From positions 218-64,217 of the forward strand of contig JBBTQO010000009.1 in assembly GCA_038065655.1 (NCBI GenBank): a stretch of 64,000 nucleotides of DNA, read 5' to 3'. Origin of the DNA: Patescibacteria group bacterium (lineage in GTDB: Bacteria > Patescibacteriota > Minisyncoccia > Phycocordibacterales > WO2-35-19). The stretch's first letter is position 1, and the number at the start of each line of letters is the position of its first letter. This document shows, piece after piece, positions 1 through 64,000 of the stretch. The notes beneath the pieces were generated by a model. That model saw nothing but the letters and a program-made list of their open reading frames with translations. It was not told where the DNA came from and ran no database searches. The translations under genes were made by a program, and so were the position numbers.

Positions 1-611
1 TGGGACTTTAGCAAATTTATCATACTTATGATGAGTTTGAAATACTTACCTCCCTTTTTAACTCTGATTCGGCACATGCCAAACCTAAGCTTTCCCTCTT
101 TTTTACCCTTTAAAATATTGATATTGCTAATTTGTGAAATGGGAATATTTAATAAATTACTCCAAAACTTTTTGACCCTTGAAACATCATTATCTTCATA
201 TATACGAAGCGTTATTTTTAAGTCTTCTTTATTGATTCCAATAAAATACAAACACTCAACAAATACTTTTACAAGAGCAGGATCACTGTTTATTAAATTT
301 AGTTCTTTTTTATTTCCTTCTCCCCAATACAAGGCTGCCAATACAACAAAAGGGTTTTGTTTATTAAATGGTAATAGCAACTCTTTTGCCATTGTTTCAG
401 CGTTTTCCCACCCAACCTTAGAAAGATTTTTTGAATTGAAACGTTTTAAGCTAAAAGCTTCTTTAAACTCTTCTTTCACTTGCACATCTTTTATGTACTT
501 AAAAATGGTTCCTTTACCGGCTGAAACAATGTTTTTTATTTCTGATAAAGTGTGTCCACTAGAGCGCAAATTTCTAATCAATTCTATTTTTGCTTCTGAT
601 AATTTTTCCAT
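1..611 (-). CDS. HTH + LAGLIDADG-like domain protein (partial, continues past window start)
   Basis: Absent from the ORF track because it runs off the window edge. My own minus-strand translation from ATG at 611 gives MEKLSEAKIELIRNLRSSGHTLSEIKNIVSAGKGTIFKYIKDV...PFVVLAALYWGEGNKKELNLINSDPALVKVFVECLYFIGINKEDLKITLRIYEDND.... It is a clear paralog of 49378..50058, sharing the ALYWxEGxK and DPxxLKVFV motifs. A TATAAT box sits 6 nt upstream of the ATG, so the mRNA may be leaderless. Confidence 0.5.
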   Translation of the reverse strand, partial: MEKLSEAKIELIRNLRSSGHTLSEIKNIVSAGKGTIFKYIKDVQVKEEFKEAFSLKRFNSKNLSKVGWENAETMAKELLLPFNKQNPFVVLAALYWGEGNKKELNLINSDPALVKVFVECLYFIGINKEDLKITLRIYEDNDVSRVKKFWSNLLNIPISQISNINILKGKKEGKLRFGMCRIRVKKGGKYFKLIISMINLLKS

Positions 612-694
612 ATGTAAATTATACACCGTTCAGTAAAGGGTCTACAGTTCAAATTGTGGAAAACTAAGGGTTTTGTGTTAATATAATTTGTATT

Positions 695-765
695 GCGGGT
701 ATGGTTTAGTGGTAGAACGCGATCCTTCCAAGATCGTCGCGCCGGTTCGATTCCGGCTACCCGCA
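695..765 (+). tRNA. tRNA-Gly (anticodon TCC)
   Basis: Hand-folded cloverleaf. Acceptor GCGGGTA/TACCCGC, D-stem GTTT/GAAC, anticodon stem CGATC/GATCG with loop CTTCCAA, T-arm GCCGG-TTCGATT-CCGGC, discriminator A. No CCA is encoded. Confidence 0.8.
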
Positions 766-794
766 CAGGTGAAAAGAAGTGGTAAGATATTTAT

Positions 795-1115
795 ATGATT
801 TGGGTAATACCTTTAGTGATCCTTATATTTTTTGAAGCAATTGCTGATATTCTTGCCAAGGAGTGGTCTTTGGGTAATAGGTCTATAACTTATGCATTTC
901 TATCTCTAGTTGTCTACCTTTTAGCCAATTCCTCGTGGCTTATTGCCTTGAAATATGGCTCTGGATTGGCTAGAGGGGCAATAATATTTTCTGTGGCTTC
1001 GGCCATATTAGCTTCCGTAATCGGTATTGTTTTCTATAAAGAGCATCTGTCACCAATTCAACTTGTGGGAGTCTTTCTTGGCGTTTTTTCAATTATCTTG
1101 ATAGTTTGGGAATAG
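795..1115 (+). CDS. small 4-TM membrane protein, SMR/EamA-like (ArnE/ArnF-like) transporter
   Basis: 106 aa, highly hydrophobic, with four predicted membrane spans. Its size and pattern resemble small multidrug-resistance family proteins. Confidence 0.45.
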   Translation: MIWVIPLVILIFFEAIADILAKEWSLGNRSITYAFLSLVVYLLANSSWLIALKYGSGLARGAIIFSVASAILASVIGIVFYKEHLSPIQLVGVFLGVFSIILIVWE

Positions 1116-1138
1116 GTATTATTTCCCTTGAGAGATTT

Positions 1139-1228
1139 CTACAACTTTATCAAAATCATCTTCTGTAGAGATTTTGTTTTTTTGGAGTTTGTCGCATTTT
1201 TGACACATGTTGATTTTGAGTTTGCCAT
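1139..1228 (-). pseudogene. degraded duplicate of the 3' end of the RNHCP-domain gene at 2219..2515
   Basis: Plus-strand 1132..1196 is about 90% identical to 2229..2293. In the minus frame it encodes ...MCQKCDKLQKNKISTEDDFDKVVEISQGK*, matching the C-terminus ...HKCQKCDKLQKNKISTEDDFDKVVEISVK of the intact gene. No intact N-terminal part is present. Confidence 0.6.
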
Positions 1229-1327
1229 ATGTTGATAAATTACCAAAGTGCCACAAAGGTCATGATGCATTACGCAGATTTGACTTTTTTGTTTAACTGT
1301 GTATAATATAGAACAGGAGGTTACTGT

Positions 1328-1714
1328 GTGGTGCAAAAAATTCTGTTTTCTGTCACATTTTTGGTCATGTTTGGGCTTTCGTCGTGTGGTGCTCAGAAGG
1401 AGATTGCCTGCCACGGCGTTATTTTCCATGTGAACGATCGTGACGCGTGGTTTGGAGAAAGCCAGAGTTGGATTTGGAACAAAAACCAATACCCAATTGA
1501 AATTACAAAGAACTCCACATACGCAAACAAGTTCCACCATGACTGGGAGATACTCTGGGTCAAAAATCTTATTGGAGGTGAAAAAATGACAGATAGTATG
1601 CACCTTGATGTCATTTACTTCGTCTCAGTCAACAATAAAGAAAGAACTGGGGGATTTATTTTTAATCCCAACAGTTCTGCGCAGCAGCAGTGCGGTGACT
1701 TTGGTACGAAGTGA
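1328..1714 (+). CDS. putative lipoprotein
   Basis: GTG start 7 nt after an AGGAGG SD. N-terminus MVQKILFSVTFLVMFGLSSCGAQ has a signal peptide with lipobox LSSC. Confidence 0.5.
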   Translation: MVQKILFSVTFLVMFGLSSCGAQKEIACHGVIFHVNDRDAWFGESQSWIWNKNQYPIEITKNSTYANKFHHDWEILWVKNLIGGEKMTDSMHLDVIYFVSVNNKERTGGFIFNPNSSAQQQCGDFGTK

Positions 1715-1770
1715 TCGATAGGTGAATGGCCGCGTTCGCATGAGCGCGGCATTTCGTATATAATAATTTT

Positions 1771-2202
1771 ATGTCTTCACTTCCAAAACCGCCGCCAAAA
1801 TCTATTATTTATGATAATGAGTGGTTATATGTATGTTTGGCTCTTTTCCCCATTACCAAGGGACACGTAGTTGTTGTTTGGAAAAAAGACATGCCAGATT
1901 TGCATGATCTTTCAGATTCTGAATATGACTATCTAATGGAAATTGTTGATATTGCTCGTGATGCACTTTTAAAAACTTTAAATTTAGAAAAGGTATATTT
2001 GATGTATATGGATGAAGTAAAACAAGTGCACTGGCATTTAGTGCCCCGATACAATGAGCAAGGATTTGATGTTTTTTCTCATGAACCAAAAGAGACTCAT
2101 GATTTTTCCCTTGTTTCCGAGGTACAAAAAGCATTTTTGGAAAGATTACAGATAAGAGAAATTAAATTACCCAAAATAGTTTCCATAGCGTCCCATAACT
2201 AA
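1771..2202 (+). CDS. HIT-like (histidine triad family) protein
   Basis: 143 aa. C-terminal motif QVHWHLVP is a variant of the HxHxHxx triad with two of the three His retained. N-terminal region resembles the HIT fold. Confidence 0.5.
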   Translation: MSSLPKPPPKSIIYDNEWLYVCLALFPITKGHVVVVWKKDMPDLHDLSDSEYDYLMEIVDIARDALLKTLNLEKVYLMYMDEVKQVHWHLVPRYNEQGFDVFSHEPKETHDFSLVSEVQKAFLERLQIREIKLPKIVSIASHN

Positions 2203-2218
2203 CATAAACAAAAAAACA

Positions 2219-2515
2219 TTATTTAACTGAAATCTCTACAACCTTATCAAAATCATCTTCAGTAGAGATTTTGTTTTTTTGGAGTTTGTCGCACTTTTGG
2301 CATTTGTGGACTATAGACCACTCTCCCCCATTTTCTTCAGCTGAGAGGGGCTCCATAAGCCCACAACAAGTCTCTTCCCTATCGCCCGGAAAAATATCAA
2401 CATGCTTTGAATACAGGCAGTTTGGACAATGATTAGTAAAGCCGTTCCCCGTTATTTTAGTTTTACAATTTTCGCACACGAAATTTTCAATCTTCTTTTT
2501 AAATTTTGAAGACAT
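2219..2515 (-). CDS. RNHCP-domain zinc-ribbon protein
   Basis: 98 aa with multiple CxxC pairs and the diagnostic FTNHCPNC (RNHCP-like) motif. Confidence 0.5.
   Translation of the reverse strand: MSSKFKKKIENFVCENCKTKITGNGFTNHCPNCLYSKHVDIFPGDREETCCGLMEPLSAEENGGEWSIVHKCQKCDKLQKNKISTEDDFDKVVEISVK
2229..2293 (+). repeat. direct repeat partner of 1132..1196 (3' end of RNHCP gene)
   Basis: About 65 nt, about 90% identical. Confidence 0.6.
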
Positions 2516-2555
2516 ATACTATTTAATTTATTAGCTGTTTCAAATCAGAGTCTGA

Positions 2556-5486
2556 CTACTGGGAAACATATTCGAAGGCTCCCAAATCGTAAGCTGTACC
2601 CTGAGGTCTTGATATCGCTGTGTAGTCGGTTGTTACATAACCGCTGACCGTATTTGATCCGGCATTTATAGCCGGACTTCCAGCCTGTAATCTTAGGTCT
2701 GAAGTTGAAACAAACAACGGATCTACTGTTTTTGCGCCTGATACTGTTATTCCATCACCAGATGGGGCTGATGTACCGTAGAACAGGTCGTTTTGGCTAT
2801 TGTAAGTACCACCCTGATAGGTTTCCAAGTTAAGTACATTAGCTCCAAGACTTCGGTAAATATTATTGCGAGATATAACTTGTGCGGTGCCAGTAATACA
2901 CATCATAATACTACTCCCATTCAACCCATAGAAAGTATTGTTGTAGAGATAGGCGTTGCGTGTGCCCCATGCAAAATACATTCCACCACAACCGTTAGTG
3001 TTTTCTCGCAATACATTGTTATAGATCCAAATATCTCCGTTGTGTGGAGTGGTATCACCGGTGTAGATAAATTCCATGTTTCCACCGTGGAAGTAGTTGG
3101 AGTGAATAAAGACGTGGTCAACTGTCTTTGTGCCTCCAGCGCCACGACTGACGAATATTGCTCCACCTCGGTTGTCACTACCAGCATAAGGTGAGTCAAA
3201 CTCATTCCAGCCCACTGTCACATAGTCAATGCTTTTATCTCCCGTGATGTAATCAGGGTGAGTCTTGATATAAACATTGTGTTTGTAACTGTCATATCCG
3301 TTGTTTTTAAATAAGTTTCCAAGAACTTGAACTTGTTGACTGTTGTCTACCATCACGACTCCAGTCCAGGCATCTGTGCGCATATCCTCCATACTGTTAC
3401 CTATAACTCGTATATAATCTCCCCAAAGACCAAACGCTTGCGTCCCACCTGTAATTCGAAGTTTTGCAAAGGTGAAATAGTTGTTACGTCCATATGGTGA
3501 GTAGTTGGCGTTCCAAATTACTCCTCGGTCGGCATTGAGATTATTGATGAGTGGGGTTTCGCCAGGATAACCTATTAACGCCTTACGCTTTGTACTGCTA
3601 CCATATGGCCCACGAAGTGCTACGAAGGTATCATCAACATCTAAGGCTGTATAGGTTCCATTTTTAACATAGACAATATATTGCCCATCGCCTGAAGGGT
3701 TTAACCCAGGATTAAATTTAAGGATATCTTTCCATGCTGTAGCTACGGTTGTACCATTGTTTGAGTTGCTTCCTGTAGGAGAAATAAAGTAAATTGCTCC
3801 TGCCATAACTTTAAATGGTAATGAATTTGAAGTGACACCGTTTACATTAACCGTGATTGATCCATCGCCATCAGTTGCAGAACTTTGAATCCAGAAAGTA
3901 ATTCTTTCTAACCCTCTGACTGAGCTGGTTATTCCCCATTCAACATATTCAGTAACTTTAGCACCGTTTATTGTCACATAACTTGTTCCTCTGGTGCTAC
4001 CTAAGTTTTCACCCCAAATGGTTATAGCTGCTCCTTTTGATGAGGAGCCCTCCCATCCTGTCTTTGGCCCCCAATCAAGATCGGAGAAAAATATTACTGG
4101 TCCTCCGGTAACACCTGGAGTTGGAATAGGGGTAGGTGTGGGAGTAGGCGTAGGAGTTGGGGTAGGAGTCGGAGCTGTATACTTAACTATATAATCTTCA
4201 ACAGCCCATCCATCTACTTCAGAATCAAAATTTATATTCCACCAAAACATACTATTTGCGTACGATGAACCACCAGTGACTGTTCCCAAGGAACCCAAAA
4301 TTTGGGTACCCAATAGACTTCCTGAAGTAGAAGGGGTTGATCGAACATTTAGATTGTCGGTTGTCTGAACTTTGTCACTAATTATAAATTTAGTACTGAT
4401 TGGGTCTGGGACCGGATCTGGAACAGGTTGAGATACTGTAATTGTTACGCTTTTATTAACGGAACCGCCTGTGCAAGTGATGGTGTAACTTGAATTACTT
4501 GTTGGAGCGACACTATAGGTACCGCTAGTTGATATTGATCCAGATAATGCACCACTTGCAGTACAAGAAGTAGTATTTTGAGAACTCCATGTAATTGTTG
4601 AACTTTGTCCAGAAGTTATTGATGTTGGAGACGCGCTAATCGAAACTGTTGGGGCAGGTGTTGGAGTAGGTGTGGGAGTTGGGGTAGGGCTATCTGAAGA
4701 TGTTTTAGGTTTAAATGATGCAAATACCGAAATAATATTGTAATCGGAATTGGTGTTGTTGGTTCCATTAAAACTATAACTACCTGAATTAACCGCCAAC
4801 TTTTCTGCAAGCAACAATCCATCAGCGCTTATTCTTGAAGTAAAACTTGGGTCTGGATTTAAAATGATAGACGATGAGCCATAAATTTCGGTGGCGCAAC
4901 CGACTAGCAATTCATTTGTCGATGAAGTATTTAACTGACCCGAATCCCATTTTGAACCGCCCTTATACCCTGAGTCATTTGCTACAAAACTATCTAATAC
5001 ATCAATCCCGCTATATTCCGCTGCCATCAAAATCGAAGGTCCCCAAGGGAAATTGGCTGACACTTGAGTTGCCCCACCATAATTATCGGTGGCATAATAG
5101 ATACTTAAATATCCGGCTGAACTGCTATTTTTTATACTACTTACCAATTTATAAATGTTTGATTTGTCGTCAGTAATTTTTGTTGGTACATCTCTACCAA
5201 CAAAACATGCAATAATGGTGTCACCTTTTAAAGTTTGATTTAATTTTGTGTATGTTGATGAGCCCCCAGTTGATTCATCTTTGTAACTTGATTGAATAAA
5301 TTTTATTTCTGAAGGTAATGACAAAATGACTGTTGAAGAATTATTGAAAATAGAATTATATATACTTGCAATATTTAATCTTTCTATATTTTGGGTAATA
5401 AAGGAATTGTTTCCCCACAAAATATATCCGGACAAAAAAAGTAGCAATCCGCTTATTGTCAGAAGAATCTTATTTCTAAATTTCAT
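2556..5486 (-). CDS. large secreted/surface multidomain protein with Pro-Thr linkers, Ig-like and SH3b-like modules and a C-terminal right-handed beta-helix (pectin-lyase-fold-like) region
   Basis: 976 aa. N-terminal signal anchor MKFRNKILLTISGLLLFLSGYILWG. Two PT-rich linkers (PTPTPTPTPAPT and PTPTPTPTPTPTPIPTP). An SH3b-like stretch (LNVRSTPSTSGSLLGTQ...GWAVEDYI). Repetitive NNxxxxN/G beta-helix-like repeats near the C-terminus. Confidence 0.55.
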   Translation of the reverse strand: MKFRNKILLTISGLLLFLSGYILWGNNSFITQNIERLNIASIYNSIFNNSSTVILSLPSEIKFIQSSYKDESTGGSSTYTKLNQTLKGDTIIACFVGRDVPTKITDDKSNIYKLVSSIKNSSSAGYLSIYYATDNYGGATQVSANFPWGPSILMAAEYSGIDVLDSFVANDSGYKGGSKWDSGQLNTSSTNELLVGCATEIYGSSSIILNPDPSFTSRISADGLLLAEKLAVNSGSYSFNGTNNTNSDYNIISVFASFKPKTSSDSPTPTPTPTPTPAPTVSISASPTSITSGQSSTITWSSQNTTSCTASGALSGSISTSGTYSVAPTSNSSYTITCTGGSVNKSVTITVSQPVPDPVPDPISTKFIISDKVQTTDNLNVRSTPSTSGSLLGTQILGSLGTVTGGSSYANSMFWWNINFDSEVDGWAVEDYIVKYTAPTPTPTPTPTPTPTPIPTPGVTGGPVIFFSDLDWGPKTGWEGSSSKGAAITIWGENLGSTRGTSYVTINGAKVTEYVEWGITSSVRGLERITFWIQSSATDGDGSITVNVNGVTSNSLPFKVMAGAIYFISPTGSNSNNGTTVATAWKDILKFNPGLNPSGDGQYIVYVKNGTYTALDVDDTFVALRGPYGSSTKRKALIGYPGETPLINNLNADRGVIWNANYSPYGRNNYFTFAKLRITGGTQAFGLWGDYIRVIGNSMEDMRTDAWTGVVMVDNSQQVQVLGNLFKNNGYDSYKHNVYIKTHPDYITGDKSIDYVTVGWNEFDSPYAGSDNRGGAIFVSRGAGGTKTVDHVFIHSNYFHGGNMEFIYTGDTTPHNGDIWIYNNVLRENTNGCGGMYFAWGTRNAYLYNNTFYGLNGSSIMMCITGTAQVISRNNIYRSLGANVLNLETYQGGTYNSQNDLFYGTSAPSGDGITVSGAKTVDPLFVSTSDLRLQAGSPAINAGSNTVSGYVTTDYTAISRPQGTAYDLGAFEYVSQ

Positions 5487-5615
5487 AATATAAAATTATC
5501 TTGTAATAAAACTTATAAAACCCAACTACTATAGTTTAACAGACTATTGCTGTGTAAAATGTCCTATATGGGGATATCAAATTGTGCCACTTCGCTAAAG
5601 CTTCGCGGCATACTA

Positions 5616-5686
5616 TCGGAGTGCCGAGAATCGAACTCGGACCTAATGCTCCCAAAGCATTTATACTACCACTATACTACACTCCG
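5616..5686 (-). tRNA. tRNA-Pro (anticodon TGG)
   Basis: Minus-strand fold. Acceptor CGGAGUG/CACUCCG (7 bp), U8, D-stem GUAU/GUAU (with wobbles), anticodon stem AAUGC/GCAUU with loop UUUGGGA, T-arm CCGAG-UUCGAUU-CUCGG, discriminator A. No CCA is encoded. Confidence 0.75.
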
Positions 5687-5703
5687 TTAACTCAAATATA
5701 CTA

Positions 5704-6096
5704 TCACAAAATTATATTTTCCATAAATTTGACTTTGGCTACTCGTCTTTCTTGATCTAAAAACACACAAGCCAAATCAAATTGCCATAGAGGTTCCTTC
5801 TTGTATTTCTCCAGTAAGTAGGTTTGGATGGCTCTCCTTAGTCTTTTAAGCTTCCATGGGTGCATATTATCTTCTGGCCGGTAGTTGTTTATCTCTTGCT
5901 CAAATCTTCCCCCATAGCTATTGCGACTAACAGTCTTAACTTCCACAAAATGAAGGACTTTGTCTTTTTCCATTATGATATCTATTTCTCCCCATTTCCT
6001 TCTATAATTCCGGCAAATTAAAATATAGCCTTTTTTTGAAAGGAAATTGGTAACGATGTTCTCCCCCATTTCTCCAGTTTTGTTATGTTTTGCCAT
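5704..6096 (-). CDS. yraN: YraN-family (UPF0102) predicted endonuclease
   Basis: 130 aa. GEMGENIVTNFLSKKGYILICRNYRRKWGEIDIIMEKDKVLHFVEVKT matches the conserved YraN pattern (GExxA...GY.IL.RN.R...GEIDII....LVFVEVK). Confidence 0.8.
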   Translation of the reverse strand: MAKHNKTGEMGENIVTNFLSKKGYILICRNYRRKWGEIDIIMEKDKVLHFVEVKTVSRNSYGGRFEQEINNYRPEDNMHPWKLKRLRRAIQTYLLEKYKKEPLWQFDLACVFLDQERRVAKVKFMENIIL

Positions 6097-6264
6097 AAAA
6101 AATCAAAAAGTCTTTGACTTTTAAAAAACCCTTATTTAGAGCCATATTTTATTTTTAATGACCTTGACTTATACACACTGTCCCCTCAGTTATCCCCAGT
6201 TTTGTTGAAAACTAAGGCCAACTACACCACAAAGACATTTTAACAAATTTTAGGACAAATTTAT

Positions 6265-6376
6265 ATAACTCACCCTACCCTCTCTTATTTCTTTAGAAAC
6301 ACGAAGTACAACAAGAGAGGGTTTTCGGAAAGTCCCTTCCCTTGTTGTAAGGGAAGGGATTTAGGGATGAGTTATT
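6265..6376. repeat. Family-A hairpin elements, two head-to-head copies (GTTGT-loop hairpin + GGG(A/T)GAGTTATT tail)
   Basis: 6334..6376 is cccttccc-ttgttgtaa-gggaaggg then atttagggatgagttatt. 6265..6325 is the reverse-orientation copy (ataactcaccc...ccctctctt...acaacaagagaggg) with an insertion in the loop. Confidence 0.6.
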
Positions 6377-6418
6377 GAATTTTGTATTATGAAATATTTA
6401 TGCTAAATTATTAGCATC

Positions 6419-6489
6419 GCGGCCATAGTTTAATGGTATGACACGTCCTTGCCAAGGATGAGATGGGAGTTCGATTCTCCCTGGCCGCA
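6419..6489 (+). tRNA. tRNA-Gly (anticodon GCC)
   Basis: Acceptor GCGGCCA/TGGCCGC, anticodon stem CGTCC/GGATG with loop TTGCCAA, T-arm GGGAG-TTCGATT-CTCCC, discriminator A. No CCA is encoded. Confidence 0.75.
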
Positions 6490-6528
6490 CAAAGAATTGT
6501 CTCTTTGTTTGTGTTATTATGATTTTAT

Positions 6529-6600
6529 GCGCCCGTGGTGAAACGGATATCATGAATGCCTTCGAAGCATTTGTTGGGGGTTCGAATCCCTCCGGGCGCG
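6529..6600 (+). tRNA. tRNA-Arg (anticodon TCG)
   Basis: Acceptor GCGCCCG/CGGGCGC, D-stem GTGA/TCAT, anticodon stem AATGC/GCATT with loop CTTCGAA, T-loop TTCGAAT, discriminator G. Confidence 0.7.
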
Positions 6601-6613
6601 CACCACACAGAAA

Positions 6614-8101
6614 ATGTCTAACAAAGCTAAAATAGAAAAATTTAAGATACCAGAAGAAGTTTCCCATGTAACTAAGGCGCTCAAGGATGCTAGTTTTGAG
6701 GCGTATTTGGTTGGTGGCTGTGTCAGGGATCTCTTTATGGGGAAAAAGCCTAAAGATTGGGATATTACAACCAATGCCATTCCAGAACAGATTATTCCCC
6801 TATTCCCTAAAACTTTTTACGAAAATGATTTTGGTACAGTTGGAGTTGTAAATGAAGAGGTTTCTGATGAAACTCTTAAGATTATAGAAATCACTCCATA
6901 CCGCATTGAAAGCTCATATTCTGACCATAGAAGGCCTGATAGTGTTCAATTCAGTAAAAACATACAGGATGATTTAAAAAGACGTGATTTTACTATAAAT
7001 GCTATTGCCTATGATGTTGAGACCGGAGAAATAATTGATCCTTTTGCTGGAGTGGCTGATTTGGCCAGAGGAATTATAAAAACGGTTGGAGAACCAAAAG
7101 AAAGGTTTTTTGAAGATGGCCTAAGAATATTGAGAGCTGTCCGGTTTCATGTGCAACTCGGCTTCCCTCTTGATTCAGAAACAGAAAAATCAATACTAGA
7201 AAATAGGGACATTTTGGGAGAAGTTTCTAAAGAAAGAGTTAAGGATGAATTTATGAGTATAATTATGTCCTTAAATCCCTCTAGTGGCCTTTTCCTATTA
7301 AGAAAATTAGGTTTGCTACATTATATTATTCCAGAACTTGAAGAATCGTTTGACGTAGAACAAAACCAGGCCCACTCCTATGATGTCTGGAATCACCTCC
7401 TTAAGACGGTCCAACATTCTGCTGACAAGGAATACCCGTTACATGTGAGACTTGCCGCTCTCCTTCATGATATAGCAAAGCCTAGAACTAGAAGATGGGA
7501 CAAAGAGGCAAATCAATGGACTTTTTATGGTCACGAGGTCGTGGGTTCACGTGTAACTAAAGATATACTTGAAAGATTAAAGTTCTCACGTGAAACAATT
7601 GAGAATGTAACTAACCTAGTTCGCTGGCATATGTTCTTCTCAGATACTGAGCAAATTACCCATTCTGCCGTTAGGCGTCTTATAGCCAATGTGGGCAAAG
7701 AAAATGTATGGGATTTGATAGATATGCGCATGTGTGATCGTATAGGTACTGGTAGACCTAAAGAAAGTCCCTACAGGCTTAGAAAATACAAGTCTATGAT
7801 AGAGGAGGTAATGAGAGACCCGGTTTCGGTTGGGATGCTTAAAATTGACGGTCGGAAAATAATTGAATTACTAAATATTGCTCCAGGTCCAAAAGTCGGG
7901 CAAATACTAAATGCCTTATTGGAAGAGGTTTTAGAAGATCCAACATTAAATAATGAGGAGTATTTAAATAAAAGGACAATAGAATTGTCAAATATGTCTG
8001 ATACAGAATTAAAGAGTTTAGGGGAAAGTGGTAAGAAAAAGAAGGAAAAAGAAGAAGAAAAAAAGATAAAAGAAATAAGGGGCAAACATTATGTTCAATA
8101 A
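6614..8101 (+). CDS. cca: CCA-adding tRNA nucleotidyltransferase with HD domain
   Basis: 495 aa. Head motif LVGGCVRDLFMGKKPKDWDITT is the classic GGxVRD...D.D signature. An HD domain follows (HSYDVWNHLLKT...LLHDIAKP). Lys/Glu-rich C-terminal tail. Starts 14 nt after the tRNA-Arg gene. Confidence 0.85.
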   Translation: MSNKAKIEKFKIPEEVSHVTKALKDASFEAYLVGGCVRDLFMGKKPKDWDITTNAIPEQIIPLFPKTFYENDFGTVGVVNEEVSDETLKIIEITPYRIESSYSDHRRPDSVQFSKNIQDDLKRRDFTINAIAYDVETGEIIDPFAGVADLARGIIKTVGEPKERFFEDGLRILRAVRFHVQLGFPLDSETEKSILENRDILGEVSKERVKDEFMSIIMSLNPSSGLFLLRKLGLLHYIIPELEESFDVEQNQAHSYDVWNHLLKTVQHSADKEYPLHVRLAALLHDIAKPRTRRWDKEANQWTFYGHEVVGSRVTKDILERLKFSRETIENVTNLVRWHMFFSDTEQITHSAVRRLIANVGKENVWDLIDMRMCDRIGTGRPKESPYRLRKYKSMIEEVMRDPVSVGMLKIDGRKIIELLNIAPGPKVGQILNALLEEVLEDPTLNNEEYLNKRTIELSNMSDTELKSLGESGKKKKEKEEEKKIKEIRGKHYVQ

Positions 8102-8312
8102 AGATAGAGTTATCCACTTTTTGTCCTTTACATTATTTTTAAAAGACATAAAATTTCTATCAGACAGCTAATATTTTTTAATCGAACATAATCATTAGCA
8201 TTTGTTCTTTATAATCCGATGCATCGGATTGAAAGAAAGTTTGGTTAGACATAAGAATAGGTTATATATATTCTCACTATTTTATTTTTAAAATGGAATA
8301 TCATACGATTTC

Positions 8313-8450
8313 TTATGAATGCGCTTTTTGACGAAACTTACCTTTCAAATACTCTTTTGTCCGCTTACAAGCCGCCTTGTCGTGTGAAATTCCTCCACCA
8401 CATCTTGGCGGTTTTGTTGTGTTTGGAAAATCAAAACTCTTCCTCGTCAT
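8313..8450 (-). CDS. possible small basic protein (45 aa)
   Basis: MTRKSFDFPNTTKPPRCGGGISHDKAACKRTKEYLKGKFRQKAHS. A TATTATAAAA -10-like box lies immediately upstream (leaderless-like). It sits next to the 8474..8525 repeat. No homolog recognised. Confidence 0.25.
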   Translation of the reverse strand: MTRKSFDFPNTTKPPRCGGGISHDKAACKRTKEYLKGKFRQKAHS

Positions 8451-8473
8451 AAGTTTTATAATACACACAAATT

Positions 8474-8525
8474 TTCTTGCTAGAAAATTTGCTCGTGTTC
8501 GCGCCGTCGCGCTCACAAGGCATTC
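8474..8525 (+). repeat. ~52-nt repeat, copy 1 (intergenic)
   Basis: ttcttgctagaaaatttgctcgtgttcgcgccgtcgcgctcacaaggcattc is about 80% identical to 28332..28383. Confidence 0.5.
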
Positions 8526-8554
8526 TAAAACTTACGACTTCAACGAGTTTTGGT

Positions 8555-9379
8555 TTACATTATTTCAATCAAAATAGGGCAGTGGTCTGAGCCTAAAACT
8601 TCCGGAAGTATTTTTGAATTTTTAATATTTGGTAAAAATTCTTTATTTACAAAAAAGTAGTCAATACGCCAACCAACGTTTCTCTCTCTAGCATTGGCCC
8701 AATGTGTCCACCAAGTATAATTGCCATTACCCTTAGTAAAATGGCGAAATGTATCAACAAATCCGGCTTTTATTATATTATCTATTCCTTTACGTTCCTC
8801 GTCTGTAAATCCATGTTCACCCTTGTTTTGCCTGGGGTTGGCCAAATCATCTGGAGTGTGGGCTACATTTAAATCACCACAGAAAATAACTGGTTTTGCT
8901 TGCCCTGAGTTTGTCGAATGGGTCAAATTTTTTATATATTCCAGAAAAGCTTTATCCCATTTTTGGTGACGAAGGGGGAGTCGACTTAAATCCTGTTTAG
9001 AGTTTGGCGTGTAAACATTAACAACAAAAAAATCCTTAAATTCAGCGGTTAAAACACGACCTTCTTTATTAGGATCGCCATAATTATCTTCTCCTAATTT
9101 ATATTTTTTGATAATTTCAGCAGGGAAGCCAAGAGTTATGTTTAGAACTTTCAAGTTGGCTAATTTTTTTACAAATATTGCTGTTCCGCTGTAACCAGCC
9201 TTTTCGGCGGAATTCCATATCTCTTCGTAGTCTTTTAAATCTATTTCATTTTGTTCTTTTTTAGACTTTATTTCTTGTAAACAAATAATATCTGGCTGAT
9301 ACTTCTCCACCATAGGCAAAAACAGTCCTTTCTTGTGAACTGCCCGCAATCCGTTTACGTTCCAAGATATGATTTTCAT
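8555..9379 (-). CDS. xth: exodeoxyribonuclease III / AP endonuclease (Xth family)
   Basis: 274 aa. MKIISWNVNGLRA...DIICLQEIK... and C-terminal ...LGSDHCPILIEI are the canonical ExoIII motifs. Confidence 0.9.
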   Translation of the reverse strand: MKIISWNVNGLRAVHKKGLFLPMVEKYQPDIICLQEIKSKKEQNEIDLKDYEEIWNSAEKAGYSGTAIFVKKLANLKVLNITLGFPAEIIKKYKLGEDNYGDPNKEGRVLTAEFKDFFVVNVYTPNSKQDLSRLPLRHQKWDKAFLEYIKNLTHSTNSGQAKPVIFCGDLNVAHTPDDLANPRQNKGEHGFTDEERKGIDNIIKAGFVDTFRHFTKGNGNYTWWTHWANARERNVGWRIDYFFVNKEFLPNIKNSKILPEVLGSDHCPILIEIM

Positions 9380-9421
9380 TGTCTTTTATTATGGAATTTT
9401 TTGTGGATATCGTGGAGGTGT

Positions 9422-9682
9422 TTATTTATAAACATCGTGATCCCCAACTGATAAAATAGCTGCGATTTTTTTAGAAACATACCGAAAAACGATACAAGTT
9501 TTGTAATTAACTGAAAAACTATATCTGCCAGTTAATTTACCATGCAATTTGTGCACTTTGAGTTGTTGATGATTTTTGCGATTTTTAAAAAGATTTATTT
9601 TATCCAAAACCTCTTCACCTAAAGCATATTCTAATTTTTTAAACTCTTTTATAAAATTGGGAGTATAAATTAACTCAATCAT
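9422..9682 (-). CDS. type II toxin, RelE/ParE family
   Basis: 86 aa. ...KLHGKLTGRYSFSVNYKTCIVFRYVSKKIAAILSVGDHDVYK fits the ParE/RelE C-terminal pattern. Immediately downstream of an RHH antitoxin gene. Confidence 0.75.
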   Translation of the reverse strand: MIELIYTPNFIKEFKKLEYALGEEVLDKINLFKNRKNHQQLKVHKLHGKLTGRYSFSVNYKTCIVFRYVSKKIAAILSVGDHDVYK

Positions 9683-9683
9683 T

Positions 9684-9944
9684 TTAATTCTTAAATTTTT
9701 TAAGGATTTTTCTTAGATCACCATAGAATATTTTGCCATCCAAAAGTTCTTGTTCGGCCCGAAGAACTGAGGCGACAGCTTCATCTTCCGCAAGTAAATC
9801 AATAGCTTTACGAACAACCTCAGCTTTGTTTGAGGCAAATTTTTGTTTGATCATGGAATTTATAAATTCTTCCTGGCTAGAGTTTATGGGTATTGATAGG
9901 GTGGTCATATTTGTATGATTATTTAATATGATAATATCATACAT
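9684..9944 (-). CDS. ParD/RHH-type antitoxin
   Basis: TTLSIPINSSQEEFINSMIKQKFASNKAEVVRKAIDLLAEDEAVASVL resembles ParD (ribbon-helix-helix). The true start may be the internal Met (MTTLSIP, at 9908). There is a 1-nt gap to the toxin gene. Confidence 0.7.
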   Translation of the reverse strand: MYDIIILNNHTNMTTLSIPINSSQEEFINSMIKQKFASNKAEVVRKAIDLLAEDEAVASVLRAEQELLDGKIFYGDLRKILKKFKN

Positions 9945-9967
9945 TAATCAATAAATTACGCAAGTGT

Positions 9968-10912
9968 TTAACCTCTTTTATTATGAAATTTTTTGTGGAT
10001 GTCGCGGAGGTGTTTGTCGGTGACATGGGTGTAGATTTGGGTGGTGCCTATGTTGGCGTGGCCGAGTAGAGCTTGCACAGAGCGCAGGTCGGCGCCATTT
10101 GAGAGTAAGTCGGTAGCAAAAAGATGGCGCATAGTGTGAGGCGTGACTTTTTTTGATATACCAGCTTTAATTGCATAATGTTTTACTATCCTCTCCACTG
10201 ATCTACGAGTAATGGCCAATCCTTTGCCGCGAGATTCTTGGGCCTTGCTGTTTTTTGATAGTTGAACAAAGAGTGCATCGTCCATATCTTTTCTCTTGGC
10301 TAAATATTCCTTCAAAACTTTTTTAGCATAGTCTGATATGAAAACCACTCGGAGCTTTCTGCCTTTGCCCATAATGGAAAGTTCGTCTGTAGTGAGGTCT
10401 ATATCGCGTGTTAGGGAACAAAGTTCAGAAACACGCAATCCGGTGGAAAAAAGTAATTCTAATATTGCCTTATCACGAAGTGCGTCAAGGCTATTATCTT
10501 TTGGGGCGTCTAACAATCTTTTTAATTCAGCGTTAGTGATGAGATCTAGAGATCTTTCAGGGGTTCTGGCCAGTTCAATCCTTTCCGAGGGCATAGACTT
10601 GATTTCTTGCCTAGCGAGATATTTTAGAAATGCCCTAATAGAGATTAAATAATAATTTTGGGTTTTTTTTGACATTGTTTCCCCTGTTTTTCTGTTGTTC
10701 CCTGTGACTTGGCGATTTAACCAAAGGCGGAATTCACGCACTACACTATCGGTAATGTCTTCAGGTTGTTTTGCTCCTGTTTGCTTTAAAAATACATCGA
10801 GATAATGCTGGTAATTCTCAACAGTTTTCAGAGCGCGACCCTTTTCAATCTCCACATATTCCAAAAATTGCCTTTTTAGTTGTTCTAGATCTTGTGCCAT
10901 ATATAACCCCAC
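9968..10912 (-). CDS. tyrosine recombinase XerC/XerD family
   Basis: 314 aa. C-terminal HTMRHLFATDLLSNGADLRSVQALLGHANIGTTQIYTHV carries the R..H..R..Y catalytic signature. Confidence 0.85.
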   Translation of the reverse strand: MGLYMAQDLEQLKRQFLEYVEIEKGRALKTVENYQHYLDVFLKQTGAKQPEDITDSVVREFRLWLNRQVTGNNRKTGETMSKKTQNYYLISIRAFLKYLARQEIKSMPSERIELARTPERSLDLITNAELKRLLDAPKDNSLDALRDKAILELLFSTGLRVSELCSLTRDIDLTTDELSIMGKGRKLRVVFISDYAKKVLKEYLAKRKDMDDALFVQLSKNSKAQESRGKGLAITRRSVERIVKHYAIKAGISKKVTPHTMRHLFATDLLSNGADLRSVQALLGHANIGTTQIYTHVTDKHLRDIHKKFHNKRG

Positions 10913-10939
10913 CCCTGACCCCTCCCCAAAGGGGAGGGG
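10904..10939 (+). repeat. Family-E C-rich leader + GC hairpin (TAACCCCACCCC...CCCCTCCCC-aaa-GGGGAGGGG)
   Basis: Read directly. Located in the xer upstream region. Confidence 0.5.
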
Positions 10940-11025
10940 AATAAGAAGTGAAAGTAAATTGTATCACTTTTTAACGTCGCACAATATTTTTTCAAAACAA
11001 AATTAAGGAGTGTTATAATTTAAAT

Positions 11026-11292
11026 ATGAAAACATTAGAACAATTTAAAAAAGAAGCATTCAGAAGGTCTGGGGTAAAAAGGGCTTATATTGAAATGCAA
11101 CCAGAAATCAAGATAATTCGGGCTCTTATTGTTTCGAGAAATGAAAAGGGGATGTCTCAGAGAAAATTGGCACAAAAAATAGGTATTACTCAATCAGCCC
11201 TTGCTCGTTTTGAGGCAGGTAGGATAAATCCAACTCTTTCTTTTCTTCAAAAAATAACAACAGGTCTTGGTTTGAGGTTATTGGTAAAATAA
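11026..11292 (+). CDS. XRE-family HTH regulator, HigA-like (orphan antitoxin-like)
   Basis: 88 aa. ...MSQRKLAQKIGITQSALARFEAGRINPTLSFLQKITTGLGLRL is a close paralog of the HigA-like protein at 22866..23195. No toxin partner is adjacent. Confidence 0.65.
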   Translation: MKTLEQFKKEAFRRSGVKRAYIEMQPEIKIIRALIVSRNEKGMSQRKLAQKIGITQSALARFEAGRINPTLSFLQKITTGLGLRLLVK

Positions 11293-11408
11293 TTCCTCTT
11301 CCTATTTCTTTATCTCTACCACTATTAGATACCCGTTTTAGGTGTTTGTAAACGAAAATTATCTGATGCTTTCAAGAAATCTATCAATTTCTTTAAATGA
11401 AGAAAGCG

Positions 11409-11861
11409 TCACAACACTTTGTTTTTGTATGGTTCTAGAAGTTCTGAATGAGACATTTTCCCTTTTTTATATCCGAGCTTATATCTTTTATAGAAAACAT
11501 GCTTCATAAGACTCAAAATCCCTGAGATAGTCTCTTCTTTTCTAAATAATCCCCTTTTTAAAATAGAAAACCATTGGGATAAAATATTTTTATAACGGAG
11601 GTAGATAATAACATCTGCAGATTTTAATCCTGGTTCTAGAAGCCAATATGTTGTCCCCTCAACTATCCACTTACCACTTAAATAATTTTCGGATATCAAT
11701 TTTAAAGCTTCCTGTCTATCACGCGATTTTGAAAACTTTACCTCATAAAAATAATCGTCTGTTGAATGGTGTTGTATATTCAGCTTTTCTGAAATTATTT
11801 TTGCTAAAGTTGATTTTCCTCTACCAGCATCGCCTGTGATTATTATTTTATTGTAGTTCAT
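11409..11861 (-). CDS. P-loop NTP kinase (adenylate-kinase / topology-modulation FlaR-like)
   Basis: 150 aa. Walker A GDAGRGKSTLAK near the N-terminus. Small-kinase architecture. Confidence 0.55.
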   Translation of the reverse strand: MNYNKIIITGDAGRGKSTLAKIISEKLNIQHHSTDDYFYEVKFSKSRDRQEALKLISENYLSGKWIVEGTTYWLLEPGLKSADVIIYLRYKNILSQWFSILKRGLFRKEETISGILSLMKHVFYKRYKLGYKKGKMSHSELLEPYKNKVL

Positions 11862-11902
11862 TATATCTTTATGAAATATTTAATTTTAGTATATCAAATA
11901 TT

Positions 11903-11937
11903 TTATTAAAAAAGACCGCTCATCGCTGAGCGGTCTT
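11903..11937 (-). terminator. intrinsic terminator of E4
   Basis: Perfect stem AAGACCGCTCA/TGAGCGGTCTT with loop TCGC, followed by a T-run on the minus strand. Confidence 0.6.
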
Positions 11938-11997
11938 GTGAACTCTGATCACCTCCTCTCAGGTGAGACCTTTTTGTGGCTGGTCAGGCCGTTTACT

Positions 11998-12318
11998 TTA
12001 CCCTACACTCGGAACACGTCCGAATTTTTCTTGCACCTCTGCAAATGTTTGGGGTAGAGTTTGTTTTTCGACGTCAAAATCTTCAATAATAATGACGCCT
12101 TGTTCTTCCAGAGGTTCAAACGAGCCCTCTGCACAGTCGCTCCCCTGTCTTTTGCGGGGGAGGGTTACTACGCAGTTAGCCGTCTTGAGAGAGCATAGAA
12201 GAAACGAACCTTCTCCGTCACATCGGATGCACTTTCCTTTTGGAATGTGCAGAGCGATGTAATCGTTGTGTCCCTGAAGAACATAACCGTGTTCGTTAGT
12301 AAATCGAAATGCGTTCAT
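11998..12318 (-). CDS. hypothetical Cys-containing small protein (GC-rich cassette E4)
   Basis: 107 aa, MNAFRFTNEHGYVLQGHNDYIALHIPKGKCIRCDGEGSF.... AAGGAG SD 7 nt upstream. TTGACT-N17-TGnTATAAT promoter at 12407..12436 (minus). Intrinsic terminator at 11903..11937. Confidence 0.5.
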   Translation of the reverse strand: MNAFRFTNEHGYVLQGHNDYIALHIPKGKCIRCDGEGSFLLCSLKTANCVVTLPRKRQGSDCAEGSFEPLEEQGVIIIEDFDVEKQTLPQTFAEVQEKFGRVPSVG

Positions 12319-12406
12319 GGTCAAACTCCTTATCCATACCTGCCTTTCGGTCAGGATTTTACTGGATTAAACTCAAAGAACTTTGGGCTTTTCAGCCTGC
12401 CCTTAT

Positions 12407-12436
12407 ATTATACACCCAATCAATATAAAAGTCAAG
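12407..12436 (-). promoter_or_regulatory. sigma70-like promoter (TTGACT-17-TATAAT with TG extension) for cassette E4
   Basis: Read directly on the minus strand: TTGACTtttatattgattgggTGTATAAT. Confidence 0.5.
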
Positions 12437-12483
12437 TAAAACGAAGGAAAATGGCTAAAAATAAAGTTTTTTGTGAAATAACG

Positions 12484-12545
12484 CCCATCACCTTCGCAAG
12501 GTGAGGGGCAACTTGCCGTGGGGCAAGTGGGGTGGGGTCGGAAGG
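12484..12545 (-). repeat. Family-C double-hairpin element (reverse orientation) in the rpsO leader
   Basis: Its reverse complement reads ccttccgaccccacccca-cttgccccacggcaag-ttgcccctcaccttgcgaaggtgatggg. Compare 56930..56990. Confidence 0.55.
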
Positions 12546-12639
12546 AAATTTGAAGATGGTCTTTTGGGGTAGGATATTCAAAGATCATCTTCGGGAAAGA
12601 GGATTTGCAAAAAAATGGGGTTTATGCTATCCTTTTGCC

Positions 12640-12912
12640 ATGCTTACAAAGAATAAAAAGCAAAGAATTATAAAGGAAGTAAAGGTACACGACACTGACA
12701 CTGGTTCTCCAGAAGTACAAATCGCGGTTCTTTCTCGTCGCATTGATGATTTGGCGGCACATTTAAAGAAAAACAAAAAAGATAAACATTCTCGTCGCGG
12801 TCTTTTGGGTTTAGTTGCTGACCGAAAGGCTCATATGAAATATTTGGAGAAAAAGGACACAAAGAGATATAATGCTCTTATTAAGAAGTTAGGACTTAAG
12901 AAAACTTCTTAA
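12640..12912 (+). CDS. rpsO: 30S ribosomal protein S15
   Basis: MLTKNKKQRIIKEVKVHDTDTGSPEVQIAVLSRRIDDLAAHLKKNKKDKHSRRGLLGLV...ALIKKLGL is the typical S15 sequence. A hairpin-rich leader with a 17-codon uORF lies upstream. Confidence 0.9.
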   Translation: MLTKNKKQRIIKEVKVHDTDTGSPEVQIAVLSRRIDDLAAHLKKNKKDKHSRRGLLGLVADRKAHMKYLEKKDTKRYNALIKKLGLKKTS

Positions 12913-12928
12913 ATTAATTTTTAATAAA

Positions 12929-13462
12929 ATGAGTGTAATTAAACATAAAAACCAGAGAGTTGGTATTTTTATTGATACGCAAAATTTATATCATAGTGCC
13001 AAAAACATTTATGGCGCCAAAGTAAATTTTGACCAAGTGGTCAAAGAAGGTTTGGCCGGAAGGTCACTTACTCGAGCAGTCGCCTATGTCATCACCACCG
13101 AATCTGGTGAAGAAAAAAGTTTTTTTGACGCTCTAGAAAAAATGGGGATTGAAACTAAAACCAAAAACTTACAAATTTTTGCCGGTGGCGCCAAGAAAGG
13201 GGATTGGGATGTGGGGCTTGCGGTTGACGCTATCAAACTAGCCCCTAAACTCGATGCTGTTATTTTAATCACTGGAGATGGGGACTTCGTACCATTGGTA
13301 GAATTTTTAAAAAATAATGGTTGCCAAGTGGAAGTGGCTTCTTTCGGTAAATCAACCTCGGCTCGCCTCATTGAGGCGGCGGATGATTTCATTGACCTCG
13401 ACAAAAATCCTCGCAAATATTTGATTTCAGCAATCAGAAACAAATCCCGAAATAGAATTTAA
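12929..13462 (+). CDS. NYN-domain (LabA-like, PIN-like) protein
   Basis: 177 aa. VGIFIDTQNLYHSAK...ILITGDGDFVPLVEFLKNNGCQVEVASF matches the NYN/DUF88 pattern. Confidence 0.7.
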   Translation: MSVIKHKNQRVGIFIDTQNLYHSAKNIYGAKVNFDQVVKEGLAGRSLTRAVAYVITTESGEEKSFFDALEKMGIETKTKNLQIFAGGAKKGDWDVGLAVDAIKLAPKLDAVILITGDGDFVPLVEFLKNNGCQVEVASFGKSTSARLIEAADDFIDLDKNPRKYLISAIRNKSRNRI

Positions 13463-13501
13463 TTTTATTTTTGCTATAATTAATCTTCCATCATATAAAT
13501 T

Positions 13502-15253
13502 ATGCATGTAGAAGATTCACAAATAAGAGATTTCATTATTGATGCCGGGCTTATCTCCAAATCAGAAGCCGAAGAAGCGGAGAAAGAAGCCAAATCAAAA
13601 AAGAAACCATTGGGTGAAATCCTGATATCAAAAGGCAAGTTTTCTGATGATGATTTAAGGAGGGTGCAAGCTTACATACTTGGTATCCCGTTTATAAATT
13701 TAAAAGGTCAAATCTTAAATAGAGATATTTTAAATCTTATTCCTGAACCGATTGCCAGAAAGCACAACATTGTGGCTTTTGAAAAAAAGGACGACTCGCT
13801 CGAGGTGGCGATGCTCGATACCGATGACCTCCAGGCCCTGAACTCAATCAAGAAAAAAGTGGGTTTGAAAATATTACCCCGCCTCACTGACTCGGAGTCA
13901 ATGCGTGGTGCTCTTATTCAATATCAAAAAAATCTTAAAGATGAATTTGGCGATATCATCAAAACTGATTCCGATGAGATAAAAACTATTACTGAAAAAT
14001 TACCAAACGAAAGCTCTTCCTTGGGAGATTTGAAAAAACTAGCCGAAGAATTGCCAGTAGTTAGGATTGTCGATACATTGCTCAAACACGCTATCATCCA
14101 AAATGCTTCTGATATTCACATTGAACCGTTGGAAGACCAGATTTTAGTGCGTTATCGCATTGACGGTATCTTGCACGATGCCATGATTTTACCTAAACAT
14201 ATTGGCTACTCTTTGGTAGCTCGTATCAAAGTGCTTTCCAGTTTAAAGCTAGATGAAAAAAGATTACCACAAGACGGCCGATTTAAAATTGATATGAATG
14301 GCGAGAAGGTTTCTTTTCGTGTTTCTACTTTACCGGTTTATTATGGAGAAAAGACGGTGATGCGACTTTTGCGCGAGTCGGTTTCCGGTTTTACTCTTGA
14401 GTCTTTAGGTTTTCATGGTCAAGGTTTAGAGCTTTTACATAAATCATTGCAACATACAACGGGTATGATTTTAACCACCGGCCCGACTGGATCAGGTAAA
14501 TCAACCACTTTGTATACAATGTTAGATATTTTAAATACTGCTGACGTCAACATTTCTACCATTGAAGATCCGATTGAATATCAAATGAAAAGAATAAACC
14601 AGACTCAGGTAAAACCGGAAATTGGGCTAACTTTTGCATCAGGCCTCCGAACTTTGGTGCGTCAAGACCCAGATATTATTATGGTGGGTGAAATTCGTGA
14701 TAATGAGACAGCCTCTTTGGCTATCAATGCATCATTAACTGGCCACTTAGTGCTATCAACTTTGCACACCAACTCCGCGGCTGGAGCAGTGCCTCGTTTG
14801 ATTGATATGAAAGTTGAACCATTTCTTATTATTTCCACCATTGACGCCATCATTGGCCAAAGATTAGTCAGAAAACTTTCAGATAAGAAAGAAAAATATT
14901 ATCTTTCTAAATCAGAAGTAGAATCAATTTCAAAAGTGGTCAATCTTGATATAGTCATTCAGGTTTTACAAGATGAAAAAATAGTAGGCAAAAAAGATGA
15001 TTGGGAAAATATACCATTTTATAGACCATCAAAAGATGCTGGAGAAGATGCTTTCAAAAGTCGTATCGGCATCTATGAAGTGCTCAATGTCTCTACTGCC
15101 ATTAAAGATTTAATTATCAAAGGTGCTTCCACTGAAGATATGGAACTGCAGGCCAAAAAAGAGGGAATGCTCACTATGCTTGAAGACGGTATTTTCAAAG
15201 CCGCCCAAGGTTTAACCACCATTGAAGAAGTTTTGCGAGTAGTGTCGGAATAA
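13502..15253 (+). CDS. pilB: type IV pilus assembly ATPase PilB/GspE
   Basis: 583 aa. GspE N-terminal domain. Walker A ILTTGPTGSGKSTTLY. Conserved Asp/His boxes. Confidence 0.9.
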   Translation: MHVEDSQIRDFIIDAGLISKSEAEEAEKEAKSKKKPLGEILISKGKFSDDDLRRVQAYILGIPFINLKGQILNRDILNLIPEPIARKHNIVAFEKKDDSLEVAMLDTDDLQALNSIKKKVGLKILPRLTDSESMRGALIQYQKNLKDEFGDIIKTDSDEIKTITEKLPNESSSLGDLKKLAEELPVVRIVDTLLKHAIIQNASDIHIEPLEDQILVRYRIDGILHDAMILPKHIGYSLVARIKVLSSLKLDEKRLPQDGRFKIDMNGEKVSFRVSTLPVYYGEKTVMRLLRESVSGFTLESLGFHGQGLELLHKSLQHTTGMILTTGPTGSGKSTTLYTMLDILNTADVNISTIEDPIEYQMKRINQTQVKPEIGLTFASGLRTLVRQDPDIIMVGEIRDNETASLAINASLTGHLVLSTLHTNSAAGAVPRLIDMKVEPFLIISTIDAIIGQRLVRKLSDKKEKYYLSKSEVESISKVVNLDIVIQVLQDEKIVGKKDDWENIPFYRPSKDAGEDAFKSRIGIYEVLNVSTAIKDLIIKGASTEDMELQAKKEGMLTMLEDGIFKAAQGLTTIEEVLRVVSE

Positions 15254-15273
15254 ATAAACTCAGTAAGAAAAGA

Positions 15274-15318
15274 ATAACTCATCCCTAACCCTTCTCTTAC
15301 AACAAGAGAAGGGTTTCC
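15274..15318 (-). repeat. Family-A element (reverse orientation)
   Basis: ataactcatccctaacccttctcttacaacaagagaagggtt. Confidence 0.6.
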
Positions 15319-15348
15319 GTGCAACTAGTACAAATAAGGCATTAATTT

Positions 15349-15684
15349 ATGTATAACGACCAGAAACAAAAAGAAAGAAGAAGAGAGCTTCGCAAAAATC
15401 AAACCGAAGCAGAAAAGATTTTGTGGCAGAAAATTAGAAATAGACAAATTAACAATTTTAAATTTCATCGTCAATATAGTGCTGGACCATATATTCTCGA
15501 TTTTTTCTGTCCAGAGATTCGTTTGGTAATAGAATTGGACGGTGAACAACATAAAGATACCAAAGAGTATGACAAAGAAAGAGAATTATTTCTGAAAGAC
15601 AAAGATATTAACGTGATCAGATTTTGGAATAATGAAGTTTTGGAGAATATTGAGAATATTTTAAATATCATTAGAGCATGCTAG
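15349..15684 (+). CDS. DUF559 endonuclease-domain protein (Vsr-like fold)
   Basis: 111 aa. ...ILWQKIRNRQINNFKFHRQYSAGPYILDFFCPEIRLVIELDGEQH...VIRFWNNEV is the classic DUF559 pattern. Confidence 0.75.
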   Translation: MYNDQKQKERRRELRKNQTEAEKILWQKIRNRQINNFKFHRQYSAGPYILDFFCPEIRLVIELDGEQHKDTKEYDKERELFLKDKDINVIRFWNNEVLENIENILNIIRAC

Positions 15685-15693
15685 ATTTAAGAG

Positions 15694-16277
15694 GTGAAAA
15701 TTAATAAATTACAGATAAACAAAAAAGCTTGGGATAAAGTTGCAGAACAATTTTTTTCTCACAGTGCTTTGCCGATATGGGGACCTTTTAATATAGGGAA
15801 GAACACAGATTTAATTGGTTCAATCAAAGGTAAAACATTTTTAGATATAGGATTTGGAAGCGGGCATTCAATAAAATATTTGATTGAAAGAGGAGCAAAA
15901 AAGGTATATGGCGTTGATATTTCAAACGCACAATTTCAATTTGCCAGTAAGCTCAACAAAAAACATGTTGAAGCTGGGACCACTCCTTTTTTACTGATGT
16001 AGAGGATTTGAAGGATAAGTTGGAAGTAAAGTATTCATATCACGATGAACATGAGGTATTTTAAAAAGAATGGAAAGGGGGGGCTCCTGTTTATTTAACT
16101 TATCGCAAAACTTCTACATGGTTTAAATTACTTCGAGAAACCGGTTTTAATGTAGTGGATTATCTGGAGCCGGAACCGATTTTAAAGAAAGATTTGAGCA
16201 AGTCGTATTACACAATAAACAAAGCTCAAAAAGTTCCTTGCTCAATGATTTGGGTGTGTGAAAAATCTGAAAAATAA
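15694..16277 (+). pseudogene. class I SAM-dependent methyltransferase, disrupted by two frameshifts
   Basis: The N-terminal part (LDIGFGSGHS...GAKKVYGVDIS) stops at 16002. Reading continues in other frames through a T6 run (~15990) and a G7 run (~16075). The C-terminal part ...WKGGAPVYLTYRKTSTWFKLLRETGFNVVDYLEP... ends at 16277. Confidence 0.6.
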
Positions 16278-16310
16278 AAAACGGCAACAAACAATATATT
16301 TTTGTTCTTA

Positions 16311-16359
16311 CCCCTCTCTTGTTGTAAGAGAGGTCGAGACGAAGTCCGGGTGAGTTATT
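16311..16359 (+). repeat. Family-A element
   Basis: cccctctctt-gttgt-aagagagg...gggtgagttatt. Confidence 0.6.
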
Positions 16360-16442
16360 TTAAAGAAAAAGAAATTGAGGCTAGTTATTTATACCCAAAA
16401 TTTTTTTATTATTTTTTATTATTGCTATAATTAAGACAAGTT

Positions 16443-17657
16443 ATGCCATTTTATAAATACAAATATTTAAAAGAAGGGAAGGAGTATGAAGAAACAAAAG
16501 AGTTTGCTGACAAAGCAACTCTCTATGCGGCAGTGCGTTCAAACAACGGATCGATACTTTCAGCCGAGGGAGTAAAATCCAAGAAAATTCCTTTCAAATT
16601 TTTCTCTTTTAGAAAAAAAGTAAAACCTCAAGAGGTTATTACCTTTGCCAAAAATCTTTCGGTGATGATAGATGCCGGGCTCTCGGTTTCTAGGGCGTTG
16701 GCTGTTTTAAGCAAACAAACAAAAAATAAAAATTTGGTTGCAGTTTTTGAGAGTATAAACACTTCAGTAAATGCTGGTGAAACACTATCAAAATCTTTAG
16801 AAGCGCATTCAGAAATATTTTCCAGTTTGTTTGTCTCTATGGTTAGAGCCGGTGAGGAATCAGGTAAATTATCCTATTCTCTAAAAGTTATTGCTGATCA
16901 ACTTGAAAAATCTCATGCTATTTCTAAAAAAATAAAAGGAGCGATGATTTATCCTATTGTTATTGTTTGTGTGATGGTGGTTATCGGTATTGTTTTGATG
17001 GTTTATATGGTGCCAACCCTGACTGAAACTTTTAAAGGGCTTAATATTAAATTACCATTACCAACTAGAGTTATTATAGCAATCAGTGATTTTTTGATAG
17101 CTAATCTTCTTTTGACTGTGGGGACTCTTGTTGCTATTGGCATCAGTTTTGCTTATAGTCTTAAAACCCAAAGAGGCAAAAATACTTTAGATTTTATTAC
17201 CTTGCATATGCCAATGATTAAAAATATGTCTAAAGAAGTAAACGCCGCCAGGACGGCTAGAACTCTTTCTTCTCTCATTTCGTCTGGAGTAGATATTGTT
17301 TCTGCCGTTGGTATCACCAGTGCAGTATTGCAAAACCATTATTTCAAAGATTTGTTAGATGTGGCAGCTAAAAAAGTAGAAGTAGGTGAACTATTATCGG
17401 TCTCTCTTTCCAATGCAAACGGCAATCTTTACCCCGTTTTTGTGAGTGAAATGCTTAGTGTGGGCGAGGAAACCGGCAAAATAACCGAAATGCTCGACAA
17501 TATCGCTACCTATTATGAAAGCGAAACAGATCAAAAAACCAAGGACTTGTCGACTATTATTGAACCATTCCTTATGATTTTGATTGGTATTGTAGTTGGT
17601 ATCTTTGCGATCGCCATGATGCTCCCGACTTATTCTTTGGTTGACGCAATTCAGTAA
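16443..17657 (+). CDS. pilC: type IV pilus / T2SS platform protein PilC/GspF
   Basis: 404 aa polytopic membrane protein with two GspF repeats. Confidence 0.85.
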   Translation: MPFYKYKYLKEGKEYEETKEFADKATLYAAVRSNNGSILSAEGVKSKKIPFKFFSFRKKVKPQEVITFAKNLSVMIDAGLSVSRALAVLSKQTKNKNLVAVFESINTSVNAGETLSKSLEAHSEIFSSLFVSMVRAGEESGKLSYSLKVIADQLEKSHAISKKIKGAMIYPIVIVCVMVVIGIVLMVYMVPTLTETFKGLNIKLPLPTRVIIAISDFLIANLLLTVGTLVAIGISFAYSLKTQRGKNTLDFITLHMPMIKNMSKEVNAARTARTLSSLISSGVDIVSAVGITSAVLQNHYFKDLLDVAAKKVEVGELLSVSLSNANGNLYPVFVSEMLSVGEETGKITEMLDNIATYYESETDQKTKDLSTIIEPFLMILIGIVVGIFAIAMMLPTYSLVDAIQ

Positions 17658-17659
17658 TA

Positions 17660-17701
17660 TAACCTCACCCCCCAACCCCTCTCCTAGAAGCAGGAGAGGG
17701 G
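17660..17701 (+). repeat. Family-E element right after the pilC stop
   Basis: taacctcaccccccaa-cccctctcct-agaagc-aggagagggg. Confidence 0.5.
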
Positions 17702-17714
17702 AGAAAAAAGAAAA

Positions 17715-19538
17715 ATGGAAATTAATAACTGCAAATTAAAAAGAGCCTGCCCCGCGAAGCTTAAGCGAAGTGGGGGATTTTCTTTGATTGAAGCTATTTT
17801 TGCCGCAGCCATATTTGCCATTGTATCGGTAGCAATTTATCAAGGATTTATTTCTGTCACCTCACTTATATCTGCTTCGCGTGATAAAGTGGTGGCCATA
17901 AATTTAATAAATAGCGAATTTGAGCTTGTTAGAAATTTATCTTACGACGATGTAGGTCTACAAGGAGGTGTTCCTGCTGGAGTTTTAACAGGAACTTCAA
18001 CTACTTCTGTTGACGGTAGAGATTTTATAATAACTAGAACGATTAGAAATATTGACGACCCTTTTGACGGCACCATTGGCGGTTCACCAAATGATCTTTC
18101 GCCAGCTGACTATAAAATGGTACAAATAAACATATCTTGTAGCTCCTGCAAAAAGCCAATAGATTTTAGTACAATCTCAAATGTTTCTCCGAAAAATTTG
18201 GAAACCGCTTCAACCAACGGCGCTTTGTTTGTGAGAGTTTTTGATGCAAACGGTAATCCGGTACCACAAGCTAGTGTCCATGTTGAAAACTCAGCATTGG
18301 GTATAAATATTAATGAAACTACTAACAATGAAGGACTTTTGGCGATCGTAGATGCGCCACCCGCCTTAAATTCTTATAAAATTACTACAACCAAAAGTGG
18401 TTTTACTACTGATAAAACTTATGCGTCAACAGTTAGTAATCCCAATCCTATAAAACTTGATGCCTCTGTAATTTTGCAACAACTTACTCAAATTTCTTTT
18501 ATTATTGATCAGACCAGTGATATTTCAGTACATACGATCACAGACCGCTGCGTACCAGTTGCAAATGTCCCTTTTGAAATAAAAGGTACTAAGCTCATCG
18601 GTACTTCTCCAGATGTCTATAAATGGGTGGAAAATTTCACTACCGACTCAAACGGGTATAAGGATATTGCTGATGTCGAATGGGATGTTTTCACTTTTTT
18701 AGCAACTGGTGGATTTTATTTGGCCGGTACAAACCCAATATCTCCTATATCAATTTTGCCAAACTCAGAACAAAATATAGATTTGATAATAACCGATGAA
18801 ACTCCGGCGCTACTTTTGGTTAATGTTAAGGAATCTTCAACAAATCTCCCGGTATCTGATGCGACGGTCACTCTTTCGGGAGGTACTTATAACAAAACCC
18901 TAACAACAAATAAGGGATTTTTAATTCAATCTGATTGGCAAGGGGGAGCGGGTCAAGCAAATTTTAGTGATGAGACAAAATACTTTTCTTCAGACGGTAA
19001 TATTGACACTGATAGTCCGATAGGAGAGCTTAAACTTGCAAATTCATTAGGCAATTATGTTGCCTCGGGGGAGCTCACGTCATCAATATTTGATACAGGC
19101 ACTTCCTCAAATTGGAGCCGAGTTGATATTTCACCAACAGATCAACCTGTTGAGACAGGGGTGGGCTCGGTCAGGTTTCAAATAGCAACTGCCCTCGAAA
19201 ATACGGCGACAACTACCTGGGATTTTAAAGGCCCAGATGGAACTAGCGCAACTTTTTATACAATTACTGACAATAACATCAACTCAATTCACAACGGAGA
19301 TAGATACATTAGATACAAAATATATTTAAGAACTGCTGATTCTGATTTTACTCCAAATGTTTCTGATTTTGCCATTTCATTTTCTTCATCCTGTATTCCA
19401 CCAGGGCAGGCTCTATTTTCAAATTTAGAGATGGGCGTCTATACTTTAGATGTATCGGCAGCGGGTTTTTCTACTCAAACTGTACCAGTTAATATGAATT
19501 CAGATTGGCAAAGTCAAAATGTTTTATTATCACCATGA
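17715..19538 (+). CDS. large prepilin-type (pseudopilin/minor-pilin-like) protein
   Basis: 607 aa. Class III signal KRSGG|FSLIEAIFAAAIFAIV, the prepilin cleavage/methylation motif. Confidence 0.7.
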   Translation: MEINNCKLKRACPAKLKRSGGFSLIEAIFAAAIFAIVSVAIYQGFISVTSLISASRDKVVAINLINSEFELVRNLSYDDVGLQGGVPAGVLTGTSTTSVDGRDFIITRTIRNIDDPFDGTIGGSPNDLSPADYKMVQINISCSSCKKPIDFSTISNVSPKNLETASTNGALFVRVFDANGNPVPQASVHVENSALGININETTNNEGLLAIVDAPPALNSYKITTTKSGFTTDKTYASTVSNPNPIKLDASVILQQLTQISFIIDQTSDISVHTITDRCVPVANVPFEIKGTKLIGTSPDVYKWVENFTTDSNGYKDIADVEWDVFTFLATGGFYLAGTNPISPISILPNSEQNIDLIITDETPALLLVNVKESSTNLPVSDATVTLSGGTYNKTLTTNKGFLIQSDWQGGAGQANFSDETKYFSSDGNIDTDSPIGELKLANSLGNYVASGELTSSIFDTGTSSNWSRVDISPTDQPVETGVGSVRFQIATALENTATTTWDFKGPDGTSATFYTITDNNINSIHNGDRYIRYKIYLRTADSDFTPNVSDFAISFSSSCIPPGQALFSNLEMGVYTLDVSAAGFSTQTVPVNMNSDWQSQNVLLSP

Positions 19539-20143
19539 TCAATAATTTTAAAAAAGGATTCAGCTTGGTTGAAATAATCATTGTTATTGCTATAGCGACA
19601 GCGATATTTTTGGCAGTTTTTAATTTTGGTAATAGTATTTTTTCTTTTAATTCCAATGCTCAAAAAAACTTAAGTGCTCAAACAGACGCGAGGCGAGTGC
19701 TTAAAACCATAGTAAGGGAGCTTCGAAGTGCATCACCATCAAGCCTTGGTTCGTACCCGGTAGCACTCGCTAGCAGTACTGCTATTACTTTTTTTTCAAA
19801 TATAGATAGTGATTCATATAAGGAGCAAGTCAGGTATTTTATGCAAGGTAATGAATTAAAAAAAGGAGTAATAAAGCCTTCTGGCTCGCCACTAACTTAT
19901 AATCCGGCAAATGAAAAAATCACCCTATTAATTAGAGATATAAATAATGAAGGGGCAGCGGTTTTTGAGTATTTTGATTCAAGCTATGCTGGTACAAGTA
20001 CTCCACTCGTACAACCGGTACAAGCTACGAAGGTCAGACTAGTGAGAATAAATGTTTATATAGAAAAGGATCCAAATAAATCGCTTGGCCCAGTAATGGT
20101 AACAAGCCAAGTTTTTTTGCGTAATCTTAAAGATAATCTATGA
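19535..20143 (+). CDS. prepilin-type N-terminal domain protein (pseudopilin)
   Basis: MINNFKKG|FSLVEIIIVIAIATAIF. Its ATG overlaps the upstream stop (ATGA). Confidence 0.65.
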   Translation: MINNFKKGFSLVEIIIVIAIATAIFLAVFNFGNSIFSFNSNAQKNLSAQTDARRVLKTIVRELRSASPSSLGSYPVALASSTAITFFSNIDSDSYKEQVRYFMQGNELKKGVIKPSGSPLTYNPANEKITLLIRDINNEGAAVFEYFDSSYAGTSTPLVQPVQATKVRLVRINVYIEKDPNKSLGPVMVTSQVFLRNLKDNL

Positions 20144-21615
20144 AAATTAAAAATTTAAAATTAAAAATTACGAACAAAGGGAGTTTGTTGATTCCCATAA
20201 TTATATTTTCTTCGGTTGCGCTAGTTATTATCGGTGGCATTATGAAATGGGCTCAAATAACTATAGTAGCCAACAGACAACTTATAGTGAGGGAAAAAGC
20301 CATTCAAATAGCTGAATCTGGTATTGATTATTATCGTTGGCATTTAGCTCACAATCAAACAGACTATCAGGATGGTACTGGGGCCGCAGGGCCATATGTA
20401 CATCAGGTACTAGATAAAGATGGAAATATTGTAGGCGAATTTAGTCTTTCAATCACCCCGCCTGTTACCGGCTCAACCAAAGTGAGAATAGAGTCAACTG
20501 GTACTCCAGCAAGCTCAACCATTTCAAGAAAGATAAGGGTGGAAATGGCGATTCCATCACTTGCTAAATATGCGGTAGCGGCTAATGATGTGATGCGTTT
20601 TGGAGAGGGGACAGAAGTTTTTGGGCCAATACATTCAAACAAAGGTATTCGTTTTGATGGCCTGATTCACAATCTTATCACTAGCGCGCTTTCTTCTTAT
20701 GATGATCCGGATCATGATGAATGGGGTACTGATAAAGTTGAGTTTGCTGTTCATACTCACGTGAATGTGCCACCAAATGTTGGTGTCAACGATACTTTTA
20801 GAGCGGCTGAAGCTCCACCCATTAACCCTGTTCCAAATAGAACTGATGTTTTTGAGGTTGGTCGGCAGTTTCCGGTACCGGCAGTTGACTTTACCGGACT
20901 AACCAACAATCTGGCCAATATTAAATCAAGTGCCCAAACAAATGGCAGATATTTCGCCGCCTCGGGTTCACAAGGATATAGAATTGTTCTCAATACGGAT
21001 GATACTTTTACTATACGCAAAGTGACTTCACAGTATAACGACAATAATTGTAGTAATCCGGGTAATCAAACCGGCTGGGGTATCTGGAGTGTCCAAAACA
21101 CCTCTGCTGTCGGTACATACCCGATTCCGGCGAATGGTCTTATTTTTGTAGAAGATAATGTTTGGATAGAGGGGGCCATAAATAGCACCAGAGTGACCAT
21201 TGCTGCTGGGCGTTTTCCTGATAACCCTTCTACTCGACCACAGTTAACTATAAATAATGATTTAACTTACACCAATTATGACGGCACAGATGTGGTGGCC
21301 TTGATTTCTCAAGGTAATGTAAATGTGGGGTTAGTTTCAGATACTAATTTGAGGATTGACGCCGCACTAGTTTCTCAAAATGGTAGAGTGGGGAGGTATT
21401 ATTATGAGAGTGATTGTTCGCCATATAATATCAGAAGTTCCATCACGCTTTACGGTATGATTGCCACAAACATAAGGTATGGTTTTGCCTATACCAACGG
21501 CACCGGTTATCAAGACCGAAATATTATATATGATGCCAACCTCTTGTATGGTCCACCACCATCATTTCCATTAACCTCTGATAAATACGAAATTTTGTCG
21601 TGGGAGGAGATATAA
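20140..21615 (+). CDS. pilus-associated large protein (N-terminal hydrophobic anchor)
   Basis: 491 aa. ATGA overlap with the upstream pseudopilin gene. N-terminal TM segment IPIIIFSSVALVIIGGI. Same operon. Confidence 0.45.
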   Translation: MKIKNLKLKITNKGSLLIPIIIFSSVALVIIGGIMKWAQITIVANRQLIVREKAIQIAESGIDYYRWHLAHNQTDYQDGTGAAGPYVHQVLDKDGNIVGEFSLSITPPVTGSTKVRIESTGTPASSTISRKIRVEMAIPSLAKYAVAANDVMRFGEGTEVFGPIHSNKGIRFDGLIHNLITSALSSYDDPDHDEWGTDKVEFAVHTHVNVPPNVGVNDTFRAAEAPPINPVPNRTDVFEVGRQFPVPAVDFTGLTNNLANIKSSAQTNGRYFAASGSQGYRIVLNTDDTFTIRKVTSQYNDNNCSNPGNQTGWGIWSVQNTSAVGTYPIPANGLIFVEDNVWIEGAINSTRVTIAAGRFPDNPSTRPQLTINNDLTYTNYDGTDVVALISQGNVNVGLVSDTNLRIDAALVSQNGRVGRYYYESDCSPYNIRSSITLYGMIATNIRYGFAYTNGTGYQDRNIIYDANLLYGPPPSFPLTSDKYEILSWEEI

Positions 21616-21652
21616 CCCACCCCCCAACCCCTCCCTTAAATTAAGGGAGGGG
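21613..21652 (+). repeat. Family-E element starting with the stop codon
   Basis: TAAcccaccccccaa-cccctccctt-aaatt-aagggagggg. Confidence 0.5.
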
Positions 21653-21660
21653 GGTTCCGA

Positions 21661-21698
21661 GCCCTCTCTTGTTGTAAGAGAGGGTTGGGTGAGTTATT
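21661..21698 (+). repeat. Family-A element
   Basis: gccctctctt-gttgt-aagagaggg-ttgggtgagttatt, 8 nt before the tpiA ATG. Confidence 0.6.
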
Positions 21699-21706
21699 AT
21701 ATAAAT

Positions 21707-22477
21707 ATGAAGCATCGCAATCTAGTAGTGGCTAATTGGAAGATGAGTCCAGAGACTTTAGAAGAGGCCAAAAAAATATTTAATGGCGCTAGGTTGGCAG
21801 CTAAAGGTTTAAAAAATACAGATGTAATTATTTGCCCACCTTTTCTATTTATTCAGCCACTTTTAAAATTGAAATATCCTAAAAATATGTTTTTGGGAGG
21901 GCAGAATATTTCGAGTGAAATCAAAGGTGCTTTTACGGGAGAAGTCAGCGCCTATATGGTAAAAAATTTAGGAGTCGGCTTTTCTATAATTGGTCATTCC
22001 GAAAGAAGGACGATGGGTGAGAGCAATGAAATAATTAGAAAAAAATTACAAATTGCTTTTGATGCCGATTTAACACCAATTTTTTGTATTGGTGAAAAAG
22101 AAAGAGACAAAGAAGGAAGCCATCTCAGTTTTATAAAAAATCAAATCAAAGAATGCTTAACTGGTTTACAGAAAAAACATTTGGTTGGCATCATTGTTGC
22201 CTACGAACCAATTTGGGCCATTGGCAAATCTTACAAAGAAGCAATGAGTGCTACTGACATTCACGAGACAGTTTTATTTATAAAAAAAATTATAAGCGAG
22301 CTTTTTGGTAAGGACATCGCTGATGGTTCTAAAATTCTTTACGGTGGCTCAGTGGAAGCAGAAAATGCTTATGAAATGGCCCATATTGGCAATATTGAAG
22401 GTTTCCTAGTGGGCCACGCCTCACTCCGCCCAGAACAATTTTCTGCCGTCTTAAAATCGGTGGATATGAAGAGGTAA
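21707..22477 (+). CDS. tpiA: triosephosphate isomerase
   Basis: MKHRNLVVANWKM...AYEPIWAIGKS...GGSV are the TIM signatures. Confidence 0.9.
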   Translation: MKHRNLVVANWKMSPETLEEAKKIFNGARLAAKGLKNTDVIICPPFLFIQPLLKLKYPKNMFLGGQNISSEIKGAFTGEVSAYMVKNLGVGFSIIGHSERRTMGESNEIIRKKLQIAFDADLTPIFCIGEKERDKEGSHLSFIKNQIKECLTGLQKKHLVGIIVAYEPIWAIGKSYKEAMSATDIHETVLFIKKIISELFGKDIADGSKILYGGSVEAENAYEMAHIGNIEGFLVGHASLRPEQFSAVLKSVDMKR

Positions 22478-22535
22478 TTTCCCTTCCCAGAAGATGACCT
22501 TTGAAGACCCTGCCTCAAAAGGTCATCTTCAAATT
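22478..22535 (+). terminator. Family-B post-stop hairpin with conserved loop (after tpiA)
   Basis: tttcccttcccaGAAGATGACCTTTgaagaccctgcctcaAAAGGTCATCTTCaaatt. Confidence 0.6.
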
Positions 22536-22583
22536 CCTACATTAGTCAAAAATTCGCGACCGCGAAAATCTGGCTAATTTAGA

Positions 22584-22621
22584 ATACACAGATTTCAGAC
22601 GGTCGTCGCTAATCTGTGTAT
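22584..22621 (+). promoter_or_regulatory. 38-nt palindromic operator-like site (ATACACAG-N-GACGGTCGTC-N-CTGTGTAT), copy 3
   Basis: atacacagatttcagacggtcgtcgctaatctgtgtat overlaps the higB start. Confidence 0.55.
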
Positions 22622-22879
22622 GTAATAAAAAACAAAATTATTTCTTTAGTTGATGTTTTGATGGAAAATAATGGCTCGCTTGGAAACCTTGATTCAAAAA
22701 GTTTAAGAAAAGGACTTTTTGAACTAAGATTAATTGGTTCTGTTAATACAAGAATATTTTATTGTTTTCATAAAGACACAATCTATTTATTACACGCAAT
22801 AATTAAGAAAACTCAAAGAACACCAATAAGAGAAATTGAATTTGCTAGAAAAATGAAAAAGATAGTTGGACAATTATAA
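22616..22879 (+). CDS. HigB-like toxin (Gp49/DUF891-like)
   Basis: ...LRKGLFELRLIGSVNTRIFYCFHKDTIYLLHAIIKKTQRTPIREIEFARK matches Gp49-like killer proteins. Overlaps the downstream XRE antitoxin gene. The track start is a GTG inside a palindrome, so the true start may instead be Met at 22661. Confidence 0.65.
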   Translation: MYVIKNKIISLVDVLMENNGSLGNLDSKSLRKGLFELRLIGSVNTRIFYCFHKDTIYLLHAIIKKTQRTPIREIEFARKMKKIVGQL

Positions 22880-23195
22880 CGCATATGTTATCATAAACAA
22901 TATGGAAAAAACATATAAAAAAATAAAACTAATTTCTCATGAAGACTTCAAAAAAAAGCTTTTAAAGAAGCCATCTTTCCGTAAGTACTATGAAGAAACA
23001 AGTTTTGAAAGAGAAATTTTCAAGGCAATTATAAAGGCAAGAGCTCAAAAAGATCTTACCCAAAGAGAGCTAGCGGAAAAAATCGGTGTCAAACAATCAG
23101 CCTTGGCGCGTTTTGAATCTGGCAGAACCAACCCCACACTCGGTTTTCTTAAAAAAGTTGTTTCAGGATTAGGTTTGAATGTGACGGTAAAATAA
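22866..23195 (+). CDS. HigA-like XRE-family antitoxin
   Basis: ...LTQRELAEKIGVKQSALARFESGRTNPTLGFLKKVVSGLGLNV is an HTH_XRE domain. Confidence 0.7.
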   Translation: MDNYNAYVIINNMEKTYKKIKLISHEDFKKKLLKKPSFRKYYEETSFEREIFKAIIKARAQKDLTQRELAEKIGVKQSALARFESGRTNPTLGFLKKVVSGLGLNVTVK

Positions 23196-23210
23196 CTATA
23201 ATTAAAATTT

Positions 23211-24242
23211 ATGAGTATCAAATCAATTGAAGAAGCGAAAATAGAAAAAGGGACAATGGTTTTGATAAGGGTGGATTGGAACCTGCCAATGAAAGATGGG
23301 GTGATTTTAGATACTTCTAGGATTGGGGCTAGTGTTAAAACTATAAATTTTGCTTTGGACAAAGGAGCCAAGATTATAATATTGAGTCATTTAGGAGACG
23401 GCACAGATTCTTTGGAAATTGTGGCGAAGGAAGCAGAAAAATTTTTCCTAGAAACTCAAGTCAAATTTGTGCGAGATCCTTGGAATGCTTCATCGCCAGA
23501 TGGCAAAAAAGTTTTGGAAAATTTGAAAAGCGGAGAAATTGCGGTTATTGAAAACTTAAGATTTTGGATGGAAAAAGAAAATGATAATTCTTTTGCCCAA
23601 AAATTAGCCGAATTTAGTGATATTTATGTGAATGAAGCCTTTTCTGTTTCTCACCGAGAGCACACTTCTATCGTTAAATTGCCAAAACTTTTGCCTCACT
23701 TTGCCGGATTTCACTTTTTAGAAGAATTTAATAAATTATCAGAGGCTCTAAATCCAGAACACCCGTTTCTTTTTATTTTGGGCGGTCTTAAATTTGAAAC
23801 TAAATTGCCGTTGGTAGAGAAATTTTTAAATATTGCCGATGATATTTTTATCGGCGGAGCCAACGCTTTGCCGGCTTCAGGTGAGTCTTTTGCTGATAAT
23901 CCTAAGATAATCTTCCCAGTTGGCGATATTTCAGCTTTGGATGCAAATACCGAAACTTTGGATGTTTTAAAATTGAAAATTGAAAATTGTAGATTCATCT
24001 TATGGAATGGACCATTAGGTAATTATGAAAAAGGGTTTGTGGCTGGCACAGTGGCTTTGGCTAGAATGCTAGCCGAGTCAAATGCCAAGGTTATAGTGGG
24101 CGGGGGAGACACTTTGGCCGTTCTCAAACCAGAAATTAAAGAAGCCATTTCTGTTCATGGTTTTGTATCCACTGCTGGCGGAGCAATGTTGGATTTTCTC
24201 GCCAATGGCACTTTGCCTGGTATTGAAGCTCTTCAGAACTAA
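23211..24242 (+). CDS. pgk: phosphoglycerate kinase (short form)
   Basis: VLIRVDWNLPMKDGVILDTSRIGASVKTINFALDKGAKIIILSHLG is the PGK N-terminal signature. At 343 aa it is shorter than typical PGK. Confidence 0.8.
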   Translation: MSIKSIEEAKIEKGTMVLIRVDWNLPMKDGVILDTSRIGASVKTINFALDKGAKIIILSHLGDGTDSLEIVAKEAEKFFLETQVKFVRDPWNASSPDGKKVLENLKSGEIAVIENLRFWMEKENDNSFAQKLAEFSDIYVNEAFSVSHREHTSIVKLPKLLPHFAGFHFLEEFNKLSEALNPEHPFLFILGGLKFETKLPLVEKFLNIADDIFIGGANALPASGESFADNPKIIFPVGDISALDANTETLDVLKLKIENCRFILWNGPLGNYEKGFVAGTVALARMLAESNAKVIVGGGDTLAVLKPEIKEAISVHGFVSTAGGAMLDFLANGTLPGIEALQN

Positions 24243-24262
24243 AATAGTTCTTGAGAAAGAAT

Positions 24263-24640
24263 CTATTTTAGTTCTGATATTATTTTTTGAGCGTTTTGAA
24301 CAAAGTTTTTTGGGTCTTCTTTGTTTTCAGAATCCAATCCTGCTTTGGCTGGATAAATCCAAACGTGAGCGTGCTCTACCTCGTCTCCCACTATTTTTGA
24401 AAGTATCCATTTTGTTTTAAATGCTTTTTGTTGAGCTAGTGCTATTTTTTTAACAATTTCAAAATATTCTCCAAAATTTTCTACATCCCATACCCAGCGA
24501 CAATGTTTTTTAGGAATAACTTGAACGTGACCAGGAGATTGGGGGTTTATATCAAGAAAGGCCAAAAAATCATTATCCTCATAAACTTTATGACTTGGTA
24601 TTTGACCCTTTACTATTCTACAAAAAATACAATTTTCCAT
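24263..24640 (-). CDS. HIT-family (Hint-like) protein
   Basis: CIFCRIVKGQIPSHKVYEDNDFLAFLDINPQSPGHVQVIPKKH plus an EHAHVWIYP triad variant. Confidence 0.75.
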   Translation of the reverse strand: MENCIFCRIVKGQIPSHKVYEDNDFLAFLDINPQSPGHVQVIPKKHCRWVWDVENFGEYFEIVKKIALAQQKAFKTKWILSKIVGDEVEHAHVWIYPAKAGLDSENKEDPKNFVQNAQKIISELK

Positions 24641-24754
24641 ATTTTAATTTTATCACATTTACGCACAAAATTACAAAAACATTATTTCTGCGTTAGGTCA
24701 TAAGGATAAGGCTCTTGAAACAATGTTTTTGTAATTTTGTGCTAACATTCTTTT

Positions 24755-26437
24755 ATGTCTAAAAAATACAATATTAAACATAAAATATCTGATAATCTGG
24801 TAGAGCAGTTGTTGTATAACAGGGGAGTAAAAACCAAAGAAGAAAGAGAAATTTTCCTACAACCTGATTTTGTAAAACATTTGCATGACCCTTTTCTTTT
24901 GCCTGATATGAAAAAAGCGGTAAAAAGAATTTTAGTTGCTATTGAAAATAATGAAAGAATAGGAATTTGGAGCGATTATGATGCTGATGGTATCCCCGGT
25001 GGGGCATTACTTCATGATTTTTTTAAACTAATTGGTTTTAATAATTTTATAAATTATATTCCTGACCGGCACATTGAAGGCTATGGTCTAAACAGTGAGG
25101 GCATAGAAGAATTGGCTAAGGATAAAATTAAACTTTTAATAACTATTGATTGTGGTATTAGAGATCATAAAGAAATTGAACATGCCAAAAAACATGGAAT
25201 AGATGTGATTGTTACCGATCACCACGAGCAATCTGATGGATTGCCAAAAGCTTTTGCGATCGTTAATCCGAAAAGGGAAGATTCTAAATATCCAGAAAAA
25301 ATTCTTTGTGGAACTGGAGTGATTTGGAAATTAATTGAAGCCATTTTAAAAACTAAAAGAGAATTGCTAAAAGAAGGGCACGAAAAATGGCTTCTTGATT
25401 TGGTGGGAATGGCCACTCTTTCTGATATGGTGCCACTAATCGGAGAAAACAGAGTCTTGGCTTTCTTTGGTCTTTCTGTCTTGAGGAAAAGTAGACGGCC
25501 GGGACTTTTAAAACTTTTTTCAATGCTCAAAATAAACAAAAACAATATTTCGGAAGATGATATTGCTTTTATGATTACTCCAAGAATTAATGCCGCTTCT
25601 CGAATGGGTCATCCGCGCGACGCTTTTAAACTTTTGATCGCCGAAAATGAAGTGGAAGCGGAAAGTTATGCTAAACATTTGGATAACATAAATAACGAGA
25701 GGAAAGGAGTGGTAGCCAGTATTGTCAAAGAAGTCAAAAAAAGAGTCAGAGAAAAATTTGAAAATGAAGGAGAAAAATCTGTGGTTGTTTTAGGCAATCC
25801 AGATTGGCGACCGGCTCTTTTGGGTTTGGTTGCCAACTCTATTGCCGAAGAATTTAATCGACCGGTTTTTTTATGGGGACGTGCTTCAGATGAAATTGGG
25901 GGTGTGTTGAAAGGGTCCTGCCGATCAGATGGTACCACAAATCTTGTAGCCTTGATGGAAAGAGCCAAAGATCATTTTATTGAATTTGGTGGTCATAAAT
26001 TATCCGGCGGATTTTCGGTTTTGTTTGAAAAAATTCCTACCTTAGAAGAATCCTTAATTGATGCTTCAACCCATATTATAAATAATGATCTAGATATTTT
26101 AGTTGATGCTGAATTAAATTTAAAAGATATTTCAGAAAAATCAGTTACTGAGATTTTAAGTTTGGCACCGTTTGGAGTCGGTAATGAAAAACCATTATTT
26201 ATTTTTAGAAATGTTATACCGGAAAAAATAAATAGGTTTGGTAAAGCTAAAGAACATTTATCAATAAATTTTAGAGACGGACTTCATACAACGAGAGGTA
26301 TTTCATTTTTTACTTCACCTGATCAATTTGGTGATACCCTAAAGGAAGGTATTAAAACAAATCTGGTTGCCAATGTTGAAAAATCTGATTTCGGTGGCCG
26401 ACGAGAAATCCGTTTGAGGATTGTTGATTTTTTTTAG
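24755..26437 (+). CDS. recJ: single-stranded-DNA-specific exonuclease RecJ
   Basis: DHH/DHHA1 architecture: SDYDADGI, VIVTDHH, GGHKLSGG. Confidence 0.85.
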   Translation: MSKKYNIKHKISDNLVEQLLYNRGVKTKEEREIFLQPDFVKHLHDPFLLPDMKKAVKRILVAIENNERIGIWSDYDADGIPGGALLHDFFKLIGFNNFINYIPDRHIEGYGLNSEGIEELAKDKIKLLITIDCGIRDHKEIEHAKKHGIDVIVTDHHEQSDGLPKAFAIVNPKREDSKYPEKILCGTGVIWKLIEAILKTKRELLKEGHEKWLLDLVGMATLSDMVPLIGENRVLAFFGLSVLRKSRRPGLLKLFSMLKINKNNISEDDIAFMITPRINAASRMGHPRDAFKLLIAENEVEAESYAKHLDNINNERKGVVASIVKEVKKRVREKFENEGEKSVVVLGNPDWRPALLGLVANSIAEEFNRPVFLWGRASDEIGGVLKGSCRSDGTTNLVALMERAKDHFIEFGGHKLSGGFSVLFEKIPTLEESLIDASTHIINNDLDILVDAELNLKDISEKSVTEILSLAPFGVGNEKPLFIFRNVIPEKINRFGKAKEHLSINFRDGLHTTRGISFFTSPDQFGDTLKEGIKTNLVANVEKSDFGGRREIRLRIVDFF

Positions 26438-26469
26438 GCATATTGGTATTCTCTTGATGGGAGGTCTTT

Positions 26470-26595
26470 GTGAAGACTACAAAAACTGGAAGTAAAGTAG
26501 GCAAAGAGATTTACAATCTCTGCCTGAAAGGAGGTTTCTCAATCCGCAAAGCGAAGATGTGGGCAAGAATCTTCAGGGAAGAATTTTCTTCCTAA
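26470..26595 (+). CDS. possible 41-aa basic small protein
   Basis: GGGAGG SD, then GTG. VKTTKTGSKVGKEIYNLCLKGGFSIRKAKMWARIFREEFSS. Followed by an intrinsic terminator at 26603..26655. Confidence 0.3.
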   Translation: MKTTKTGSKVGKEIYNLCLKGGFSIRKAKMWARIFREEFSS

Positions 26596-26602
26596 GTGAG
26601 AA

Positions 26603-26655
26603 TGCGCTCCGCAACTCGGGCTCATGTATGAGTTTGGTGCGGAGCGTTTTGTTTG
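26603..26655 (+). terminator. intrinsic terminator
   Basis: Stem GCGCTCCGCAAC...TGCGGAGCG followed by TTTTGTTTG. Confidence 0.55.
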
Positions 26656-26670
26656 TGATAAAATGGTTTC

Positions 26671-26844
26671 ATGAAAAAGGATTTAGCTATAGTACCAATG
26701 GAAATAATTGAAAGAAAAATATCTTTCGGCTCCAAAACCCAAAGAGGGGCGGAAACCACCTCCATACTGGCCTCAGTCATCATGAGCTTGAAGTGGAACC
26801 ACCCAAACGACTGGTTCCAAAAGTATTTAAAATTGAGCACTTAA
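26671..26844 (+). CDS. possible 57-aa small protein
   Basis: MKKDLAIVPMEIIERKISFGSKTQRGAETTSILASVIMSLKWNHPNDWFQKYLKLST. Below the ORF-track size cut-off. An extended -10-like TGTGATAAAAT box lies 6 nt upstream. Confidence 0.25.
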   Translation: MKKDLAIVPMEIIERKISFGSKTQRGAETTSILASVIMSLKWNHPNDWFQKYLKLST

Positions 26845-26918
26845 AATATCCTTGTTTTTAGGGGTGTTTTGAGGGGTGTGGATACTTACATTTCTTTGTT
26901 ATAACTAACCTCTTTTGC

Positions 26919-26947
26919 TTGACAATAAGTTTGGGTAAGAGTATAAA
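26919..26947 (+). promoter_or_regulatory. sigma70-like promoter TTGACA-N17-TATAAA (cassette E3)
   Basis: ttgcTTGACAataagtttgggtaagagTATAAA, read directly. Confidence 0.55.
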
Positions 26948-26973
26948 GTAAATTAGGAAAGGAGCCCGTGAAG

Positions 26974-27246
26974 ATGAACGCACCAACAGGAATGAGATCC
27001 TTGGATGATATCATGGGAGATATCAGACAACATGAAGTGATCCACTATGAGCCTGATGGTTTGGGCGGATTCAGATGCAAAAAGTGTGGCGCCAAAATTC
27101 AGCAAACCACCTGCACCGTTTCTGTCCACACTAACCAATTTAGCAATGTGTGTGCCGGAGGCGGTGAAGTCTTGCAACTGCCTCTGCCGTACTGCTCTTC
27201 TTGTGAAGGGATGCCGACACACACAAGTACTTGTGTTCACGTTTAG
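26974..27246 (+). CDS. hypothetical zinc-ribbon small protein (cassette E3)
   Basis: GGAAAGGAG SD 9 nt upstream of ATG. 90 aa with FRCKKCG...CAGGG...YCSSCEG Cys pairs. Noticeably G+C-richer than its flanks. Terminator at 27258..27292. Confidence 0.5.
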   Translation: MNAPTGMRSLDDIMGDIRQHEVIHYEPDGLGGFRCKKCGAKIQQTTCTVSVHTNQFSNVCAGGGEVLQLPLPYCSSCEGMPTHTSTCVHV

Positions 27247-27257
27247 CAAGCCTATTG

Positions 27258-27292
27258 GGGGGTGATTTCGGTCGCTCCCCTTTGTTTATGCT
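27258..27292 (+). terminator. intrinsic terminator of E3
   Basis: Stem GGGGGGTGA...TCGCTCCCC followed by TTTGTTTAT. Confidence 0.45.
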
Positions 27293-27303
27293 AAAATAGT
27301 TTT

Positions 27304-27924
27304 ATGAATATTTTTAATGATTCAAATAGTGCTCAAAAAAAGTTCCAAGGTAAAATTGCTGGTTCGAAAGGGGCTGGATATGCTGAAATTTTTTTGAATA
27401 AGGAAGTAGAGAAGTTTCTCAGGGAAAATATATCTGATAAAAATACAAAAATAATTATTTATACTGATGGTTCGTCGCGTGGTAATCCTGGGCCGGGTGG
27501 TTTTGGAGCGATTATTTTTAGTAGAGAAAAAGTTTTGGAAATTGGTGGTAGAGAAGAGCAAACAACAAATAATAGGATGGAAATGAAAGCGGCGATTGAA
27601 GCTCTGAAAATAATTCCAGAAAATTCTTTTGTTGAGTTGCATGCAGATTCTGAGTATTTAATAAAAGGTATTACGATTTGGATTAAAAATTGGCAGAAAA
27701 ATAATTGGCGCACTAAAGATAAGAGGGAAGTTTTAAACCGCGATTTGTGGGAAGAACTTTTAGCACAAACAGAAAATAAAAATATAGAATGGAAAAAAGT
27801 AGTGGGCCACTCAGGTCACGAGTTTAATGATCGTTGTGATGAGATTGCTACAAGTTTTGCCGATGGCTTGAATGTTGATTTTTATAATGGCTCAGAATCA
27901 GGGTATTTCTTGTTTCATCAATGA
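27304..27924 (+). CDS. rnhA: ribonuclease HI
   Basis: IIYTDGSSRGNPGPGGFGAII...TTNNRMEMKAAIEAL...HADSEYLIKGIT.WI.NWQKNNW...VGHSGHEFNDRCDEIA are the canonical RNase H motifs. Confidence 0.85.
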   Translation: MNIFNDSNSAQKKFQGKIAGSKGAGYAEIFLNKEVEKFLRENISDKNTKIIIYTDGSSRGNPGPGGFGAIIFSREKVLEIGGREEQTTNNRMEMKAAIEALKIIPENSFVELHADSEYLIKGITIWIKNWQKNNWRTKDKREVLNRDLWEELLAQTENKNIEWKKVVGHSGHEFNDRCDEIATSFADGLNVDFYNGSESGYFLFHQ

Positions 27925-29528
27925 TTGCTTTTGTCGTTTCATTTGTTATAGGAATCGTTTTTGAAAAAATTTTTGGTTTGGGTTGGAGCATCGCCTTGCT
28001 CATAATTTTAGTTTCAGTAACTTTAAGGGCAATCCTTTGGGGCAATTCTTCAAGAGTTGCCCTTGGGGAAGAGAGTCAAAGACGCCCTTTGAAAGTTGTT
28101 CCCAAAAGGGCGTCTTTGACTTTCTTTGCGATTAGTTTGGCTTTTTCTCTCGGAATTTTGAGAATGAATTTTGTTAGCACTTCTCCTGATACAAATCTTT
28201 ACAAACTTATCAGCCAAAAAATTTCTTTTGAGGCCACTATTTCCGATGAGCCCGATATAAGAGATACTTCGGTGCGTTACATAGTCAGACCAGACTTTTC
28301 TTTGGAATATGTTTCTGAATGCACGGATATTTTCTTGCTAGAAAATTCCTCGTGCTCGGCTCAGTCAGCCTCGCAAGGCATTCATAAACACATTCCCTCG
28401 AAAAGTCTTGTACTTTTGGTCGCAAATAGATATCCTGAATTTCAATATGGCGACAAAATAAAAGTTTCTGGTAAATTAGATTTGCCAAAAAATTTCGTAG
28501 CAGAAAATGGTACAGAATTTGATTACATTTCATATTTAGCCAAAGATAAAATTCACTTTTTGATTTATCGTCCTCAAATTGAAAAAATAGAGGGTTATGA
28601 TGGTAGCAAAATTATTACCTCACTCTATTTACTTAAAAATAAATTCATAGAAAAAATTTCAGCGGTAGTGCCCGAACCAAACGCCTCTCTTTTGGGAGGA
28701 GTTATTTTTGGCGTCAAACAATCCTTGGGCACAGATTTGTTGGATGATTTTAGAAAAGTGGGGCTGATTCATATTGTAGTTCTTTCTGGCTATAACATTA
28801 CAATTATTGCGGTTGGCATATTTTACCTTACTTCTTTCTTAGGTAGAAGAAAGTTAGGTTTTGTTATAGGCGCAGTTTCTATTTTACTTTTTGCTATTAT
28901 GGTGGGCCTTGGCGCCACTGTAATCCGAGCTTGCATTATGTCTCTTATTTCTATTTTGGCGGTTTATCTCGGTCGACCTTCAGACGCATTACGCTTCCTT
29001 TTTATTGCTGGGTTTTTAATGCTCCTTTGGAATCCTTTACTTCTTTTTTATGACCCATCCTTTCAACTTTCTTTTATGGCCACATTGGGATTAATTTTAT
29101 TTTCGCCTTTTATTTTTTCTTTTATCACTGAGCACAAGTTTGGAAAGTTTATTTCAATCAAATTTGGTTTAAGAGAAATAGTTTCCTCCACATTAGCTGT
29201 TCAATTTTTTGTCTTACCTTTACTCATCAAGATGTCAGGTTTCGTTTCTTTAATTTCATTTTTAGTTAATCCAATTGTTTTACCACTAGTGCCGTGGGCG
29301 ATGGCCTTTGGCGCTTTGACTGGCGCACTCGGAATATTTTCTCAAATGCTTTCTTGGCCGTTTGGTGTCATTTCCTATTTTATTTCTCAAATAATAATTT
29401 ATATCACCGAACTTTCCGCAAATATTCCTCTTGCCACTTTGCAAACCGGATCAATTTCAATCTGGCTAATTTTTGTTTGGTATGTGGGTTATGGAGTTTT
29501 GTATAAAAAATTGTCAGCAGAAAAATAG
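27921..29528 (+). CDS. comEC: ComEC/Rec2 competence channel (membrane domain only)
   Basis: 535 aa polytopic. LLGGVIFGVKQSLGTDLLDDFRKVGLIHIVVLSGYNITII is the ComEC 'Competence' domain core. No MBL domain in this ORF. Confidence 0.7.
   Translation: MIAFVVSFVIGIVFEKIFGLGWSIALLIILVSVTLRAILWGNSSRVALGEESQRRPLKVVPKRASLTFFAISLAFSLGILRMNFVSTSPDTNLYKLISQKISFEATISDEPDIRDTSVRYIVRPDFSLEYVSECTDIFLLENSSCSAQSASQGIHKHIPSKSLVLLVANRYPEFQYGDKIKVSGKLDLPKNFVAENGTEFDYISYLAKDKIHFLIYRPQIEKIEGYDGSKIITSLYLLKNKFIEKISAVVPEPNASLLGGVIFGVKQSLGTDLLDDFRKVGLIHIVVLSGYNITIIAVGIFYLTSFLGRRKLGFVIGAVSILLFAIMVGLGATVIRACIMSLISILAVYLGRPSDALRFLFIAGFLMLLWNPLLLFYDPSFQLSFMATLGLILFSPFIFSFITEHKFGKFISIKFGLREIVSSTLAVQFFVLPLLIKMSGFVSLISFLVNPIVLPLVPWAMAFGALTGALGIFSQMLSWPFGVISYFISQIIIYITELSANIPLATLQTGSISIWLIFVWYVGYGVLYKKLSAEK
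28332..28383 (+). repeat. ~52-nt repeat, copy 2 (inside comEC CDS)
   Basis: ttcttgctagaaaattcctcgtgctcggctcagtcagcctcgcaaggcattc. Confidence 0.5.
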
Positions 29529-29561
29529 CTTCTTTTGTTCGGTACATAAATTTTTGTTTCG

Positions 29562-29635
29562 TCAAAATGAAAATTTGCAAAAGTCCTCGGGTCACCTCTT
29601 GCAGGGCTCAACCAGATTTTTGAAATTTTATTTTG
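29562..29635 (+). repeat. Family-D nested-IR element
   Basis: tcaaaatgaaaatttgcaaaagtcctcgggtc...ccagatttttgaaattttattttg. Confidence 0.55.
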
Positions 29636-29646
29636 CTTCACAAAAA

Positions 29647-30243
29647 TTATATAACTTCTGTAAAATTCTGTTCAATAACTTGCCAATTCAAATTTTCAAA
29701 AAAATCTTCAATGTATTGTTTTTTACCACTTGGTTGATAATCAGCAACGAAGGCATGTTCCCACATATCCAAAGCTAGGATAGGGGAGCAATTTTGCAGT
29801 TGGCCGATATGTTGTTCATCTATCCAAGTGTTTAAAAGTCTTTTATCTTTTTTATCCCAATAAAGCATAGCCCAACCTATGCCACGAGTGGTTGCCAAAG
29901 ATTTGAAATATGATAGCCATTTATCAAACGAGCCAAATTCTTCTGTAATGACCTTTTTTAATCCACTCGCATCATCCAAATTTTTAGTACCACCGGAAAG
30001 TGATTCAAAATACACCTCATGATTTCGCATACCGTTATATTCAAAACCGAATCTTCTTTGGGTCTCAGCTATAATATAAACATTAGCTTCTAGGTTAGCA
30101 CTCATTTCTTCGATTTTTTCTAAAACCAGATTGGCATTTTTTACATACCCGGCATAAAGTTTTAAATGTTCTTCAATATTTTTTTCTGAAATACCTTTAA
30201 GTTTTGGAATATTAAACTTTTTTTCTTCGAATTTTTGTGCCAT
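29647..30243 (-). CDS. Fe/Mn superoxide dismutase family protein
   Basis: C-terminal ALDMWEHAFVADYQ...NWQVIEQNF is the SOD signature. The N-terminal HHxKHH box is degenerate (EEHLKLY). Confidence 0.6.
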   Translation of the reverse strand: MAQKFEEKKFNIPKLKGISEKNIEEHLKLYAGYVKNANLVLEKIEEMSANLEANVYIIAETQRRFGFEYNGMRNHEVYFESLSGGTKNLDDASGLKKVITEEFGSFDKWLSYFKSLATTRGIGWAMLYWDKKDKRLLNTWIDEQHIGQLQNCSPILALDMWEHAFVADYQPSGKKQYIEDFFENLNWQVIEQNFTEVI

Positions 30244-30285
30244 ATTTTATTGGTTAATGTTATTTGACTATTATATCATTAAAAT

Positions 30286-31203
30286 ATGAGCTTTAAATTA
30301 AAAATTAGGCTGATTATTCTAACTATCTTATTATTTCTAACTATCTTTTCATTTTATATTGCCTGGCGAGAGGAGGACAGAGGTATTTTGACAGTGGTTT
30401 TTTTAAACATTGGTCAGGGCGACGCTACCTTTATTGAAGGGCCAAATGGTAACCAAATTCTTATAGACGGCGGTCCGGGTAAGTCGGTACTTAGAGAATT
30501 GTCTAAAGTTATGCCTTTTTATGACCGAAGTATCGATGTTGTTTTGGCAACTCACGCTGACCAAGACCATGTTGGTGGATTGCCGGATGTTTTAAAAAAG
30601 TATCAAGTAAATATTTTTATGGAAACAGGAGTGGCCGGAGAATCTTCTTCTTATGAAGAACTTGAAAAAATAGTTGGAGAAAAAGAAAGTGCGAGTAGGA
30701 TTAAAAAAATATTAGTCAGAAAGGGTATGGAGATTGATTTGGGAGACGGGGCTATTTTGCAAATTCTTTTTCCCGATAGAGATCCCTCGGGCATGGAGAC
30801 CAATACCGCCTCAATTGTGGCCAGACTTGTTTATGGTGAAAATGAATTCCTACTTACTGGTGACTCGCCACAAGTTATTGAAAAATATCTGGTTTCTTTA
30901 GGTAGTCGAGAGTGTCAAGGGCAACCCTTGAAATGCTCCGGTCCCAAAGGGTTGCCCTTGACACTCGAAAGTGACGTGCTCAAAGCTGGGCATCATGGCT
31001 CAAAAACCTCAACCGGCGCAGTCTTCGTTTCAGCTGTTTCTCCCCAATATGTCGTCATTTCTGCAGGTAAAGACAATCGATACGGCCACCCCAATCAAGA
31101 AGTATTAGATATTGTTTCCAATTTTGGAGCCAAAATATTTCGCACCGACGAGTCGGGCCGCATTATATTCCAAAGCGATGGAGTAAATTTGGAAGTTAAA
31201 TAA
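30286..31203 (+). CDS. MBL-fold metallo-hydrolase, ComEC C-terminal-domain-like, carrying an in-frame palindromic insertion
   Basis: N-terminal TM. HADQDHVGGL (HxHxDH). ...VLKAGHHGSKTS. Residues ...RECQGQPLKCSGPKGLPLTLES are encoded by the 57-nt palindrome at 30910..30966. Confidence 0.7.
   Translation: MSFKLKIRLIILTILLFLTIFSFYIAWREEDRGILTVVFLNIGQGDATFIEGPNGNQILIDGGPGKSVLRELSKVMPFYDRSIDVVLATHADQDHVGGLPDVLKKYQVNIFMETGVAGESSSYEELEKIVGEKESASRIKKILVRKGMEIDLGDGAILQILFPDRDPSGMETNTASIVARLVYGENEFLLTGDSPQVIEKYLVSLGSRECQGQPLKCSGPKGLPLTLESDVLKAGHHGSKTSTGAVFVSAVSPQYVVISAGKDNRYGHPNQEVLDIVSNFGAKIFRTDESGRIIFQSDGVNLEVK
30910..30966 (+). mobile_element. in-frame palindromic mini-insertion element, copy 1
   Basis: Perfect 20-bp arms GAGTGTCAAGGGCAACCCTT / AAGGGTTGCCCTTGACACTC around the loop gaaatgctccggtccca. 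57 nt = 19 codons, inside a CDS. Confidence 0.7.
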
Positions 31204-31267
31204 TAACTCTAAAATGTGTTGTAAAATAAAGCTATTTTGTCATCAACTCAATATTATGCAATAATAC

Positions 31268-31296
31268 TTGACAAATGTATATCTTTTTGCTATACT
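31268..31296 (+). promoter_or_regulatory. consensus sigma70 promoter TTGACA-N17-TATACT (cassette E1)
   Basis: tacTTGACAaatgtatatctttttgcTATACT. Confidence 0.6.
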
Positions 31297-31335
31297 TATA
31301 TCAGATGGGGTTCAAAGAGCCCCTAAGGAGACACA

Positions 31336-31428
31336 ATGAAGATCAGGAAGTTGAAGAAGAATCGACAGGTGCCACCGGCACCGAAACCGATTGCACTTAT
31401 GCTTGCGAACGCCTCCGGTCGAGACTGA
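31336..31428 (+). CDS. 30-aa peptide ORF inside GC-rich transcription unit E1
   Basis: AAGGAG SD 5 nt upstream. MKIRKLKKNRQVPPAPKPIALMLANASGRD. About 150 nt of GC-rich sequence follows before the terminator. Confidence 0.35.
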   Translation: MKIRKLKKNRQVPPAPKPIALMLANASGRD

Positions 31429-31572
31429 CGCCCTGGGCGCCGGCCGACACATTTCACTAGAAAGGAGGTATAGTCCAATGGATTGAACAATTGAGTTGCG
31501 CCAACCCGCGGTACAAGGCACCGTGGTTGCCACAAAGTCCAGTGGTGTATCAGAAACTATGGGCAAAAACTA

Positions 31573-31620
31573 GGGGTCCTGTCGTCATTGAAAACGCAGG
31601 CCCTTTTTGTTTATATTTTT
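31573..31620 (+). terminator. intrinsic terminator of E1
   Basis: AGGGGTCCTG...CAGGCCCT stem followed by TTTTTGTTTATATTTTT. Confidence 0.5.
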
Positions 31621-31661
31621 ACTCTTGTCAAAAATTTTAATATTTTATATAATTTGAATAT

Positions 31662-32273
31662 ATGGAAGGTGTTCAAGGAGAATCAATAGAAGAATCAGGG
31701 GGATATAAACTTTGGAGACAGTCTGATAGCTGTATTGCTCGCTTCTTTCTTAGTGGCGACAAGAATAATCCGCCCGAACTCGAAGATGAATTATTTGAAG
31801 AAATAGTACGTAAAGGTCCAGATGAGTATGCATTGTCAGTGAGAGCATGTTCTCTAGGAGAACTAAAAGAGAACCCACCAAATGATTTAGTTATAGATTG
31901 GAAATACGCAAAGGACTACAATCTATATTTTGATGAGAAAAATTGTAGATGGATTTATTGGATTGAGGGGAATATTACTAATCCAGATCATGACCTGATT
32001 CAACAGGGAATAGAAAAAAGGAGGCAAAAGGGAATAACTCACTCAGCGTTTAGGTTTTTTTTAAAAAATCCAAAAAAATATATTGATAATTTTACTACCA
32101 AAAATTCATACTGCCCTTTTACAAATAAAGAGATAGGATTTATTGAAAAAGCAAGAGAATACTCAAGACATGGAGAATACGAATCTGAAGATGGTGGAGT
32201 TAGGCATGATTATGAATCACTGAAATGTCCTTGTGGTTGTGGCAAAAGTGCAGAAGAAATTATAAATGAATAA
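31662..32273 (+). CDS. hypothetical protein
   Basis: 203 aa, no recognisable family. C-terminal CPFT...CPCGCGKS. TTGTCA-N17-TATAAT promoter whose -10 ends 8 nt before the ATG (leaderless-like). Confidence 0.45.
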   Translation: MEGVQGESIEESGGYKLWRQSDSCIARFFLSGDKNNPPELEDELFEEIVRKGPDEYALSVRACSLGELKENPPNDLVIDWKYAKDYNLYFDEKNCRWIYWIEGNITNPDHDLIQQGIEKRRQKGITHSAFRFFLKNPKKYIDNFTTKNSYCPFTNKEIGFIEKAREYSRHGEYESEDGGVRHDYESLKCPCGCGKSAEEIINE

Positions 32274-32289
32274 TATATAAAAATTTTTC

Positions 32290-32375
32290 TATACACTAAA
32301 TAATCTTTGCTTTTTTGAGGGTGGCGTAGGCGCCGTTTTTTTGGATGGTTTTGAGTTTAACCGTATTGTTTTTAC
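32290..32375 (-). pseudogene. fragment duplicating the 3' end of rpmB (L28)
   Basis: The minus frame encodes ...KNNTVKLKTIQKNGAYATLKKAKII*. Plus-strand 32308..32353 is identical to 32943..32988 (the rpmB 3' end). Confidence 0.6.
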
Positions 32376-32473
32376 GGCTGATGAGGCAAATTTATCATGT
32401 TTAAAATAGCTCTCCAAATAACCCTTATTTTAAGCCACGCTTTGGTTTTTATAAAAAGAAAATGAAATTTTGC

Positions 32474-32502
32474 TTGACAAGAAAAGCATAGTATGCTATA
32501 CT
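32474..32502 (+). promoter_or_regulatory. consensus sigma70 promoter TTGACA-N17-TATACT (cassette E2)
   Basis: tgcTTGACAagaaaagcatagtatgcTATACT. Confidence 0.6.
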
Positions 32503-32564
32503 TATGTAAGATAGTACTCCCAGGCTTATGTCGGGAGGTATAAAGCAAAAAAAAGGAGCCAGTC

Positions 32565-32846
32565 ATGTATAGAGTAAGATTTGAACTGAATTTCCATTCC
32601 GCTGACACAACGGAGTGGCAGGATTTCATCAAGGCCGGGGCTGGTCGGATACGGACTCGGTGCGTGGGGTGGAGTGTAGATTCTCCTCAAGATAAGTTTG
32701 AAATATGGGAGGCTAGGTCTTCCAGACCATTTGTGATCATCATTAACACTCGTGATCACGAGGGTTTCGTCAGGACTGAAAAGGTCCTCGTGGCCACCTC
32801 GGAAAGGTGGCAAGACACTCCAGTCGAACACTGGAGAAAGTTGTAA
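32565..32846 (+). CDS. hypothetical 93-aa protein (cassette E2)
   Basis: AAGGAG SD 7 nt upstream. MYRVRFELNFHSADTTEWQDFIKAGAGRIRTRCVGW.... G+C-richer than its flanks. Terminator at 32855..32900. Confidence 0.5.
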   Translation: MYRVRFELNFHSADTTEWQDFIKAGAGRIRTRCVGWSVDSPQDKFEIWEARSSRPFVIIINTRDHEGFVRTEKVLVATSERWQDTPVEHWRKL

Positions 32847-32854
32847 GAGTTTTA

Positions 32855-32900
32855 GGGCGTCGTGTGGGTTCAAATCCTACCGACGCTCTTTCTTTTTATT
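32855..32900 (+). terminator. intrinsic terminator of E2 with T-arm-like loop
   Basis: GGGCGTCG-tgtGGGTTCAAATCCtac-CGACGCTC followed by TTTCTTTTTATT. Confidence 0.55.
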
Positions 32901-32919
32901 AAAAATTTTTAAAGTTTAT

Positions 32920-33162
32920 TTATATAACTCCAGCTTTTTTGAGGGTGGCGTAGGCGCCGTTTTTTTGGATGGTTTTGATGGCTCGAGTAGAGAGAGTCAG
33001 AGTAAAAGATTTGTTGAGTTCGGGCACGAAAATTTTCTTTTTTTGTAAATTGGCAAATTTCCTTGTATTGCCACAAGGATTAAACTGGGTGGCGCGGGTT
33101 CGGTTTGAATAGGAACCGCCCATCTGAGATGATTTTTTTGTAATTGCACATTCTTTAGCCAT
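32920..33162 (-). CDS. rpmB: 50S ribosomal protein L28
   Basis: MAKECAITKKSSQMGGSYSNRTRATQFNPCGNTRKFANLQKKKIFVPELNKSFTLTLSTRAIKTIQK follows the L28 pattern. Confidence 0.8.
   Translation of the reverse strand: MAKECAITKKSSQMGGSYSNRTRATQFNPCGNTRKFANLQKKKIFVPELNKSFTLTLSTRAIKTIQKNGAYATLKKAGVI
32943..32988 (+). repeat. direct repeat partner of 32308..32353 (3' end of rpmB)
   Basis: 46 nt identical. Confidence 0.65.
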
Positions 33163-33218
33163 GACTCAAGTATACTAACAGATAATCATATCTTTGCAAG
33201 TGTGTTAAAATACAAGAT

Positions 33219-33833
33219 ATGGATTTTTTGTTTATTATCATCATCCTTATAATGTCGGTTGTGATACATGAAGTTTCTCACGGTTATGCGGCACTCGCCC
33301 TTGGCGATTCGACTGCCAAGTATGAGGGACGATTGACTTTGAACCCTTTTTCTCATCTCGACCCAGTGGGCTCGGTTTTGGTGCCTCTCATTGGCTATTT
33401 TGCCGGAGGGTTTATTATCGGTTGGGCTAAGCCAGTCCCTTTTAATCCTTACAATTTAAGAAACCAAAGATGGGGTGAAGCTTTGGTGGCAATAGCTGGG
33501 CCTCTTTCAAATATTTCTTTAGCAATTATATTTGGACTATTTATACGATTGGCCTCCGATTATGGATTTATTAATCCAGCTTTTTTGAGTTTGGCGGGTT
33601 TCGTGGTGATGATAAATATCGTCTTGGCCATATTTAATCTGGTTCCTATTCCACCCCTTGATGGTTCCAAAATACTTTCAGCCTTTTTGCCTTATAAATG
33701 GCATGGTTTTATGCAAAATCTAGAAAAATTTGGTCTAATTTTAGTCTTTGTTTTTATATTTTTATTTTGGCCAGTGATGAGCCCGATTATAAATTTTCTT
33801 TTTACTTTTTTGATTGGTCAGCCAATGCTCTAA
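33219..33833 (+). CDS. M50-family (site-2-protease-like) zinc metallopeptidase
   Basis: HEVSHG (HExxH) in TM1, ...NLVPIPPLDGSKIL, polytopic. Confidence 0.7.
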   Translation: MDFLFIIIILIMSVVIHEVSHGYAALALGDSTAKYEGRLTLNPFSHLDPVGSVLVPLIGYFAGGFIIGWAKPVPFNPYNLRNQRWGEALVAIAGPLSNISLAIIFGLFIRLASDYGFINPAFLSLAGFVVMINIVLAIFNLVPIPPLDGSKILSAFLPYKWHGFMQNLEKFGLILVFVFIFLFWPVMSPIINFLFTFLIGQPML

Positions 33834-33840
33834 AATTGCT

Positions 33841-35166
33841 ATGCGAAAAAATCTTCTTTTAGCAGAACATCTAACCATCTCGTCAGTAGTTCTCTTTATT
33901 ATGCTTGGCGCAGTTTTTGCGTCTTTTTCTTTGGTGGAAGACATTTTAACGAGACCGCAGAGATATTTTAGTACCGAATTATCATCGGAAGAAATACAGT
34001 TTATTCTTGTTCATATATCATTTGTCATAATCAGTGTTCTTGCCTCTTACATTATTTATTTGGTGCTCTCATTACATACCCGTACCGAAATTACTGTTTT
34101 TAATACTACTAAATCGTTAGCGGCTTCATTGGAGCAATTTGTTAAATTTTATGAAGAGGCGCCGGTGCCTTATATTATTATTGATAAATCAGGAAAAATA
34201 ATAAATCCAAACAAAGCCGCCCTGCGCTTCTTTGGAGTAGTTTTGGAAGAAATTAAAGAAAAAGATATTTTTCATTATCAACCAGAAGAAGATAAAGATA
34301 GAATAGAAAAACTGACCAGATATTATAAAGGAAACATTCCTATTAATAGGGAAGAAGTACGGATAGTTACCAAAAGTGGCGCTATTAAATGGGCTCTGCT
34401 ATCAATTTTTGAAACAAAAGATCCTGAGAGCTTTGCTCGTACCGGGCTAGTTACTATTTTTGATATCACTGAACAAAAACAATTGGATCAAGCAAAAACA
34501 GAATTTGTTTCTCTGGCTTCGCATCAATTGCGGACACCGGTGGCTACCGTTAAATGGTATGTAGAGATGTTGCTTTCGGGTAATATGGGGGAATTTTCTC
34601 CTAAACAAAATGATTATCTTGGGACGGTATATAAAGTAAACGAGGAGATGATTGATTTGGTAGAAACTTTGTTAAATGTTTCAAGAGTTGAAATCGGTTC
34701 CGTAAGAGTTGAATCTAAACCAACCAATGCTATTGACCTCACTGAAGGCATATTGGTAGAGCTTTCTCCTCAAATCGAAACAAAAAAGATAAATATTGAA
34801 AGACAGTATGATGATAATTTAAGAAATATAGAAAGTGATCCAAAGTTATTGCGCATAGTGATTCAAAATTTAATTTCTAATGCTGTAAAATATACTCCAG
34901 ATGGGGGCACTGTTGCTATTCGTTTTAAAGAATCTTTAGGAGAGAATATCATTGTTGTTTCCGATAATGGTATTGGTATTCCGGAAAATCAACAAAATAA
35001 GGTCTTTACAAAAATGTTTCGAGCAGACAATGCCCACAATTTAACTGGAAGTCAAGGTACTGGTTTGGGTCTATATTTGGTAAAATCAATAATAGAAGCA
35101 ATGGGCGGGAATATAAGTTTTATATCAAAAGAAGACGAAGGTAGCACCTTCACAATTAAACTTTAA
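33841..35166 (+). CDS. sensor histidine kinase (TM + PAS + HisKA + HATPase)
   Basis: H-box FVSLASHQLRTPVATV. N, G1 and G2 boxes (NLISNAVKYT, DNGIGI, GTGLGL). Confidence 0.8.
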   Translation: MRKNLLLAEHLTISSVVLFIMLGAVFASFSLVEDILTRPQRYFSTELSSEEIQFILVHISFVIISVLASYIIYLVLSLHTRTEITVFNTTKSLAASLEQFVKFYEEAPVPYIIIDKSGKIINPNKAALRFFGVVLEEIKEKDIFHYQPEEDKDRIEKLTRYYKGNIPINREEVRIVTKSGAIKWALLSIFETKDPESFARTGLVTIFDITEQKQLDQAKTEFVSLASHQLRTPVATVKWYVEMLLSGNMGEFSPKQNDYLGTVYKVNEEMIDLVETLLNVSRVEIGSVRVESKPTNAIDLTEGILVELSPQIETKKINIERQYDDNLRNIESDPKLLRIVIQNLISNAVKYTPDGGTVAIRFKESLGENIIVVSDNGIGIPENQQNKVFTKMFRADNAHNLTGSQGTGLGLYLVKSIIEAMGGNISFISKEDEGSTFTIKL

Positions 35167-35183
35167 AAGTTATTTTAAAATAT

Positions 35184-35570
35184 ATGGAAGAAACAAATAA
35201 AAAAAGAATATTAGTTGTTGACGACGATGATAATTTAAGATCAGTTTTAATTGATAAGCTAAATATTTCTGGGTTTGATGTGGCTGGGGCCTCTGATGGG
35301 AGAGAGGGCTTAAACAAAGCGTTTGAATTACGCCCCGATATTATATTGCTTGATGTTTTGATGCCTATAATGAATGGTCAAGAAATGCTTAGAAAATTGA
35401 GAGAGGATGAAGAGTGGGGTAAAAAGGTTAAAGTTATAATGCTCACAGTGGTAGAAGACGCGACAGTTATTGCCCAAGCCGTGCAAGACGGGAGTTTTGC
35501 CTATCTTATAAAAACAGATCAAAGTATAGATGATATAGTGGAGAAAATAAAAGGAATGCTCAAGATGTAA
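35184..35570 (+). CDS. single-domain response regulator (CheY-like receiver)
   Basis: ILVVDDDDNLRSV...DIILLDVLMP. 128 aa with no output domain. Confidence 0.8.
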   Translation: MEETNKKRILVVDDDDNLRSVLIDKLNISGFDVAGASDGREGLNKAFELRPDIILLDVLMPIMNGQEMLRKLREDEEWGKKVKVIMLTVVEDATVIAQAVQDGSFAYLIKTDQSIDDIVEKIKGMLKM

Positions 35571-35677
35571 TTAAAAAGGGGCCTTTATAAGGGGTCATAT
35601 TTTTGGTATGGGGTTGCTTTTTTCTTTGCTTTGTATTAGATTAGTACTTGTCCGCGAGAGCGGTTTTTAAGTTTCAA

Positions 35678-36097
35678 ATGCCTACTATAAATCAATTAGT
35701 TAAAAGAAAAAGAAAAATTCTTCGCTCGAAATCAAAAGCGATAGCTTTGGCGCGTGGTTTTAATACTTTAAAGAACAGACCGGTATATTATGCCTCTCCT
35801 TTTAAAAGAGGTGTTTGTACTAAAGTAACTACCAAAACTCCAAGAAAACCCAACTCAGCTATCCGAAAGATTGCCAGGGTCCGCTTAACCAATGGTATGG
35901 AAGTGACTGCCTATATCCCAGGAATGGGACACAATTTGCAAGAGCACTCAGTGGTTATGCTTAGAGGAGGGAGAGTGAAAGATATTGGAGTACGCTACAC
36001 CATAGTCAGAGGTAAGCTCGACGCTCAGGGCGTAGCCAATAGAAAGACCTCAAGATCAAGTTATGGCGTTAAAAGACCTAAAAAAGATGGAAAATAA
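35678..36097 (+). CDS. rpsL: 30S ribosomal protein S12
   Basis: [13 protein letters not shown]...[45 protein letters not shown]. Confidence 0.9.
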
Positions 36098-36100
36098 AAT

Positions 36101-36571
36101 ATGAGAGGAAAAGTAAAAAACAGAAACATAGCTAAACCGGATATAATTTTTAATTCTCAAAAAGTTGAGAAGTTTATTAATTATGTAATGCAGGAAGGCA
36201 AGAAAAATACTGCCCGAAAAATAGTTTATACCGCTTTTGATTTAATTAAAGAAAAAGCCAAAGTAGAAAGTCCAATGGAAGTATTTGATACTGCTTTAAA
36301 AAATGCCGGACCAACTATGGAGGTTCGTTCTCGCCGAATTGGGGGTGCTAACTATCAAGTGCCGAGAGAAGTTAGACCAGAGAGAAGATCTTATCTTTCA
36401 ATGAAATGGATTATTGATGCCGCTAAAGCTAAAAAAGGCAAACCAATGGCCGAAAAACTTTCCGAGGAAATAATTTTAGCTTCTAAAAACGAAGGCGAAG
36501 CTATCAAAAAACGCGAAAACGTTCACAAAATGGCTGAATCCAACAAAGCTTTTGCCCATTTTGCGTGGTAA
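36101..36571 (+). CDS. rpsG: 30S ribosomal protein S7
   Basis: Typical S7 sequence, ...[19 protein letters not shown].... Confidence 0.9.
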
Positions 36572-36629
36572 TTTTTTCTTTCAATATTTTGTTGCAGAAG
36601 CACCACTCGGTGTTTTTTGTTTTTTAGTA

Positions 36630-36667
36630 ATACACAGATTACTGACAACCGTCAGTGATGTGTGTAT
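36630..36667 (+). promoter_or_regulatory. 38-nt palindromic operator-like site, copy 1 (overlaps a TATAAT box and abuts the paaX-like start)
   Basis: atacacagattactgacaaccgtcagtgatgtgtgtat. -10 TATAAT at 36668..36673, ATG at 36681. Confidence 0.55.
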
Positions 36668-36680
36668 TATAATAAAAGCA

Positions 36681-37250
36681 ATGATAACGAGTTTAGAGAA
36701 AAAAATTAAAAAGGCAAATATACAAAAAGTTATTTTGGAAACGGTAAAATTAGCTGGAATTATTGGTGTTGGAATAATTGCTCCGAATGTATTGAGGGCA
36801 ATGAAAAAAATGGGGTTCATTACACACCCAAGGCAAATTGAATCAATAAAAAGATCTCGAGATGTTCTTATTGAAAGAGGTTTGCTTGAAAATAAAAACG
36901 GGCAACTAAAGATAACGCAAGGAGGAAAAAGGTATTTATTCAGGTGCTTATCTTTGGGAGACAATAAGGAATTAAACAAAAATAAAAAATGGGATGGCAA
37001 ATGGCGGGTTTTAATTTTTGACATTCCCGAAAGCAGGAGATTTGACAGAACAAATATTCGCCAAGCTCTTATTTCAATCGGATTTATGAGGTTGCAGGAT
37101 AGTGTTTGGATATATCCATATAGTTGTGAAAACATAGTATCTCTTTTAAAAGCTGAAACCGAAACGGAAGGAGATGTTTTGTATATGATTGTGGAAGCAT
37201 TGGAAAATGACGAAGAAGTAAAAAAATACTTCGGACTTAGTAAAAAATAG
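36681..37250 (+). CDS. PaaX-family transcriptional regulator-like protein
   Basis: C-terminal KWDGKWRVLIFDIPESRRFDRTNIRQALISIGFMRLQDSVWIYP matches the PaaX_C signature (WDG.W.lv.fdlPe..r..Rd.lr..L...GFg.l..gvWi.P). Inserted between rpsG and fusA. Confidence 0.65.
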   Translation: MITSLEKKIKKANIQKVILETVKLAGIIGVGIIAPNVLRAMKKMGFITHPRQIESIKRSRDVLIERGLLENKNGQLKITQGGKRYLFRCLSLGDNKELNKNKKWDGKWRVLIFDIPESRRFDRTNIRQALISIGFMRLQDSVWIYPYSCENIVSLLKAETETEGDVLYMIVEALENDEEVKKYFGLSKK

Positions 37251-37260
37251 ATTTTTTGGT

Positions 37261-37298
37261 ATACACAGGTTATTGACGGTCGTCGATGATGTGTGTAT
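37261..37298 (+). promoter_or_regulatory. 38-nt palindromic operator-like site, copy 2 (immediately after the paaX-like stop)
   Basis: atacacaggttattgacggtcgtcgatgatgtgtgtat. Confidence 0.5.
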
Positions 37299-37353
37299 AT
37301 GGTTTTAGATTTTATTTTAAATTAAAGCTGATGTAATAAAATTTATAAAAAAT

Positions 37354-37390
37354 GGACGATCGCCTGTTGTGGCGATCGTCCCCTGAATCA
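37354..37390. terminator. bidirectional intrinsic terminator
   Basis: Perfect stem GGACGATCGCC/GGCGATCGTCC with loop TGTTGT, flanked by T/A runs on both strands. Confidence 0.55.
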
Positions 37391-37414
37391 ATTTTTTACT
37401 TCAGAGCCCAGTAT

Positions 37415-37660
37415 TTACCTTGGTAGATCCGAAAGTTTGTGTGGTACCTGAACAAAAACTACCGAGGCCTCAAATTCCAAGTCACTGACTTTCAGTCTCA
37501 ATTTGAAATACTCTTTTTTCTCATTGAGATGAAACCACCCTCTTTTTTTGAGATATTGCACTGCAAAATCAGCAGCCACAAATTCACCATATTGATGGCC
37601 GGCTACTTCAATCCTGTATTTACCGATCATTCCTGTTAAATGCATGGGGCATCTGCGCAT
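37415..37660 (-). CDS. hypothetical 81-aa protein
   Basis: ORF between the paaX-like cassette and the fusA promoter. No recognisable family. Confidence 0.3.
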   Translation of the reverse strand: MRRCPMHLTGMIGKYRIEVAGHQYGEFVAADFAVQYLKKRGWFHLNEKKEYFKLRLKVSDLEFEASVVFVQVPHKLSDLPR

Positions 37661-37777
37661 TTTACACCTTTGCCATTAAACTACCCCTGTTTAGATATTT
37701 TTGCAATTTATTGCTTGTTGGTGTATATTTTCAAGTGTTCCTTACGGAATTTTTTATTTACCTAAATTATTTATTTT

Positions 37778-39931
37778 ATGAATCGTGATTATCCGTTAGA
37801 GAGAGTTAGAAATTTTGGAATTATAGCCCATATTGATGCCGGCAAGACTACTGTTTCCGAGCGTATTTTGTTTTACACCGGAAGCCAGCACAAGATTGGA
37901 GAAGTGCATGAAGGGGAGACTACCACTGACTGGATGGAACAGGAGCGGGAACGAGGAATTACTATCACCGCGGCCGCCATTACTTGTTTTTGGGCACCAA
38001 CATATTTGGGTGAAGAAAGCAGAAAAAACAAAGATAATAAATATCGTTTTAATATTATTGATACTCCAGGGCACATTGATTTTACAGTGGAAGTGAAAAG
38101 ATCAATGCGTGTTTTGGATGCGGCTGTTTGTGTGTTTGATGGCGTAGCCGGAGTTGAGCCTCAGAGCGAAACCAACTGGCGCTATGCCGAGGAAGCCGCT
38201 GTGCCTCGTCTTTGTTTTATAAATAAATTAGATCGAATTGGCGCTAACTTTGAAAAATCATATAAATCAATTTTGGTCAGACTTTCCAAAAAGGCCGTTC
38301 GTATGCAAATACCGGTTGGTGAGGAAGATAAACACGAAGGACAAATTGATTTGTTAAAAATGAAAGCTTACAAATTTGAAGGTCACTTGGGCGGTAATGT
38401 GATTGAGACAGAAGTTCCTGAGAATTTGAAGGAGGAAGCCTTAAAATACCGAGCTGAATTGGTGGAAAGAATTGTAGAGAACAATGATGAAATGATGAAT
38501 AAATATTTAGCTGGGGAGGAAATTGCTGTCGCCGATTTGAAAAAGATTTTGCGCGAAGCTGTTATTGCTAATAAAATTTTCCCAGTTTTTTGTGGTTCTG
38601 CTTTGAAAAATAAAGGAGTGCAGTTGGTTTTGGATGCCGTCGTTGATTATCTACCTAGTCCACTCGATATGCCGGCTATAAAAGGTATTGATCCGAGAAC
38701 TGGCGAAGAGGTAGAAAGACACCCTTCTGACGAAGAACCATTTTCTGCTTTGGCTTTCAAACTTCAAGCCGATCCTTTCGTGGGACAACTCACATTCTTC
38801 CGGGTTTATTCTGGGACAATTGAGTCAGGCTCTTATATATATAATGCTTCAACTGGTGACAAAGAAAGACTTGGTCGTATCGTGCGATTACAGGCCGATA
38901 AGAGAGAAGAAGTGAAAAAAGTTTTTGCCGGAGAAATTGCCGCCGCTGTCGGTTTGAAAGATACCAAAACTTCAAACACATTTTGTGATGAAAATAATCC
39001 TATTATTTTGGAGACCATCATTTTCCCAGAACCAGTTATTTCACTTCGCATTGAACCTAAGACCAAAGCTGACCAAGAGAGAATGGGTATGGCCCTGCAT
39101 CGCCTTTCAGATGAAGACCCAACCTTTAAAGTTAAAGGTGATCCAGAAACAGGAGAAACTGTTATTTCTGGAATGGGCGAATTACATTTGGATATTATTG
39201 TTGATCGTATGAAAAGAGAATTTAATGTGGAAGCTAATGTCGGTGCGCCACAAGTAGCGTACAAAGAGACTATTACCGGTACGGCCGAAGCCGAAACTAA
39301 ATACATCAAACAGACTGGTGGAAAAGGTCAATACGGTCACGTCAAACTCAATATTAAACCTTTGGAGGCAGAAGTGGAAAATAAGAAAAAACAGAAAAAC
39401 ATTCATCGCGAAGAAGGTTTTGAATTCGTTGATTCCATCAAAGGTGGTGTGATTCCTTCTGAATTTATCCCTGCGGTTGAAAAGGGTGTCAAAGAGGCGA
39501 TGGAGCGAGGTATCGTGGCTGGCTACAAAATGGTGGATATTTCTTGTGAACTTACCTTTGGTTCTTACCATGATGTGGACTCATCTGAAATCGCTTACAA
39601 GATTGCCGCATCGCAAGCATTCCAAGAGGCGGCCAAAAAAGCTAAACCAGTGATTCTTGAACCCATTATGAAATTGGAAGTGGTGGTGCCGGAACAGTTT
39701 ATGGGTGATATTACGGGCCACCTTTCATCTAAACGAGGTTTGATTGAAGGTATGGATGATAGAGCTGGACTCAAAGTGGTTAAAGCTAAAGTGCCTCTTT
39801 CAGAATTATTTGGTTATGTTACAACACTTCGCTCTATGACTGAGGGTCGTGGTAATGCTAACATTGAATTTGATCACTATGCTATCGTGCCGGCTAACAT
39901 AGCTTTGGCTATTGTGGAAGCGAGGAAATAA
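37778..39931 (+). CDS. fusA: elongation factor G
   Basis: NFGIIAHIDAGKTTVSERILFYTG, DTPGHIDF, NKLD. 717 aa. Confidence 0.95.
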   Translation: MNRDYPLERVRNFGIIAHIDAGKTTVSERILFYTGSQHKIGEVHEGETTTDWMEQERERGITITAAAITCFWAPTYLGEESRKNKDNKYRFNIIDTPGHIDFTVEVKRSMRVLDAAVCVFDGVAGVEPQSETNWRYAEEAAVPRLCFINKLDRIGANFEKSYKSILVRLSKKAVRMQIPVGEEDKHEGQIDLLKMKAYKFEGHLGGNVIETEVPENLKEEALKYRAELVERIVENNDEMMNKYLAGEEIAVADLKKILREAVIANKIFPVFCGSALKNKGVQLVLDAVVDYLPSPLDMPAIKGIDPRTGEEVERHPSDEEPFSALAFKLQADPFVGQLTFFRVYSGTIESGSYIYNASTGDKERLGRIVRLQADKREEVKKVFAGEIAAAVGLKDTKTSNTFCDENNPIILETIIFPEPVISLRIEPKTKADQERMGMALHRLSDEDPTFKVKGDPETGETVISGMGELHLDIIVDRMKREFNVEANVGAPQVAYKETITGTAEAETKYIKQTGGKGQYGHVKLNIKPLEAEVENKKKQKNIHREEGFEFVDSIKGGVIPSEFIPAVEKGVKEAMERGIVAGYKMVDISCELTFGSYHDVDSSEIAYKIAASQAFQEAAKKAKPVILEPIMKLEVVVPEQFMGDITGHLSSKRGLIEGMDDRAGLKVVKAKVPLSELFGYVTTLRSMTEGRGNANIEFDHYAIVPANIALAIVEARK

Positions 39932-39989
39932 TTCCCTTCCCAAAGGGTGACCCTTGAAGATCCTGCCCCAAAGGGTCATCCTCAAATTT
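39931..39989 (+). terminator. Family-B post-stop hairpin (after fusA), stem with compensatory changes
   Basis: attcccttcccaAAGGGTGACCCTTgaagatcctgccccaAAGGGTCATCCTCaaattt. Confidence 0.6.
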
Positions 39990-40308
39990 TTATAAAATCC
40001 CGTCGATTTTCTGGAGACCGGAAGAGATGTTCGAATTCAAATTTGGGAAACTTCCCGCCAGAGAAGCTTTACCAAAGAAGAACAGGAAGCCAGAAGACGG
40101 CTCCGGAAAATCACTCGTTTTAAGAAAAAGATTCTGAGAAATCAGGATCAGCAATTTGGCCATTAGCTCTGTTTTGCGAGCGCAGGACAGAGCTAATTCT
40201 TTGTGTTATATTAAATGCGTTATAAGTAATTGCGAGATAAATAATTTTTGAATATTTTTGGGCCCAAAATTTGGGAGTAAAAACATTCAAGAATTATCTC
40301 GCGTAAAT

Positions 40309-42462
40309 AGAATGAAGACAAAAAAATATGAAATGGAAATTGGAGGTGAGAAATTGACGGCCGAGTTTAGTGATTTGGCGGAAAATGCTCACGGTTCGGT
40401 AATTTTGAGATTGGGAGACACGACTGTCCTCGCGACGGCGGTTATGTCAAAAGGAGAAAAAGATTTGGAACATTTTCCTCTCTCGGTTGAATATGAGGAA
40501 AGATTTTATGCTTCAGGGCAGATTTTGGGCTCCCGGTTTATGAGAAGAGAGGGGAGACCCTCTGATGAAGCTGTGCTTTCCGGCAGGATCGTTGACCGAA
40601 CTATCCGGCCTCTTTTTGATAGCAATTTGAGAAATGAGATTCAGGTGGTAGTGACAGTGTTTTCTCTTGATAAATATGACCCTGATATTTTGGGAGTTAT
40701 TGCTTCTTCTTTAGCTTTGGCCACTTCAGAAATTCCTTGGAACGGACCTGTGGGCGCCGTGAGAATTGGCAAATTAAAAGGCAAAGAAGAATTTTTAATT
40801 AATCCTTCTTATGAAATGAGAAATTTGTCTGAATTAGAAAATGGAGAAAATAAAAAAGAAGATTATGAATTGGACATGATAGTTTGTGGCCGAGATGGCA
40901 CAGTAAATATGATTGAAGTGGGGTCTAATCAAGTTTCGGAAGACATACTGATGAAGGCTTTAGAAAAAGCAAATGGAGAATTGGCTAAATTGCAAAAATT
41001 TCAGGAAAATATAATAAAAGAAATAGGCAAAGAAAAAAGAGAAATCAAAAAAACAGAAGTGGCCGAAGATTTGAAAAAAGCTTTTGATTCTCAAGTTTTA
41101 ACGAAAATGAAAGATTTGGTGGGTGAAGCTGGTAAACATAAAATTTATGCTTTAGAAGATGAGTGGTTCAAATACTTAAACGAAAATATGCCAGAAGCCG
41201 ACCTTCGAGTGGCCAAAAAACTTTTCCACGGAGCCATTAACGATTTTATTCACCAGATTTCTATTGATGACAACAAACGTATCGATGGTCGCGGTTTTGA
41301 TGAACTTAGAAACTTATATGCTAAGGCAGGAGGTATCTCTCCGATTTTGCACGGTTCGGGTATTTTCTATCGAGGTGGTACTCACATCTTTTCCGCTTTA
41401 ACTTTAGGCGCTCCTGGAGATTCACAAGTGATTGACGGGATGGAAACTCATACTGATAAAAGATTTATGCATCATTACAATTTTCCTCCCTTTTCTGTTG
41501 GTGAAGTTGGCAGAGTGGGTGGCATGAACAGAAGAATGATTGGTCACGGCGCATTGGCCGAAAAAGCTTTGATTCCTATTTTGCCTTCTAAAGATGAATT
41601 TCCTTATACCATTAGAATTGTTTCAGAAGTTTTATCCTCTAACGGTTCTTCTTCTATGGGTTCGGTTTGTGGTTCTACTTTGGCTCTTATGGATGCTGGT
41701 GTGCCAATCAAAAAACCGGTGGCTGGAATAGCATCTGGGCTTATGATGCAACTCTTCGACTCCGCTCAGGGTCAAAATTTTAAATATAAAATTTTGACCG
41801 ATATCCAAGGTCCGGAAGATGAGCACGGCGATATGGATTTTAAAGTAGCGGGAACTCGTGATGGAGTGACGGCAGTTCAGATGGATGTCAAAGTGGATGG
41901 TATTCCTTTACCTATACTTAAAGAAGCTTTTGAAAAAGCCAAAATGGCGCGCATAAAAATATTGGATGTGATTGAAGCGGAAATAAAAGAGCCTAGAAAA
42001 GAATTGTCGCCTAAAGCGCCGAGAATAATTTCTATTAAAATTAAGCCAGAGCAAATCGGGATGGTGATTGGAACTGGTGGCAAGGTTATAAACGAAATCA
42101 AAGATAGTACTGGGGTTGAAATCGATATAGAGGAAGATGGCACGGTTTACATTACTGGCGAAGCCACTGGCGCTGAAAAAGCCAAGGCCCTGATAGAAGA
42201 TATTGTTAAGGAATACAAAGAAGGCGATAGAGTTTTTGGCGAAGTGGTGCGAGTGGCTGATTTTGGTGTGATCGTCAAACTTGGGTCAAAAAGTGACGGC
42301 TTGGTGCATGTTTCCGAAATTGCTCCGTTCCGAATAGAAAAAGTAGAGACTTATATGAAAGTAGGAATGAAAGTACCTGTTATAATAAAAGGCATAGATG
42401 ACAAAGGACGATTGAAACTTTCTATCAAAGATGCTGACCCTAACTTTGTGCAAAAGAAATAG
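40309..42462 (+). CDS. pnp: polynucleotide phosphorylase
   Basis: Two RNase PH domains plus C-terminal KH and S1 domains (GVIVKLGSKSDGLVHVSEI). Confidence 0.9.
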   Translation, partial: RMKTKKYEMEIGGEKLTAEFSDLAENAHGSVILRLGDTTVLATAVMSKGEKDLEHFPLSVEYEERFYASGQILGSRFMRREGRPSDEAVLSGRIVDRTIRPLFDSNLRNEIQVVVTVFSLDKYDPDILGVIASSLALATSEIPWNGPVGAVRIGKLKGKEEFLINPSYEMRNLSELENGENKKEDYELDMIVCGRDGTVNMIEVGSNQVSEDILMKALEKANGELAKLQKFQENIIKEIGKEKREIKKTEVAEDLKKAFDSQVLTKMKDLVGEAGKHKIYALEDEWFKYLNENMPEADLRVAKKLFHGAINDFIHQISIDDNKRIDGRGFDELRNLYAKAGGISPILHGSGIFYRGGTHIFSALTLGAPGDSQVIDGMETHTDKRFMHHYNFPPFSVGEVGRVGGMNRRMIGHGALAEKALIPILPSKDEFPYTIRIVSEVLSSNGSSSMGSVCGSTLALMDAGVPIKKPVAGIASGLMMQLFDSAQGQNFKYKILTDIQGPEDEHGDMDFKVAGTRDGVTAVQMDVKVDGIPLPILKEAFEKAKMARIKILDVIEAEIKEPRKELSPKAPRIISIKIKPEQIGMVIGTGGKVINEIKDSTGVEIDIEEDGTVYITGEATGAEKAKALIEDIVKEYKEGDRVFGEVVRVADFGVIVKLGSKSDGLVHVSEIAPFRIEKVETYMKVGMKVPVIIKGIDDKGRLKLSIKDADPNFVQKK

Positions 42463-42474
42463 TATAATACAAGT

Positions 42475-43461
42475 ATGGATCCTCAAGAAAAAAATGATAA
42501 CCCCAATAAATTTGGGAAGGTAATTGATGCTTTGCATAGCAAGCAAAAGCTTGCTTCTTTGCGTACTTATCAGGGAGACATGGCGGAGTTTATAAAAGAA
42601 AAAAATCAATCTACCATTTCCATTGCCCTAAAAGAGAAGGAAAGAAAAGAAGAAAGAGAAGAAAAAGAAGAGTTGGCTCCAGAGCAAAAAAGGGTAACAG
42701 CAAGTGGTAATGATTTTAAAATGAATTTAACTTCGCTTGCTTTAAGCCTTCTTTTGCTTGCTGGCGGGGCAGTGGCTTCTCTGTATATTTTTCAATTTAT
42801 AGGGAAAGAACCACCGGTAGAGGTTATACTTGATACCGAAATTATTCCTTACAACAATTCAATTATTCTAGCTAACCTAACTAATAAAAATATTGGAGAG
42901 GAATTTACTAAATTAGCATTAAGCAACGGTGTCAGTATTATAAAAGTATCAGATACTAGTGGTTTGGTTCTACAAAAATCCCAAGATTTTCTAGATTTTC
43001 TAGAAATATCTTTACCGGGAACTTTAGAGCGAACTCTAAAAAACGAGTACGCGATTGGAATAATTTCTCAAAATAATCAAAAGGCGTATTTCTTGGTGCT
43101 TGCCGTCAATGATTTTGGTCGCGCTTTCTCAGGTATGCTTGAGTGGGAAAAAACTATGGAAAAAGATCTAACATTCTTTAATGTGGAAATTAAACCAGCA
43201 AGTAATACAAATGTTACAACCAGTACTACTACAAGCACGACGACAAAAGTAATATTGTTTCCTACCCCGCTAGTCAAAGACGTGTTCAATTGGAAAGATT
43301 TAATTATTAAAAATAAGGATACTAGAGCACTGGTCAATCAAAAAAACCAGGCCCAAATTGCCTACACTTTTCTTGATAAAAACACTATTTTGATTACCAA
43401 TAATCTTACTGCTATCGGAGATATGTCAACTGCCTACGCTTCTCGATCATTTGCTAGATAG
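42475..43461 (+). CDS. hypothetical membrane-anchored protein
   Basis: 328 aa. Charged N-terminus, one TM segment (LTSLALSLLLLAGGAVASLYIF), Thr-rich linker. Confidence 0.4.
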   Translation: MDPQEKNDNPNKFGKVIDALHSKQKLASLRTYQGDMAEFIKEKNQSTISIALKEKERKEEREEKEELAPEQKRVTASGNDFKMNLTSLALSLLLLAGGAVASLYIFQFIGKEPPVEVILDTEIIPYNNSIILANLTNKNIGEEFTKLALSNGVSIIKVSDTSGLVLQKSQDFLDFLEISLPGTLERTLKNEYAIGIISQNNQKAYFLVLAVNDFGRAFSGMLEWEKTMEKDLTFFNVEIKPASNTNVTTSTTTSTTTKVILFPTPLVKDVFNWKDLIIKNKDTRALVNQKNQAQIAYTFLDKNTILITNNLTAIGDMSTAYASRSFAR

Positions 43462-43484
43462 CCATATTATGTTAATATATAGAC

Positions 43485-43850
43485 ATGAGAAATGATATAG
43501 ACACAGAATATTTCAAAGAGAAATTAGAAGAGGAACTTCTCTTGGTAGAGAAGGAGCTTAATGATATTGGACGAAAAAATCCCAATAATAAAAATGATTG
43601 GGAAGCGGAGCCAACATTAATGAATGAAGATAGTGCTGATGAAAATGAAACTGCTGACAATATGGAGGAATTTGAGGGCAATACTGCAGTTTTAAAGGAA
43701 TTAGAAATCAGATATAACGACATAAAAACCGCGCTTAAAAAAATTGAAAAAAGTGAATATGGGATTTGTGAAGTTTGTGGTGAGCCGATAGAAGAAGAAA
43801 GATTAATTGCTAATCAAATTGCTCACACCTGCAAAGCCCACATGGGGTAA
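43485..43850 (+). CDS. DksA/TraR-family C4 zinc-finger regulator
   Basis: C-terminal YGICEVCGEPIEEERLIANQIAHTCKAH after a coiled-coil N-terminus. Confidence 0.7.
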   Translation: MRNDIDTEYFKEKLEEELLLVEKELNDIGRKNPNNKNDWEAEPTLMNEDSADENETADNMEEFEGNTAVLKELEIRYNDIKTALKKIEKSEYGICEVCGEPIEEERLIANQIAHTCKAHMG

Positions 43851-43876
43851 AACTTTTGTGTTAGAATATTTCTAAC

Positions 43877-45415
43877 ATGTCATATGCTAAAGTTCACAGC
43901 GCGCAGGCCAATCTTTTAAAACCTTATATTGTTGATGTAGAAGCAGACCTTTCTAGAGGTCTGAATTCTTTTTCCATTGTCGGTTTGGGTGATAAAGCAG
44001 TAGAAGAAGCAAAAGATAGAATCAGTGCTGCCGTTAAAAATACCGGCTTTGAATCTCCAAAATCTAAAAATCATAAAGTAATTATTTCTTTAGCGCCAGC
44101 TGAAATCAGAAAAGAAGGCTCCGGGCTTGATGTGGCGATTGCTCTTTCCTATCTTTTGGCTAGTGGTGATATCATCTTTAATCCCAAATATAAAATATTT
44201 TTAGGCGAACTTTCCCTGGATGGATATTTGCGACCAGTCAAAGGCGCTTTAGCTTTCACTAGAAAAGCTAAAGAGGCTGGTTTTAGAGAAATATATTTAC
44301 CAATCCAAAATGCCCCAGAGGCAGCTCTAGTGGATGGCGTTAAAATTTATGGAGCCGAAACTTTAAAAGAAATTATAAATCATATTGCTGAGGATTCAGA
44401 TATAAATCAAAAAATAAAACCAGAAAAGAGAAGGGAAATCAAAAATTTGCATGATATTTCACTTGATTTGGCAGATATTAAAGGTCAAGAAGCGGCCAAA
44501 CGAGCGCTTGAGATAGCCGCTGCCGGAGGACATAACATTGCTCTCTATGGTCCACCGGGTACAGGCAAGACAATGTTAGCTAAAGCATTACCAGGCATTT
44601 TACCACCACTTTCGTTTGACGAAGCTCTAGAGGTGACTGAAATACATTCCATGACTGGGGCTTTGAATGATAATTTAGTAGCCGAAAGACCTTTCCGCTC
44701 TCCACATCACACTGCCTCCTATGTTGCTTTGATTGGTGGTGGCACTAATCCGAGACCGGGGGAGGTCACTTTGGCCCACAAGGGAATATTATTTCTTGAC
44801 GAATTTCCAGAATTTGAAAACAAAGCGATTGAATCTTTGCGGGAGCCATTAGAGGAAAAAGTAGTTTCGGTTTCGCGAGCCCGCGGTACTGTCAAATTTC
44901 CCGCTCATTTTATATTGGTCGCTGCTATGAACCCATGTCCTTGTGGTAATTTTGGTATCAAAGGTAAACCCTGTATTTGCGCGCCGCTTCAAATTGAGAG
45001 ATACAAGAGAAAAATATCTGGACCCATAATAGATCGTATTGACATCTGGACGGAAGTTTCCAAAGTTGATCACGAGAAACTTACTGAAAAAGCTGAAAAA
45101 AGTGAAAGTATTCCCGCAAGAGAAAGAATAATGAAAGCCAGAAATATTCAAGAGAAAAGATTCAAAGATGCTGGTAGAAAAATAAGTACTAACTCTGAAA
45201 TGAGTGCCAGAGATATTACTCTTATTTTAAAAATATCTGATGATGTTAAAGAAATTTTAAATAAATCGGCTCGCACCTTAGATCTTTCCGCCCGCTCCTA
45301 TCACAAAATTATTAAACTGGCTCGTACTATCGCCGACCTAGACTCCTCTCTAGAAATTTCTCCCTCCCACATCCTCGAAGCCATCTCTTACCGCCCCAAA
45401 CAGCAACAGTATTAA
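43877..45415 (+). CDS. YifB/ComM-family Mg-chelatase-like AAA+ ATPase
   Basis: IKGQEAAKRALEIAAAGGHNIALYGPPGTGKTMLAKALPGILPPL. Confidence 0.85.
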   Translation: MSYAKVHSAQANLLKPYIVDVEADLSRGLNSFSIVGLGDKAVEEAKDRISAAVKNTGFESPKSKNHKVIISLAPAEIRKEGSGLDVAIALSYLLASGDIIFNPKYKIFLGELSLDGYLRPVKGALAFTRKAKEAGFREIYLPIQNAPEAALVDGVKIYGAETLKEIINHIAEDSDINQKIKPEKRREIKNLHDISLDLADIKGQEAAKRALEIAAAGGHNIALYGPPGTGKTMLAKALPGILPPLSFDEALEVTEIHSMTGALNDNLVAERPFRSPHHTASYVALIGGGTNPRPGEVTLAHKGILFLDEFPEFENKAIESLREPLEEKVVSVSRARGTVKFPAHFILVAAMNPCPCGNFGIKGKPCICAPLQIERYKRKISGPIIDRIDIWTEVSKVDHEKLTEKAEKSESIPARERIMKARNIQEKRFKDAGRKISTNSEMSARDITLILKISDDVKEILNKSARTLDLSARSYHKIIKLARTIADLDSSLEISPSHILEAISYRPKQQQY

Positions 45416-45422
45416 AATTATT

Positions 45423-46313
45423 ATGAAAAAAGTTTACTTTATTACTTTTGTTTTTGTTATTTTGTTTGGTAGCTTTTTTTTGTATGAAAAAAGAGAAGTT
45501 AAAATTTTGTTTGTTGGTGATATGAATTTTGATCGCTATATTAGGCAAGTGGGGGAGAATAAAGGCGAAGATTTCGTTTTTTCTTGCATTAGCAATTTTT
45601 TGAAAGATTCTGATTTGGTGGTTGGCAATTTGGAGGGACCAATTACCGATAATTCATCAGTCAGTTTAGGAAGTGTAATAGAAAGTTCAGAGAATTACAC
45701 TTTTACTTTCCCTCCAAATACTGCCAAACTTTTAGCCAAAAATAATATAAAACTAGTGAATCTTGGCAATAATCATATAGGCAATTTTGGTAACGAAGGA
45801 ATCACTTCAACTAAAAAATATTTAAATAAAGCTGGGGTTAATTATTTATACAATAATGAAATATATCGCACTAAAATTGGTGGCACAAAAATAAGTTTTA
45901 TTTCCTTCAATGAATTTGGTGGAGATTCTCCAGAAAAAGTAGCTCAAAGTATTTTAGAGGAGAAAGCTAATAAGCAGATGGTTTTTGTTTATGCTCATTG
46001 GGGAGATGAATATATTAAGCCACCAAAAAGAGTTAAAGATAATGCAAAAATGTTTGCTGAAACTGGAGCAGATTTAATTATCGGTTCTCATCCGCATATT
46101 ATTTTACCTTCTGACCCTTCGATAAACTCATGGCAGGAAAAATATCAAACAATTGTTTACTACTCATTGGGAAATTTTATATTTGACCAATATTGGAATA
46201 AAGATGTTTCAACTGGGCTGGTTTTGGAAGTTGATATTAAAAATGGTGAACTCAGTGTTATTGAACATCAAGTTTCTTTGAATCGTGACGGCCGAACGTG
46301 TTTGGTAAATTAA
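45423..46313 (+). CDS. CapA/PGA_cap-family metallophosphatase-like protein
   Basis: Signal anchor. ...NLGNNHIGNFGNEGI...AHWGDEY...GSHPH are CapA-like motifs. Confidence 0.65.
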   Translation: MKKVYFITFVFVILFGSFFLYEKREVKILFVGDMNFDRYIRQVGENKGEDFVFSCISNFLKDSDLVVGNLEGPITDNSSVSLGSVIESSENYTFTFPPNTAKLLAKNNIKLVNLGNNHIGNFGNEGITSTKKYLNKAGVNYLYNNEIYRTKIGGTKISFISFNEFGGDSPEKVAQSILEEKANKQMVFVYAHWGDEYIKPPKRVKDNAKMFAETGADLIIGSHPHIILPSDPSINSWQEKYQTIVYYSLGNFIFDQYWNKDVSTGLVLEVDIKNGELSVIEHQVSLNRDGRTCLVN

Positions 46314-46786
46314 ATTTGTGGAGATGCCGATATTGAAACCGGATGCAAATAAGTTTTGATAATGCTTCTACGCGATGTAGTTAATTTTATTCTGTTTTGC
46401 AACAGAAATTTGATATTTGTTCTAAAAAATTAACAAAACAAACAAATATCTAGTTTCTTATTTCAAAAACAAGCCGAAACATTTCTTGTTTTTAAAGTCC
46501 GAAGTTATTACAATTCCTTTCTCTAACAGACTTCAAGAGGGAACCGTCGCTTAGGGGAACTTAAAATTAAGTTCTAACGTAAGCGAAAGCAAAATCGTTG
46601 ACTCCAAAATATGGAGAAACAACAGACTTAGCTTGTGCAAGAATGTTTTTAGCATTTATGCTTTGGAAACTTTTTAAGAGTTTTTCCAGCTCTATCGCGC
46701 GCATTGTCAAAGAATCTCATCTGTCTAAACCTGTCATCCCCCTAAAACATTTTATGAAATAAAATATTTTGGGCGAACTTTTGGTT

Positions 46787-47227
46787 TTAATTTTTTATCT
46801 CTCGCCTTATCTCTCGCTCAACATCACGCTTTTTAATAGTCTCGCGTTTGTCGTATTTTTTCTTACCACGGACAATAGCAATCTCTAATTTTAGCTTCCT
46901 ACCCTTATTATACACCGAAAGGGGTACGATCGTCAACCCCTTTTGATTTTCTGACTTAGTTAGGTCAGTTATTTCTTTTTTAGTCAAAAGTAGACGGCGG
47001 TTTCGTAAAGGATTGTAATCATTTGGGGTGTTGGCTGGCTGATAGGGAGGAATCTGCATATTTATCACAAAGGCTTCATTCCCTCGCAAAGTAATATGGG
47101 CGCCTTCCAAAGAGCCCTGACCCTTTTTTAATGATTTAACTTCAAAACCAAGTAATTCTATACCCGCCTCGGTTTTTTCGAGTATTTCATAATTAAAATG
47201 TGCTTTTTTGTTCTGTATTAAAGGCAT
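46787..47227 (-). CDS. smpB: SsrA-binding protein
   Basis: NKKAHFNYEILEKTEAGIELLGFEVKSLK...AHITLRGNEAFVINMQIPPY are SmpB signatures. Confidence 0.9.
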   Translation of the reverse strand: MPLIQNKKAHFNYEILEKTEAGIELLGFEVKSLKKGQGSLEGAHITLRGNEAFVINMQIPPYQPANTPNDYNPLRNRRLLLTKKEITDLTKSENQKGLTIVPLSVYNKGRKLKLEIAIVRGKKKYDKRETIKKRDVEREIRREIKN

Positions 47228-47264
47228 ATTCGATATTTTAACATTTTTATGCTATTATTGTCTT

Positions 47265-47354
47265 GTCACCAAATCAAAATGAAAATTCGCAAAAGTCCTC
47301 GGATCCCGGCTTCGCTTCGGCCAGACTTTTGAAATTTTATTTTGATTTGGTGAC
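47265..47354 (+). repeat. Family-D nested-IR element with perfect 16-bp outer IR
   Basis: gtcaccaaatcaaaat-gaaaattcgcaaaagtcctcggatc...ccagacttttgaaatttt-attttgatttggtgac. Lies in the divergent smpB/ftsH promoter region. Confidence 0.55.
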
Positions 47355-47363
47355 TGCAAAAAT

Positions 47364-49268
47364 ATGGCAAAACAAAAACTAAACAAAAAAAATATTGAAA
47401 AAAAGCCGGAGGGAGGAATTAAAAACTCGTTTTTTAGTAATTTTCTGATAAGCGTTCTCATTTTGTTTTTTGTAGTTTCTATATATTCTTTGATTTCTAA
47501 TAACAAAAGCAAACCCGAAATTAGTATTTCCGAACTGGCCAAAGCGGTGCAAGTCGGTGATGTTAAAGAAATTTCAGTCAAAAGTGATTCTATAGATGCC
47601 ACATTTAAAGATGGGGTTATTAAAACTTCCAAAAAAGAAGACACTGCTGGTCTTACTGAAACTCTTTCTGCCTACGGAGTGACCACCGAAGAACTTGGCA
47701 AAATAAAAGTAAGCGTTGACCAGGGTGGCGGCTTTTTCTATTGGTTCTTAAATCTTTCACCTATATTATTCCCCATACTTTTTATTGCGGTTTTCATTTG
47801 GATGATGACCCGCCAGATAAAGGGAGCTGGTATGCAAGCCTTTTCTTTTGGTCAATCAAGGGCCAGGCTGACGGCGCCGGATGACCAGAAACAAAGAGTA
47901 ACTTTTAAAGATGTGGCTGGTTGTAAAGAAGCCAAAGAAGAACTTTCCGAAATTGTAGATTTTCTTAAAAATCCTAAAAAGTTTCTAGAAATTGGCGCCA
48001 GAATTCCCAAGGGTATTCTATTGATGGGCGCTCCAGGAACAGGCAAAACTCTTTTAGCTAGAGCAGTTGCTGGCGAAGCGGGAGTGGCTTTCTTTTCAAT
48101 CTCTGGTTCTGAATTCGTAGAAATGTTTGTCGGGGTAGGTGCTTCTCGAGTGCGCGACCTTTTCCAAATAGCCAAAAAAGCGGCACCAGCCATTATATTT
48201 ATGGATGAGATTGATGCAGTTGGTAGAGTGAGAGGTGGAGGCTTGGGTGGTGGCAATGATGAGAGGGAGCAAACTCTAAACCAAATTTTAGTTGAGATGG
48301 ATGGTTTTGAACCTGCTGAGAAGGTAGTAGTGATGGCGGCCACCAACAGGCCTGATGTATTAGACCCAGCCTTATTGCGCCCAGGCAGATTTGACCGCCG
48401 AGTGACTATTGATTTACCTGACCGAGCTGATAGAGAAGAAATTTTAAAAATACATTCCAAAGAAAAACCTTTTGCTGAAGATGTAAATTTGATGGTTATC
48501 GCCGAACGAACTCCCGGTTTTTCTGGCGCCGATTTATATTCTCTTATGAATGAAGGAGCTATTTTGGCAGCTAGGGAAAACAGGACCAAAGTTTCTCAAT
48601 TTGATTTGGTGCGTTCTATTGAAAAGGTAATGCTCGGCCCAGAAAGACGCAGTCATATTTTATCCAAAAAAGAAAAAGAAATTACCGCATATCACGAAGC
48701 TGGTCACGCCCTAGTCGCTAGCATTTTACCTTACGCTGATCCGGTTCATAAAATTTCAATTATTTCTCGTGGTCGAGCGGCCGGTTATACTCTCAAATTA
48801 CCCATTGAAGACAGAAGACTTCAATCTAAAAAAGAATTTCTAGATGATATTGCTATGTCTCTGGGTGGTTATGTCACGGAGAAAATGGTTTTTGGTGATT
48901 TGACCACTGGACCATCAAACGATTTACAGGTTTCCACCGCTTTGGCTCGCGATATGGTCACTAAATATGGCATGTCAGAAAATATGGGACCGATTGCTCT
49001 TGAGGGGACAGAGGGCAAAGCTCTCTTTGGCCGAGGAGTGAATGAAAAAGAATATTCAGAAGAAGTGAGTGCTCTTATAGATAAAGAAGTTTCCAAAATA
49101 ATGAAAGATGCTCACGATAAAGCAGAGAAAATAATTACCGAGCATCGTCCCCTCCTTGATGTTATTGCTCGGCGGTTGATTGAAGTAGAAAACATTGAAC
49201 GTGAAGAATTTGAAAACATTCTTATTACAAACGGTGTTCAACCTAAAAGAAAAGAGGAATTGGTTTAA
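47364..49268 (+). CDS. ftsH: ATP-dependent zinc metalloprotease FtsH
   Basis: Two TM segments. [28 protein letters not shown]. Zinc site HEAGHAL. Confidence 0.95.
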
Positions 49269-49377
49269 ATATTTTTTGTTACGTTTTGATTTCTCGCCAT
49301 TTTTCTGGTTATCCACCTTGTTGTTGGTATTAAACGAACCTTTGAATTATAATGTAAAAAACATAATTTAAAGGTTT

Positions 49378-50058
49378 ATGAAACGACTACAAAAGGAAAA
49401 AGAAGAAGCAATAAGAATGAGATTAGGGGGGATGAGTTATTCTCAAATAAAATCAAAAATTAAAGTAAGCAAGAGCTCTCTTAGTGCTTGGCTTGCTAAA
49501 TATCCGTTGTCTGATGAGAGAATTAGAGAATTAAGGGATGTTAATCCTAGAAGAATAGAAAATTACAGAAAAACCATGGCACTCAAATGGCAAGCCAAAC
49601 TAAATGTTGCTCTTGAGAAAGCCAAAAAAGACATTAAACATCTTTCAAAAAGAGAATTATTTATTTTAGGTTTTGCACTATATTGGGCAGAAGGTGGGAA
49701 GACTCGAAAGAGCACATTACATTTTGGAAACACTGACCCCGACATGTTGAAAGTTTTTGTTAAATGGCTTATATTATTGGGAGTTCCTAAGGAGAGACTA
49801 AGGGTCAAACTTCATATGTATAAAGATATGGACAAGGAGAAAACTATTTCTTTTTGGGAAAAAACACTTGGAATTAAATCCGATCAATTTGGAAAACCGT
49901 ATGTCAAAAATTCTTATCTGACGGGGTTGACTTACAAACATGGTTTTGGACACGGTACATGTAATATTGTTTATCATAATACTGAATTGGCAAGCTATGT
50001 TTTGATGGGAATAAGGCATATTATAAATGATTTGATTGATTCAAAAATGCGCGCTTAG
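49378..50058 (+). CDS. HTH + LAGLIDADG-like domain protein
   Basis: 226 aa. N-terminal HTH (GGMSYSQIKSKIKVSKSSLSAWL). LGFALYWAEGGK resembles a LAGLIDADG catalytic motif followed by NTDPDMLKVFVKWLILLGV. Paralog of the partial gene at 1..611. Its last 10 nt overlap the tRNA-Ile(TAT) gene. Confidence 0.5.
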   Translation: MKRLQKEKEEAIRMRLGGMSYSQIKSKIKVSKSSLSAWLAKYPLSDERIRELRDVNPRRIENYRKTMALKWQAKLNVALEKAKKDIKHLSKRELFILGFALYWAEGGKTRKSTLHFGNTDPDMLKVFVKWLILLGVPKERLRVKLHMYKDMDKEKTISFWEKTLGIKSDQFGKPYVKNSYLTGLTYKHGFGHGTCNIVYHNTELASYVLMGIRHIINDLIDSKMRA

Positions 50059-50121
50059 CTCAGTTGGTAGAGCATTCCGCTTATACCGGAACGGTCGGGG
50101 GTTCGAGACCCTCAGCGCGCA
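50049..50121 (+). tRNA. tRNA with anticodon TAT (AUA-decoding tRNA-Ile-like)
   Basis: Acceptor GCGCGCT/AGCGCGC, D-arm GCTC-AGTTGGTA-GAGC, anticodon stem TTCCG/CGGAA with loop CTTATAC, T-loop TTCGAGA, discriminator A. Followed by a terminator at 50135..50160. Confidence 0.65.
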
Positions 50122-50134
50122 CAGCGTTAAGAAA

Positions 50135-50160
50135 AACCTGCACTGTTGCAGGTTTTTTAG
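50135..50160 (+). terminator. intrinsic terminator after the tRNA
   Basis: AAAAACCTGCA-ctgt-TGCAGGTTTTT. Confidence 0.6.
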
Positions 50161-50275
50161 CTGTGCGAGCCGGAGCCATGTTTTGCTAGCAAGCAAAACA
50201 GGCGAGGCGGGGTCGCGGAAATTTCGTTTTGAAGAAAACGAAATTATCTGTGACCACAAAGTCGTATTTTTTTAT

Positions 50276-52471
50276 TCACTCCATATGCACTGTGGTTTTT
50301 TCTGCCAGGTGCTTCGCGAGGAGGGGGTAATTTTTTAATTCAAAATCTTTTTCAATTAAAGTATGAGCTTCCAAACGAGCAGCTTCAACCATTTTGATAT
50401 TGCGGAGCGCTTCCATGGCAAGGTCAGAGACACCCCACTGTTTGGCACCAGCCAAATCACCACTGCCTCTTTGTTGTAAGTCGGCTTCAGCTAACTCAAA
50501 ACCATTATGGGCGGTGGTAAAAGATTTTAGGCGAGAGATAGTTTTTTGGGATTTACTATCGGCGAAAACAAAACAATATGGTTTGTAGGAACTGCGAAGA
50601 ACTCTACCCCGAAGCTGATGCAGTTGAGCTAAGCCAAACCTCTCGGCGTTTTCTATTATGATAACCGTGGCATTGGGTATATTTACTCCCACCTCCACTA
50701 CAGAGGTGGCCACCAAAATATCAATTTTTTTATCCTTGAAATCTCTCATCACATTTTCTTTTTCCATCGGTTTTAATTTACCGGTGATAGCCCCCACTTT
50801 AAATTCAGGGAAAACCTTTTTTTGCAGTCTTTCAGTTTCAGATTTTACTGATTTGGCATTGATAGTGTTTTCTTTATCTGGATCCGGGTCATTTACTCGC
50901 GGGCAAACAACAAAAACTTGCCGACCTGTTTTTAATTCTTCCCTTACTCTTTCATAAATTTCTTCTCTTTGGTGAGGCAAAACAATTTTTGTTTCCGGAA
51001 TTTGTCTGCCAGCCGGTAATTCGTCTAGCAGAGATAAATCCAAATCGCCAAAAATTGTTAAGGCCAGTGTGCGGGGGATGGGGGTAGCGGTCATACTAAG
51101 TAAATGTGGAGCAATATCATGCTTACGACGTAGTTGCATTCTTTGTTTAACACCAAAACGGTGTTGCTCGTCTATGATTATTAGAGCTAAATTTTTAAAT
51201 TGGACGGTTTTTTGAATTAAGGCATGAGTGCCAATCAAAATAGGTATTTCACCATTAGCCACCCATTTTAGAAGTTGTGGTTTAGATATTTTGGTCCAAG
51301 CCAAGGTCGGACCTTTGGGACCGGAGCAGTTTAAGGTCCGACCTTGGCTTGTCTTGGAAGGAAATTTTTTTGCGCCACTGCCGGTAATGAGGCCGACCGA
51401 TAATTTATATTTGGCAAAATATTCTATAAAAGATTCAAAATGTTGCTCGGCCAAAATTTCGGTGGGTGCCATATAGGCAACTTGCAAATTGCCGTATTCT
51501 CTATTTAGAGGAGCGGTAGTTACAGTGGCGAAACTGGCAGTGGCGGCCACCGCTGTTTTACCAGAACCAACATCTCCTTCAAGCAGGCGTGACATTGGGT
51601 GGCCAGTTTTAAAATCGCTCAGTATTACTTCAATTGATTTATTTTGAGCGCTAGTTAAGGGGAAGGGGAATGTATCTATAAAATCTTTTATTTCTTTGTC
51701 TTTTTTTGAAATTAAAAAAGATTTTTCTTTTTGGGCGATATATTTTTCTTTCTGGCGGTCAAGCTGAATAAAAAATATTTCCTCAAAAGCAAATCTTTTT
51801 CTGGCTATTTCGGCGTCTTCTTTTTTGCGTGGAGCATGTATCCAAATGAGAGAGGTTTTGAGTGATGGTAAATTATATTTTTTTAAAATTTCTAGTGGAA
51901 TGGGGTCTATCAAATTGTCTAAAAACTCGGAAGAAAATATTTTTTGGATGGCATGATAAATCCAATTGGTAGAAATACTGCGGCTTTCCGAATAAACGGG
52001 GGAGAGGTTATGATTGTCTTCGCCGGTAAACAAAGAGCCGCTGGTTCCCTCGGGTATTTCTGACACTTTTTCTATTTTTGGATTAGAAAAATAGAGCTCT
52101 CCCTTTCTTTCTGAAATTTTTCCTTCAATCCTCACCAGTGATCCTTCAAAATACATTTTGGCTATGTAAGGCTGAGAAAACCAAATAATTTTAACTTTGC
52201 CAGTAGTGTCTTCTATCTCTGCCGTTGAAATGGCTACTCTGGATTTAAAAGTTTTGGCTGTTTTTAATTTAGAAATTCTACCAAAGACAACGGCATTTTC
52301 CCCGACGTTTAAAAATTCTATCGCTTTTACATCTCCCGCTTCTCCGTATCTGGTGGGGAAATGTCTCAATAAATCTTCGGTTGTTTTGAGACGCATTTTA
52401 GCCAACGCTTTTTTTTGAAAAGGAGAAAGTCTAAAAATTTGTTCAAGCGGAGTATCTGTTTGAATTTTCAT
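50276..52471 (-). CDS. recG: ATP-dependent DNA helicase RecG (with in-frame palindromic insertion)
   Basis: Wedge, helicase motifs (GDVGSGKT, DEQHRFG) and C-terminal domain. ...SQGRTLNCSGPKGPTLAW... is encoded by the palindrome at 51295..51349. Confidence 0.9.
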   Translation of the reverse strand: MKIQTDTPLEQIFRLSPFQKKALAKMRLKTTEDLLRHFPTRYGEAGDVKAIEFLNVGENAVVFGRISKLKTAKTFKSRVAISTAEIEDTTGKVKIIWFSQPYIAKMYFEGSLVRIEGKISERKGELYFSNPKIEKVSEIPEGTSGSLFTGEDNHNLSPVYSESRSISTNWIYHAIQKIFSSEFLDNLIDPIPLEILKKYNLPSLKTSLIWIHAPRKKEDAEIARKRFAFEEIFFIQLDRQKEKYIAQKEKSFLISKKDKEIKDFIDTFPFPLTSAQNKSIEVILSDFKTGHPMSRLLEGDVGSGKTAVAATASFATVTTAPLNREYGNLQVAYMAPTEILAEQHFESFIEYFAKYKLSVGLITGSGAKKFPSKTSQGRTLNCSGPKGPTLAWTKISKPQLLKWVANGEIPILIGTHALIQKTVQFKNLALIIIDEQHRFGVKQRMQLRRKHDIAPHLLSMTATPIPRTLALTIFGDLDLSLLDELPAGRQIPETKIVLPHQREEIYERVREELKTGRQVFVVCPRVNDPDPDKENTINAKSVKSETERLQKKVFPEFKVGAITGKLKPMEKENVMRDFKDKKIDILVATSVVEVGVNIPNATVIIIENAERFGLAQLHQLRGRVLRSSYKPYCFVFADSKSQKTISRLKSFTTAHNGFELAEADLQQRGSGDLAGAKQWGVSDLAMEALRNIKMVEAARLEAHTLIEKDFELKNYPLLAKHLAEKTTVHME
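51295..51349 (-). mobile_element. in-frame palindromic mini-insertion element, copy 2
   Basis: Perfect 19-bp arms CAAGCCAAGGTCGGACCTT / AAGGTCCGACCTTGGCTTG around the loop tgggaccggagcagttt. This loop is the reverse complement of copy 1's loop, i.e. it is the same on the coding strand. Confidence 0.7.
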
Positions 52472-52473
52472 TA

Positions 52474-52734
52474 CTATTGGGGCGCTATTTCATTTAGAGT
52501 GCCGTCTTCAAATATGGCATCTGGTGGAATGGGACAGTCCTCAAATTCACAATTTGGGCCAGTGCGACCGACATAACTGCCATCTGGACAAAGTTTGGCC
52601 TCCATTGTACAAGCTACCGATGGGGTATCATTGGGATTTTTGTATTCTATTGGATCTGGGTTATAAATATAAAGCAGGCCTCCGAGAATGAAGACGACGA
52701 TGATAAATATAAATACAAAAATTTTGTTGTTCAT
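52474..52734 (-). CDS. small membrane-anchored Cys-rich protein
   Basis: MNNKIFVFIFIIVVFILGGLLYIY (TM) followed by a C...C...C...C ectodomain. The longer track ORF would overlap the tRNA-Ser. Confidence 0.45.
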   Translation of the reverse strand: MNNKIFVFIFIIVVFILGGLLYIYNPDPIEYKNPNDTPSVACTMEAKLCPDGSYVGRTGPNCEFEDCPIPPDAIFEDGTLNEIAPQ

Positions 52735-52735
52735 C

Positions 52736-52827
52736 TGGCGGAGGGGGAGGGATTCGAACCCTCGGTGCCTTTTAAAGGGCACGCATCTTTAGCAAAGATG
52801 CACGATAGACCACTCTGACACCCCTCC
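52736..52827 (-). tRNA. tRNA-Ser (anticodon GCT), CCA encoded
   Basis: Minus strand: GGAGGGG...anticodon stem CATCT/AGATG with loop TTGCTAA, long variable arm, T-loop TTCGAAT, acceptor CCCCTCC, G, then CCA. Confidence 0.8.
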
Positions 52828-52915
52828 AACGAATTTAGATTAGCATATTTATTATGTTGACTCCAGAAGTTATATTTGTTAGTCTATATTGGCCCGAAAG
52901 GGCATTTTAATAGAT

Positions 52916-53101
52916 ATGGCAAAAACTTCAGTTATAGCAAGGTCTTTAAAGAAGCCGAAATTTAGCACTCGGATCGTTAGACGATGCTTCAAATGCGGCC
53001 GAGGCAGAGCATATATGGGAGATTTCGGTCTCTGCAGGATATGTTTTAGGGAACTAGCCAATGAAGGGAGAATTCCGGGAGTTAAGAAATCATCTTGGTA
53101 A
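52916..53101 (+). CDS. rpsN: 30S ribosomal protein S14 type Z (zinc-binding)
   Basis: [61 protein letters not shown]. Confidence 0.9.
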
Positions 53102-53164
53102 GTCCCTCGACTTCGCTCGGGATAAATCGAGTGGGGAATAAAAGAGATACTGCCTCGAAAAAAC

Positions 53165-53557
53165 ATGAACGATCCAATAGGAGATTTTATAATAAGAATT
53201 AAAAATGCTGGGAATGTAGGCAAAGAAAGTATTTCGCTGCCTTTTTCTAAAGTTAAATTAGCCATTGCTGAATTACTTTCGGCTAAGGGTTATATTGGCG
53301 CAGTCAGCCAAAAGAGCAAAGGCAATGCTAAATATTTAAATGTAGTTTTGCTTTATACCGAAAATAGAAGTCCAGTGATTTCAGGCGTCAAAAGAATATC
53401 AAAACCTTCCAGACGTTTATACGAAAAAGCCAAAAGTATAAAGAGATTTCGTCGAGGTTTTGGTTTATCAGTTTTCTCTACTCCCAAAGGCATTATGGCA
53501 GATGTGGATGCTAAGAAAGAAAATTTAGGAGGAGAATTTTTGTTTAATATATGGTAG
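53165..53557 (+). CDS. rpsH: 30S ribosomal protein S8
   Basis: MNDPIGDFIIRIKNA...GEFLFNIW. Confidence 0.9.
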   Translation: MNDPIGDFIIRIKNAGNVGKESISLPFSKVKLAIAELLSAKGYIGAVSQKSKGNAKYLNVVLLYTENRSPVISGVKRISKPSRRLYEKAKSIKRFRRGFGLSVFSTPKGIMADVDAKKENLGGEFLFNIW

Positions 53558-53586
53558 TTCGACTACGCTCACTATAAATAATCACA

Positions 53587-54120
53587 ATGAGTAGAATAGG
53601 TAAAAAAGGAATATTGGTACCAGAAAAAACAGAAACCACTTTTAATAATGGAGTTTTTTCAGTAAAAGGCCCAAAGGGTTCTTTGGAAAGAAGTTTCAAA
53701 TCAGACATTTCTATCAAAATTGATGGCAAAGATATTTCTCTTTCTTTAACTAAAGAAAATAAACAAACTAAAGCTTTGTGGGGAACCTATGCCTCACATA
53801 TTAAAAATATGGTTAAAGGTGTGAATGATGGTTTTGAGAAAAAACTTATTTTGGAAGGAGTGGGTTTCAAGTCTCAGGTGAGTGGCAATAAACTAGTTTT
53901 AGCTTTGGGTTTTTCTCATCCGGTAGAAGTTATTATCCCTGCAGGACTAGAAGTGAAGGCTGAAAAAAATCTTTTGACCATATCAGGTATTGATAAGGAA
54001 TTGGTTGGTAGTTTTACTGCTAAAATCAGATCTCTGAAAAAACCAGAACCATACAAAGGCAAAGGTTTCCGTTATCATGATGAAGTTATAAGGAGAAAAC
54101 AAGGGAAGAAATCAGTATAA
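53587..54120 (+). CDS. rplF: 50S ribosomal protein L6
   Basis: MSRIGKKGILVPEKTE...two L6 repeats. Confidence 0.9.
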   Translation: MSRIGKKGILVPEKTETTFNNGVFSVKGPKGSLERSFKSDISIKIDGKDISLSLTKENKQTKALWGTYASHIKNMVKGVNDGFEKKLILEGVGFKSQVSGNKLVLALGFSHPVEVIIPAGLEVKAEKNLLTISGIDKELVGSFTAKIRSLKKPEPYKGKGFRYHDEVIRRKQGKKSV

Positions 54121-54125
54121 AGTTT

Positions 54126-54473
54126 ATGAATACAAAAACAAAAACAGAACAAAGAGACAGAAGAAGAAAGCGCATCAGAGCTAAGATTTTTGGTACTGGT
54201 GATAAACCAAGATTTTCAATTTTCAGGTCAAATAAATATATTTCTGCTCAGCTGATTGATGATTCAAATGGAATAACTTTGGCATCAGCTACAAGTAAAG
54301 ATATAAAGGGTAAGAACGTGGTCGAGAAAGCTAAAGCGGTAGGTGCTTCTATCGCCGAACAAGCTAAGACCCAAAAAATAAGCGTGGCGGTTTTTGATAG
54401 AGGAGGTTACCTTTATACTGGCTCGGTTTCTGCCATAGCCCAAGGAGCAAGAGAAGCTGGTCTTAAATTTTAA
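54126..54473 (+). CDS. rplR: 50S ribosomal protein L18
   Basis: ...RFSIFRSNKYISAQLIDDSNGITLASAT.... Confidence 0.85.
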   Translation: MNTKTKTEQRDRRRKRIRAKIFGTGDKPRFSIFRSNKYISAQLIDDSNGITLASATSKDIKGKNVVEKAKAVGASIAEQAKTQKISVAVFDRGGYLYTGSVSAIAQGAREAGLKF

Positions 54474-54490
54474 TTTAAAAATATTTAATT

Positions 54491-55147
54491 ATGCCAAAAG
54501 AAGAAGAAAAAATAATAGAAGAAGAACTTGTCCCGCAAAGCGATAGCGAAGTGGGGGAGACAACTGAAGAGATAGCTATTCCTGTTGTGGCTGAAAAGGA
54601 GGTTTTACCTGCTGATAATTTTAATGCAAATAATAGAGACAACCGAGACAGAAGAAAAAATGAACGTCGACCATCTCGCAGACCAGAGAGAGTCAGACAA
54701 GAATTTGATAATAAAGTTATCAGTGTCAGAAGAGTGACTCGAGTGGTTTCCGGAGGACGCCGATTTAGTTTCAGTATTGCTATGGTGATTGGTGACAGAA
54801 AAGGGAGAGTCGGAGTTGGCATCGGCAAAGCCAGTGATACTCCAGTGGCTATAGACAAAGCAATGCGGGCGGCTAAGAAAAATATCGTCAAAATTTCTTT
54901 GACTAATAAAAATTCTATTGCTCACCCAGTAGAGGCAAAATATTCTAGCATCAGGATTTCTCTGATGCCGGCTCCGGGCAAAGGAGTGATCGCCGGAAGC
55001 GCAGTGAGAGTAGTCTTGGAGTTAGCTGGTATAACTGAAGTTTCTTCTAAAATTCTTTCCAGATCAAAAAATAAATTAAATATTGCCAGAGCGACCATCA
55101 AGGCATTGGGGCAATTAAAAGAAAAAAAGATTAAAATTAAGGAATAA
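54491..55147 (+). CDS. rpsE: 30S ribosomal protein S5 (with N-terminal charged extension)
   Basis: ...VISVRRVTRVVSGGRRFSFSIAMVIGDRKGRVGVGIGKA.... Confidence 0.9.
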   Translation: MPKEEEKIIEEELVPQSDSEVGETTEEIAIPVVAEKEVLPADNFNANNRDNRDRRKNERRPSRRPERVRQEFDNKVISVRRVTRVVSGGRRFSFSIAMVIGDRKGRVGVGIGKASDTPVAIDKAMRAAKKNIVKISLTNKNSIAHPVEAKYSSIRISLMPAPGKGVIAGSAVRVVLELAGITEVSSKILSRSKNKLNIARATIKALGQLKEKKIKIKE

Positions 55148-55164
55148 ATTTTACCCCAATAATC

Positions 55165-55584
55165 ATGCAATTTCATAATTTAAAAAAGAATAAAACAAAC
55201 CGGAAGGCCAAACAAGTTGGTCGTGGCGGTACTCGTGGTAAGACTTCTGGTAGAGGCACTAAAGGTCAAAATGCTAGAGCTGGTAGAAAGAAAAGACCAG
55301 AAATGCGAGACATTATAAAAAGATTGCCCAAACTCAGAGGTAGAGGCAAAAATTCTCTCAAGACTAGATTTGAAGATATTTTTATCGTAAAGCTCTCCGT
55401 TTTGGAAGATAAATTTGGAACTGGGGAAAAAGTTAATCCTAAAGTTTTACTGGAAAAAGGTATTATAAAGACCAGAAATGGTAAAATCCCGGTAGTGAAG
55501 ATTTTGGCGGACAAGGAGATAAAGAAATCTTTTGTCTTTGAAAATGTTAAAATGTCAGAGAAGGTTAAGAAGTTGAACGGATAA
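55165..55584 (+). CDS. rplO: 50S ribosomal protein L15
   Basis: MQFHNLKKNKTNRKAKQVGRGGTRGKTSGRGTKGQNARAG.... It directly follows rpsE; no L30 gene lies between them. Confidence 0.9.
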   Translation: MQFHNLKKNKTNRKAKQVGRGGTRGKTSGRGTKGQNARAGRKKRPEMRDIIKRLPKLRGRGKNSLKTRFEDIFIVKLSVLEDKFGTGEKVNPKVLLEKGIIKTRNGKIPVVKILADKEIKKSFVFENVKMSEKVKKLNG

Positions 55585-55592
55585 AAGAATAA

Positions 55593-56864
55593 ATGAATAA
55601 TTTTATTCACAAATTCAAATTGGTATTAGGGGACAAGATATTGAGAGGTAGAATCTTGTTTACGCTTTTTATTTTGGTCTTATTTCGCTTGATGGCCACT
55701 ATTCCGATTCCGGGTATTGATACTTTAAGATTAGAGCAATTTATTTCTGGTAACGATTTCTTTGGTCTACTCAACATATTTTCTGGAGGTGGTCTTTCCA
55801 ACCTTTCAATTATTATGCTTGGGGTTTCTCCTTATATCACCGCTTCTATTATTATGCAGCTTATGACAGTGATGTTCCCAAAATTGAAAGCTATGTATCA
55901 AGAAGAGGGGGACGCCGGCAGAAAAAAGTTTTCTCAATATTCAAGATTACTGACAGTGCCGCTCGCTTTTATGCAGGGGTATGCTTTTATTATTTTACTT
56001 CAAAATCAAGGTATATTAGCAAAGTTAGCCACCTTTGATTTAGTAACCAATCTTATTGTGATTAGTGTCGGCTCTCTGTTGCTTATGTGGTTGGGTGAGC
56101 TTATAAGTGAATTTGGTATCGGCAACGGTGTTTCTCTTATAATCTTTGCCGGTATCGTTTCAGTTTTACCGGGGGCAATGGGCAAACTTTTGTTTGCTTT
56201 TGACCCATCTCAACTTCCTGCTTATGTTGGTTTTATCGCGGCAGCACTGGTGGTTATTTGGGGCGTGGTGGTTATTACTGAAGCCGAAAGACCAATCCCG
56301 GTAACTTATGCTAAACAAGTGAGAGGCAACAAAGTGTATGGGGGTGTTTCTACTTATTTACCGCTTAGAGTCAACCAGGCCGGAGTAATCCCAATTATCT
56401 TCGCCCTTTCTATATTACTTTTCCCTCAAATGATTGTTCGTTTCTTGGTTAATGTTAATAATGTGATTGTTCAGAAAATTTCAGCTTTCTTCCTTTCAAT
56501 CCTATCAAACCAGTTGTTTTACGGTATTGCTTATTTCTTACTAGTATTTATTTTTACTTACTTTTACACTGCTATTACTTTTGATCCAGATTCAATTTCA
56601 AAAAATTTGCAAAGAAGCGGGGCTTTCATTCCAGGAGTTCGTCCAGGCGTTTCCACATCTGCTTATATCGCCAAAACTCTTTTCCGTTTGACTATGGTTG
56701 GTGCGCTTTTCCTTGGTGTTATAGCTGTTTTGCCTCTAGTAGTAAAATATTTTACAGGTATTAGCGCGGTGGCTATCGGTGGCACCAGCCTTCTCATCGT
56801 AGTCTCGGTGGTCATTGACCTCATCAAAAAAGTGGACGCTCAAATTTCTGCGAGGGAATATTAA
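55593..56864 (+). CDS. secY: preprotein translocase subunit SecY
   Basis: 423 aa, 10-TM SecY pattern. Confidence 0.9.
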   Translation: MNNFIHKFKLVLGDKILRGRILFTLFILVLFRLMATIPIPGIDTLRLEQFISGNDFFGLLNIFSGGGLSNLSIIMLGVSPYITASIIMQLMTVMFPKLKAMYQEEGDAGRKKFSQYSRLLTVPLAFMQGYAFIILLQNQGILAKLATFDLVTNLIVISVGSLLLMWLGELISEFGIGNGVSLIIFAGIVSVLPGAMGKLLFAFDPSQLPAYVGFIAAALVVIWGVVVITEAERPIPVTYAKQVRGNKVYGGVSTYLPLRVNQAGVIPIIFALSILLFPQMIVRFLVNVNNVIVQKISAFFLSILSNQLFYGIAYFLLVFIFTYFYTAITFDPDSISKNLQRSGAFIPGVRPGVSTSAYIAKTLFRLTMVGALFLGVIAVLPLVVKYFTGISAVAIGGTSLLIVVSVVIDLIKKVDAQISAREY

Positions 56865-56876
56865 TCTCATTCTTCA

Positions 56877-56929
56877 TTTCCCAGAAGATGACCTTTGAAT
56901 ATCCTGCCCCAAAAGGTCATCTTCAAATT
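56877..56929 (+). terminator. Family-B post-stop hairpin (after secY)
   Basis: tttcccaGAAGATGACCTTTgaatatcctgccccaAAAGGTCATCTTCaaatt. Confidence 0.6.
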
Positions 56930-56990
56930 TTCCGACCCCACCCCATCCGACTTGCGCCGGATTGCCCCTCACCTTGCGAAGGTGAGGGAA
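56930..56990 (+). repeat. Family-C double-hairpin element
   Basis: ttccgaccccacccca-tccgacttgcgccggat-tgcccctcaccttgcgaaggtgagggaag. Confidence 0.55.
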
Positions 56991-57021
56991 GAAATAAAAA
57001 TATGTTGGAAAATAACCCTTT

Positions 57022-57369
57022 TTAAACGAGTTGGATTTGTTTGCCGAGAGCTGTGGCTATTTTGTAGATAGTGCTATAAGAAAACCCGTGTCTCGTGTTT
57101 TCAACGCGAGCAATCATAGACTGGGTCATACTTGCTCTTTTGGCTAGGGTTTTTTGAGACATTTTTTTCTTGAGACGAGCTTCTCTTATTTGCTTTTTTA
57201 TTCTCATTTCTGCTAATTCTGTATTGTAAGCATCCCTGAAAGCTTTTGATTTCATACTTTTTTCAAAAACTTCATCAAATGTATAAAATTTGTGTCCTTT
57301 TATTATTAATTTGTAATATTTTTCTGCATAATCTATTTCTTGTAATGGTGTTTTGTTACTTTTCTTCAA
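57022..57369 (-). CDS. XRE-family HTH protein
   Basis: C-terminal MSQKTLAKRASMTQSMIARVENTRHGFSYSTIYKIATALG HTH. Inserted between secY and adk on the opposite strand. Confidence 0.6.
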   Translation of the reverse strand: MKKSNKTPLQEIDYAEKYYKLIIKGHKFYTFDEVFEKSMKSKAFRDAYNTELAEMRIKKQIREARLKKKMSQKTLAKRASMTQSMIARVENTRHGFSYSTIYKIATALGKQIQLV

Positions 57370-57580
57370 GAATACGTTTGCAAAATAAATTGTATTTTTA
57401 TAAATGAAAAATATAAAAAGGAGTTTATAAAATCATTAACTTTTGTTACAAAAGTTGTGCCCAGCGGGTAACTCATAAATCCAAGTATAGCAAAATTGCT
57501 ATATTGATGTCAAGCGGTTTACTTATTCTTACTTTTCCTTTATTCTATATTCATTATTCTTACTTCATAATTCATATCTC

Positions 57581-58171
57581 ATGACACCACAAACATTTAT
57601 ATTTTTTGGGCCATCTGGCTCAGGCAAGGGAAAACAGGCTAAGCTTTTACAGGATGAAATTAAAAAAAGAGACCCTGAAAGGAATATTCTTTATATTGAA
57701 ACTGGTCAAAAGTTTAGAGAATTAGCTGAAAGCGATTCTTATACTGCTAAAAAAATTAAAGAGGTTATTCAAAATGGAGGATTACTCCCCGAATTTTTAT
57801 CAATCTGGGTTTGGACCGGTTTGATGATGGAAAATATAAAAGGTGATGAGCATATTTTTATGGATGGACTTTCCAGACAACCTAAAGAAGCGCCAGTATT
57901 GGACTCGGCTATTAAATTTTATGAAAGGAAAAATCCAACCGTTGTTTCAATAAAGGTTTCAGATGAATGGGCTACTAAATTATTAAAAGGCAGGGGCCGG
58001 AGCGATGATAATGATGAAGAAATAAAAAAGAGGCTTGATTGGTACAAAAAAAAAGTGGTACCTGCCATGGAATATTTTAAAAAAGATCCTTACTACAAAT
58101 TTATTTCCATAGACGGCGAGCACACCATCCCTGAAGTTCATCAAGAAATAATGCAGAAAGTGGGCCTATGA
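57581..58171 (+). CDS. adk: adenylate kinase
   Basis: FFGPSGSGKGKQAKLL, LID-like GRGRSDDNDEEIKKRL. Confidence 0.8.
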   Translation: MTPQTFIFFGPSGSGKGKQAKLLQDEIKKRDPERNILYIETGQKFRELAESDSYTAKKIKEVIQNGGLLPEFLSIWVWTGLMMENIKGDEHIFMDGLSRQPKEAPVLDSAIKFYERKNPTVVSIKVSDEWATKLLKGRGRSDDNDEEIKKRLDWYKKKVVPAMEYFKKDPYYKFISIDGEHTIPEVHQEIMQKVGL

Positions 58172-58941
58172 TTAAATACAAAACAGAAGAAGAGATAGCT
58201 ATTATGCGAGAAGGAGGTAAGATTCACGCTCGGATTTTGAAAGAGGTGGCTAAAAAAGTGAAGCCGGGAATAAAAACCAATGAACTCAATACTTACGCCG
58301 AACAGTTAATTGATGAAGCTGGATGTGTGGCTTCTTTTTTAGGTTATCAACCTCAAGACGTAAAAAGGCCTTACCCAGCCGCCCTTTGTGTTTCAATAAA
58401 TGAAGAGATAGTGCACGGCATACCAAACGACGGCAATGAAAGAATTTTATTTGAGGGTGATGTTGTTACCTTAGATTTGGGTTTAACTTATAATAATTTT
58501 ATAACCGATGCCGCTATCACTGTGCCAGTGGGTAAAATAAGCAAAGAAGCCCAGACTCTTATCCAAGCGACCAAAGAAGCTCTAGATCGGGCAATCACGG
58601 CTATGCGTTTACACGGCCATATAGGTGATATAGGCGATGCTATAATGCAGGTAGCCAAGAAACACGGCCTCGGTATTATAGAAGGCTTGTCAGGTCATGG
58701 GGTTGGTTATAGCGTGCATGAGGAGCCATTTGTGCCCAATAAGGCGAAAAGAGGAGAAGGTCCAGAGCTTCGTGAAGGATTGGTTATAGCTATAGAACCC
58801 ATGTTTTCTCTTGGTAGTCGGGATATAAAAAGATTAAATGACGGCTATACTTACATCACTCGCGACAAATCACTTTCAGCCCATTTTGAACATACGGTGG
58901 CAATGGGATATAATGGTAAAGTTGAAATTTTAACAAAATAA
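58168..58941 (+). CDS. map: type I methionine aminopeptidase
   Basis: Pita-bread fold motifs (HGIP, D..L.L....DAA.T, GHGVG, E.HEEP...IAIEPM). Confidence 0.9.
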   Translation: MIKYKTEEEIAIMREGGKIHARILKEVAKKVKPGIKTNELNTYAEQLIDEAGCVASFLGYQPQDVKRPYPAALCVSINEEIVHGIPNDGNERILFEGDVVTLDLGLTYNNFITDAAITVPVGKISKEAQTLIQATKEALDRAITAMRLHGHIGDIGDAIMQVAKKHGLGIIEGLSGHGVGYSVHEEPFVPNKAKRGEGPELREGLVIAIEPMFSLGSRDIKRLNDGYTYITRDKSLSAHFEHTVAMGYNGKVEILTK

Positions 58942-59084
58942 TTATTAATTAATTTTAGTTCATCAAAACAAAATAGCTTCTTTCGCTCGATACAGAAATT
59001 TTTTGCTAAAAATTTCTTTGTCCTCACCTTTTCACAGGTTCCGGAATCTCGCTTAAGAACTATTTTGTTTTAATTCAAAAGAAT

Positions 59085-59690
59085 ATGTCACATCCAAAAC
59101 AAGAAAGAACTTTAGTAATCATTAAACCAGATGGAGTGCAGAGGACACTCATTGGTGAAATTATAAAAAGATTGGAAAGACCTGGGCTAAAGTTGGTAGC
59201 AATGAAAATGTGTCTGCCGACCGCTGAACATGTGGAAAAACATTACACACTGGACCCAGAATGGCGTCGTATTACTGGTGAAAAAAGAGTCAAAGCGGCT
59301 AAAGAAAAAGGTGAAAAATTGCCAACTGAAGACCCTTTTGAAATCACCGCTAAAATTTTGGAAGTTTTAATAAAATATATAACTTCGGGTCCCGTGGTCG
59401 CTATGGTTTGGCAGGGAGCGCATTCAACTGAGTTGGTTAGAAAAATTGTTGGTGGCACAGAGCCCAGAAGTTCCGATGTGGGCACTATCAGGGGGGATTA
59501 TGTTTTGGATTCTTATGTTATGGCTGATACTGACGGCCGAGCGGTGAGAAATCTGATTCACGCTTCCAGCACTGCTAAAGAATCTGAAGCCGAAATAAAT
59601 CATTGGTTTAAAAAAAATGAAATCCTGGACTACAAACTTGTTCAAGAACAAATTTTGTATGATGTAAATATGGATGGAATTTTGGAATAA
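59085..59690 (+). CDS. ndk: nucleoside diphosphate kinase (with insertions)
   Basis: ERTLVIIKPDGVQR...NLIHASS (active-site His). Confidence 0.8.
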   Translation: MSHPKQERTLVIIKPDGVQRTLIGEIIKRLERPGLKLVAMKMCLPTAEHVEKHYTLDPEWRRITGEKRVKAAKEKGEKLPTEDPFEITAKILEVLIKYITSGPVVAMVWQGAHSTELVRKIVGGTEPRSSDVGTIRGDYVLDSYVMADTDGRAVRNLIHASSTAKESEAEINHWFKKNEILDYKLVQEQILYDVNMDGILE

Positions 59691-60107
59691 ATTTTCAAAC
59701 ATGTTTTTTCTTAAAAGAAAAATTGTTGTAGTAACTCATAGCGGGTCATTTCATGCCGATGATGTTTTCGCTTGTGCCACGATTTCACTTTGGGCAGAGA
59801 AAAATAATTTAAGACTAAAAATAATTAGAGATAGGGATGAAAAAATTATAAAATTAAATTAGTTGTTTATTTACATAAAAATGGTAAAAATTGGTGTGTC
59901 CAAACCGGAAGAGATGATTTGGAAGATTATGATTCGGATCGAGCAAATATGCCAAAAACATGGTGGGGACTTAAGGAAAACGAATTAGTAAATATTTCTG
60001 GTGTTAAGGATGCTTCTTTTTGCATTAATAATGGTGGCTGGTTCGGTACTGCTAAAAGCAAAGAAGGTGCGATAGAAATGGCCGAAAAAGCAGAAATAAA
60101 TAGCTAA
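59674..60107 (+). pseudogene. MYG1/UPF0160-family hydrolase remnant (N- and C-terminal pieces; middle missing)
   Basis: N-terminal piece VVTHSGSFHADDVFACATISL stops at 59862. The C-terminal piece ...DASFCINNGGWFGTAKSKEGAIEMAEKA is readable in another frame up to 60107. About 200 codons of a normal MYG1 are absent. Confidence 0.5.
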
Positions 60108-60352
60108 AATTTGGATATTTATGGACGGATACATGGACTTTAAAATAAGTGCGAATTAGATTATAATTACTACAGGGTTACTTGGATATTTTCTAACTTG
60201 CAAATATTCAGGGAGGCTAACTTTCCCCGCACCAAATTTTGGTGCGGGGTCGAGGCCACCCACCTAATTTTTTTCAATTAGGGAATTATCCCAGGTAGCC
60301 CTACATAGAAATCCCAGCGGAAGCGAGGGATTTTTATGTTATTATTATTTTT

Positions 60353-60760
60353 ATGTTAAAGAAACCACTTTTTATAGAAGCTTTCATTCTTTTGGCGATT
60401 GTCGGGGTGTTGGATAGGATAGCCAACATATATCATTTGTATTGGTCCGTTAATGAGTTTGATAGCTTAGTTCATTTTTTGGGCGGAGCAGCATTGGCAG
60501 CTTTTTTCCTTTGGCTTTACTTTTCTTCTGGTTATTTTAATCCCGCCAAAAGAGATTTGAAAAAATTTTTGTTGGTTTCAATTTTTGGCGCAATGTTCGT
60601 GGCGGTTTCTTGGGAAATTTATGAACTTTTTTTGGGAGAGGCGGTGGTGAATAAAGCTGAATATCCTTTTGACACGATGCTAGATTTAATAATGGATTTT
60701 TTGGGTGCGGTGGCGATATGTTTTTATGGATACTTAAAGGAACACAATGCAAAATCCTAA
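60353..60760 (+). CDS. hypothetical 4-TM membrane protein
   Basis: 135 aa, hydrophobic. Confidence 0.4.
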   Translation: MLKKPLFIEAFILLAIVGVLDRIANIYHLYWSVNEFDSLVHFLGGAALAAFFLWLYFSSGYFNPAKRDLKKFLLVSIFGAMFVAVSWEIYELFLGEAVVNKAEYPFDTMLDLIMDFLGAVAICFYGYLKEHNAKS

Positions 60761-62186
60761 ACTTATATTTTATGGGGGAGTTGGCACAACAACTGGAGCT
60801 AATATAATGCTTCAGTTTAATGATAAGAAAATTTTAGTTGATTGCGGACTTTTGCAAGGCGCTAAATTTGCCGAGGATAAAAATTTTGAACCTTTTAAAT
60901 ATAATCCTGCCGAGGTTGATTTTCTTTTGATTACGCACGCTCATATGGATCATATCGGCAAAATGCCAAAGTTAGTGAGAGATGGGTTTAAAGGCAAAAT
61001 ATTTTCTACTCTTGAAACAATGGAGCTTGCCTCGCCAATGCTGAGGGATGCTTTAAAAGTAATGCAGATAAAACACAAAGGGAGGGTGCTTTTTGAGGAA
61101 AATGATATCCAAAATACTTTAGCCCTTTGGCAAGGTAAAAAATATGGAGAGAGAATGGAGCTTTTCGAAAATTGCAGTTTGATTATGCAAGATGCTGGAC
61201 ATATTTTGGGTTCAGCTATTATAAATGTTTCTTGTGGGGCAGGGGAAGAAAAAAGAATGATAGCTTTTACGGGAGACTTGGGCAATTCTCCGTCACCACT
61301 TTTGCCAGATACCGAGTCCCCAAAAGGGGTTGATTATATTGTGATGGAAAGTGTTTATGGCAATAGAAATCATGAAAGCAAAGAGGAAAGAAGAAAAAAA
61401 TTAAAAGAAGTGATTTTAAACGGTATAAAAAAAGGTGGCACTATGGTCATACCGGCCTTTTCCATTGAAAGAACTCAGGTCCTGCTTTATGAAATAAATA
61501 ATATGATTGAGGATAAGGAAATCCCGCAGATTCCGGTTTTTGTAGACTCTCCTTTGGCTCTAAAAGTGACCGATATTTATAAAAAATATCAAAAAGATTT
61601 TAAGGCATCGATTCAGCAAGAAATAAAAAGTGGAGATGATATTTTTGATTTTCCGGGGTTGCATATTGTGGGAAGAGCTTCAGAATCAGCAGAAATAGAA
61701 AAAATAGCAGGGGCCAAAATAATATTGGCCGGTTCAGGTATGTCTGAAGGGGGACGGGTGGTCAGTCACGAAGCTCGTTTTTTGCCAGATCCAAACGCCA
61801 CTATTATTTTGGTTGGCTATCAATCAGTAGGCTCTTTGGGCAGAGCAATTGCCGATGGAGTTAAAGAAGTTTTTATTGATACGGATGGTAATGCTAAAAA
61901 TGGTAAAGAGAAAGTAAAAGTACGGGCGACAATAGAAAATATTACCGGCTATTCTTCGCATAAAGATTCTGAGCATTTGTTGGAGTTTGTCGAGAAAGTT
62001 AATGAAAATAACGCCCCCCAGCCCCCTCTTATATTAAGAGGGGGAGAGGAAAAAAAAGGATTGAAGAGGGTTTTTGTCATAATGGGCGAACCAAAGTCCT
62101 CCCTTTTCCTCACCCAACGCATCCGCGATTATTTAGATGTAGATGCGGTTTATCCGGAGGAGGGGAAGGAGTATGATTTAAATTAG
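60747..62186 (+). CDS. beta-CASP family MBL-fold ribonuclease (RNase J / CPSF-like)
   Basis: ITHAHMDHIGKMP (HxHxDH). beta-CASP motifs. C-terminal RNA-metabolising domain. Confidence 0.7.
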   Translation: MQNPKLIFYGGVGTTTGANIMLQFNDKKILVDCGLLQGAKFAEDKNFEPFKYNPAEVDFLLITHAHMDHIGKMPKLVRDGFKGKIFSTLETMELASPMLRDALKVMQIKHKGRVLFEENDIQNTLALWQGKKYGERMELFENCSLIMQDAGHILGSAIINVSCGAGEEKRMIAFTGDLGNSPSPLLPDTESPKGVDYIVMESVYGNRNHESKEERRKKLKEVILNGIKKGGTMVIPAFSIERTQVLLYEINNMIEDKEIPQIPVFVDSPLALKVTDIYKKYQKDFKASIQQEIKSGDDIFDFPGLHIVGRASESAEIEKIAGAKIILAGSGMSEGGRVVSHEARFLPDPNATIILVGYQSVGSLGRAIADGVKEVFIDTDGNAKNGKEKVKVRATIENITGYSSHKDSEHLLEFVEKVNENNAPQPPLILRGGEEKKGLKRVFVIMGEPKSSLFLTQRIRDYLDVDAVYPEEGKEYDLN

Positions 62187-62189
62187 TTT

Positions 62190-63719
62190 TTATCTAGCAA
62201 ACTCTATAGTTCTTGATTCTCTTATCACAACCACGCGGATTTCACCTGGATATTTTAGTTCGTTTTCGATGCGAACAGCAATGTCACGAGCAATATTTTT
62301 AGCTTCTAAATCATTGACTTGAGATGGGGTAACAAATATACGAAGTTCTCTCCCTGCTTGTAGAGCATAAGCTTTTTCTACACCGCTAACGGAAATGGCA
62401 ATGGCCTCAAGTTCACCGAGACGCTTCAAATAATTTTCCACACTGTCTCTTCTGGCTCCCGGCCTTGCACCGGAGATAGCGTCAGCTGATTGAACGATGT
62501 AAGACTCTAAAGTGGAATATGGATATTCGCCGTGATGAGACTCCATAGCTCTGATTATTTTTTCATCCGCGCCAAATTTTTGTAAAATGCGACGACCGAT
62601 ATCAACATGAGTACCAGCAATTTCATGGTCTACCGCTTTGCCTATGTCGTGAAGGAGGGCTCCGGCTTTGGCGATGGCGACATTGGCGCCTATCTCGGTG
62701 GCGAGCATCCCGGCAATGTGAGACATTTCAATTGAATGTTGCAAAACATTTTGACCATAAGAGGTTCGGAAATGTAACCTGCCTAAGATGGAAATAATTC
62801 TTGGGTCAAGATTAAAAACGCCACATTCGTAAGCGGCCGCTTCACCCTTTTCTTTGATTATTTTATTTATTTCTTGTTTGGCTTTTTCCACCATTTCCTC
62901 AATTTTGGCCGGCTGAATACGGCCATCCTGGATGAGGTTTTCTAAAGCAACTCTAGCTACTTGGCGGCGAACCGAATCGTAGGAAGAGATGGTAATAAGG
63001 CCGGGGGTATCATCAACTATAATTTCCACACCAGAAACTCTTTCAAAAGCCTTAATATTTCTGCCTTCTTTACCAATAATTTTACCTTTTATTTCATCTG
63101 AAGGAATAGCCACGGAAGTAGAAAAGACTTCTGAAGAAACCGAATTAGCCAATCTTTGAATTGAAGTGGTTAATATTTCCTTGGCCTTTGCTTCTATCTT
63201 TTCAGCACCGCCATTTTCCAATTTTTGCAGTCTGATTGTGATATCCTCTTCAGATTTTTTCTCAATTTCCTTGATTAAGGATTCTTTGGCTTCTTCCTCC
63301 GTCATTTTTGACACTTTTTGAAGTTCTTCGTATCTTTGTTTTTCTAATGTTTCCGCTTTTTCTCTGATAGACTTTATTTCAGAGACTCTTTCTTTCACTT
63401 GTTCGATTTCTTTATCTATATCGAGTTGTCTTTTATCCAAAAATTCCTCTTTTTTAATGAGGCGATCTTCGGTTTTTTGAACTTTTTCTTCTCTTTCTTT
63501 GTACTCCTCTCTTTTTTCTTTGGCAGTTTCCTCCGCTTTAATTGTAGCCTCTTCAACAATTTTTTTGGCTTCTTCTCTGGCATGGAGCTCCATTTGCTTG
63601 ATGCGAAGTTCTACCGAACCGCGCTGTCCCAATGAAATAATCCATCGCAAGAAATAACCAAAACCGACACCAACTAGAGCTGCTAGGCCCGCCAGTAGCA
63701 CTGCTAATTTTAATGACAT
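62190..63719 (-). CDS. rny: ribonuclease Y
   Basis: N-terminal TM. Long coiled coil. KH (GKIIGKEGRNIKAFERVSGVEIIVDD). HD domain (HSIEMSHIAGMLA...LLHDIGKA). Confidence 0.9.
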   Translation of the reverse strand: MSLKLAVLLAGLAALVGVGFGYFLRWIISLGQRGSVELRIKQMELHAREEAKKIVEEATIKAEETAKEKREEYKEREEKVQKTEDRLIKKEEFLDKRQLDIDKEIEQVKERVSEIKSIREKAETLEKQRYEELQKVSKMTEEEAKESLIKEIEKKSEEDITIRLQKLENGGAEKIEAKAKEILTTSIQRLANSVSSEVFSTSVAIPSDEIKGKIIGKEGRNIKAFERVSGVEIIVDDTPGLITISSYDSVRRQVARVALENLIQDGRIQPAKIEEMVEKAKQEINKIIKEKGEAAAYECGVFNLDPRIISILGRLHFRTSYGQNVLQHSIEMSHIAGMLATEIGANVAIAKAGALLHDIGKAVDHEIAGTHVDIGRRILQKFGADEKIIRAMESHHGEYPYSTLESYIVQSADAISGARPGARRDSVENYLKRLGELEAIAISVSGVEKAYALQAGRELRIFVTPSQVNDLEAKNIARDIAVRIENELKYPGEIRVVVIRESRTIEFAR

Positions 63720-63895
63720 ATATTTTGCTGTAATTCCGCTTTAATTTAAAGCGGCGAGAGATTTATGCTTGATTTTGTTGGAAAACAAAGACATTTTGGT
63801 TTTTGTAACTAATCCATCACCGATTATCTAACGAAATTACTATAATTTAATGTTAATGCCAGTATTATACAAAATTCAGCTCAAATATGCAAATT

Positions 63896-64000
63896 CTAGA
63901 GAATTTTATCTACAATACCGTATTTCTTGGCTTCGTCTGCGGTCATGAAGAAATCACGCTCAACGTCGGTGTCTATTTTAGCAAGAGTTTGGCCAGTGTT
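63896..64000 (-). CDS. clpP: ATP-dependent Clp protease proteolytic subunit (C-terminal end; partial at window edge)
   Basis: Minus-strand translation ...[34 protein letters not shown] matches the ClpP C-terminus. Confidence 0.7.

Follow-up and report, generated by a model that had tools for sequence, protein, structure and literature searches.

The hairpins described here probably constitute a lineage-specific family of dispersed miniature palindromic repeats, a selfish and non-autonomous DNA element of the REP/REPIN-RPE type. A covariance model recovers eight copies, four within genes and four intergenic, in the window, i.e., the whole 64-kb stretch of DNA that was analyzed. The same model yields seven matches in 43 kb of the closest relative and one weak match in 755 kb of more distant Patescibacteria loci, with E-values down to 1e-19. 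The preliminary description of this DNA was confined to two palindromes taken as a pair of elements, both of which turn out to be members of this eight-copy family, and it overlooked the intergenic, terminator-like half.

Palindromic copies in the window

Perfect stems of at least 13 bp occur 25 times in the window versus a mean of 0.08 in 100 first-order Markov surrogates, in which the longest perfect stem is 15 bp. The excess of stems is far beyond chance. The family copies and their host genes are distributed as follows:

12484..12595, minus strand: degenerate type-2 copy (12549-12595; 45.4 bits, covariance model) with the same composite module as after secY
22487..22533, plus strand: intergenic type-2 copy, arms GAAGATGACCTTT, spacer GAAGACCCTGCCTCA (55.2 bits, covariance model)
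27921..29528, plus strand: host gene, N-terminal part of ComEC/Rec2 (orthologs with DUF4131 and Competence domains)
28022..28067, minus strand: fourth in-frame copy, degenerate, with opposite spacer orientation, in the same ComEC gene and directly upstream of the next copy
28069..28126, plus strand: third in-frame copy, in the N-terminal ComEC gene, perfect core 28074-28121, arms AGTCAAAGACGCCCTTT, spacer GAAAGTTGTTCCCA
30286..31203, plus strand: host gene, MBL-fold metallo-hydrolase (PF00753/PF12706; 100% match to MEK7669297.1)
30910..30966, plus strand: subfamily-A palindrome, 20-bp arms GAGTGTCAAGGGCAACCCTT, spacer GAAATGCTCCGGTCCCA, 57 nt or 19 codons, in-frame in the MBL-fold gene
39940..39986, plus strand: intergenic type-2 copy, AGGGTGACCCTT-GAAGATCCTGCCCCA-AAGGGTCATCCT (56.5 bits, covariance model)
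50276..52471, minus strand: host gene, recG (match to 1GM5, E 4e-123)
51297..51351, minus strand: subfamily-B palindrome, unit AGCCAAGGTCGGACCTT-AAACTGCTCCGGTCCCA-AAGGTCCGACCTTGGCT, 51 nt or 17 codons, in-frame in recG
56881..56989, plus strand: intergenic type-2 copy (hairpin 56881-56927, 58.9 bits) with composite module, after secY

The two palindromes initially pointed out are real and, as had been read, each lies in-frame inside an intact ORF. In the MBL-fold gene, which corresponds to the C-terminal domain of ComEC encoded as a separate gene, the palindrome is a perfect 20/17/20 structure: its 20-nt arms (30910-30929 and 30947-30966) are 100% complementary around a 17-nt spacer. This copy matches the covariance model at 30914-30962 (71.9 bits, E 1e-18) and folds as RNA with −41.1 kcal/mol (z −8.4). 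The recG palindrome, perfect as 19/17/19, also has 100% complementary arms of 19 nt (51297-51315 and 51333-51351), the perfect pairing of the unit running into the flanks to reach 19 bp (70.5 bits; −38.7 kcal/mol); its spacer is read on the minus, coding strand. The encoded peptides are ..ECQGQPLKCSGPKGLPLTL.. in the MBL gene and ..SQGRTLNCSGPKGPTLA.. in recG, and the two adjacent ComEC copies encode ..SQRRPLKVVPKRASLT.. (28069..28126; 57.5 bits) and ..LRAILWGNSSRVALG.. (28022..28067; 40.2 bits, E 6e-9).

Outside genes, the 22487..22533 copy begins about 10 nt past the stop codon of the triose-phosphate isomerase gene (21689-22477), and the 39940..39986 copy lies directly past that of fusA (37778-39931). 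The composite module that follows secY (55593-56864) spans about 110-130 nt and comprises, in this order, the type-2 hairpin, TTCCGACCCCACCCC, a small variable hairpin and GCCCCTCACC-TTGCGAA-GGTGAGGG; three further assemblies of this organism carry it unchanged. The related module at 12484..12595 occupies a divergent intergenic region upstream of rpsO. Copies are identical across four assemblies of the same organism, the comparison of which revealed no direct transposition event.

Anatomy of the repeat

The unit measures 45-75 bp and consists of two inverted arms around an asymmetric spacer of 14-18 nt with the consensus GAAnTGCyCCnGyCCCA. Arms are subfamily-specific and built on the scaffold CAARG-N5-CYTTG, in which the variable N5 of one arm is invariably complementary to that of the other; owing to its internal dyad symmetry, each arm is also a small imperfect palindrome. 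Some copies bear outer arm extensions, for example GAGTGT, AGC or GAAGAT. Overall, 92.7% of the stem cells are paired, almost purely by Watson-Crick pairs with few G-U pairs, and 10 of the 16 pairs exhibit double (compensatory) changes. In 500 shuffles, neither the percentage of pairing nor the number of doubly changed cells nor the covariation score ever rose to the value observed.

This anatomy departs from the model of a fixed loop flanked by unrelated, variable stems. The stems of the first two palindromes, thought to differ completely, agree at 11 of the 19 positions aligned and have the scaffold CAAGG-N5-CCTT in common, and it is the arms that are better conserved. Far from being fixed, the spacer changes faster than the arms between orthologs and also occurs inverted: ortholog comparisons gave 40/40 and 34/34 identical arm positions versus 14/17 and 13/17 identical spacer positions. 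Within the window, the spacers of subfamilies A and B are alike at 15 of 17 positions. The 40 identical arm positions are embedded in MBL flanks that are 75-77% identical, and the 34 in recG flanks that are 80-87% identical; the palindromic element is more conserved than its host gene. Strong arm conservation could equally reflect selection for host function.

Filled and empty sites in related genomes

Alignment of orthologs, which had been proposed as a check for insertion, uncovered empty sites for both MBL and RecG. Among 120 MBL orthologs, 44 have a minimal 4-aa linker and 54 carry inserts of at least 12 aa in the same loop. RecG orthologs are mostly empty (NKEK; 87/121), 18 of the 121 containing the palindrome, and filled recG alleles are scattered in the NJ tree. 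The peptide was never found apart from the hairpin, every peptide-carrying ortholog having palindromic DNA. The recG site also accommodates another type of insert, LRLRSGQAT, which at the DNA level is no palindrome of this family and was discarded.

At recG, the filled site (..ACA/unit/TGGACC) compared with the empty one (..ATA/AATAAAGAAAAA/TGGACC) reveals that the unit replaces 12 nt (AATAAAGAAAAA, encoding NKEK) with no target-site duplication. All filled recG alleles have identical junctions, ..A/AGCCAA...TTGGCT/TGG. ComEC-N harbors two copies in the window, one in L083 and none in L084, L085 and L089. The tpiA, fusA and secY intergenic copies are present only in the window and L083/L087. 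That of the tpiA site has an orthologous copy in L083 and none in L084, L085 and L089, in which the following gene starts within 2-5 nt; that of the fusA site has its ortholog in L083 at 18079-18125, and L084 bears a different hairpin there.

One and the same 51-nt unit, AGCCAARGTCGGACYTT..TTGGCT, resides in recG (window, L087, L088), in the MBL gene (L089) and in ComEC-N (L083). The MBL loop is occupied by subfamily A in the window, L083 and L084, by subfamily B in L089 and by a type-2 copy in L004. In L090, one copy is nested inside another. The MAG L001, otherwise devoid of DNA similarity to the window, carries an in-frame copy in folD (88.5% identity over 61 nt) and three further copies in 16 kb. 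At the MBL loop, a 47%-identical ortholog (L021) possesses an unrelated perfect palindrome, GGAAGCGAGGCTTCC-9-GGAAGCCTCGCTTCC, and L005 and L085 have short loop-less palindromes. Homologous recombination that exchanges alleles, or gene conversion from one copy to another, could also account for the repeated filling of one protein loop, in place of new insertions. An exact-pattern scan of 185,579 species genomes matched one other genome, with a pattern probably too strict to measure the true distribution.

Inversion of the spacer

The recG spacer of the window matches that of L088 at 1 of 17 positions directly and at 14 of 17 as its reverse complement. Flipped spacers were found in ComEC-N (window 28022 and L083), recG (L088), MBL (L089) and folD (L001), and the flipped-type peptide FGTGAVQ is present in nine MBL and three RecG orthologs. 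The first six copies had suggested an RNA-level rule by which orientation follows transcription, which was rejected on the basis of the flipped copies in these four genes. In the window, the spacer is in gene sense in all three post-gene intergenic copies and in three of the four genic copies, a bias weakly suggestive of an RNA-level role.

For IS200/IS605-like hairpin elements, a replication-strand bias is expected. GC skew is positive throughout the window, which points to a single replication direction across it. Since spacer orientation is five plus to three minus, there is no strict strand bias, and this idea was abandoned.

Translation of the in-gene copies

Four of the six frame/orientation combinations of the element are open, and at least three reading frames are in natural use; conservation is therefore at the nucleotide, not the peptide, level. 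The xCSGPKG motif, put forward as a shared peptide, represents only one of these frames. The insert sites are proposed to be permissive protein surface loops, and the structural mapping that had been recommended agrees with this placement. In the AF2 model of the MBL protein, pLDDT falls below 50 only at residues 209-223, which form the insert, and 167-170, the rest being confident. The RecG insert lies within the query segment 368-391, which has no counterpart in the solved structure 1GM5.

Peptide-level searches were not informative. A census with a 73-aa concatenated query returned only one candidate, and a 31-aa segment of the window compared with 1.84 billion representatives gave four matches. 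Three of these (P0243-P0245) are repetitive proteins without the element, and the fourth, P0242 (5,994 aa), has no single matched stretch.

Intergenic copies and terminators

Intergenic copies stand 4-20 nt past stop codons. In L092 (6376-6421, nusA) and L087 (138-186, ndk), an A-run, the hairpin and a T-run follow the stop codon by 4 nt, in the manner of intrinsic terminators and of terminator-like mobile repeats such as SPRITE of Streptococcus pneumoniae. The arms of these terminator-like members recur in intragenic copies (L085 MBL site 1). Intergenic copies resemble terminators or 3′-end stabilizers and probably act as such. Unlike terminators, the three post-gene copies of the window have a stem followed by AAATT.. 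with no direct T-run, and a loop of 14-18 nt is uncommonly large for a terminator; a terminator role is not possible for intragenic copies. No copy matched Rfam 15, either at the gathering threshold or at E<=1.

Search for a mobilization machinery

A Pfam scan of 30 ORFs of the window identified no transposase or HUH/Y1 gene, and the precomputed Pfam hits listed for genes of nine relatives' loci include no such domain. Likewise, no insertion sequence was found in the window ORFs scanned. In the search for a transposase, the scan detected only a XerC/D-type integrase (9968-10912) and two nuclease-like proteins, one of the UPF0102/NERD type (5704-6096) and one resembling a DUF559 endonuclease (15349-15684); they were dismissed, none being linked to the repeats.

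A phage origin received no support from IMG/VR, with zero matches to a pattern of spacer and stem ends, nor from a blastn comparison with 50,697 phage records, none of which matched the element. As the host genes include ComEC, a DNA-uptake sequence was also considered and rejected: no strongly over-represented 8-11-mer fits the element, and eight copies per 64 kb is far below the density of uptake sequences. Full-text literature searches returned no description of such elements in Patescibacteria.

Proposed mechanism and alternative explanations

Under the selfish-repeat reading, copies would have been gained at new sites, which we infer from empty and filled orthologous sites, the presence of one unit in unrelated genes, the nested copy and sharing across genomes. 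As these genomes are about 90% coding, insertions would last in only two kinds of place, just past stop codons or in permissive surface loops, where a copy would need a length multiple of three and no stop, so that the ribosome could read it through. Template switching at the hairpin or cruciform and inter-arm recombination would then keep the palindrome perfect at the DNA level, with changes in either arm transferred to its partner, and the spacer may invert in the process; upkeep of this kind is suggested by covariation with perfect Watson-Crick pairing, by arms that evolve very slowly and by spacers in flip and flop states. The mobilizing enzyme would be encoded outside the window.

A bolder reading, which we regard as a minor possibility, is that of an active hairpin-transposing mini-element of a kind not described before. 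The asymmetric spacer and the CAARG/CYTTG stem ends would then be the recognition or nicking site of a putative single-strand-DNA enzyme, HUH-type or other, and the element would move between unrelated Patescibacteria lineages, repeatedly remodeling the same surface loops of essential proteins. Preferred landing in hairpin tips would explain the nested copy, and in-place spacer inversion would allow one locus to encode two peptides (..KCSGPKG.. or ..FGTGAVQ..) with the frame intact.

It is unlikely that the hairpins are instead host-functional structures under selection, either RNA hairpins (3′-end stabilizer, terminator, pause or protein-binding site) or DNA cruciforms, the intragenic copies being regulatory features of ComEC and RecG mRNAs rather than selfish DNA. 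Strong covariation, perfect stems, folds of −39 to −41 kcal/mol with z about −8, and arms far better conserved than host genes would all suit such a role, as would conserved composite three-hairpin modules, spacer orientation that mostly follows the gene in the window, and the position of intergenic copies 4-20 nt past stops, some with the A/T-run flanks typical of intrinsic terminators. Nevertheless, one and the same gene position is found with the spacer in either orientation, most orthologs have no hairpin, the same loop hosts different subfamilies with different arms, and pairing is nearly all Watson-Crick with few G-U pairs. Moreover, the family is absent from more distant relatives with the same genes, and no Rfam family matches. 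The regulatory or recombination site embedded in genes envisaged in the preliminary description is disfavored. Quite unlikely is the passive spread of REP-like, non-transposing repeats by whole-allele homologous recombination and gene conversion with no dedicated enzyme, in bacteria that carry competence genes. It is favored by the identical junctions of all filled recG alleles despite their scatter in the gene tree, by the lack of target-site duplication and transposase noted above, and by A and B spacers that are closer to each other in the window (15/17) than to their own orthologs (14/17 and 13/17), but it cannot account for how the 51-nt unit first reached three unrelated genes, nor for the nested copy or the near-identical folD copy in a genome without other DNA similarity.

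Palindromes could also arise locally by replication template switching or fold-back repair at inverted microhomologies, with neither common origin nor mobility. The unrelated perfect palindrome of L021 and the short loop-less ones of L005 and L085, all at the MBL loop, are in line with such a process. For the family itself, this very unlikely origin is largely refuted by spacer and arm sequences common to different genes and unrelated genomes, with covariance-model E-values as low as 1e-19; it may still hold for the L021-type palindrome. Finally, some amplification methods can produce palindromes, and chimeric hairpin reads are one example of an assembly or sequencing artefact. The probability of such an artefact is practically negligible, given that assemblies made independently for separate samples and projects (ENA, JGI, Logan, NCBI) contain the same copies, that reading frames are always kept and that orthologous copies have diverged by substitutions.

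Relationship to known repeat systems

Rickettsia palindromic elements (RPEs) are dispersed palindromic repeats that ribosomes translate along with the unrelated housekeeping genes in which they lie in-frame; they are regarded as selfish DNA and have further copies in intergenic regions (PMC10969869). The core of the likeness to RPEs drawn at the outset stands, on the evidence of empty sites, a palindrome-bound peptide and insertion in loops; the anatomy that went with it does not. As in RPEs, insertion occurs in-frame without ORF disruption, here once each in MBL, in recG and in folD of L001, and twice in ComEC-N. RPEs measure about 100-150 bp and have a conserved peptide per family, whereas the present repeats are 45-75 bp long, are read in at least three frames that yield different peptides, and form near-perfect hairpins with an asymmetric spacer in both orientations. 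The hosts also differ, Rickettsia in one case and Patescibacteria in the other, the likeness being one of description.

Given that half of the family is intergenic and terminator-like, REP/REPIN and terminator-like repeats are as close an analogue as RPEs. REPINs are REP doublets that form hairpins and are mobilized by RAYT transposases, with invariant ends and a poorly conserved spacer (PMC3116915). Both systems display two inverted short repeats and a spacer forming a hairpin, common compensatory changes and several subfamilies per genome; each arm of the present repeat is, like a REP, a small imperfect palindrome, and the mosaic intergenic modules resemble BIMEs. REPINs are extragenic, whereas four of the eight window copies lie inside ORFs. 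Unlike in REPINs, the spacer consensus is common to subfamilies and the middle of the arm is variable, and no RAYT gene was seen among the window ORFs scanned or the Pfam hits listed for the relatives' loci.

Other parallels are looser. Organelle genomes contain mobile GC-rich or double-hairpin elements, among them the GC clusters of yeast mitochondria. Nematomorpha mitochondria have perfect inverted repeats in translated genes, kept palindromic at the DNA level despite coding constraint. There, both arms encode conserved protein regions and repeats reach up to 284 bp (PMC6649704), whereas here small insertions affect non-conserved loops of a bacterial chromosome. MITEs, which sometimes create in-frame fusions (PMC10969869), are likewise small, non-autonomous, inverted-repeat-bearing and multi-copy. 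Unlike MITEs, the present repeats have no target-site duplication and no recognizable parent insertion sequence, are far below the typical MITE size, and consist of a single hairpin throughout, with no core enclosed by terminal inverted repeats.

Implications for Patescibacteria biology

Patescibacteria (CPR) are ultra-small bacteria whose genomes are about 1 Mb in size, gene-dense and thought to be streamlined. With roughly one copy per 8 kb, including copies in essential genes, the repeat family would indicate that selfish DNA persists even in such genomes. The element accounts for odd low-complexity inserts (QGxxL...KGxxL, FGTGAVQ) in CPR proteins, which can mislead alignment, annotation and structure prediction. 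Presence or absence of copies, together with their flip/flop states, would provide strain-level markers, and the family as a whole naturally maps the loops of RecG, ComEC and FolD that tolerate insertion and offers a clean system for the study of perfect-palindrome upkeep inside coding DNA. If a dedicated enzyme exists, it would represent a new hairpin-specific mobilization system.

The Two First-Noted Palindromes

The MBL-gene copy at 30910-30966 is a perfect inverted repeat of 20 bp around a 17-nt spacer, and the recG copy at 51297-51351 is one of 19 bp around a spacer of the same length. Both lie in frame in intact ORFs, as the preliminary description had claimed. It had also held that the stems differ completely, which is not the case: 11 of 19 aligned arm positions agree and both arms follow the pattern CAAGG-N5-CCTT. 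The spacers, read on the coding strand, are identical at 15/17 positions. What stands is a small palindromic element inserted in frame into unrelated genes and tolerated by translation; the model of a fixed loop with unrelated stems does not. The predicted RNA folds reach -41.1 kcal/mol (z -8.4) for the MBL copy and -38.7 kcal/mol (z -7.3) for the recG copy. The palindromes of the window are beyond chance, with 25 perfect stems of at least 13 bp against a mean of 0.08 in 100 first-order Markov surrogates, whose longest perfect stem was 15 bp.

Anatomy of the Family

A scan for CCTT-loop-AAGG hairpins, then covariance model R1 built from 18 copies (alignment A2), yielded eight family copies in the window, four genic and four intergenic.

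Family copies and ORFs hosting the two first-noted palindromes
12549-12595, - strand, intergenic copy
22487-22533, + strand, intergenic copy, 3' of tpiA
28022-28067, - strand, copy in ComEC-N, adjoining the 28075-28120 copy
28075-28120, + strand, copy in ComEC-N
30286-31203, + strand, MBL-fold hydrolase ORF, hosting the 30910-30966 palindrome in frame
30914-30962, + strand, copy in the MBL gene
39940-39986, + strand, intergenic copy, 3' of fusA
50276-52471, - strand, RecG ORF, hosting the 51297-51351 palindrome in frame
51300-51348, - strand, copy in recG
56881-56927, + strand, intergenic copy, 3' of secY

In one orientation, copies are laid out as (outer extension)-CAARG-N5-CYTT / GAAnTGCyCCnGyCCCA / AARG-N5'-CYTTG-(outer extension). 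The N5 block depends on the subfamily (GCAAC, TCGGA, ACGAC, ACGTT, GGCAC, ATGAC and others), the arms always being complementary there. Covariation is perfect. Across the 16 pairs of the stem, pairing holds in 92.7% of cells, both sides have changed at 10 pairs and wobble pairs are rare; none of 500 shuffles matched the observed pairing percentage, doubly changed cells or covariation score. No Rfam match was found for the element.

In the intergenic type-2 copies, the arms read GARGATGACCYTT and the spacer GAAGATCCTGCCCCA. Three of the four intergenic window copies begin 10-20 nt past the stop codon of a gene, namely tpiA, fusA or secY. Some intergenic members of the family are terminator-like, with A-run/hairpin/T-run copies 4 nt past the nusA stop codon and directly 3' of that of ndk. 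Five type-2 copies in the window and its relatives, two of them in the window, open a conserved module of ~110-130 nt as its first hairpin; behind them come a stretch rich in C, a variable small hairpin and a GCCCCTCACC-TTGCGAA-GGTGAGGGG hairpin.

All genic copies keep the ORF intact, being read through in permissive loops of the protein. Four of six frame/orientation combinations are stop-free and at least three are in natural use, which places conservation at the nucleotide rather than the peptide level.

Occupied and Empty Sites

The preliminary description treated both palindromes as insertions, and orthologs of MBL and RecG bear this out, filled and short-linker versions both being present at the insert position. 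Of 120 MBL homologs sharing 64-100% identity, 44 show a linker of just 4 residues there and 54 carry inserts of at least 12 residues with palindrome-type peptides. At the DNA level, in loci from other assemblies (L-numbers), the MBL loop holds subfamily A in the window, L083 and L084, related variants in L085 and L003, a type-2 arm in another reading frame in L004, and subfamily B with inverted spacer in L089; L005 has a short loop-less palindrome only and L006 is empty. A second site in the MBL gene is filled in L084 and L085 only. For recG, 87/121 orthologs have an NKEK-type short linker and 18/121 the palindrome, and filled alleles are dispersed in the neighbor-joining tree. ComEC-N carries two copies in the window and a single flipped one in L083; L084, L085 and L089 lack any copy. 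The family is confined to one lineage and shows recurrent presence and absence; in 755 kb of loci from more distant Patescibacteria with the same MBL gene, the covariance model gave one weak match.

Structures agree with insertion into loops, a point that had been raised for both proteins. In the AlphaFold2 model of MBL (mean pLDDT 85.9), confidence falls below 50 only at 209-223, the insert, and 167-170. RecG residues 368-391 are unmatched in Thermotoga RecG 1GM5, whose residues 456/457 are contiguous in the alignment.

The RecG loop also accommodates a non-palindromic insert, LRLRSGQAT (DNA CCTTCGACTGCGCTCAGGGCAGGC; L091 11105-11176), in ~11/121 orthologs, dispersed in the RecG tree as the palindrome is. 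Its distribution suggests a further short repeat, also GC-rich, that targets this permissive loop.

Evidence for Movement, Spacer Orientation and Rates

The same unit occurs in unrelated genes and genomes. The 51-nt recG unit, AGCCAAGGTCGGACCTT-spacer-AAGGTCCGACCTTGGCT, substitutes 12 nt of the empty L086, and no target duplication was found in this comparison. The L089 MBL gene and L083 ComEC-N carry it as well, so the arms are part of the moving unit and not target-derived. In L090, one element is nested inside the spacer of another. CAYQIR01, a MAG labelled Saccharibacteria, carries a copy 88.5% identical over 61 nt, in frame in folD, with its spacer reversed in sense and a different frame read; three more copies lie within 16 kb, and no other DNA similarity to the window is seen.

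Spacers occur in either orientation. In recG, the window and L087 have AAACTGCTCCGGTCCCA-like spacers; L088 shares the arms and carries TGGGACTGGGGCAGTTC between them, matching the window spacer at 1/17 positions directly and at 14/17 as reverse complement. The flipped-spacer peptide FGTGAVQ is found in nine MBL and three RecG orthologs. Because the arms are symmetric, in-place inversion looks the same as re-insertion in the opposite sense; by whichever route, the mRNA sense of the spacer is not essential.

Between the window and L083, MBL flanks are 75-77% identical, arms 40/40 and spacer 14/17; for recG in the window and L087, the values are 80-87%, 34/34 and 13/17. Arms thus either change at a far lower rate than the host gene or are a later acquisition, and spacers drift at about the gene rate. 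A spacer consensus is common to subfamilies and unrelated genomes (the L002 spacer equals that of window recG), which fits copies issued from conserved sources and decaying afterwards. Between two strain-level versions of the MBL protein of 305 aa (P0001 and P0246), the sole difference is S218P, in the spacer (TCC/CCC, 30937-30939); this one data point hints at the single-stranded loop as a mutational hot spot.

Proposed Mechanism and Alternatives

We propose that new copies would arise through an activity on the hairpin or cruciform form; Pfam scans of 30 window ORFs and the listed Pfam hits for nine relatives' loci gave no transposase. Selection would leave only in-frame, stop-free loop insertions and copies just past stop codons. 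Template switching and recombination between arms are established for quasi-palindromes in E. coli, and either would keep the palindrome perfect.

An RNA or DNA structure selected by the host, rather than a selfish repeat, is an unlikely explanation given spacer inversion, absence from most orthologs and replacement of one subfamily by another. Passive spread by recombination only is likewise quite improbable, as it cannot account for entry into unrelated genes and genomes. A purely local origin may hold for the palindrome GGAAGCGAGGCTTCC-9 nt-GGAAGCCTCGCTTCC, perfect but unrelated in sequence, which a 47%-identical MBL ortholog (L021, 2962-3000) carries at the same protein loop; shared sequences refute such an origin for the family, for which it deserves very little credence. 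An assembly or sequencing artefact is practically negligible, copies being present in independent assemblies.

Neighboring Repeats and Other Features of the Locus

A second hairpin family, CCCCTC(A/T)CC, 7-8-nt loop, GG(T/A)GAGGGG, lies at 12484-12508, 17676-17701, 21628-21652, 56965-56989 and 60225-60249, and in L083, L084, L003 and L005. These hairpins are intergenic, kept in all close relatives and followed by an A-rich, not T-rich, tail; one closes the composite module opened by the type-2 palindrome. A third palindrome family, (T)ACACA(G/C)AT-N4-GACGGTCGTC-N4-AT(G/C)TGTGT, is found at 22584-22621, 36640-36670 and 37263-37296 and in L005 (15647-15692), upstream of genes for an HTH protein, a PaaX-like protein and fusA (5 matches on two strands at the three window sites versus 0 expected); it may serve as an operator or be a further repeat. 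Between tpiA and pgk, relatives encode a Gp49 (HigB-like) toxin and HTH antitoxin (L084 2585-3229, L089 2401-3055). The window interval retains the HTH gene only (listed sites, 22866-23195 and 57022-57369), its space being occupied by the type-2 palindrome, TTCGCGACCGCGAA and the ACACA hairpin.

The organism is a groundwater Patescibacteria MAG, with MBL and ComEC proteins identical to MEK7669297.1 and MEK7669295.1; annotations of its relatives read Parcubacteria, Zambryskibacteria or Paceibacterota. Two separate genes (27921-31203) encode ComEC, N-terminal DUF4131+Competence and C-terminal MBL, with a superoxide dismutase gene (29647-30243) on the other strand between them, an arrangement found in all syntenic relatives. 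ComEC-N has an extra insert of ~33 aa at 28295-28395, DFSLEYVSECTDIFLLENSSCSAQSASQGIHKHIP, absent in four close orthologs; it does not belong to the palindrome family. The RNase H gene (27304-27924, longest ORF) has an N-terminal extension of ~46 aa absent in four relatives; either a wrongly called start or an addition specific to the lineage may account for it. In the closest relative, L087, the interval from rpsH to recG contains a gene (7071-8114) that matches LAGLIDADG_3 faintly; the annotation differs in the window, where short unannotated ORFs lie at 52474-53265. A tRNA-Ile gene (anticodon TAT, decoding AUA; 50049-50122, ARAGORN) adjoins recG.

Relation to Known Systems

We class the element as a miniature REPIN/RPE-like palindromic repeat, none having been described in this phylum; full-text literature searches turned up no account of elements like these for Patescibacteria or CPR bacteria. 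Like RPEs, which are in-frame selfish palindromes (PMC10969869), it inserts into coding sequences, but it is far smaller and has no conserved peptide. Its architecture resembles that of REPINs, with a spacer between two small inverted palindromes, and with compensatory changes (PMC3116915); unlike them, it is not restricted to extragenic places and no RAYT is known for it. Some members resemble terminator-derived repeats such as SPRITE. A MITE would have a target-site duplication and a parent IS, and neither was found for this element in the sequences analysed. Conceptually, Nematomorpha mitochondria with their coding palindromes (PMC6649704) come closest. Considering the unrelated palindrome of L021, in-frame coding palindromes in Patescibacteria may extend beyond this one family.

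Follow-up and report, generated by a model that had tools for sequence, protein, structure and literature searches.

Proteins of 50 residues or fewer are encoded in bacteria by short open reading frames (ORFs) that go unannotated, as exemplified by the cytoplasmic small proteins MntS and SgrT of E. coli. Short ORFs are also found on dual-function sRNAs (e.g., SgrS/SgrT, RNAIII/delta-haemolysin, SR1/SR1P). Patescibacteria, with their reduced genomes, are presumed to rely on interaction with a host and on a small number of regulators. According to passages in two papers (PMC2887945, PMC8594479), the type I toxin mRNAs hok, tisB, fst and aapA1 are highly structured and carry a tiny ORF.

Here we analyse a transcription unit, E1, located in a stretch of patescibacterial DNA of 64,000 nucleotides (the window). 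E1 resembles the E. coli small-protein genes in possessing a short ORF that stands alone, has a ribosome-binding site of its own, is missed by gene callers, is conserved only among close relatives and can be recognised by its in-frame substitution pattern. It differs from them in that its product has no sequence similarity to any known small protein in the searches presented below, is strongly basic and contains a VPPAPKP segment, and in that its mRNA is far more GC-rich than the host genome, carries conserved hairpins and is encoded on a dispensable cassette. With the dual-function sRNAs it has in common a transcript of ~300 nt with a short ORF, structured non-coding segments and an intrinsic terminator; however, it has no identified base-pairing target or seed, and its longest non-coding part is the least conserved one. 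In our judgement, E1 is probably an unannotated small-protein gene residing on a self-contained accessory cassette of ~450 bp. The design of the transcription unit, together with a coding signature, is conserved in five lineages, and the signals present imply that the unit would be transcribed and translated.

Architecture of the E1 transcription unit

E1 (positions 31268-31612, plus strand) consists of a promoter, a ribosome-binding site, a 30-codon ORF, a GC-rich 3' sequence and an intrinsic terminator (Table 1). These elements had been recognised in the earlier note, which saw in the unit a candidate structured non-coding RNA (ncRNA) or peptide precursor, and all of them were recovered here. 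The stretch from the stop codon to the end of E1 proved to be longer than then estimated (~184 nt instead of ~150 nt). The promoter scores 11 out of 12, plus the TG of the extended -10 element, and is the best site of the region in a promoter scan. The pattern TTGACA-N14-TGN-TATAMT has just two matches in the 64 kb (0.07 expected), namely the E1 promoter and the promoter of another cassette at 32474. The same promoter precedes the homologues in L003, L092 and L099 (see below for the contigs), and the mean pairwise identity of the promoter among homologues is 92%. The inverted repeat upstream of the -35 hexamer is retained in four of the five homologues, with one substitution in L084 (ATTACGCAATAAT); it is possibly an UP element or an operator.

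RNA polymerase would start near 31303. The transcript 31303-31612 has a GC content of 52%, compared to 37% for the window. An island of high GC content is not necessarily a structural RNA, even if the genome around it is AT-rich. The terminator (78% mean identity among homologues) was missed in the window by a simple terminator scan, which detects the homologous ones in L092, L003 and L099.

Table 1. Sequence features of E1 and of its immediate surroundings, with the mean pairwise identity of the regions among the homologues.
Feature	Position	Strand	Description	Mean pairwise identity
Inverted repeat	31253..31265	+	ATTAT-GCA-ATAAT, just upstream of the -35 hexamer; read directly from sequence and alignment	
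Sigma-70-type promoter	31268..31296	+	TTGACA 31268-31273, 17-nt spacer, TATACT 31291-31296	0.92
Extended -10 TG	31288-31289	+	Within the promoter spacer	
5' UTR				0.86
5'-terminal stem-loop	31307..31323	+	GGGGUUC-AAA-GAGCCCC, ~4 nt past the predicted start at ~31303; seen in folds	
Shine-Dalgarno sequence	31325..31330	+	AAGGAG, 5 nt before ATG 31336; GGAG core invariant in five of five homologues	
30-codon ORF	31336..31428	+	ATG 31336, TGA 31426-31428; product in the window MKIRKLKKNRQVPPAPKPIALMLANASGRD	0.81
ORF-internal hairpin	31368..31382	+	GGUGCC-ACC-GGCACC, encodes V-P-P-A-P; seen in folds	
Stop-codon hairpin	31418..31448	+	Irregular, GC-rich, GUCG.G.CUG.CGCC-loop-GGCG.CGG.CGAC, encloses TGA; seen in folds	
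32 nt after the stop codon				0.90
CACUAGAA hairpin region				0.76
Variable 3' UTR	31449..31572	+	Hairpins 31506-31526 and 31529-31546 common to window, L092 and L003	0.56 (middle part; 45% gapped)
Intrinsic terminator	31573..31612	+	Bulged GC stem 31573-31603, then TTTTTGTTT / UUUUUGUUU; seen in folds	0.78

Occurrence of E1 homologues

Eighty genome loci fetched around relatives of the comEC metallo-beta-lactamase-domain gene (30286-31203) placed the window among Zambryskibacteria-like Patescibacteria. Only one of them (L003) possesses an E1 homologue, at the same position; the other 79 are without E1. A metagenome collection scanned with a degenerate DNA pattern encoding KNRQVPPAP gave four true matches (L086, L084, L081, L083); L086 was taken to be the same contig as L003 (15,681 nt each, same nhmmer score). 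A look-up of contigs encoding close relatives of the ComEC-C protein added L092/L093 and L099, and the window's own population was also met in Hainich groundwater assemblies. There are thus five distinct E1 variants (window, L003, L084, L092, L099), of which that of L084 is cut by the contig end. All five come from Zambryskibacteria-like genomes, in which E1 follows directly on the comEC metallo-beta-lactamase-domain gene. No additional copy emerged from further look-ups or from searching the 109 loci and the whole window with a profile, the window containing a single one, and two conserved E1 DNA patterns had no match in a viral contig collection.

The variants fall into two peptide types, which are discordant with the relationships of the ComEC-C proteins. 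The ORFs of the window and L099, both of the IALMLANA type, are one of the two most similar pairs (dN 0.09), whereas the corresponding ComEC-C genes belong to the most divergent pairs (dS 1.78; proteins 74% identical); the ComEC-C protein of L099 is 80% identical to those of L003 and L084. E1 represents a new candidate small-protein family of narrow occurrence, whose cassette is carried by only some groundwater Zambryskibacteria (Patescibacteria).

Coding signature of the ORF

The homologous ORFs encode 29-31 residues (MKKIRPLRKNRTVPPAPKPIALMLANASGRD in L099, MKIKLKKNRQVPPAPKPMNILLANISGRD in L003, MKVRKLRKNRQVPPAPKPMKILLANISDRD in L084, MKIRKLRKNRRVPPAPKPMNILLANIVRD in L092), and the start codon, the TGA stop codon and the GGAG core of the ribosome-binding site are invariant in all five. 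All three indels within the ORF are exactly 3 nt long; those in the adjacent 5' UTR and post-stop segment are 1-2 nt long, and the other ones outside the ORF are large. Synonymous switches are found in the ORF (e.g., AGG/CGG for Arg, TTG/CTT for Leu). The pN/pS ratio, summed over all pairs, is 0.36 in the ORF frame and 1.04 and 1.47 in the other two frames, and pairwise dN/dS of the ORF ranges from 0.16 to 0.52. Conserved start, stop and ribosome-binding site, indels in threes and a synonymous excess in one frame only are the marks of a protein-coding small ORF, and this comparison of homologues shows purifying selection on the predicted amino-acid sequence. Between the two possibilities of the earlier note, the peptide is therefore the better supported one, with in-frame substitutions and indels in five homologues, and the case for a structured ncRNA of roughly 350 nt is weak.

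Two other coding options were rejected. A competing, near-leaderless ORF from ATG 31305 runs into a stop after three codons in L092 and is shifted in frame in L084, and the frames of two antisense ORFs (84 and 70 residues) are not kept between homologues.

The ORF is unusual for a host gene in its GC3 of 0.61 (0.35 in the flanking gene). Furthermore, its dS (0.16-1.08) is below that of the flanking ComEC-C gene (0.86-2.4), which fits either constraint at the RNA level or recent horizontal spread.

Properties of the predicted peptide

With a net charge between +6 and +8, the peptide is strongly basic; its GRAVY value is about -0.6 (range -0.59 to -0.87). Its best 15-residue Kyte-Doolittle window does not exceed 0.77, apolar runs comprise at most 6 residues, and there is no membrane segment. 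It contains no Cys and is not Ser/Thr-rich. An N-terminal Lys/Arg cluster is followed by the invariant VPPAPKP segment and a short predicted C-terminal helix. The single-sequence AlphaFold model, which is of low evidential value, contains one helix (residues 19-26, pLDDT 80) and is too uninformative for a fold search.

An exhaustive phmmer search with the peptide found no homologue among 1.84 billion representative proteins, a protein search with the concatenation of two variants gave no match, and an exact look-up found no called gene for the peptide in the collections searched. Neither the peptide nor the 203-, 93- and 217-residue ORFs nearby had a match in Pfam, PADLOC or NCBIfam, and literature searches yielded nothing on the E1 element. 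Gene callers apply cut-offs that exclude genes as short as this one, and the search of collections that represent 15 billion predicted proteins detected no homologue of the E1 peptide.

If E1 is a small-protein gene, its 5' stem-loop and GC-rich hairpins would stabilise the mRNA and tune its translation, and ribosomes would produce from it a cytoplasmic peptide of 29-31 residues. Given the absence of homologues among the 1.84 billion representatives and in Pfam, NCBIfam and PADLOC, a function can be proposed from composition alone: with its high positive charge, the peptide may act by binding a polyanionic partner, e.g., RNA, the ribosome or DNA. The cassette, which lies in the variable hotspot separating the comEC metallo-beta-lactamase-domain gene from rpmB, would be gained and lost by recombination. 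A much bolder proposal, which we consider unlikely, is that E1 stands for a new kind of micro-cassette of ultra-small Patescibacteria, in which the peptide, basic and with its prolines, would cooperate with the hairpins of the mRNA that encodes it. The peptide might be self-regulating and target the ribosome or RNA; its use could be in competition between strains, in addiction or in the exclusion of phages, and recombination at the comEC/rpmB hotspot would have spread it between lineages.

E1 adds to the Patescibacteria a candidate small-protein family that selection maintains in several lineages of uncultivated groundwater bacteria. It may offer an entry point to small proteins and cassette exchange in this group, its practical importance being modest until a function is shown.

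Conservation and structure of the RNA

The main rival of the small-protein reading is a dual-function RNA, because the nucleotide conservation of E1 exceeds what coding needs. The transcript would in this case provide, besides the peptide, a regulatory or protein-binding RNA that acts via the 5', ORF-internal, stop-codon and CUCAC-loop-GUGAG hairpins. The 32 non-coding nucleotides after the stop codon are 90% identical and thus more conserved than the ORF, which implies constraints at the nucleotide level as well; the RNA may therefore have a function of its own. The four-fold degenerate sites of the ORF-internal hairpin are invariant in four of the five homologues, and in the fifth (L092) the stem loses an inner pair but gains an outer G-C one, and so still comprises 6 bp in the alignment. 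The stem of the 5' stem-loop is kept in all five homologues, with a U-G to C-G change in two of them and loops of AAA, UGA or AGA, and probably stabilises the mRNA. A CUCUCAC-loop-GUGAGRG hairpin is present in four of the five homologues, one of its pairs being U-A, U-G or C-G. Finally, the two hairpins common to the window, L092 and L003 stay paired through changes on both sides, in three sequences only: positions 3 and 5 of the hairpin 31506-31526 have changed on both strands of the stem, and the stem of the hairpin 31529-31546 has been wholly replaced in L003 (GCCAC/GUGGU to UGUGA/UCACA). The low dS of the ORF fits this reading too.

However, the low dS could also result from recent horizontal spread, and the divergences of E1 and ComEC-C disagree. 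The stems of the stop-codon hairpin never vary (its loop varies by 1-nt indels) and therefore offer no covariation evidence. The same holds for the conserved 5' half as a whole, where RNAalifold found no pair with changes on both sides and an unfavourable covariation term of +2.9. The window itself is without the 3' arm of the CUCAC hairpin, and in L099 ~95 nt of the middle of the 3' UTR, including both 3' hairpins, are absent. No target or partner was found for the RNA. The folding energy of the whole transcript is unexceptional for its composition, with modest z-scores of -1.6 (plus strand) and -1.8 (minus strand). Altogether, a dual-function RNA is possible, but we rate its chances clearly below even.

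Two further roles of RNA structure in E1 were considered and rejected. Sequestration of the ribosome-binding site by UCUCC of codons 26-27, as predicted in folds, is not kept in L092. A function of the stop-codon hairpin in read-through, or a SECIS-like one, is contradicted by the 1-nt indels after TGA, which alter the downstream frame between homologues.

A purely non-coding structured RNA, on which the 30-codon ORF is incidental, appears very unlikely. It would accommodate a GC-rich island with several stable hairpins in an AT-rich genome, an ORF that gene callers never call and a peptide that is absent from protein collections. This reading is contradicted by the frame-specificity of substitutions and indels, i.e., by in-frame indels and a pN/pS of 0.36 in the ORF frame only, and by the conservation of ATG, TGA and ribosome-binding site. 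Further points against it are a middle part of the 3' UTR that is variable (L003 and L092 contain unrelated inserts of ~40 nt there) or largely missing (L099), the lack of conservation of the motifs pointed out earlier, the absence of compensatory pairs from the conserved 5' half, the lack of any Rfam match and the low magnitude of the z-score for the whole transcript (-1.6).

The Rfam families of similar size (tmRNA, RNase P, 6S and SRP RNA, large ncRNAs) share several traits with E1, namely a length of ~300 nt, a promoter and a terminator, and a GC-rich composition that stands out from an AT-rich genome, but none of them matches any of three E1 copies at E ≤ 10. In the window, Rfam 15 gave no match in the E1 region at gathering thresholds, nor at E ≤ 10 for positions 31150-31750; for the L003 and L092 copies, only chance-level matches with E of 4 or more were obtained. 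The earlier note had named a hit to a known RNA family or a lack of homologous loci as arguments against its view of E1; as homologous loci exist and Rfam gives no match, neither argument applies, and E1 stands as a real, conserved and strongly promoted transcription unit of its own. The note had also seen no ssrA in the window. A tmRNA gene is in fact present at 46316-46741 on the minus strand, away from E1. Its exclusion of RNase P RNA, in which conserved CR-I (GAGGAAAGUCC) and CR-V motifs form P4, is borne out by the homologues. The motifs it had pointed out vary between them: the RNase P-like AAAGUCC of the window (AAAGTCC in the DNA) is replaced by AAAACCC in L003 and by AAATCC in L092 and has no counterpart in L099, and AAAGGAGG is not conserved either (AAAGGAGGTATAGTCC).

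E1 as a dispensable cassette

E1 is dispensable, as it is absent in contigs with near-identical flanking genes and separated from its promoter by an IS30-like element in others. In L094 and L095, which come from JGI samples with neighbouring accession numbers, the ComEC-C protein is ~100% identical to that of L092, yet the whole ~450 bp from promoter to terminator are missing and rpmB directly abuts the gene. E1 is also absent in L090, L091, L096, L097, L107, L108 and L109. L081 and L083 are identical to L003 from the 5' hairpin on; an IS30-like transposase gene, inserted at the start site, replaces everything upstream.

Such a patchy distribution and the loss of the promoter would be explained if E1 were a type I-like toxin or addiction module, i.e., a harmful small peptide restrained by an antisense RNA or by mRNA structure. 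Besides the presence/absence polymorphism and the insertion exactly between promoter and transcript (L081 and L083), E1 shares with type I toxin mRNAs, as passages in PMC2887945 and PMC8594479 depict them, a tiny ORF, a structured mRNA, here with a 5' stem-loop, and a patchy, strain-variable distribution. Furthermore, the ORF-internal hairpin resembles a terminator on the minus strand and is followed there by a T-run in three variants, and could end an antisense RNA. Nevertheless, the E1 peptide is hydrophilic and has no membrane helix: its best 15-residue window reaches at most 0.8, compared to 2.4-3.2 for type I toxin sequences. A scan of four copies, which weak promoters would escape, found no conserved minus-strand consensus promoter inside or downstream of E1. 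Expression of the toxin would be driven by a near-consensus promoter and an exposed ribosome-binding site, which is not consistently sequestered in E1. The window has a single copy of the element, and PADLOC gave no match. The type I toxin-antitoxin arrangement envisaged in the earlier note is thus highly improbable. The type III arrangement that it had also mentioned was rejected, as neither tandem repeats in the RNA (by inspection of sequence and alignments) nor a toxin gene or other conserved downstream gene were found.

The gene following E1 differs by lineage: convergent rpmB in L003 and L092, a gene for a 451-residue FG-GAP protein in L099, and in the window a 203-residue ORF (31662-32273) with its own promoter. 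This changing neighbourhood contradicts the weakest of the readings, an extremely improbable leader-peptide attenuator or RiPP precursor acting on adjacent genes. The succession of short ORF, structured RNA and terminator resembles an attenuator, and the VPPAP segment could slow ribosomes, but there is no constant downstream gene to be controlled. As to a RiPP-like precursor, suggested earlier, E1 has no co-occurring gene for biosynthesis, transport or a protease (the nearby M50 peptidase is present with or without it, as are the same housekeeping neighbours), and the lack of Cys and the modest Ser/Thr content provide no suitable core.

The cassette appears to be gained and lost by recombination. 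In close relatives, differing, strongly promoted cassettes occupy a hotspot bounded by the comEC metallo-beta-lactamase-domain gene and rpmB: other relatives carry unrelated cassettes there, many with the same consensus promoter design. For that reason, the shared promoter was rejected as evidence of homology between E1 and other cassettes of the hotspot. No GTTRRRY/RYYYAAC pair of an attC site, as expected of an integron gene cassette, was seen by eye at the junctions, and no integrase was found among the called neighbours. In the window, the 203-residue ORF is followed by a GC-rich cassette with a 93-residue ORF (32565-32846) and a perfect promoter at 32474. A tRNA-like T-arm/acceptor match at 32856-32888 turned out to be the terminator hairpin of this cassette. 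Part of the 3' end of rpmB, including a plus-strand terminator, is duplicated at ~32300-32345 and ~32934-32970.

Cassettes and possible recombination at the rpmB 3' end

The gap between the gene for the ComEC metallo-beta-lactamase domain and rpmB holds, besides E1 (the GC-rich transcription unit with its 30-codon ORF), a 203-residue ORF with its own promoter and a second GC-rich cassette encoding 93 residues. The 203-residue ORF gave no family match and is missing from the other lineages that carry E1; ORFs in the same gap differ among relatives, with 217 residues at loci L088 and L109, 158 at L107 and 451 at L099. The 93-residue ORF had no match in Pfam, NCBIfam or PADLOC, and its cassette is not present in three relatives' loci (L003, L092 and L099). 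The terminator hairpin of this cassette resembles the T-arm and acceptor stem of a tRNA.

The 3' end of rpmB (GCTTTTTTGAGGGTGGCGTAGGCGCCGTTTTTTTGGAT) occurs twice in the window, and the duplicated segment looks like an intrinsic terminator when read on the plus strand. The upstream copy, lying 3' of the 203-residue ORF, runs on into a frameshifted rpmB fragment. This arrangement suggests that recombination at the rpmB end brought in cassettes.

Features of the comEC–rpmB region and of related loci (window positions unless a locus is named)
Feature	Position	Strand	Remarks
comEC, DUF4131 + Competence part	27921-29528	+	
Fe/Mn superoxide dismutase gene	29647-30243	-	between both comEC parts
comEC, metallo-beta-lactamase-domain part	30286-31203	+	
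Inverted repeat ATTAT-GCA-ATAAT	31253-31265	+	perfect; immediately 5' of E1 -35 hexamer
Terminator-like hairpin inside E1 ORF	31363-31382; L003 5012-5029; L099 3447-3463	-	intrinsic-terminator score, 3 variants
203-residue ORF	31662-32273	+	promoter TTGTCA-17-TATAAT at 31625-31653
rpmB 3' end, upstream copy	32300-32345		
Second GC-rich cassette	32474-32900	+	promoter, 5' stem-loop, ribosome-binding site, 93-residue ORF, terminator hairpin
Its promoter	32474-32502	+	perfect TTGACA-N14-TGC-TATACT
93-residue ORF	32565-32846	+	GC3 0.53
Its terminator hairpin	32856-32888		
rpmB 3' end, second copy	32934-32970		
tmRNA	46316-46741	-	Rfam RF00023, 66 bits, E = 1.4e-23
146-residue ORF	46787-47227	-	adjoins tmRNA
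Putative IS30-like transposase gene, 316 residues	L081 8-958	-	named by eye from sequence

Possible signals in and next to E1

When the minus strand is read, a T-rich stretch complementary to the Lys/Asn codons follows the hairpin within the E1 ORF, and this structure could stop antisense read-through from rpmB. Of the five E1 copies, four keep the inverted repeat preceding the promoter, and L084 has one substitution in it; the repeat could be a regulator-binding site or an UP element. It is overlapped on the minus strand by a weak divergent promoter-like site (TATACA-17-CATAAT; 4/5 copies).

Two independent metagenome contigs (L081 and L083) carry a variant in which an IS30-like insertion has replaced the E1 promoter, the remaining E1 being identical to that of L003. 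The insertion junction (near L081 1020) lies a few bases from the inferred E1 start site.

tmRNA and split comEC

The earlier note had seen no ssrA in the window, a reading overturned by the Rfam match to a tmRNA; the adjoining ORF is probably smpB. In the window, comEC is represented by two separate genes (27921-31203), and this split, together with the intervening superoxide dismutase gene, is kept in all close relatives examined.

Follow-up and report, generated by a model that had tools for sequence, protein, structure and literature searches.

How did a second, truncated copy of the 3' end of rpmB, the gene of ribosomal protein L28, come to stand beside the intact gene, with a small G+C-rich cassette (E2) enclosed between the two ends? 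The locus lies in a 64,000-nt stretch of DNA, hereafter the window, whose closest genomes are those of Candidatus Zambryskibacteria (Paceibacteria, CPR). CPR bacteria have tiny genomes, most of them are uncultured, and little has been documented of the ways in which they transfer genes. The locus offers a rare view, at base resolution, of gene gain in a CPR bacterium. Its features are listed below in the order of their coordinates.

30286–31203, plus strand: MBL-fold gene, 305 aa (Pfam Lactamase_B, E = 8.6e-15), conserved left flank of the hotspot described below
30990–31117, plus strand: mosaic patch inside the MBL gene, ~24% divergence from empty-site strains, sides 99–100% identical
31268–31612, plus strand: E1, with a promoter (31268–31296), a G+C-rich 3' part and a terminator hairpin with T-run (~31573–31612)
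31336–31428, plus strand: conserved small ORF of E1, 30 aa, with RBS
31625–32273, plus strand: ORF203 module, with a promoter-like site (31625–31653) and a 203-aa ORF (31662–32273)
32297–32354, minus strand: truncated rpmB 3' end (…KTIQKNGAYATLKKAKII*), holding repeat copy 1 (32309–32354)
32355–32421, plus strand: probable decayed MBL 3' end (FNRIVFTADEANLSCLK*LSK*), 67 nt, starting at junction J (32354/32355)
32422–32506, plus strand: MBL-downstream homology region, including the E2 promoter (32474–32502)
32509–32898, plus strand: predicted E2 transcript module, with a 5' hairpin (32516–32539) and a terminator hairpin with U-run (32855–32897)
32565–32846, plus strand: ORF93, 93 codons, RBS AAGGAG at 32553–32558
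32920–33162, minus strand: intact rpmB (L28), 80 aa (Pfam Ribosomal_L28, E = 1.8e-11), holding repeat copy 2 (32933–32978)

The 46-nt repeat and the two rpmB ends

The direct repeat GCTTTTTTGAGGGTGGCGTAGGCGCCGTTTTTTTGGATGGTTTTGA is perfect, with 46 of 46 positions identical between the copies at 32309–32354 and 32933–32978 and a spacing of 624 nt. It is the only long perfect repeat reported for the 64 kb of the window, and chance cannot be the source of such a match. The duplication of the rpmB 3' end had been recognized in an earlier note made from the sequence, which had placed the first copy 1 nt and the second copy 10 nt away from these positions. That note had also taken the upstream copy for a C-terminal fragment of L28 and nothing more, and the minus-strand translation of copy 1 (…KLKTIQKNGAYATLKKAKII*) agrees with this. 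Its description of E2 as a G+C-richer cassette with its own promoter and terminator was likewise borne out. The segment between the repeat copies has a G+C content of ~50% vs. 30–37% in the surroundings; the promoter at 32474–32502 is sigma-70-like and near-consensus (11 of 12 matches plus TG), and a terminator hairpin lies at 32855–32897. Neither a tRNA nor a tmRNA was detected at the site by ARAGORN. For annotation, the short L28-like ORF fragment should be treated as a scar and not as a gene.

Outside the perfect repeat, imperfect similarity between the two copies runs 12 nt past copy 1, to position 32297, giving 58 nt overall. The truncated copy ends with …GCA AAG ATT ATT TAG (KKAKII*). 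Its last 15 nt match the rpmB end of another species, L023, at 12 positions, the end of empty-site strains (see below) at 10 positions, and the working end in the window at only 8 positions. In L023, E1 is followed directly by an intact rpmB, the L28 of which ends with KKAKII, the type found in the fragment of the window. Since the last 15 nt fit L023 best, we consider the fragment to be the gene end that belongs with E1. The working rpmB has a different history at its very end. Over 215 nt (32933–33147) it is identical to that of the empty-site strains, and both encode the same L28 protein, while three synonymous differences (32923, 32929, and 32932) all fall within the last 13 nt of the gene. 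The earlier note had regarded the downstream copy as the true end of rpmB. This copy does lie inside the intact gene; however, the original gene end of the resident is most likely the upstream copy, of the KKAKII type as in L023, pushed aside by the E2 unit. The last four codons and the stop codon of the working gene (32920–32932) would then have come with the E2 unit.

The MBL/rpmB junction in related genomes

Empty sites were found in four Logan contigs (L001, L003, L004, and L105) with an L28 identical to that of the window and with flanks 90–99% identical. In all four, the MBL-fold gene and rpmB are convergent and overlap by 8 nt, and there is a single rpmB end; the junction reads …GGAAGTTAAATAACACCTGC and then the 46-nt core, or, as a string, GTTAAATAACACCTGC + core. 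The whole of 31204–32919 (1716 nt), comprising E1, ORF203, the rpmB fragment, and E2, is absent from these sites. An identical 8-nt overlap of MBL and rpmB occurs in five distant species (L024, L026, L040, L089, and L096). Because it recurs in distant species, we consider the overlap to be the ancestral state and the filled states to be insertions. The earlier note had expected syntenic genomes to show a single rpmB end and to lack the segment from 32.3 to 32.9 kb. The single end was confirmed, but the missing DNA reaches beyond that segment. Copies of the duplicated fragment without an insert, which would have spoken against an insertion, were looked for in the related genomes, and none was found. 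A 7-nt motif, TAAATAA (31197 and 32296), was considered as a target duplication of an E1-ORF203 insertion and rejected; it is the MBL-stop/rpmB-stop overlap motif, kept in the rpmB fragment.

Look-ups of exact proteins trace the window to groundwater metagenomes from Hainich. Exact-protein look-ups with L28, ORF93, ORF203, and SOD, together with the L28 cluster listing, returned filled and empty states only. Neither a donor genome nor an intermediate (E1-ORF203 with an intact KKAKII-type rpmB, or E2 alone) was found in these searches, and an E1 allele with an intact rpmB of this type was found solely in L023.

The gene order M50 peptidase-rpmB convergent with MBL-SOD is kept in most of the 80 related species representatives; in the window, the MBL-fold gene stands after SOD and a ComEC gene (DUF4131+Competence). 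The rpmB-MBL gap varies from −8 to 4576 nt across the 71 species in which both genes could be placed, and the gap contents are almost all unrelated between species, in DNA comparisons as well as in translated searches. Since the flanks are conserved while the gap ranges from −8 nt to 4.6 kb with unrelated cargo, the junction is, as judged from these comparisons, a gene-exchange hotspot of Zambryskibacteria and relatives. Across many Paceibacteria its cargo comprises orphan modules and orphan proteins, toxin-antitoxin genes (HicA/HicB in L092), and a reverse transcriptase with a PLD-like protein (L073); a radical-SAM protein and a GNAT acetyltransferase were present in L028. One population, that of L023, carries an IS element, an IS30-like gene (HTH_38 + rve) at the 5' end of E1 (L109 and L110). 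None of the inspected ORFs of the hotspot gaps resembles a site-specific recombinase, and the gaps of 14 related loci had no match in Rfam.

The flanks of the hotspot are mosaic. Compared with L001, the MBL gene is 99.2% identical up to 30989, 78.5% identical at 30990–31117, and 100% identical at 31118–31203, and the M50 gene is only 91% identical. These mosaic flanks show frequent homologous exchange with diverged relatives. Hotspots of horizontal transfer between core genes are a concept of comparative genomics, and the MBL/rpmB junction resembles them in that conserved flanks with mosaic divergence enclose variable, mostly unrelated cargo. It differs in its cargo, which in the window is made up of G+C-rich orphan modules that are very small and each bring one gene with its own promoter, and in the host, a CPR bacterium with a tiny genome.

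Origin of the duplicated rpmB end

The DNA to the right of junction J bears on the origin of the E2 unit. Segment 32355–32421 gives an in-frame match to the MBL C-terminus GRIVFKSDGVNLEVK* of relatives. It shares 25 of 33 nt with the MBL end of L023 (shuffle p ~0.001; ~0.03 vs. other gap segments), and its terminal TAA falls where the MBL stop of L031 aligns. The profile HMM alone was not significant (E = 2.7 window-wide); among 13 close relatives tested, similarity to the MBL ends of L031 and several others, as well as to that of the window, was at chance level, and tblastn with the MBL end of the window itself gave no match to the segment. The segment is probably the 3' remnant of an MBL gene. 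The next 85 nt (32422–32506) align by blastn with L031 (74% identity over 85 nt, E = 1.4e-9) at positions 2–86 past the L031 MBL stop, and L031 has no rpmB fragment in this MBL-downstream region. At J, the truncated rpmB end thus meets what is probably a truncated MBL end, back to back and with the usual order of the two reversed. The locus, with MBL, E1, ORF203, and the rpmB fragment to the left of J and the MBL fragment, promoter, E2, and rpmB to its right, reads as a tandem of two alleles of one hotspot. Between the intact MBL end and the remnant there is no similarity in DNA, but the rpmB stretch is identical at 46 of 46 nt; the two tandem copies therefore differ in age or source.

We propose that a copy of the MBL/rpmB hotspot from a relative, ~0.62 kb in length, was probably added to the resident locus by one crossover in the 46-nt stretch, i.e., by Campbell-type insertion-duplication. 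The starting point would be a resident allele MBL-E1-ORF203-rpmB with an L28 ending with KKAKII. The donor allele would consist of an MBL gene ending with …NRIVFTADEANL…, the E2 unit, and rpmB, and the unit taken from it would comprise the last ~20 MBL codons, the MBL-downstream promoter region, the E2 gene, and the last ~19 rpmB codons. At the DNA level, a donor-type locus can be queried with the string AACCGTATTGTTTTTACGGCTGATGAGGC. Circularized, the fragment of 624 nt would recombine with the chromosome by a single homologous crossover inside the conserved rpmB stretch. The crossover is placed in rpmB because this stretch is identical at all 46 positions, while the MBL end and the remnant are without similarity. 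The left copy would keep the old gene end of the resident and run into the donor MBL remnant at J. The right copy would continue into the intact rpmB, whose final four codons would be of donor origin, with the encoded residues unchanged relative to the empty-site strains; the restriction of the synonymous differences to the last 13 nt of rpmB is consistent with a donor end on this copy. We infer the order of these events, the circular intermediate of 0.62 kb, and the identity of the 67-nt MBL remnant; the closest strains are without all of the modules.

By this route, small foreign units would be stacked at one conserved junction via a stretch of ~46 nt, without a dedicated mobile-element enzyme and with the essential gene left intact. 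The repeats should also permit exact loss of the insert. Recombination between them would excise E2 and leave an intact rpmB ending with KKAKII, and the predicted E2-less junction reads CTAAATAATCTTTGC + 46-nt core + TGGCTCGAG. The earlier note had called the duplication an insertion footprint at the rpmB 3' end. As a mark of insertion this is supported by the empty-site relatives with their single rpmB end, but the footprint is probably the scar of a stacked second hotspot allele.

Campbell-type insertion-duplication proceeds by a single crossover of circular DNA that carries a fragment of the target locus, and is used in mutagenesis of naturally transformable bacteria. The rpmB locus resembles its products in several ways: the homology segment is duplicated directly around the insert, one of the copies is cut short and continues into the opposite end of the incoming fragment, rpmB stays intact as the fragment includes its 3' end, and the insert could be lost again via the repeats. 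Unlike in such mutagenesis, the event is natural, the homology is only ~46–59 nt, the incoming DNA would be a hotspot allele and not a plasmid, and the circle is conjectural. Homology-facilitated illegitimate recombination (HFIR) in natural transformation is a related route (PMC3240628). It shares with the proposed event an end anchored by short homology and another end joined without homology, and the ComEC gene of the host stands beside the locus. If the donor MBL gene read like that of its relatives, J may have ~3 nt of microhomology (TGA). In HFIR, however, the usual outcome with a linear fragment is replacement or deletion of recipient DNA; for the anchor to be duplicated, the donor must be circular or there must be two recipient copies. 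The class of mechanism is already well known; the remarkable features are how clearly the scar can be read and the presence of the hotspot in a CPR bacterium.

Other explanations of the repeat were weighed against insertion-duplication. An assembly chimera, joining two strain alleles via their common 46-nt stretch, might be suspected since filled and empty alleles both occur in related samples and since the repeat is exactly where Logan contigs (inferred k = 31) break. Yet J, where the core is followed by GTTTAACC…, is a unique sequence that needs spanning reads, and it is present with 99.95–100% identity in contigs from five separately assembled Hainich groundwater samples. Four of these five contigs span both repeat copies. 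Coverage of the J-bearing samples was low in some and 53x in others, and both copies are spanned by L002/L010 and by long contigs. Because J recurs in contigs of five separate assemblies, we consider the arrangement not to be chimeric, and the likelihood left to this explanation is very small. Smaller still, close to nil, is that of a target-site duplication left by a transposase when E2 moved next to rpmB; a target duplication was one reading of the earlier note. Direct repeats do border the insert, and an IS30-like element is present in the hotspot of the L023 population. Known target-site duplications of transposons are short and of fixed length (~2–14 bp) and arise from a staggered cut. 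The repeat of 46 nt far exceeds them; the insert of 578 nt has no transposase and no terminal inverted repeats at 32355/32932, and at its right edge copy 1 abuts the probable MBL fragment and not DNA of an element. Moreover, the sequences beyond the core are still alike as diverged rpmB ends, which points to homology of gene ends and not to a staggered cut.

Two further explanations accept the locus as genuine and dispense with transposition, and we regard each of them as unlikely. E2 could be a miniature integrative element or what remains of a larger one, with a recombinase encoded elsewhere, an attB in the rpmB 3' end, and the repeats as attL and attR. Tyrosine recombinases integrate islands in the 3' ends of tRNA, tmRNA, or protein genes. 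As in such islands, perfect direct repeats derived from a gene 3' end border E2, and the insert supplies a replacement end, restoring the last four rpmB codons with different codons; the E2 module also occurs in an unrelated context in L011. But no integrase or transposase was annotated by Pfam within ~6 kb on each side, and the left arm, which should be attL, resembles an MBL end followed by L031 MBL-downstream DNA, i.e., DNA of the locus itself, at a place where no rpmB fragment is present in L031. Nor is the core used again: a duplicate of the rpmB end was seen in 0 of 80 related species, though the hotspot is occupied in most of them. Scans of viral contigs with the 46-nt core and with the E2 26-mer AGTGGCAGGATTTCATCAAGGCCGGG gave no match, nor did tblastn against phages, and blastn against plasmids returned just a 63-nt AT-rich chance match. 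A recombinase working in trans may nevertheless have acted here. Tandem duplication in situ of a segment with one boundary within the MBL 3' end and the other within the rpmB 3' end, with later replacement of the cargo of one copy by homologous recombination, has about the same small chance. The joint of the rpmB and MBL fragments is what such a duplication would leave, and mosaic recombination is frequent around the locus. Against it, the rpmB stretch matches at every position but the MBL remnant and the resident MBL end are dissimilar as DNA, the two cargos are unrelated and the two rpmB ends are of different type, and more steps are required than for insertion-duplication.

Cargo of the stacked modules

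The insert of the window consists of three stacked modules, E1, ORF203, and E2. E1 and E2 are orphan G+C-rich modules, and as structured orphans they are the most open-ended part of the locus. The promoter scan gave 11 of 12 consensus matches plus TG for the E1 promoter. The sole homologue of E1 is in L023, where it occupies the corresponding position and its small ORF differs by synonymous changes; one scan of JGI metagenomes with the E1 peptide pattern returned the L023 organism alone. The protein encoded by ORF203 matched only itself among 5.8 billion clusters and among 1.84 billion representatives. Pfam gave no significant match for it (DUF6527, E = 0.055, under the cut-off), and PHROGs and PADLOC gave none. 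Searches of Rfam, both at the gathering threshold and at E ≤ 10, assigned neither E1 nor E2 to a family. A weak match of the E2 terminator (E = 1.8, not significant) had suggested a tRNA-like (mascRNA) structure, and this candidate was rejected.

The only ORF of the E2 insert supported as a gene is ORF93. It has one homologue, P0002 in L011/L012, of equal length and with 71% amino acid identity. The start, the stop, and the position of the RBS are kept between the two, dN/dS is 0.27, and third-position changes are in excess; for these reasons ORF93 is probably translated. Neither ORF93 nor its neighbor in L011 had a significant match in Pfam, PHROGs, or PADLOC, and the AlphaFold2 model of ORF93 had a pLDDT of 58. 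The RNA of E2 is predicted to be unusually structured, with a fold z-score of −4.5. All 99 predicted pairs are kept between E2 and its homologue, with 8 double-sided changes, in a structure that was derived from those same two sequences; the conserved pairing is only a lead. In L011, the E2 module stands in an unrelated context, behind a different promoter, and is bracketed by two similar hairpins.

The recurrence of such modules could be read in another way. The MBL/rpmB junction of Paceibacteria might be a dedicated "expression site," in which small, G+C-rich, highly structured orphan modules (E1, E2, and others) sit behind a strong conserved promoter and are swapped with no integrase involved. 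E2, with its 5' hairpin, ORF93, and T-loop-like terminator hairpin, would then be a hairpin-bounded mobile module of a new kind, and the duplication of the rpmB end its by-product. We consider this a long shot, less probable than an integrative element or a tandem duplication. Integron cassettes, which each have an attC site and are handled by an IntI integrase with attI, are not a close parallel: no integrase is present here, the modules bring their own promoters, and the hairpins at the module ends are terminator-like. E1 and E2 were also considered as paralogues, which was rejected, the likeness of the two being confined to their promoters. The strong promoter, TTGACA-17-TGcTATACT, is conserved between the window, L023, and L031.

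Promoter and cargo of the variable junction

Nearly the same promoter, TTGACA-17-TGCTATACTTAT, was found at 31268-31296 and 32474-32502 of the window, in the gap of species L023, which has an E1 homologue, and in the gap of species L031, which carries DNA like the promoter region of E2. It lies just 3' of the MBL-fold gene, with different cargo behind each copy. Other species had the following cargo at this hotspot:

L073 gap, a reverse transcriptase adjoining a PLD-like protein, together with an ORF of 574 aa
L092 gap, a HicA/HicB pair
L028 gap, a radical-SAM protein and a GNAT acetyltransferase

Module E1 and ORF203

The first two modules of the insert, and an IS30-like gene beside E1 elsewhere, are:

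31268-31612, module E1: a strong promoter, a 30-aa ORF with a ribosome-binding site, a G+C-rich RNA and a terminator
31662-32273, ORF203: an open frame of 612 nt that lies in AT-rich DNA and is preceded by a promoter-like site
L109 8-958 and L110 1-120 (contigs of the L023 organism from further samples), an IS30-like transposase gene (HTH_38 and rve)

The 30-aa ORF of E1, which has its own ribosome-binding site, encodes MKIRKLKKNRQVPPAPKPIALMLANASGRD, and its counterpart in L023 is kept with synonymous changes. The G+C-rich RNA portion is approximately 180 nt long with 55% G+C. A comparison of E1 with Rfam gave no match, and its fold z-score was only -1.6. In L109 and L110, the 5' end of E1 is precisely where the transposase gene lies; in L023 the promoter occupies this place. 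No homologues of ORF203 were detected among 5.8 billion protein clusters or among 1.84 billion representatives.

Module E2 transcript and hairpins

The E2 module and its hairpins were compared with L011, the only other context of this module:

32509-32898, E2 transcript (homologue at L011 683-1072)
L011 503-540 and 1028-1068, two similar hairpins containing GCGCCTGGCGGGTTTATCCCCGCTCGGCGC and GCGCCGCGCGGGTTTTATCCCCGTCCGGCGC, respectively

Compared with its shuffled versions, the E2 transcript has a much stronger fold (z = -4.5). Hairpins inside ORF93, the 93-codon ORF of E2, are retained in the L011 homologue through eight double-sided changes, a weak test with two sequences only; one of these changes alters the protein from DHE to GPG. 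E2 may serve as an mRNA and, at the same time, as a structured RNA.

The similar hairpins of L011 stand on both sides of the module and may be terminators typical for the lineage or boundaries of the module. The G+C-rich gene that precedes the upstream hairpin is unrelated.

The terminator hairpin of E2 (window 32855-32888; loop GGTTCAAATCC) resembles a tRNA acceptor/T-arm minihelix. Its Rfam hit to mascRNA was not significant (E=1.8).

Mosaic flanks and other repeats

In the MBL-fold gene, a 128-nt patch (30990-31117) was 24% diverged from the closest strains, with identical flanks, and the M50 peptidase gene (33219-33833) shared only 91% identity with them. Such sharp mosaic patches point to recombination with diverged relatives. 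The low-coverage Hainich contig L005 matched the window at 99.5% in its middle, while its ends (1-182 and 1243-1286) were unmatched; it may represent either another variant or a chimera.

The M50 peptidase gene also holds a third, imperfect copy of the rpmB-end repeat (33569-33596, 24/28 nt), at a distance of 646 nt from the second one. This third copy includes the exact 15-mer TCCAGCTTTTTTGAG, encodes INPAFLSLAG and probably arose by chance.

A 57-nt palindromic repeat family has three members with 86-100% identity:

22479-22535, palindromic repeat
39932-39988, palindromic repeat
56873-56929, palindromic repeat

The repeat contains AGAAGATGACCTTTGAAG followed by CAAAAGGTCATCTTC and is REP-like or terminator-like.
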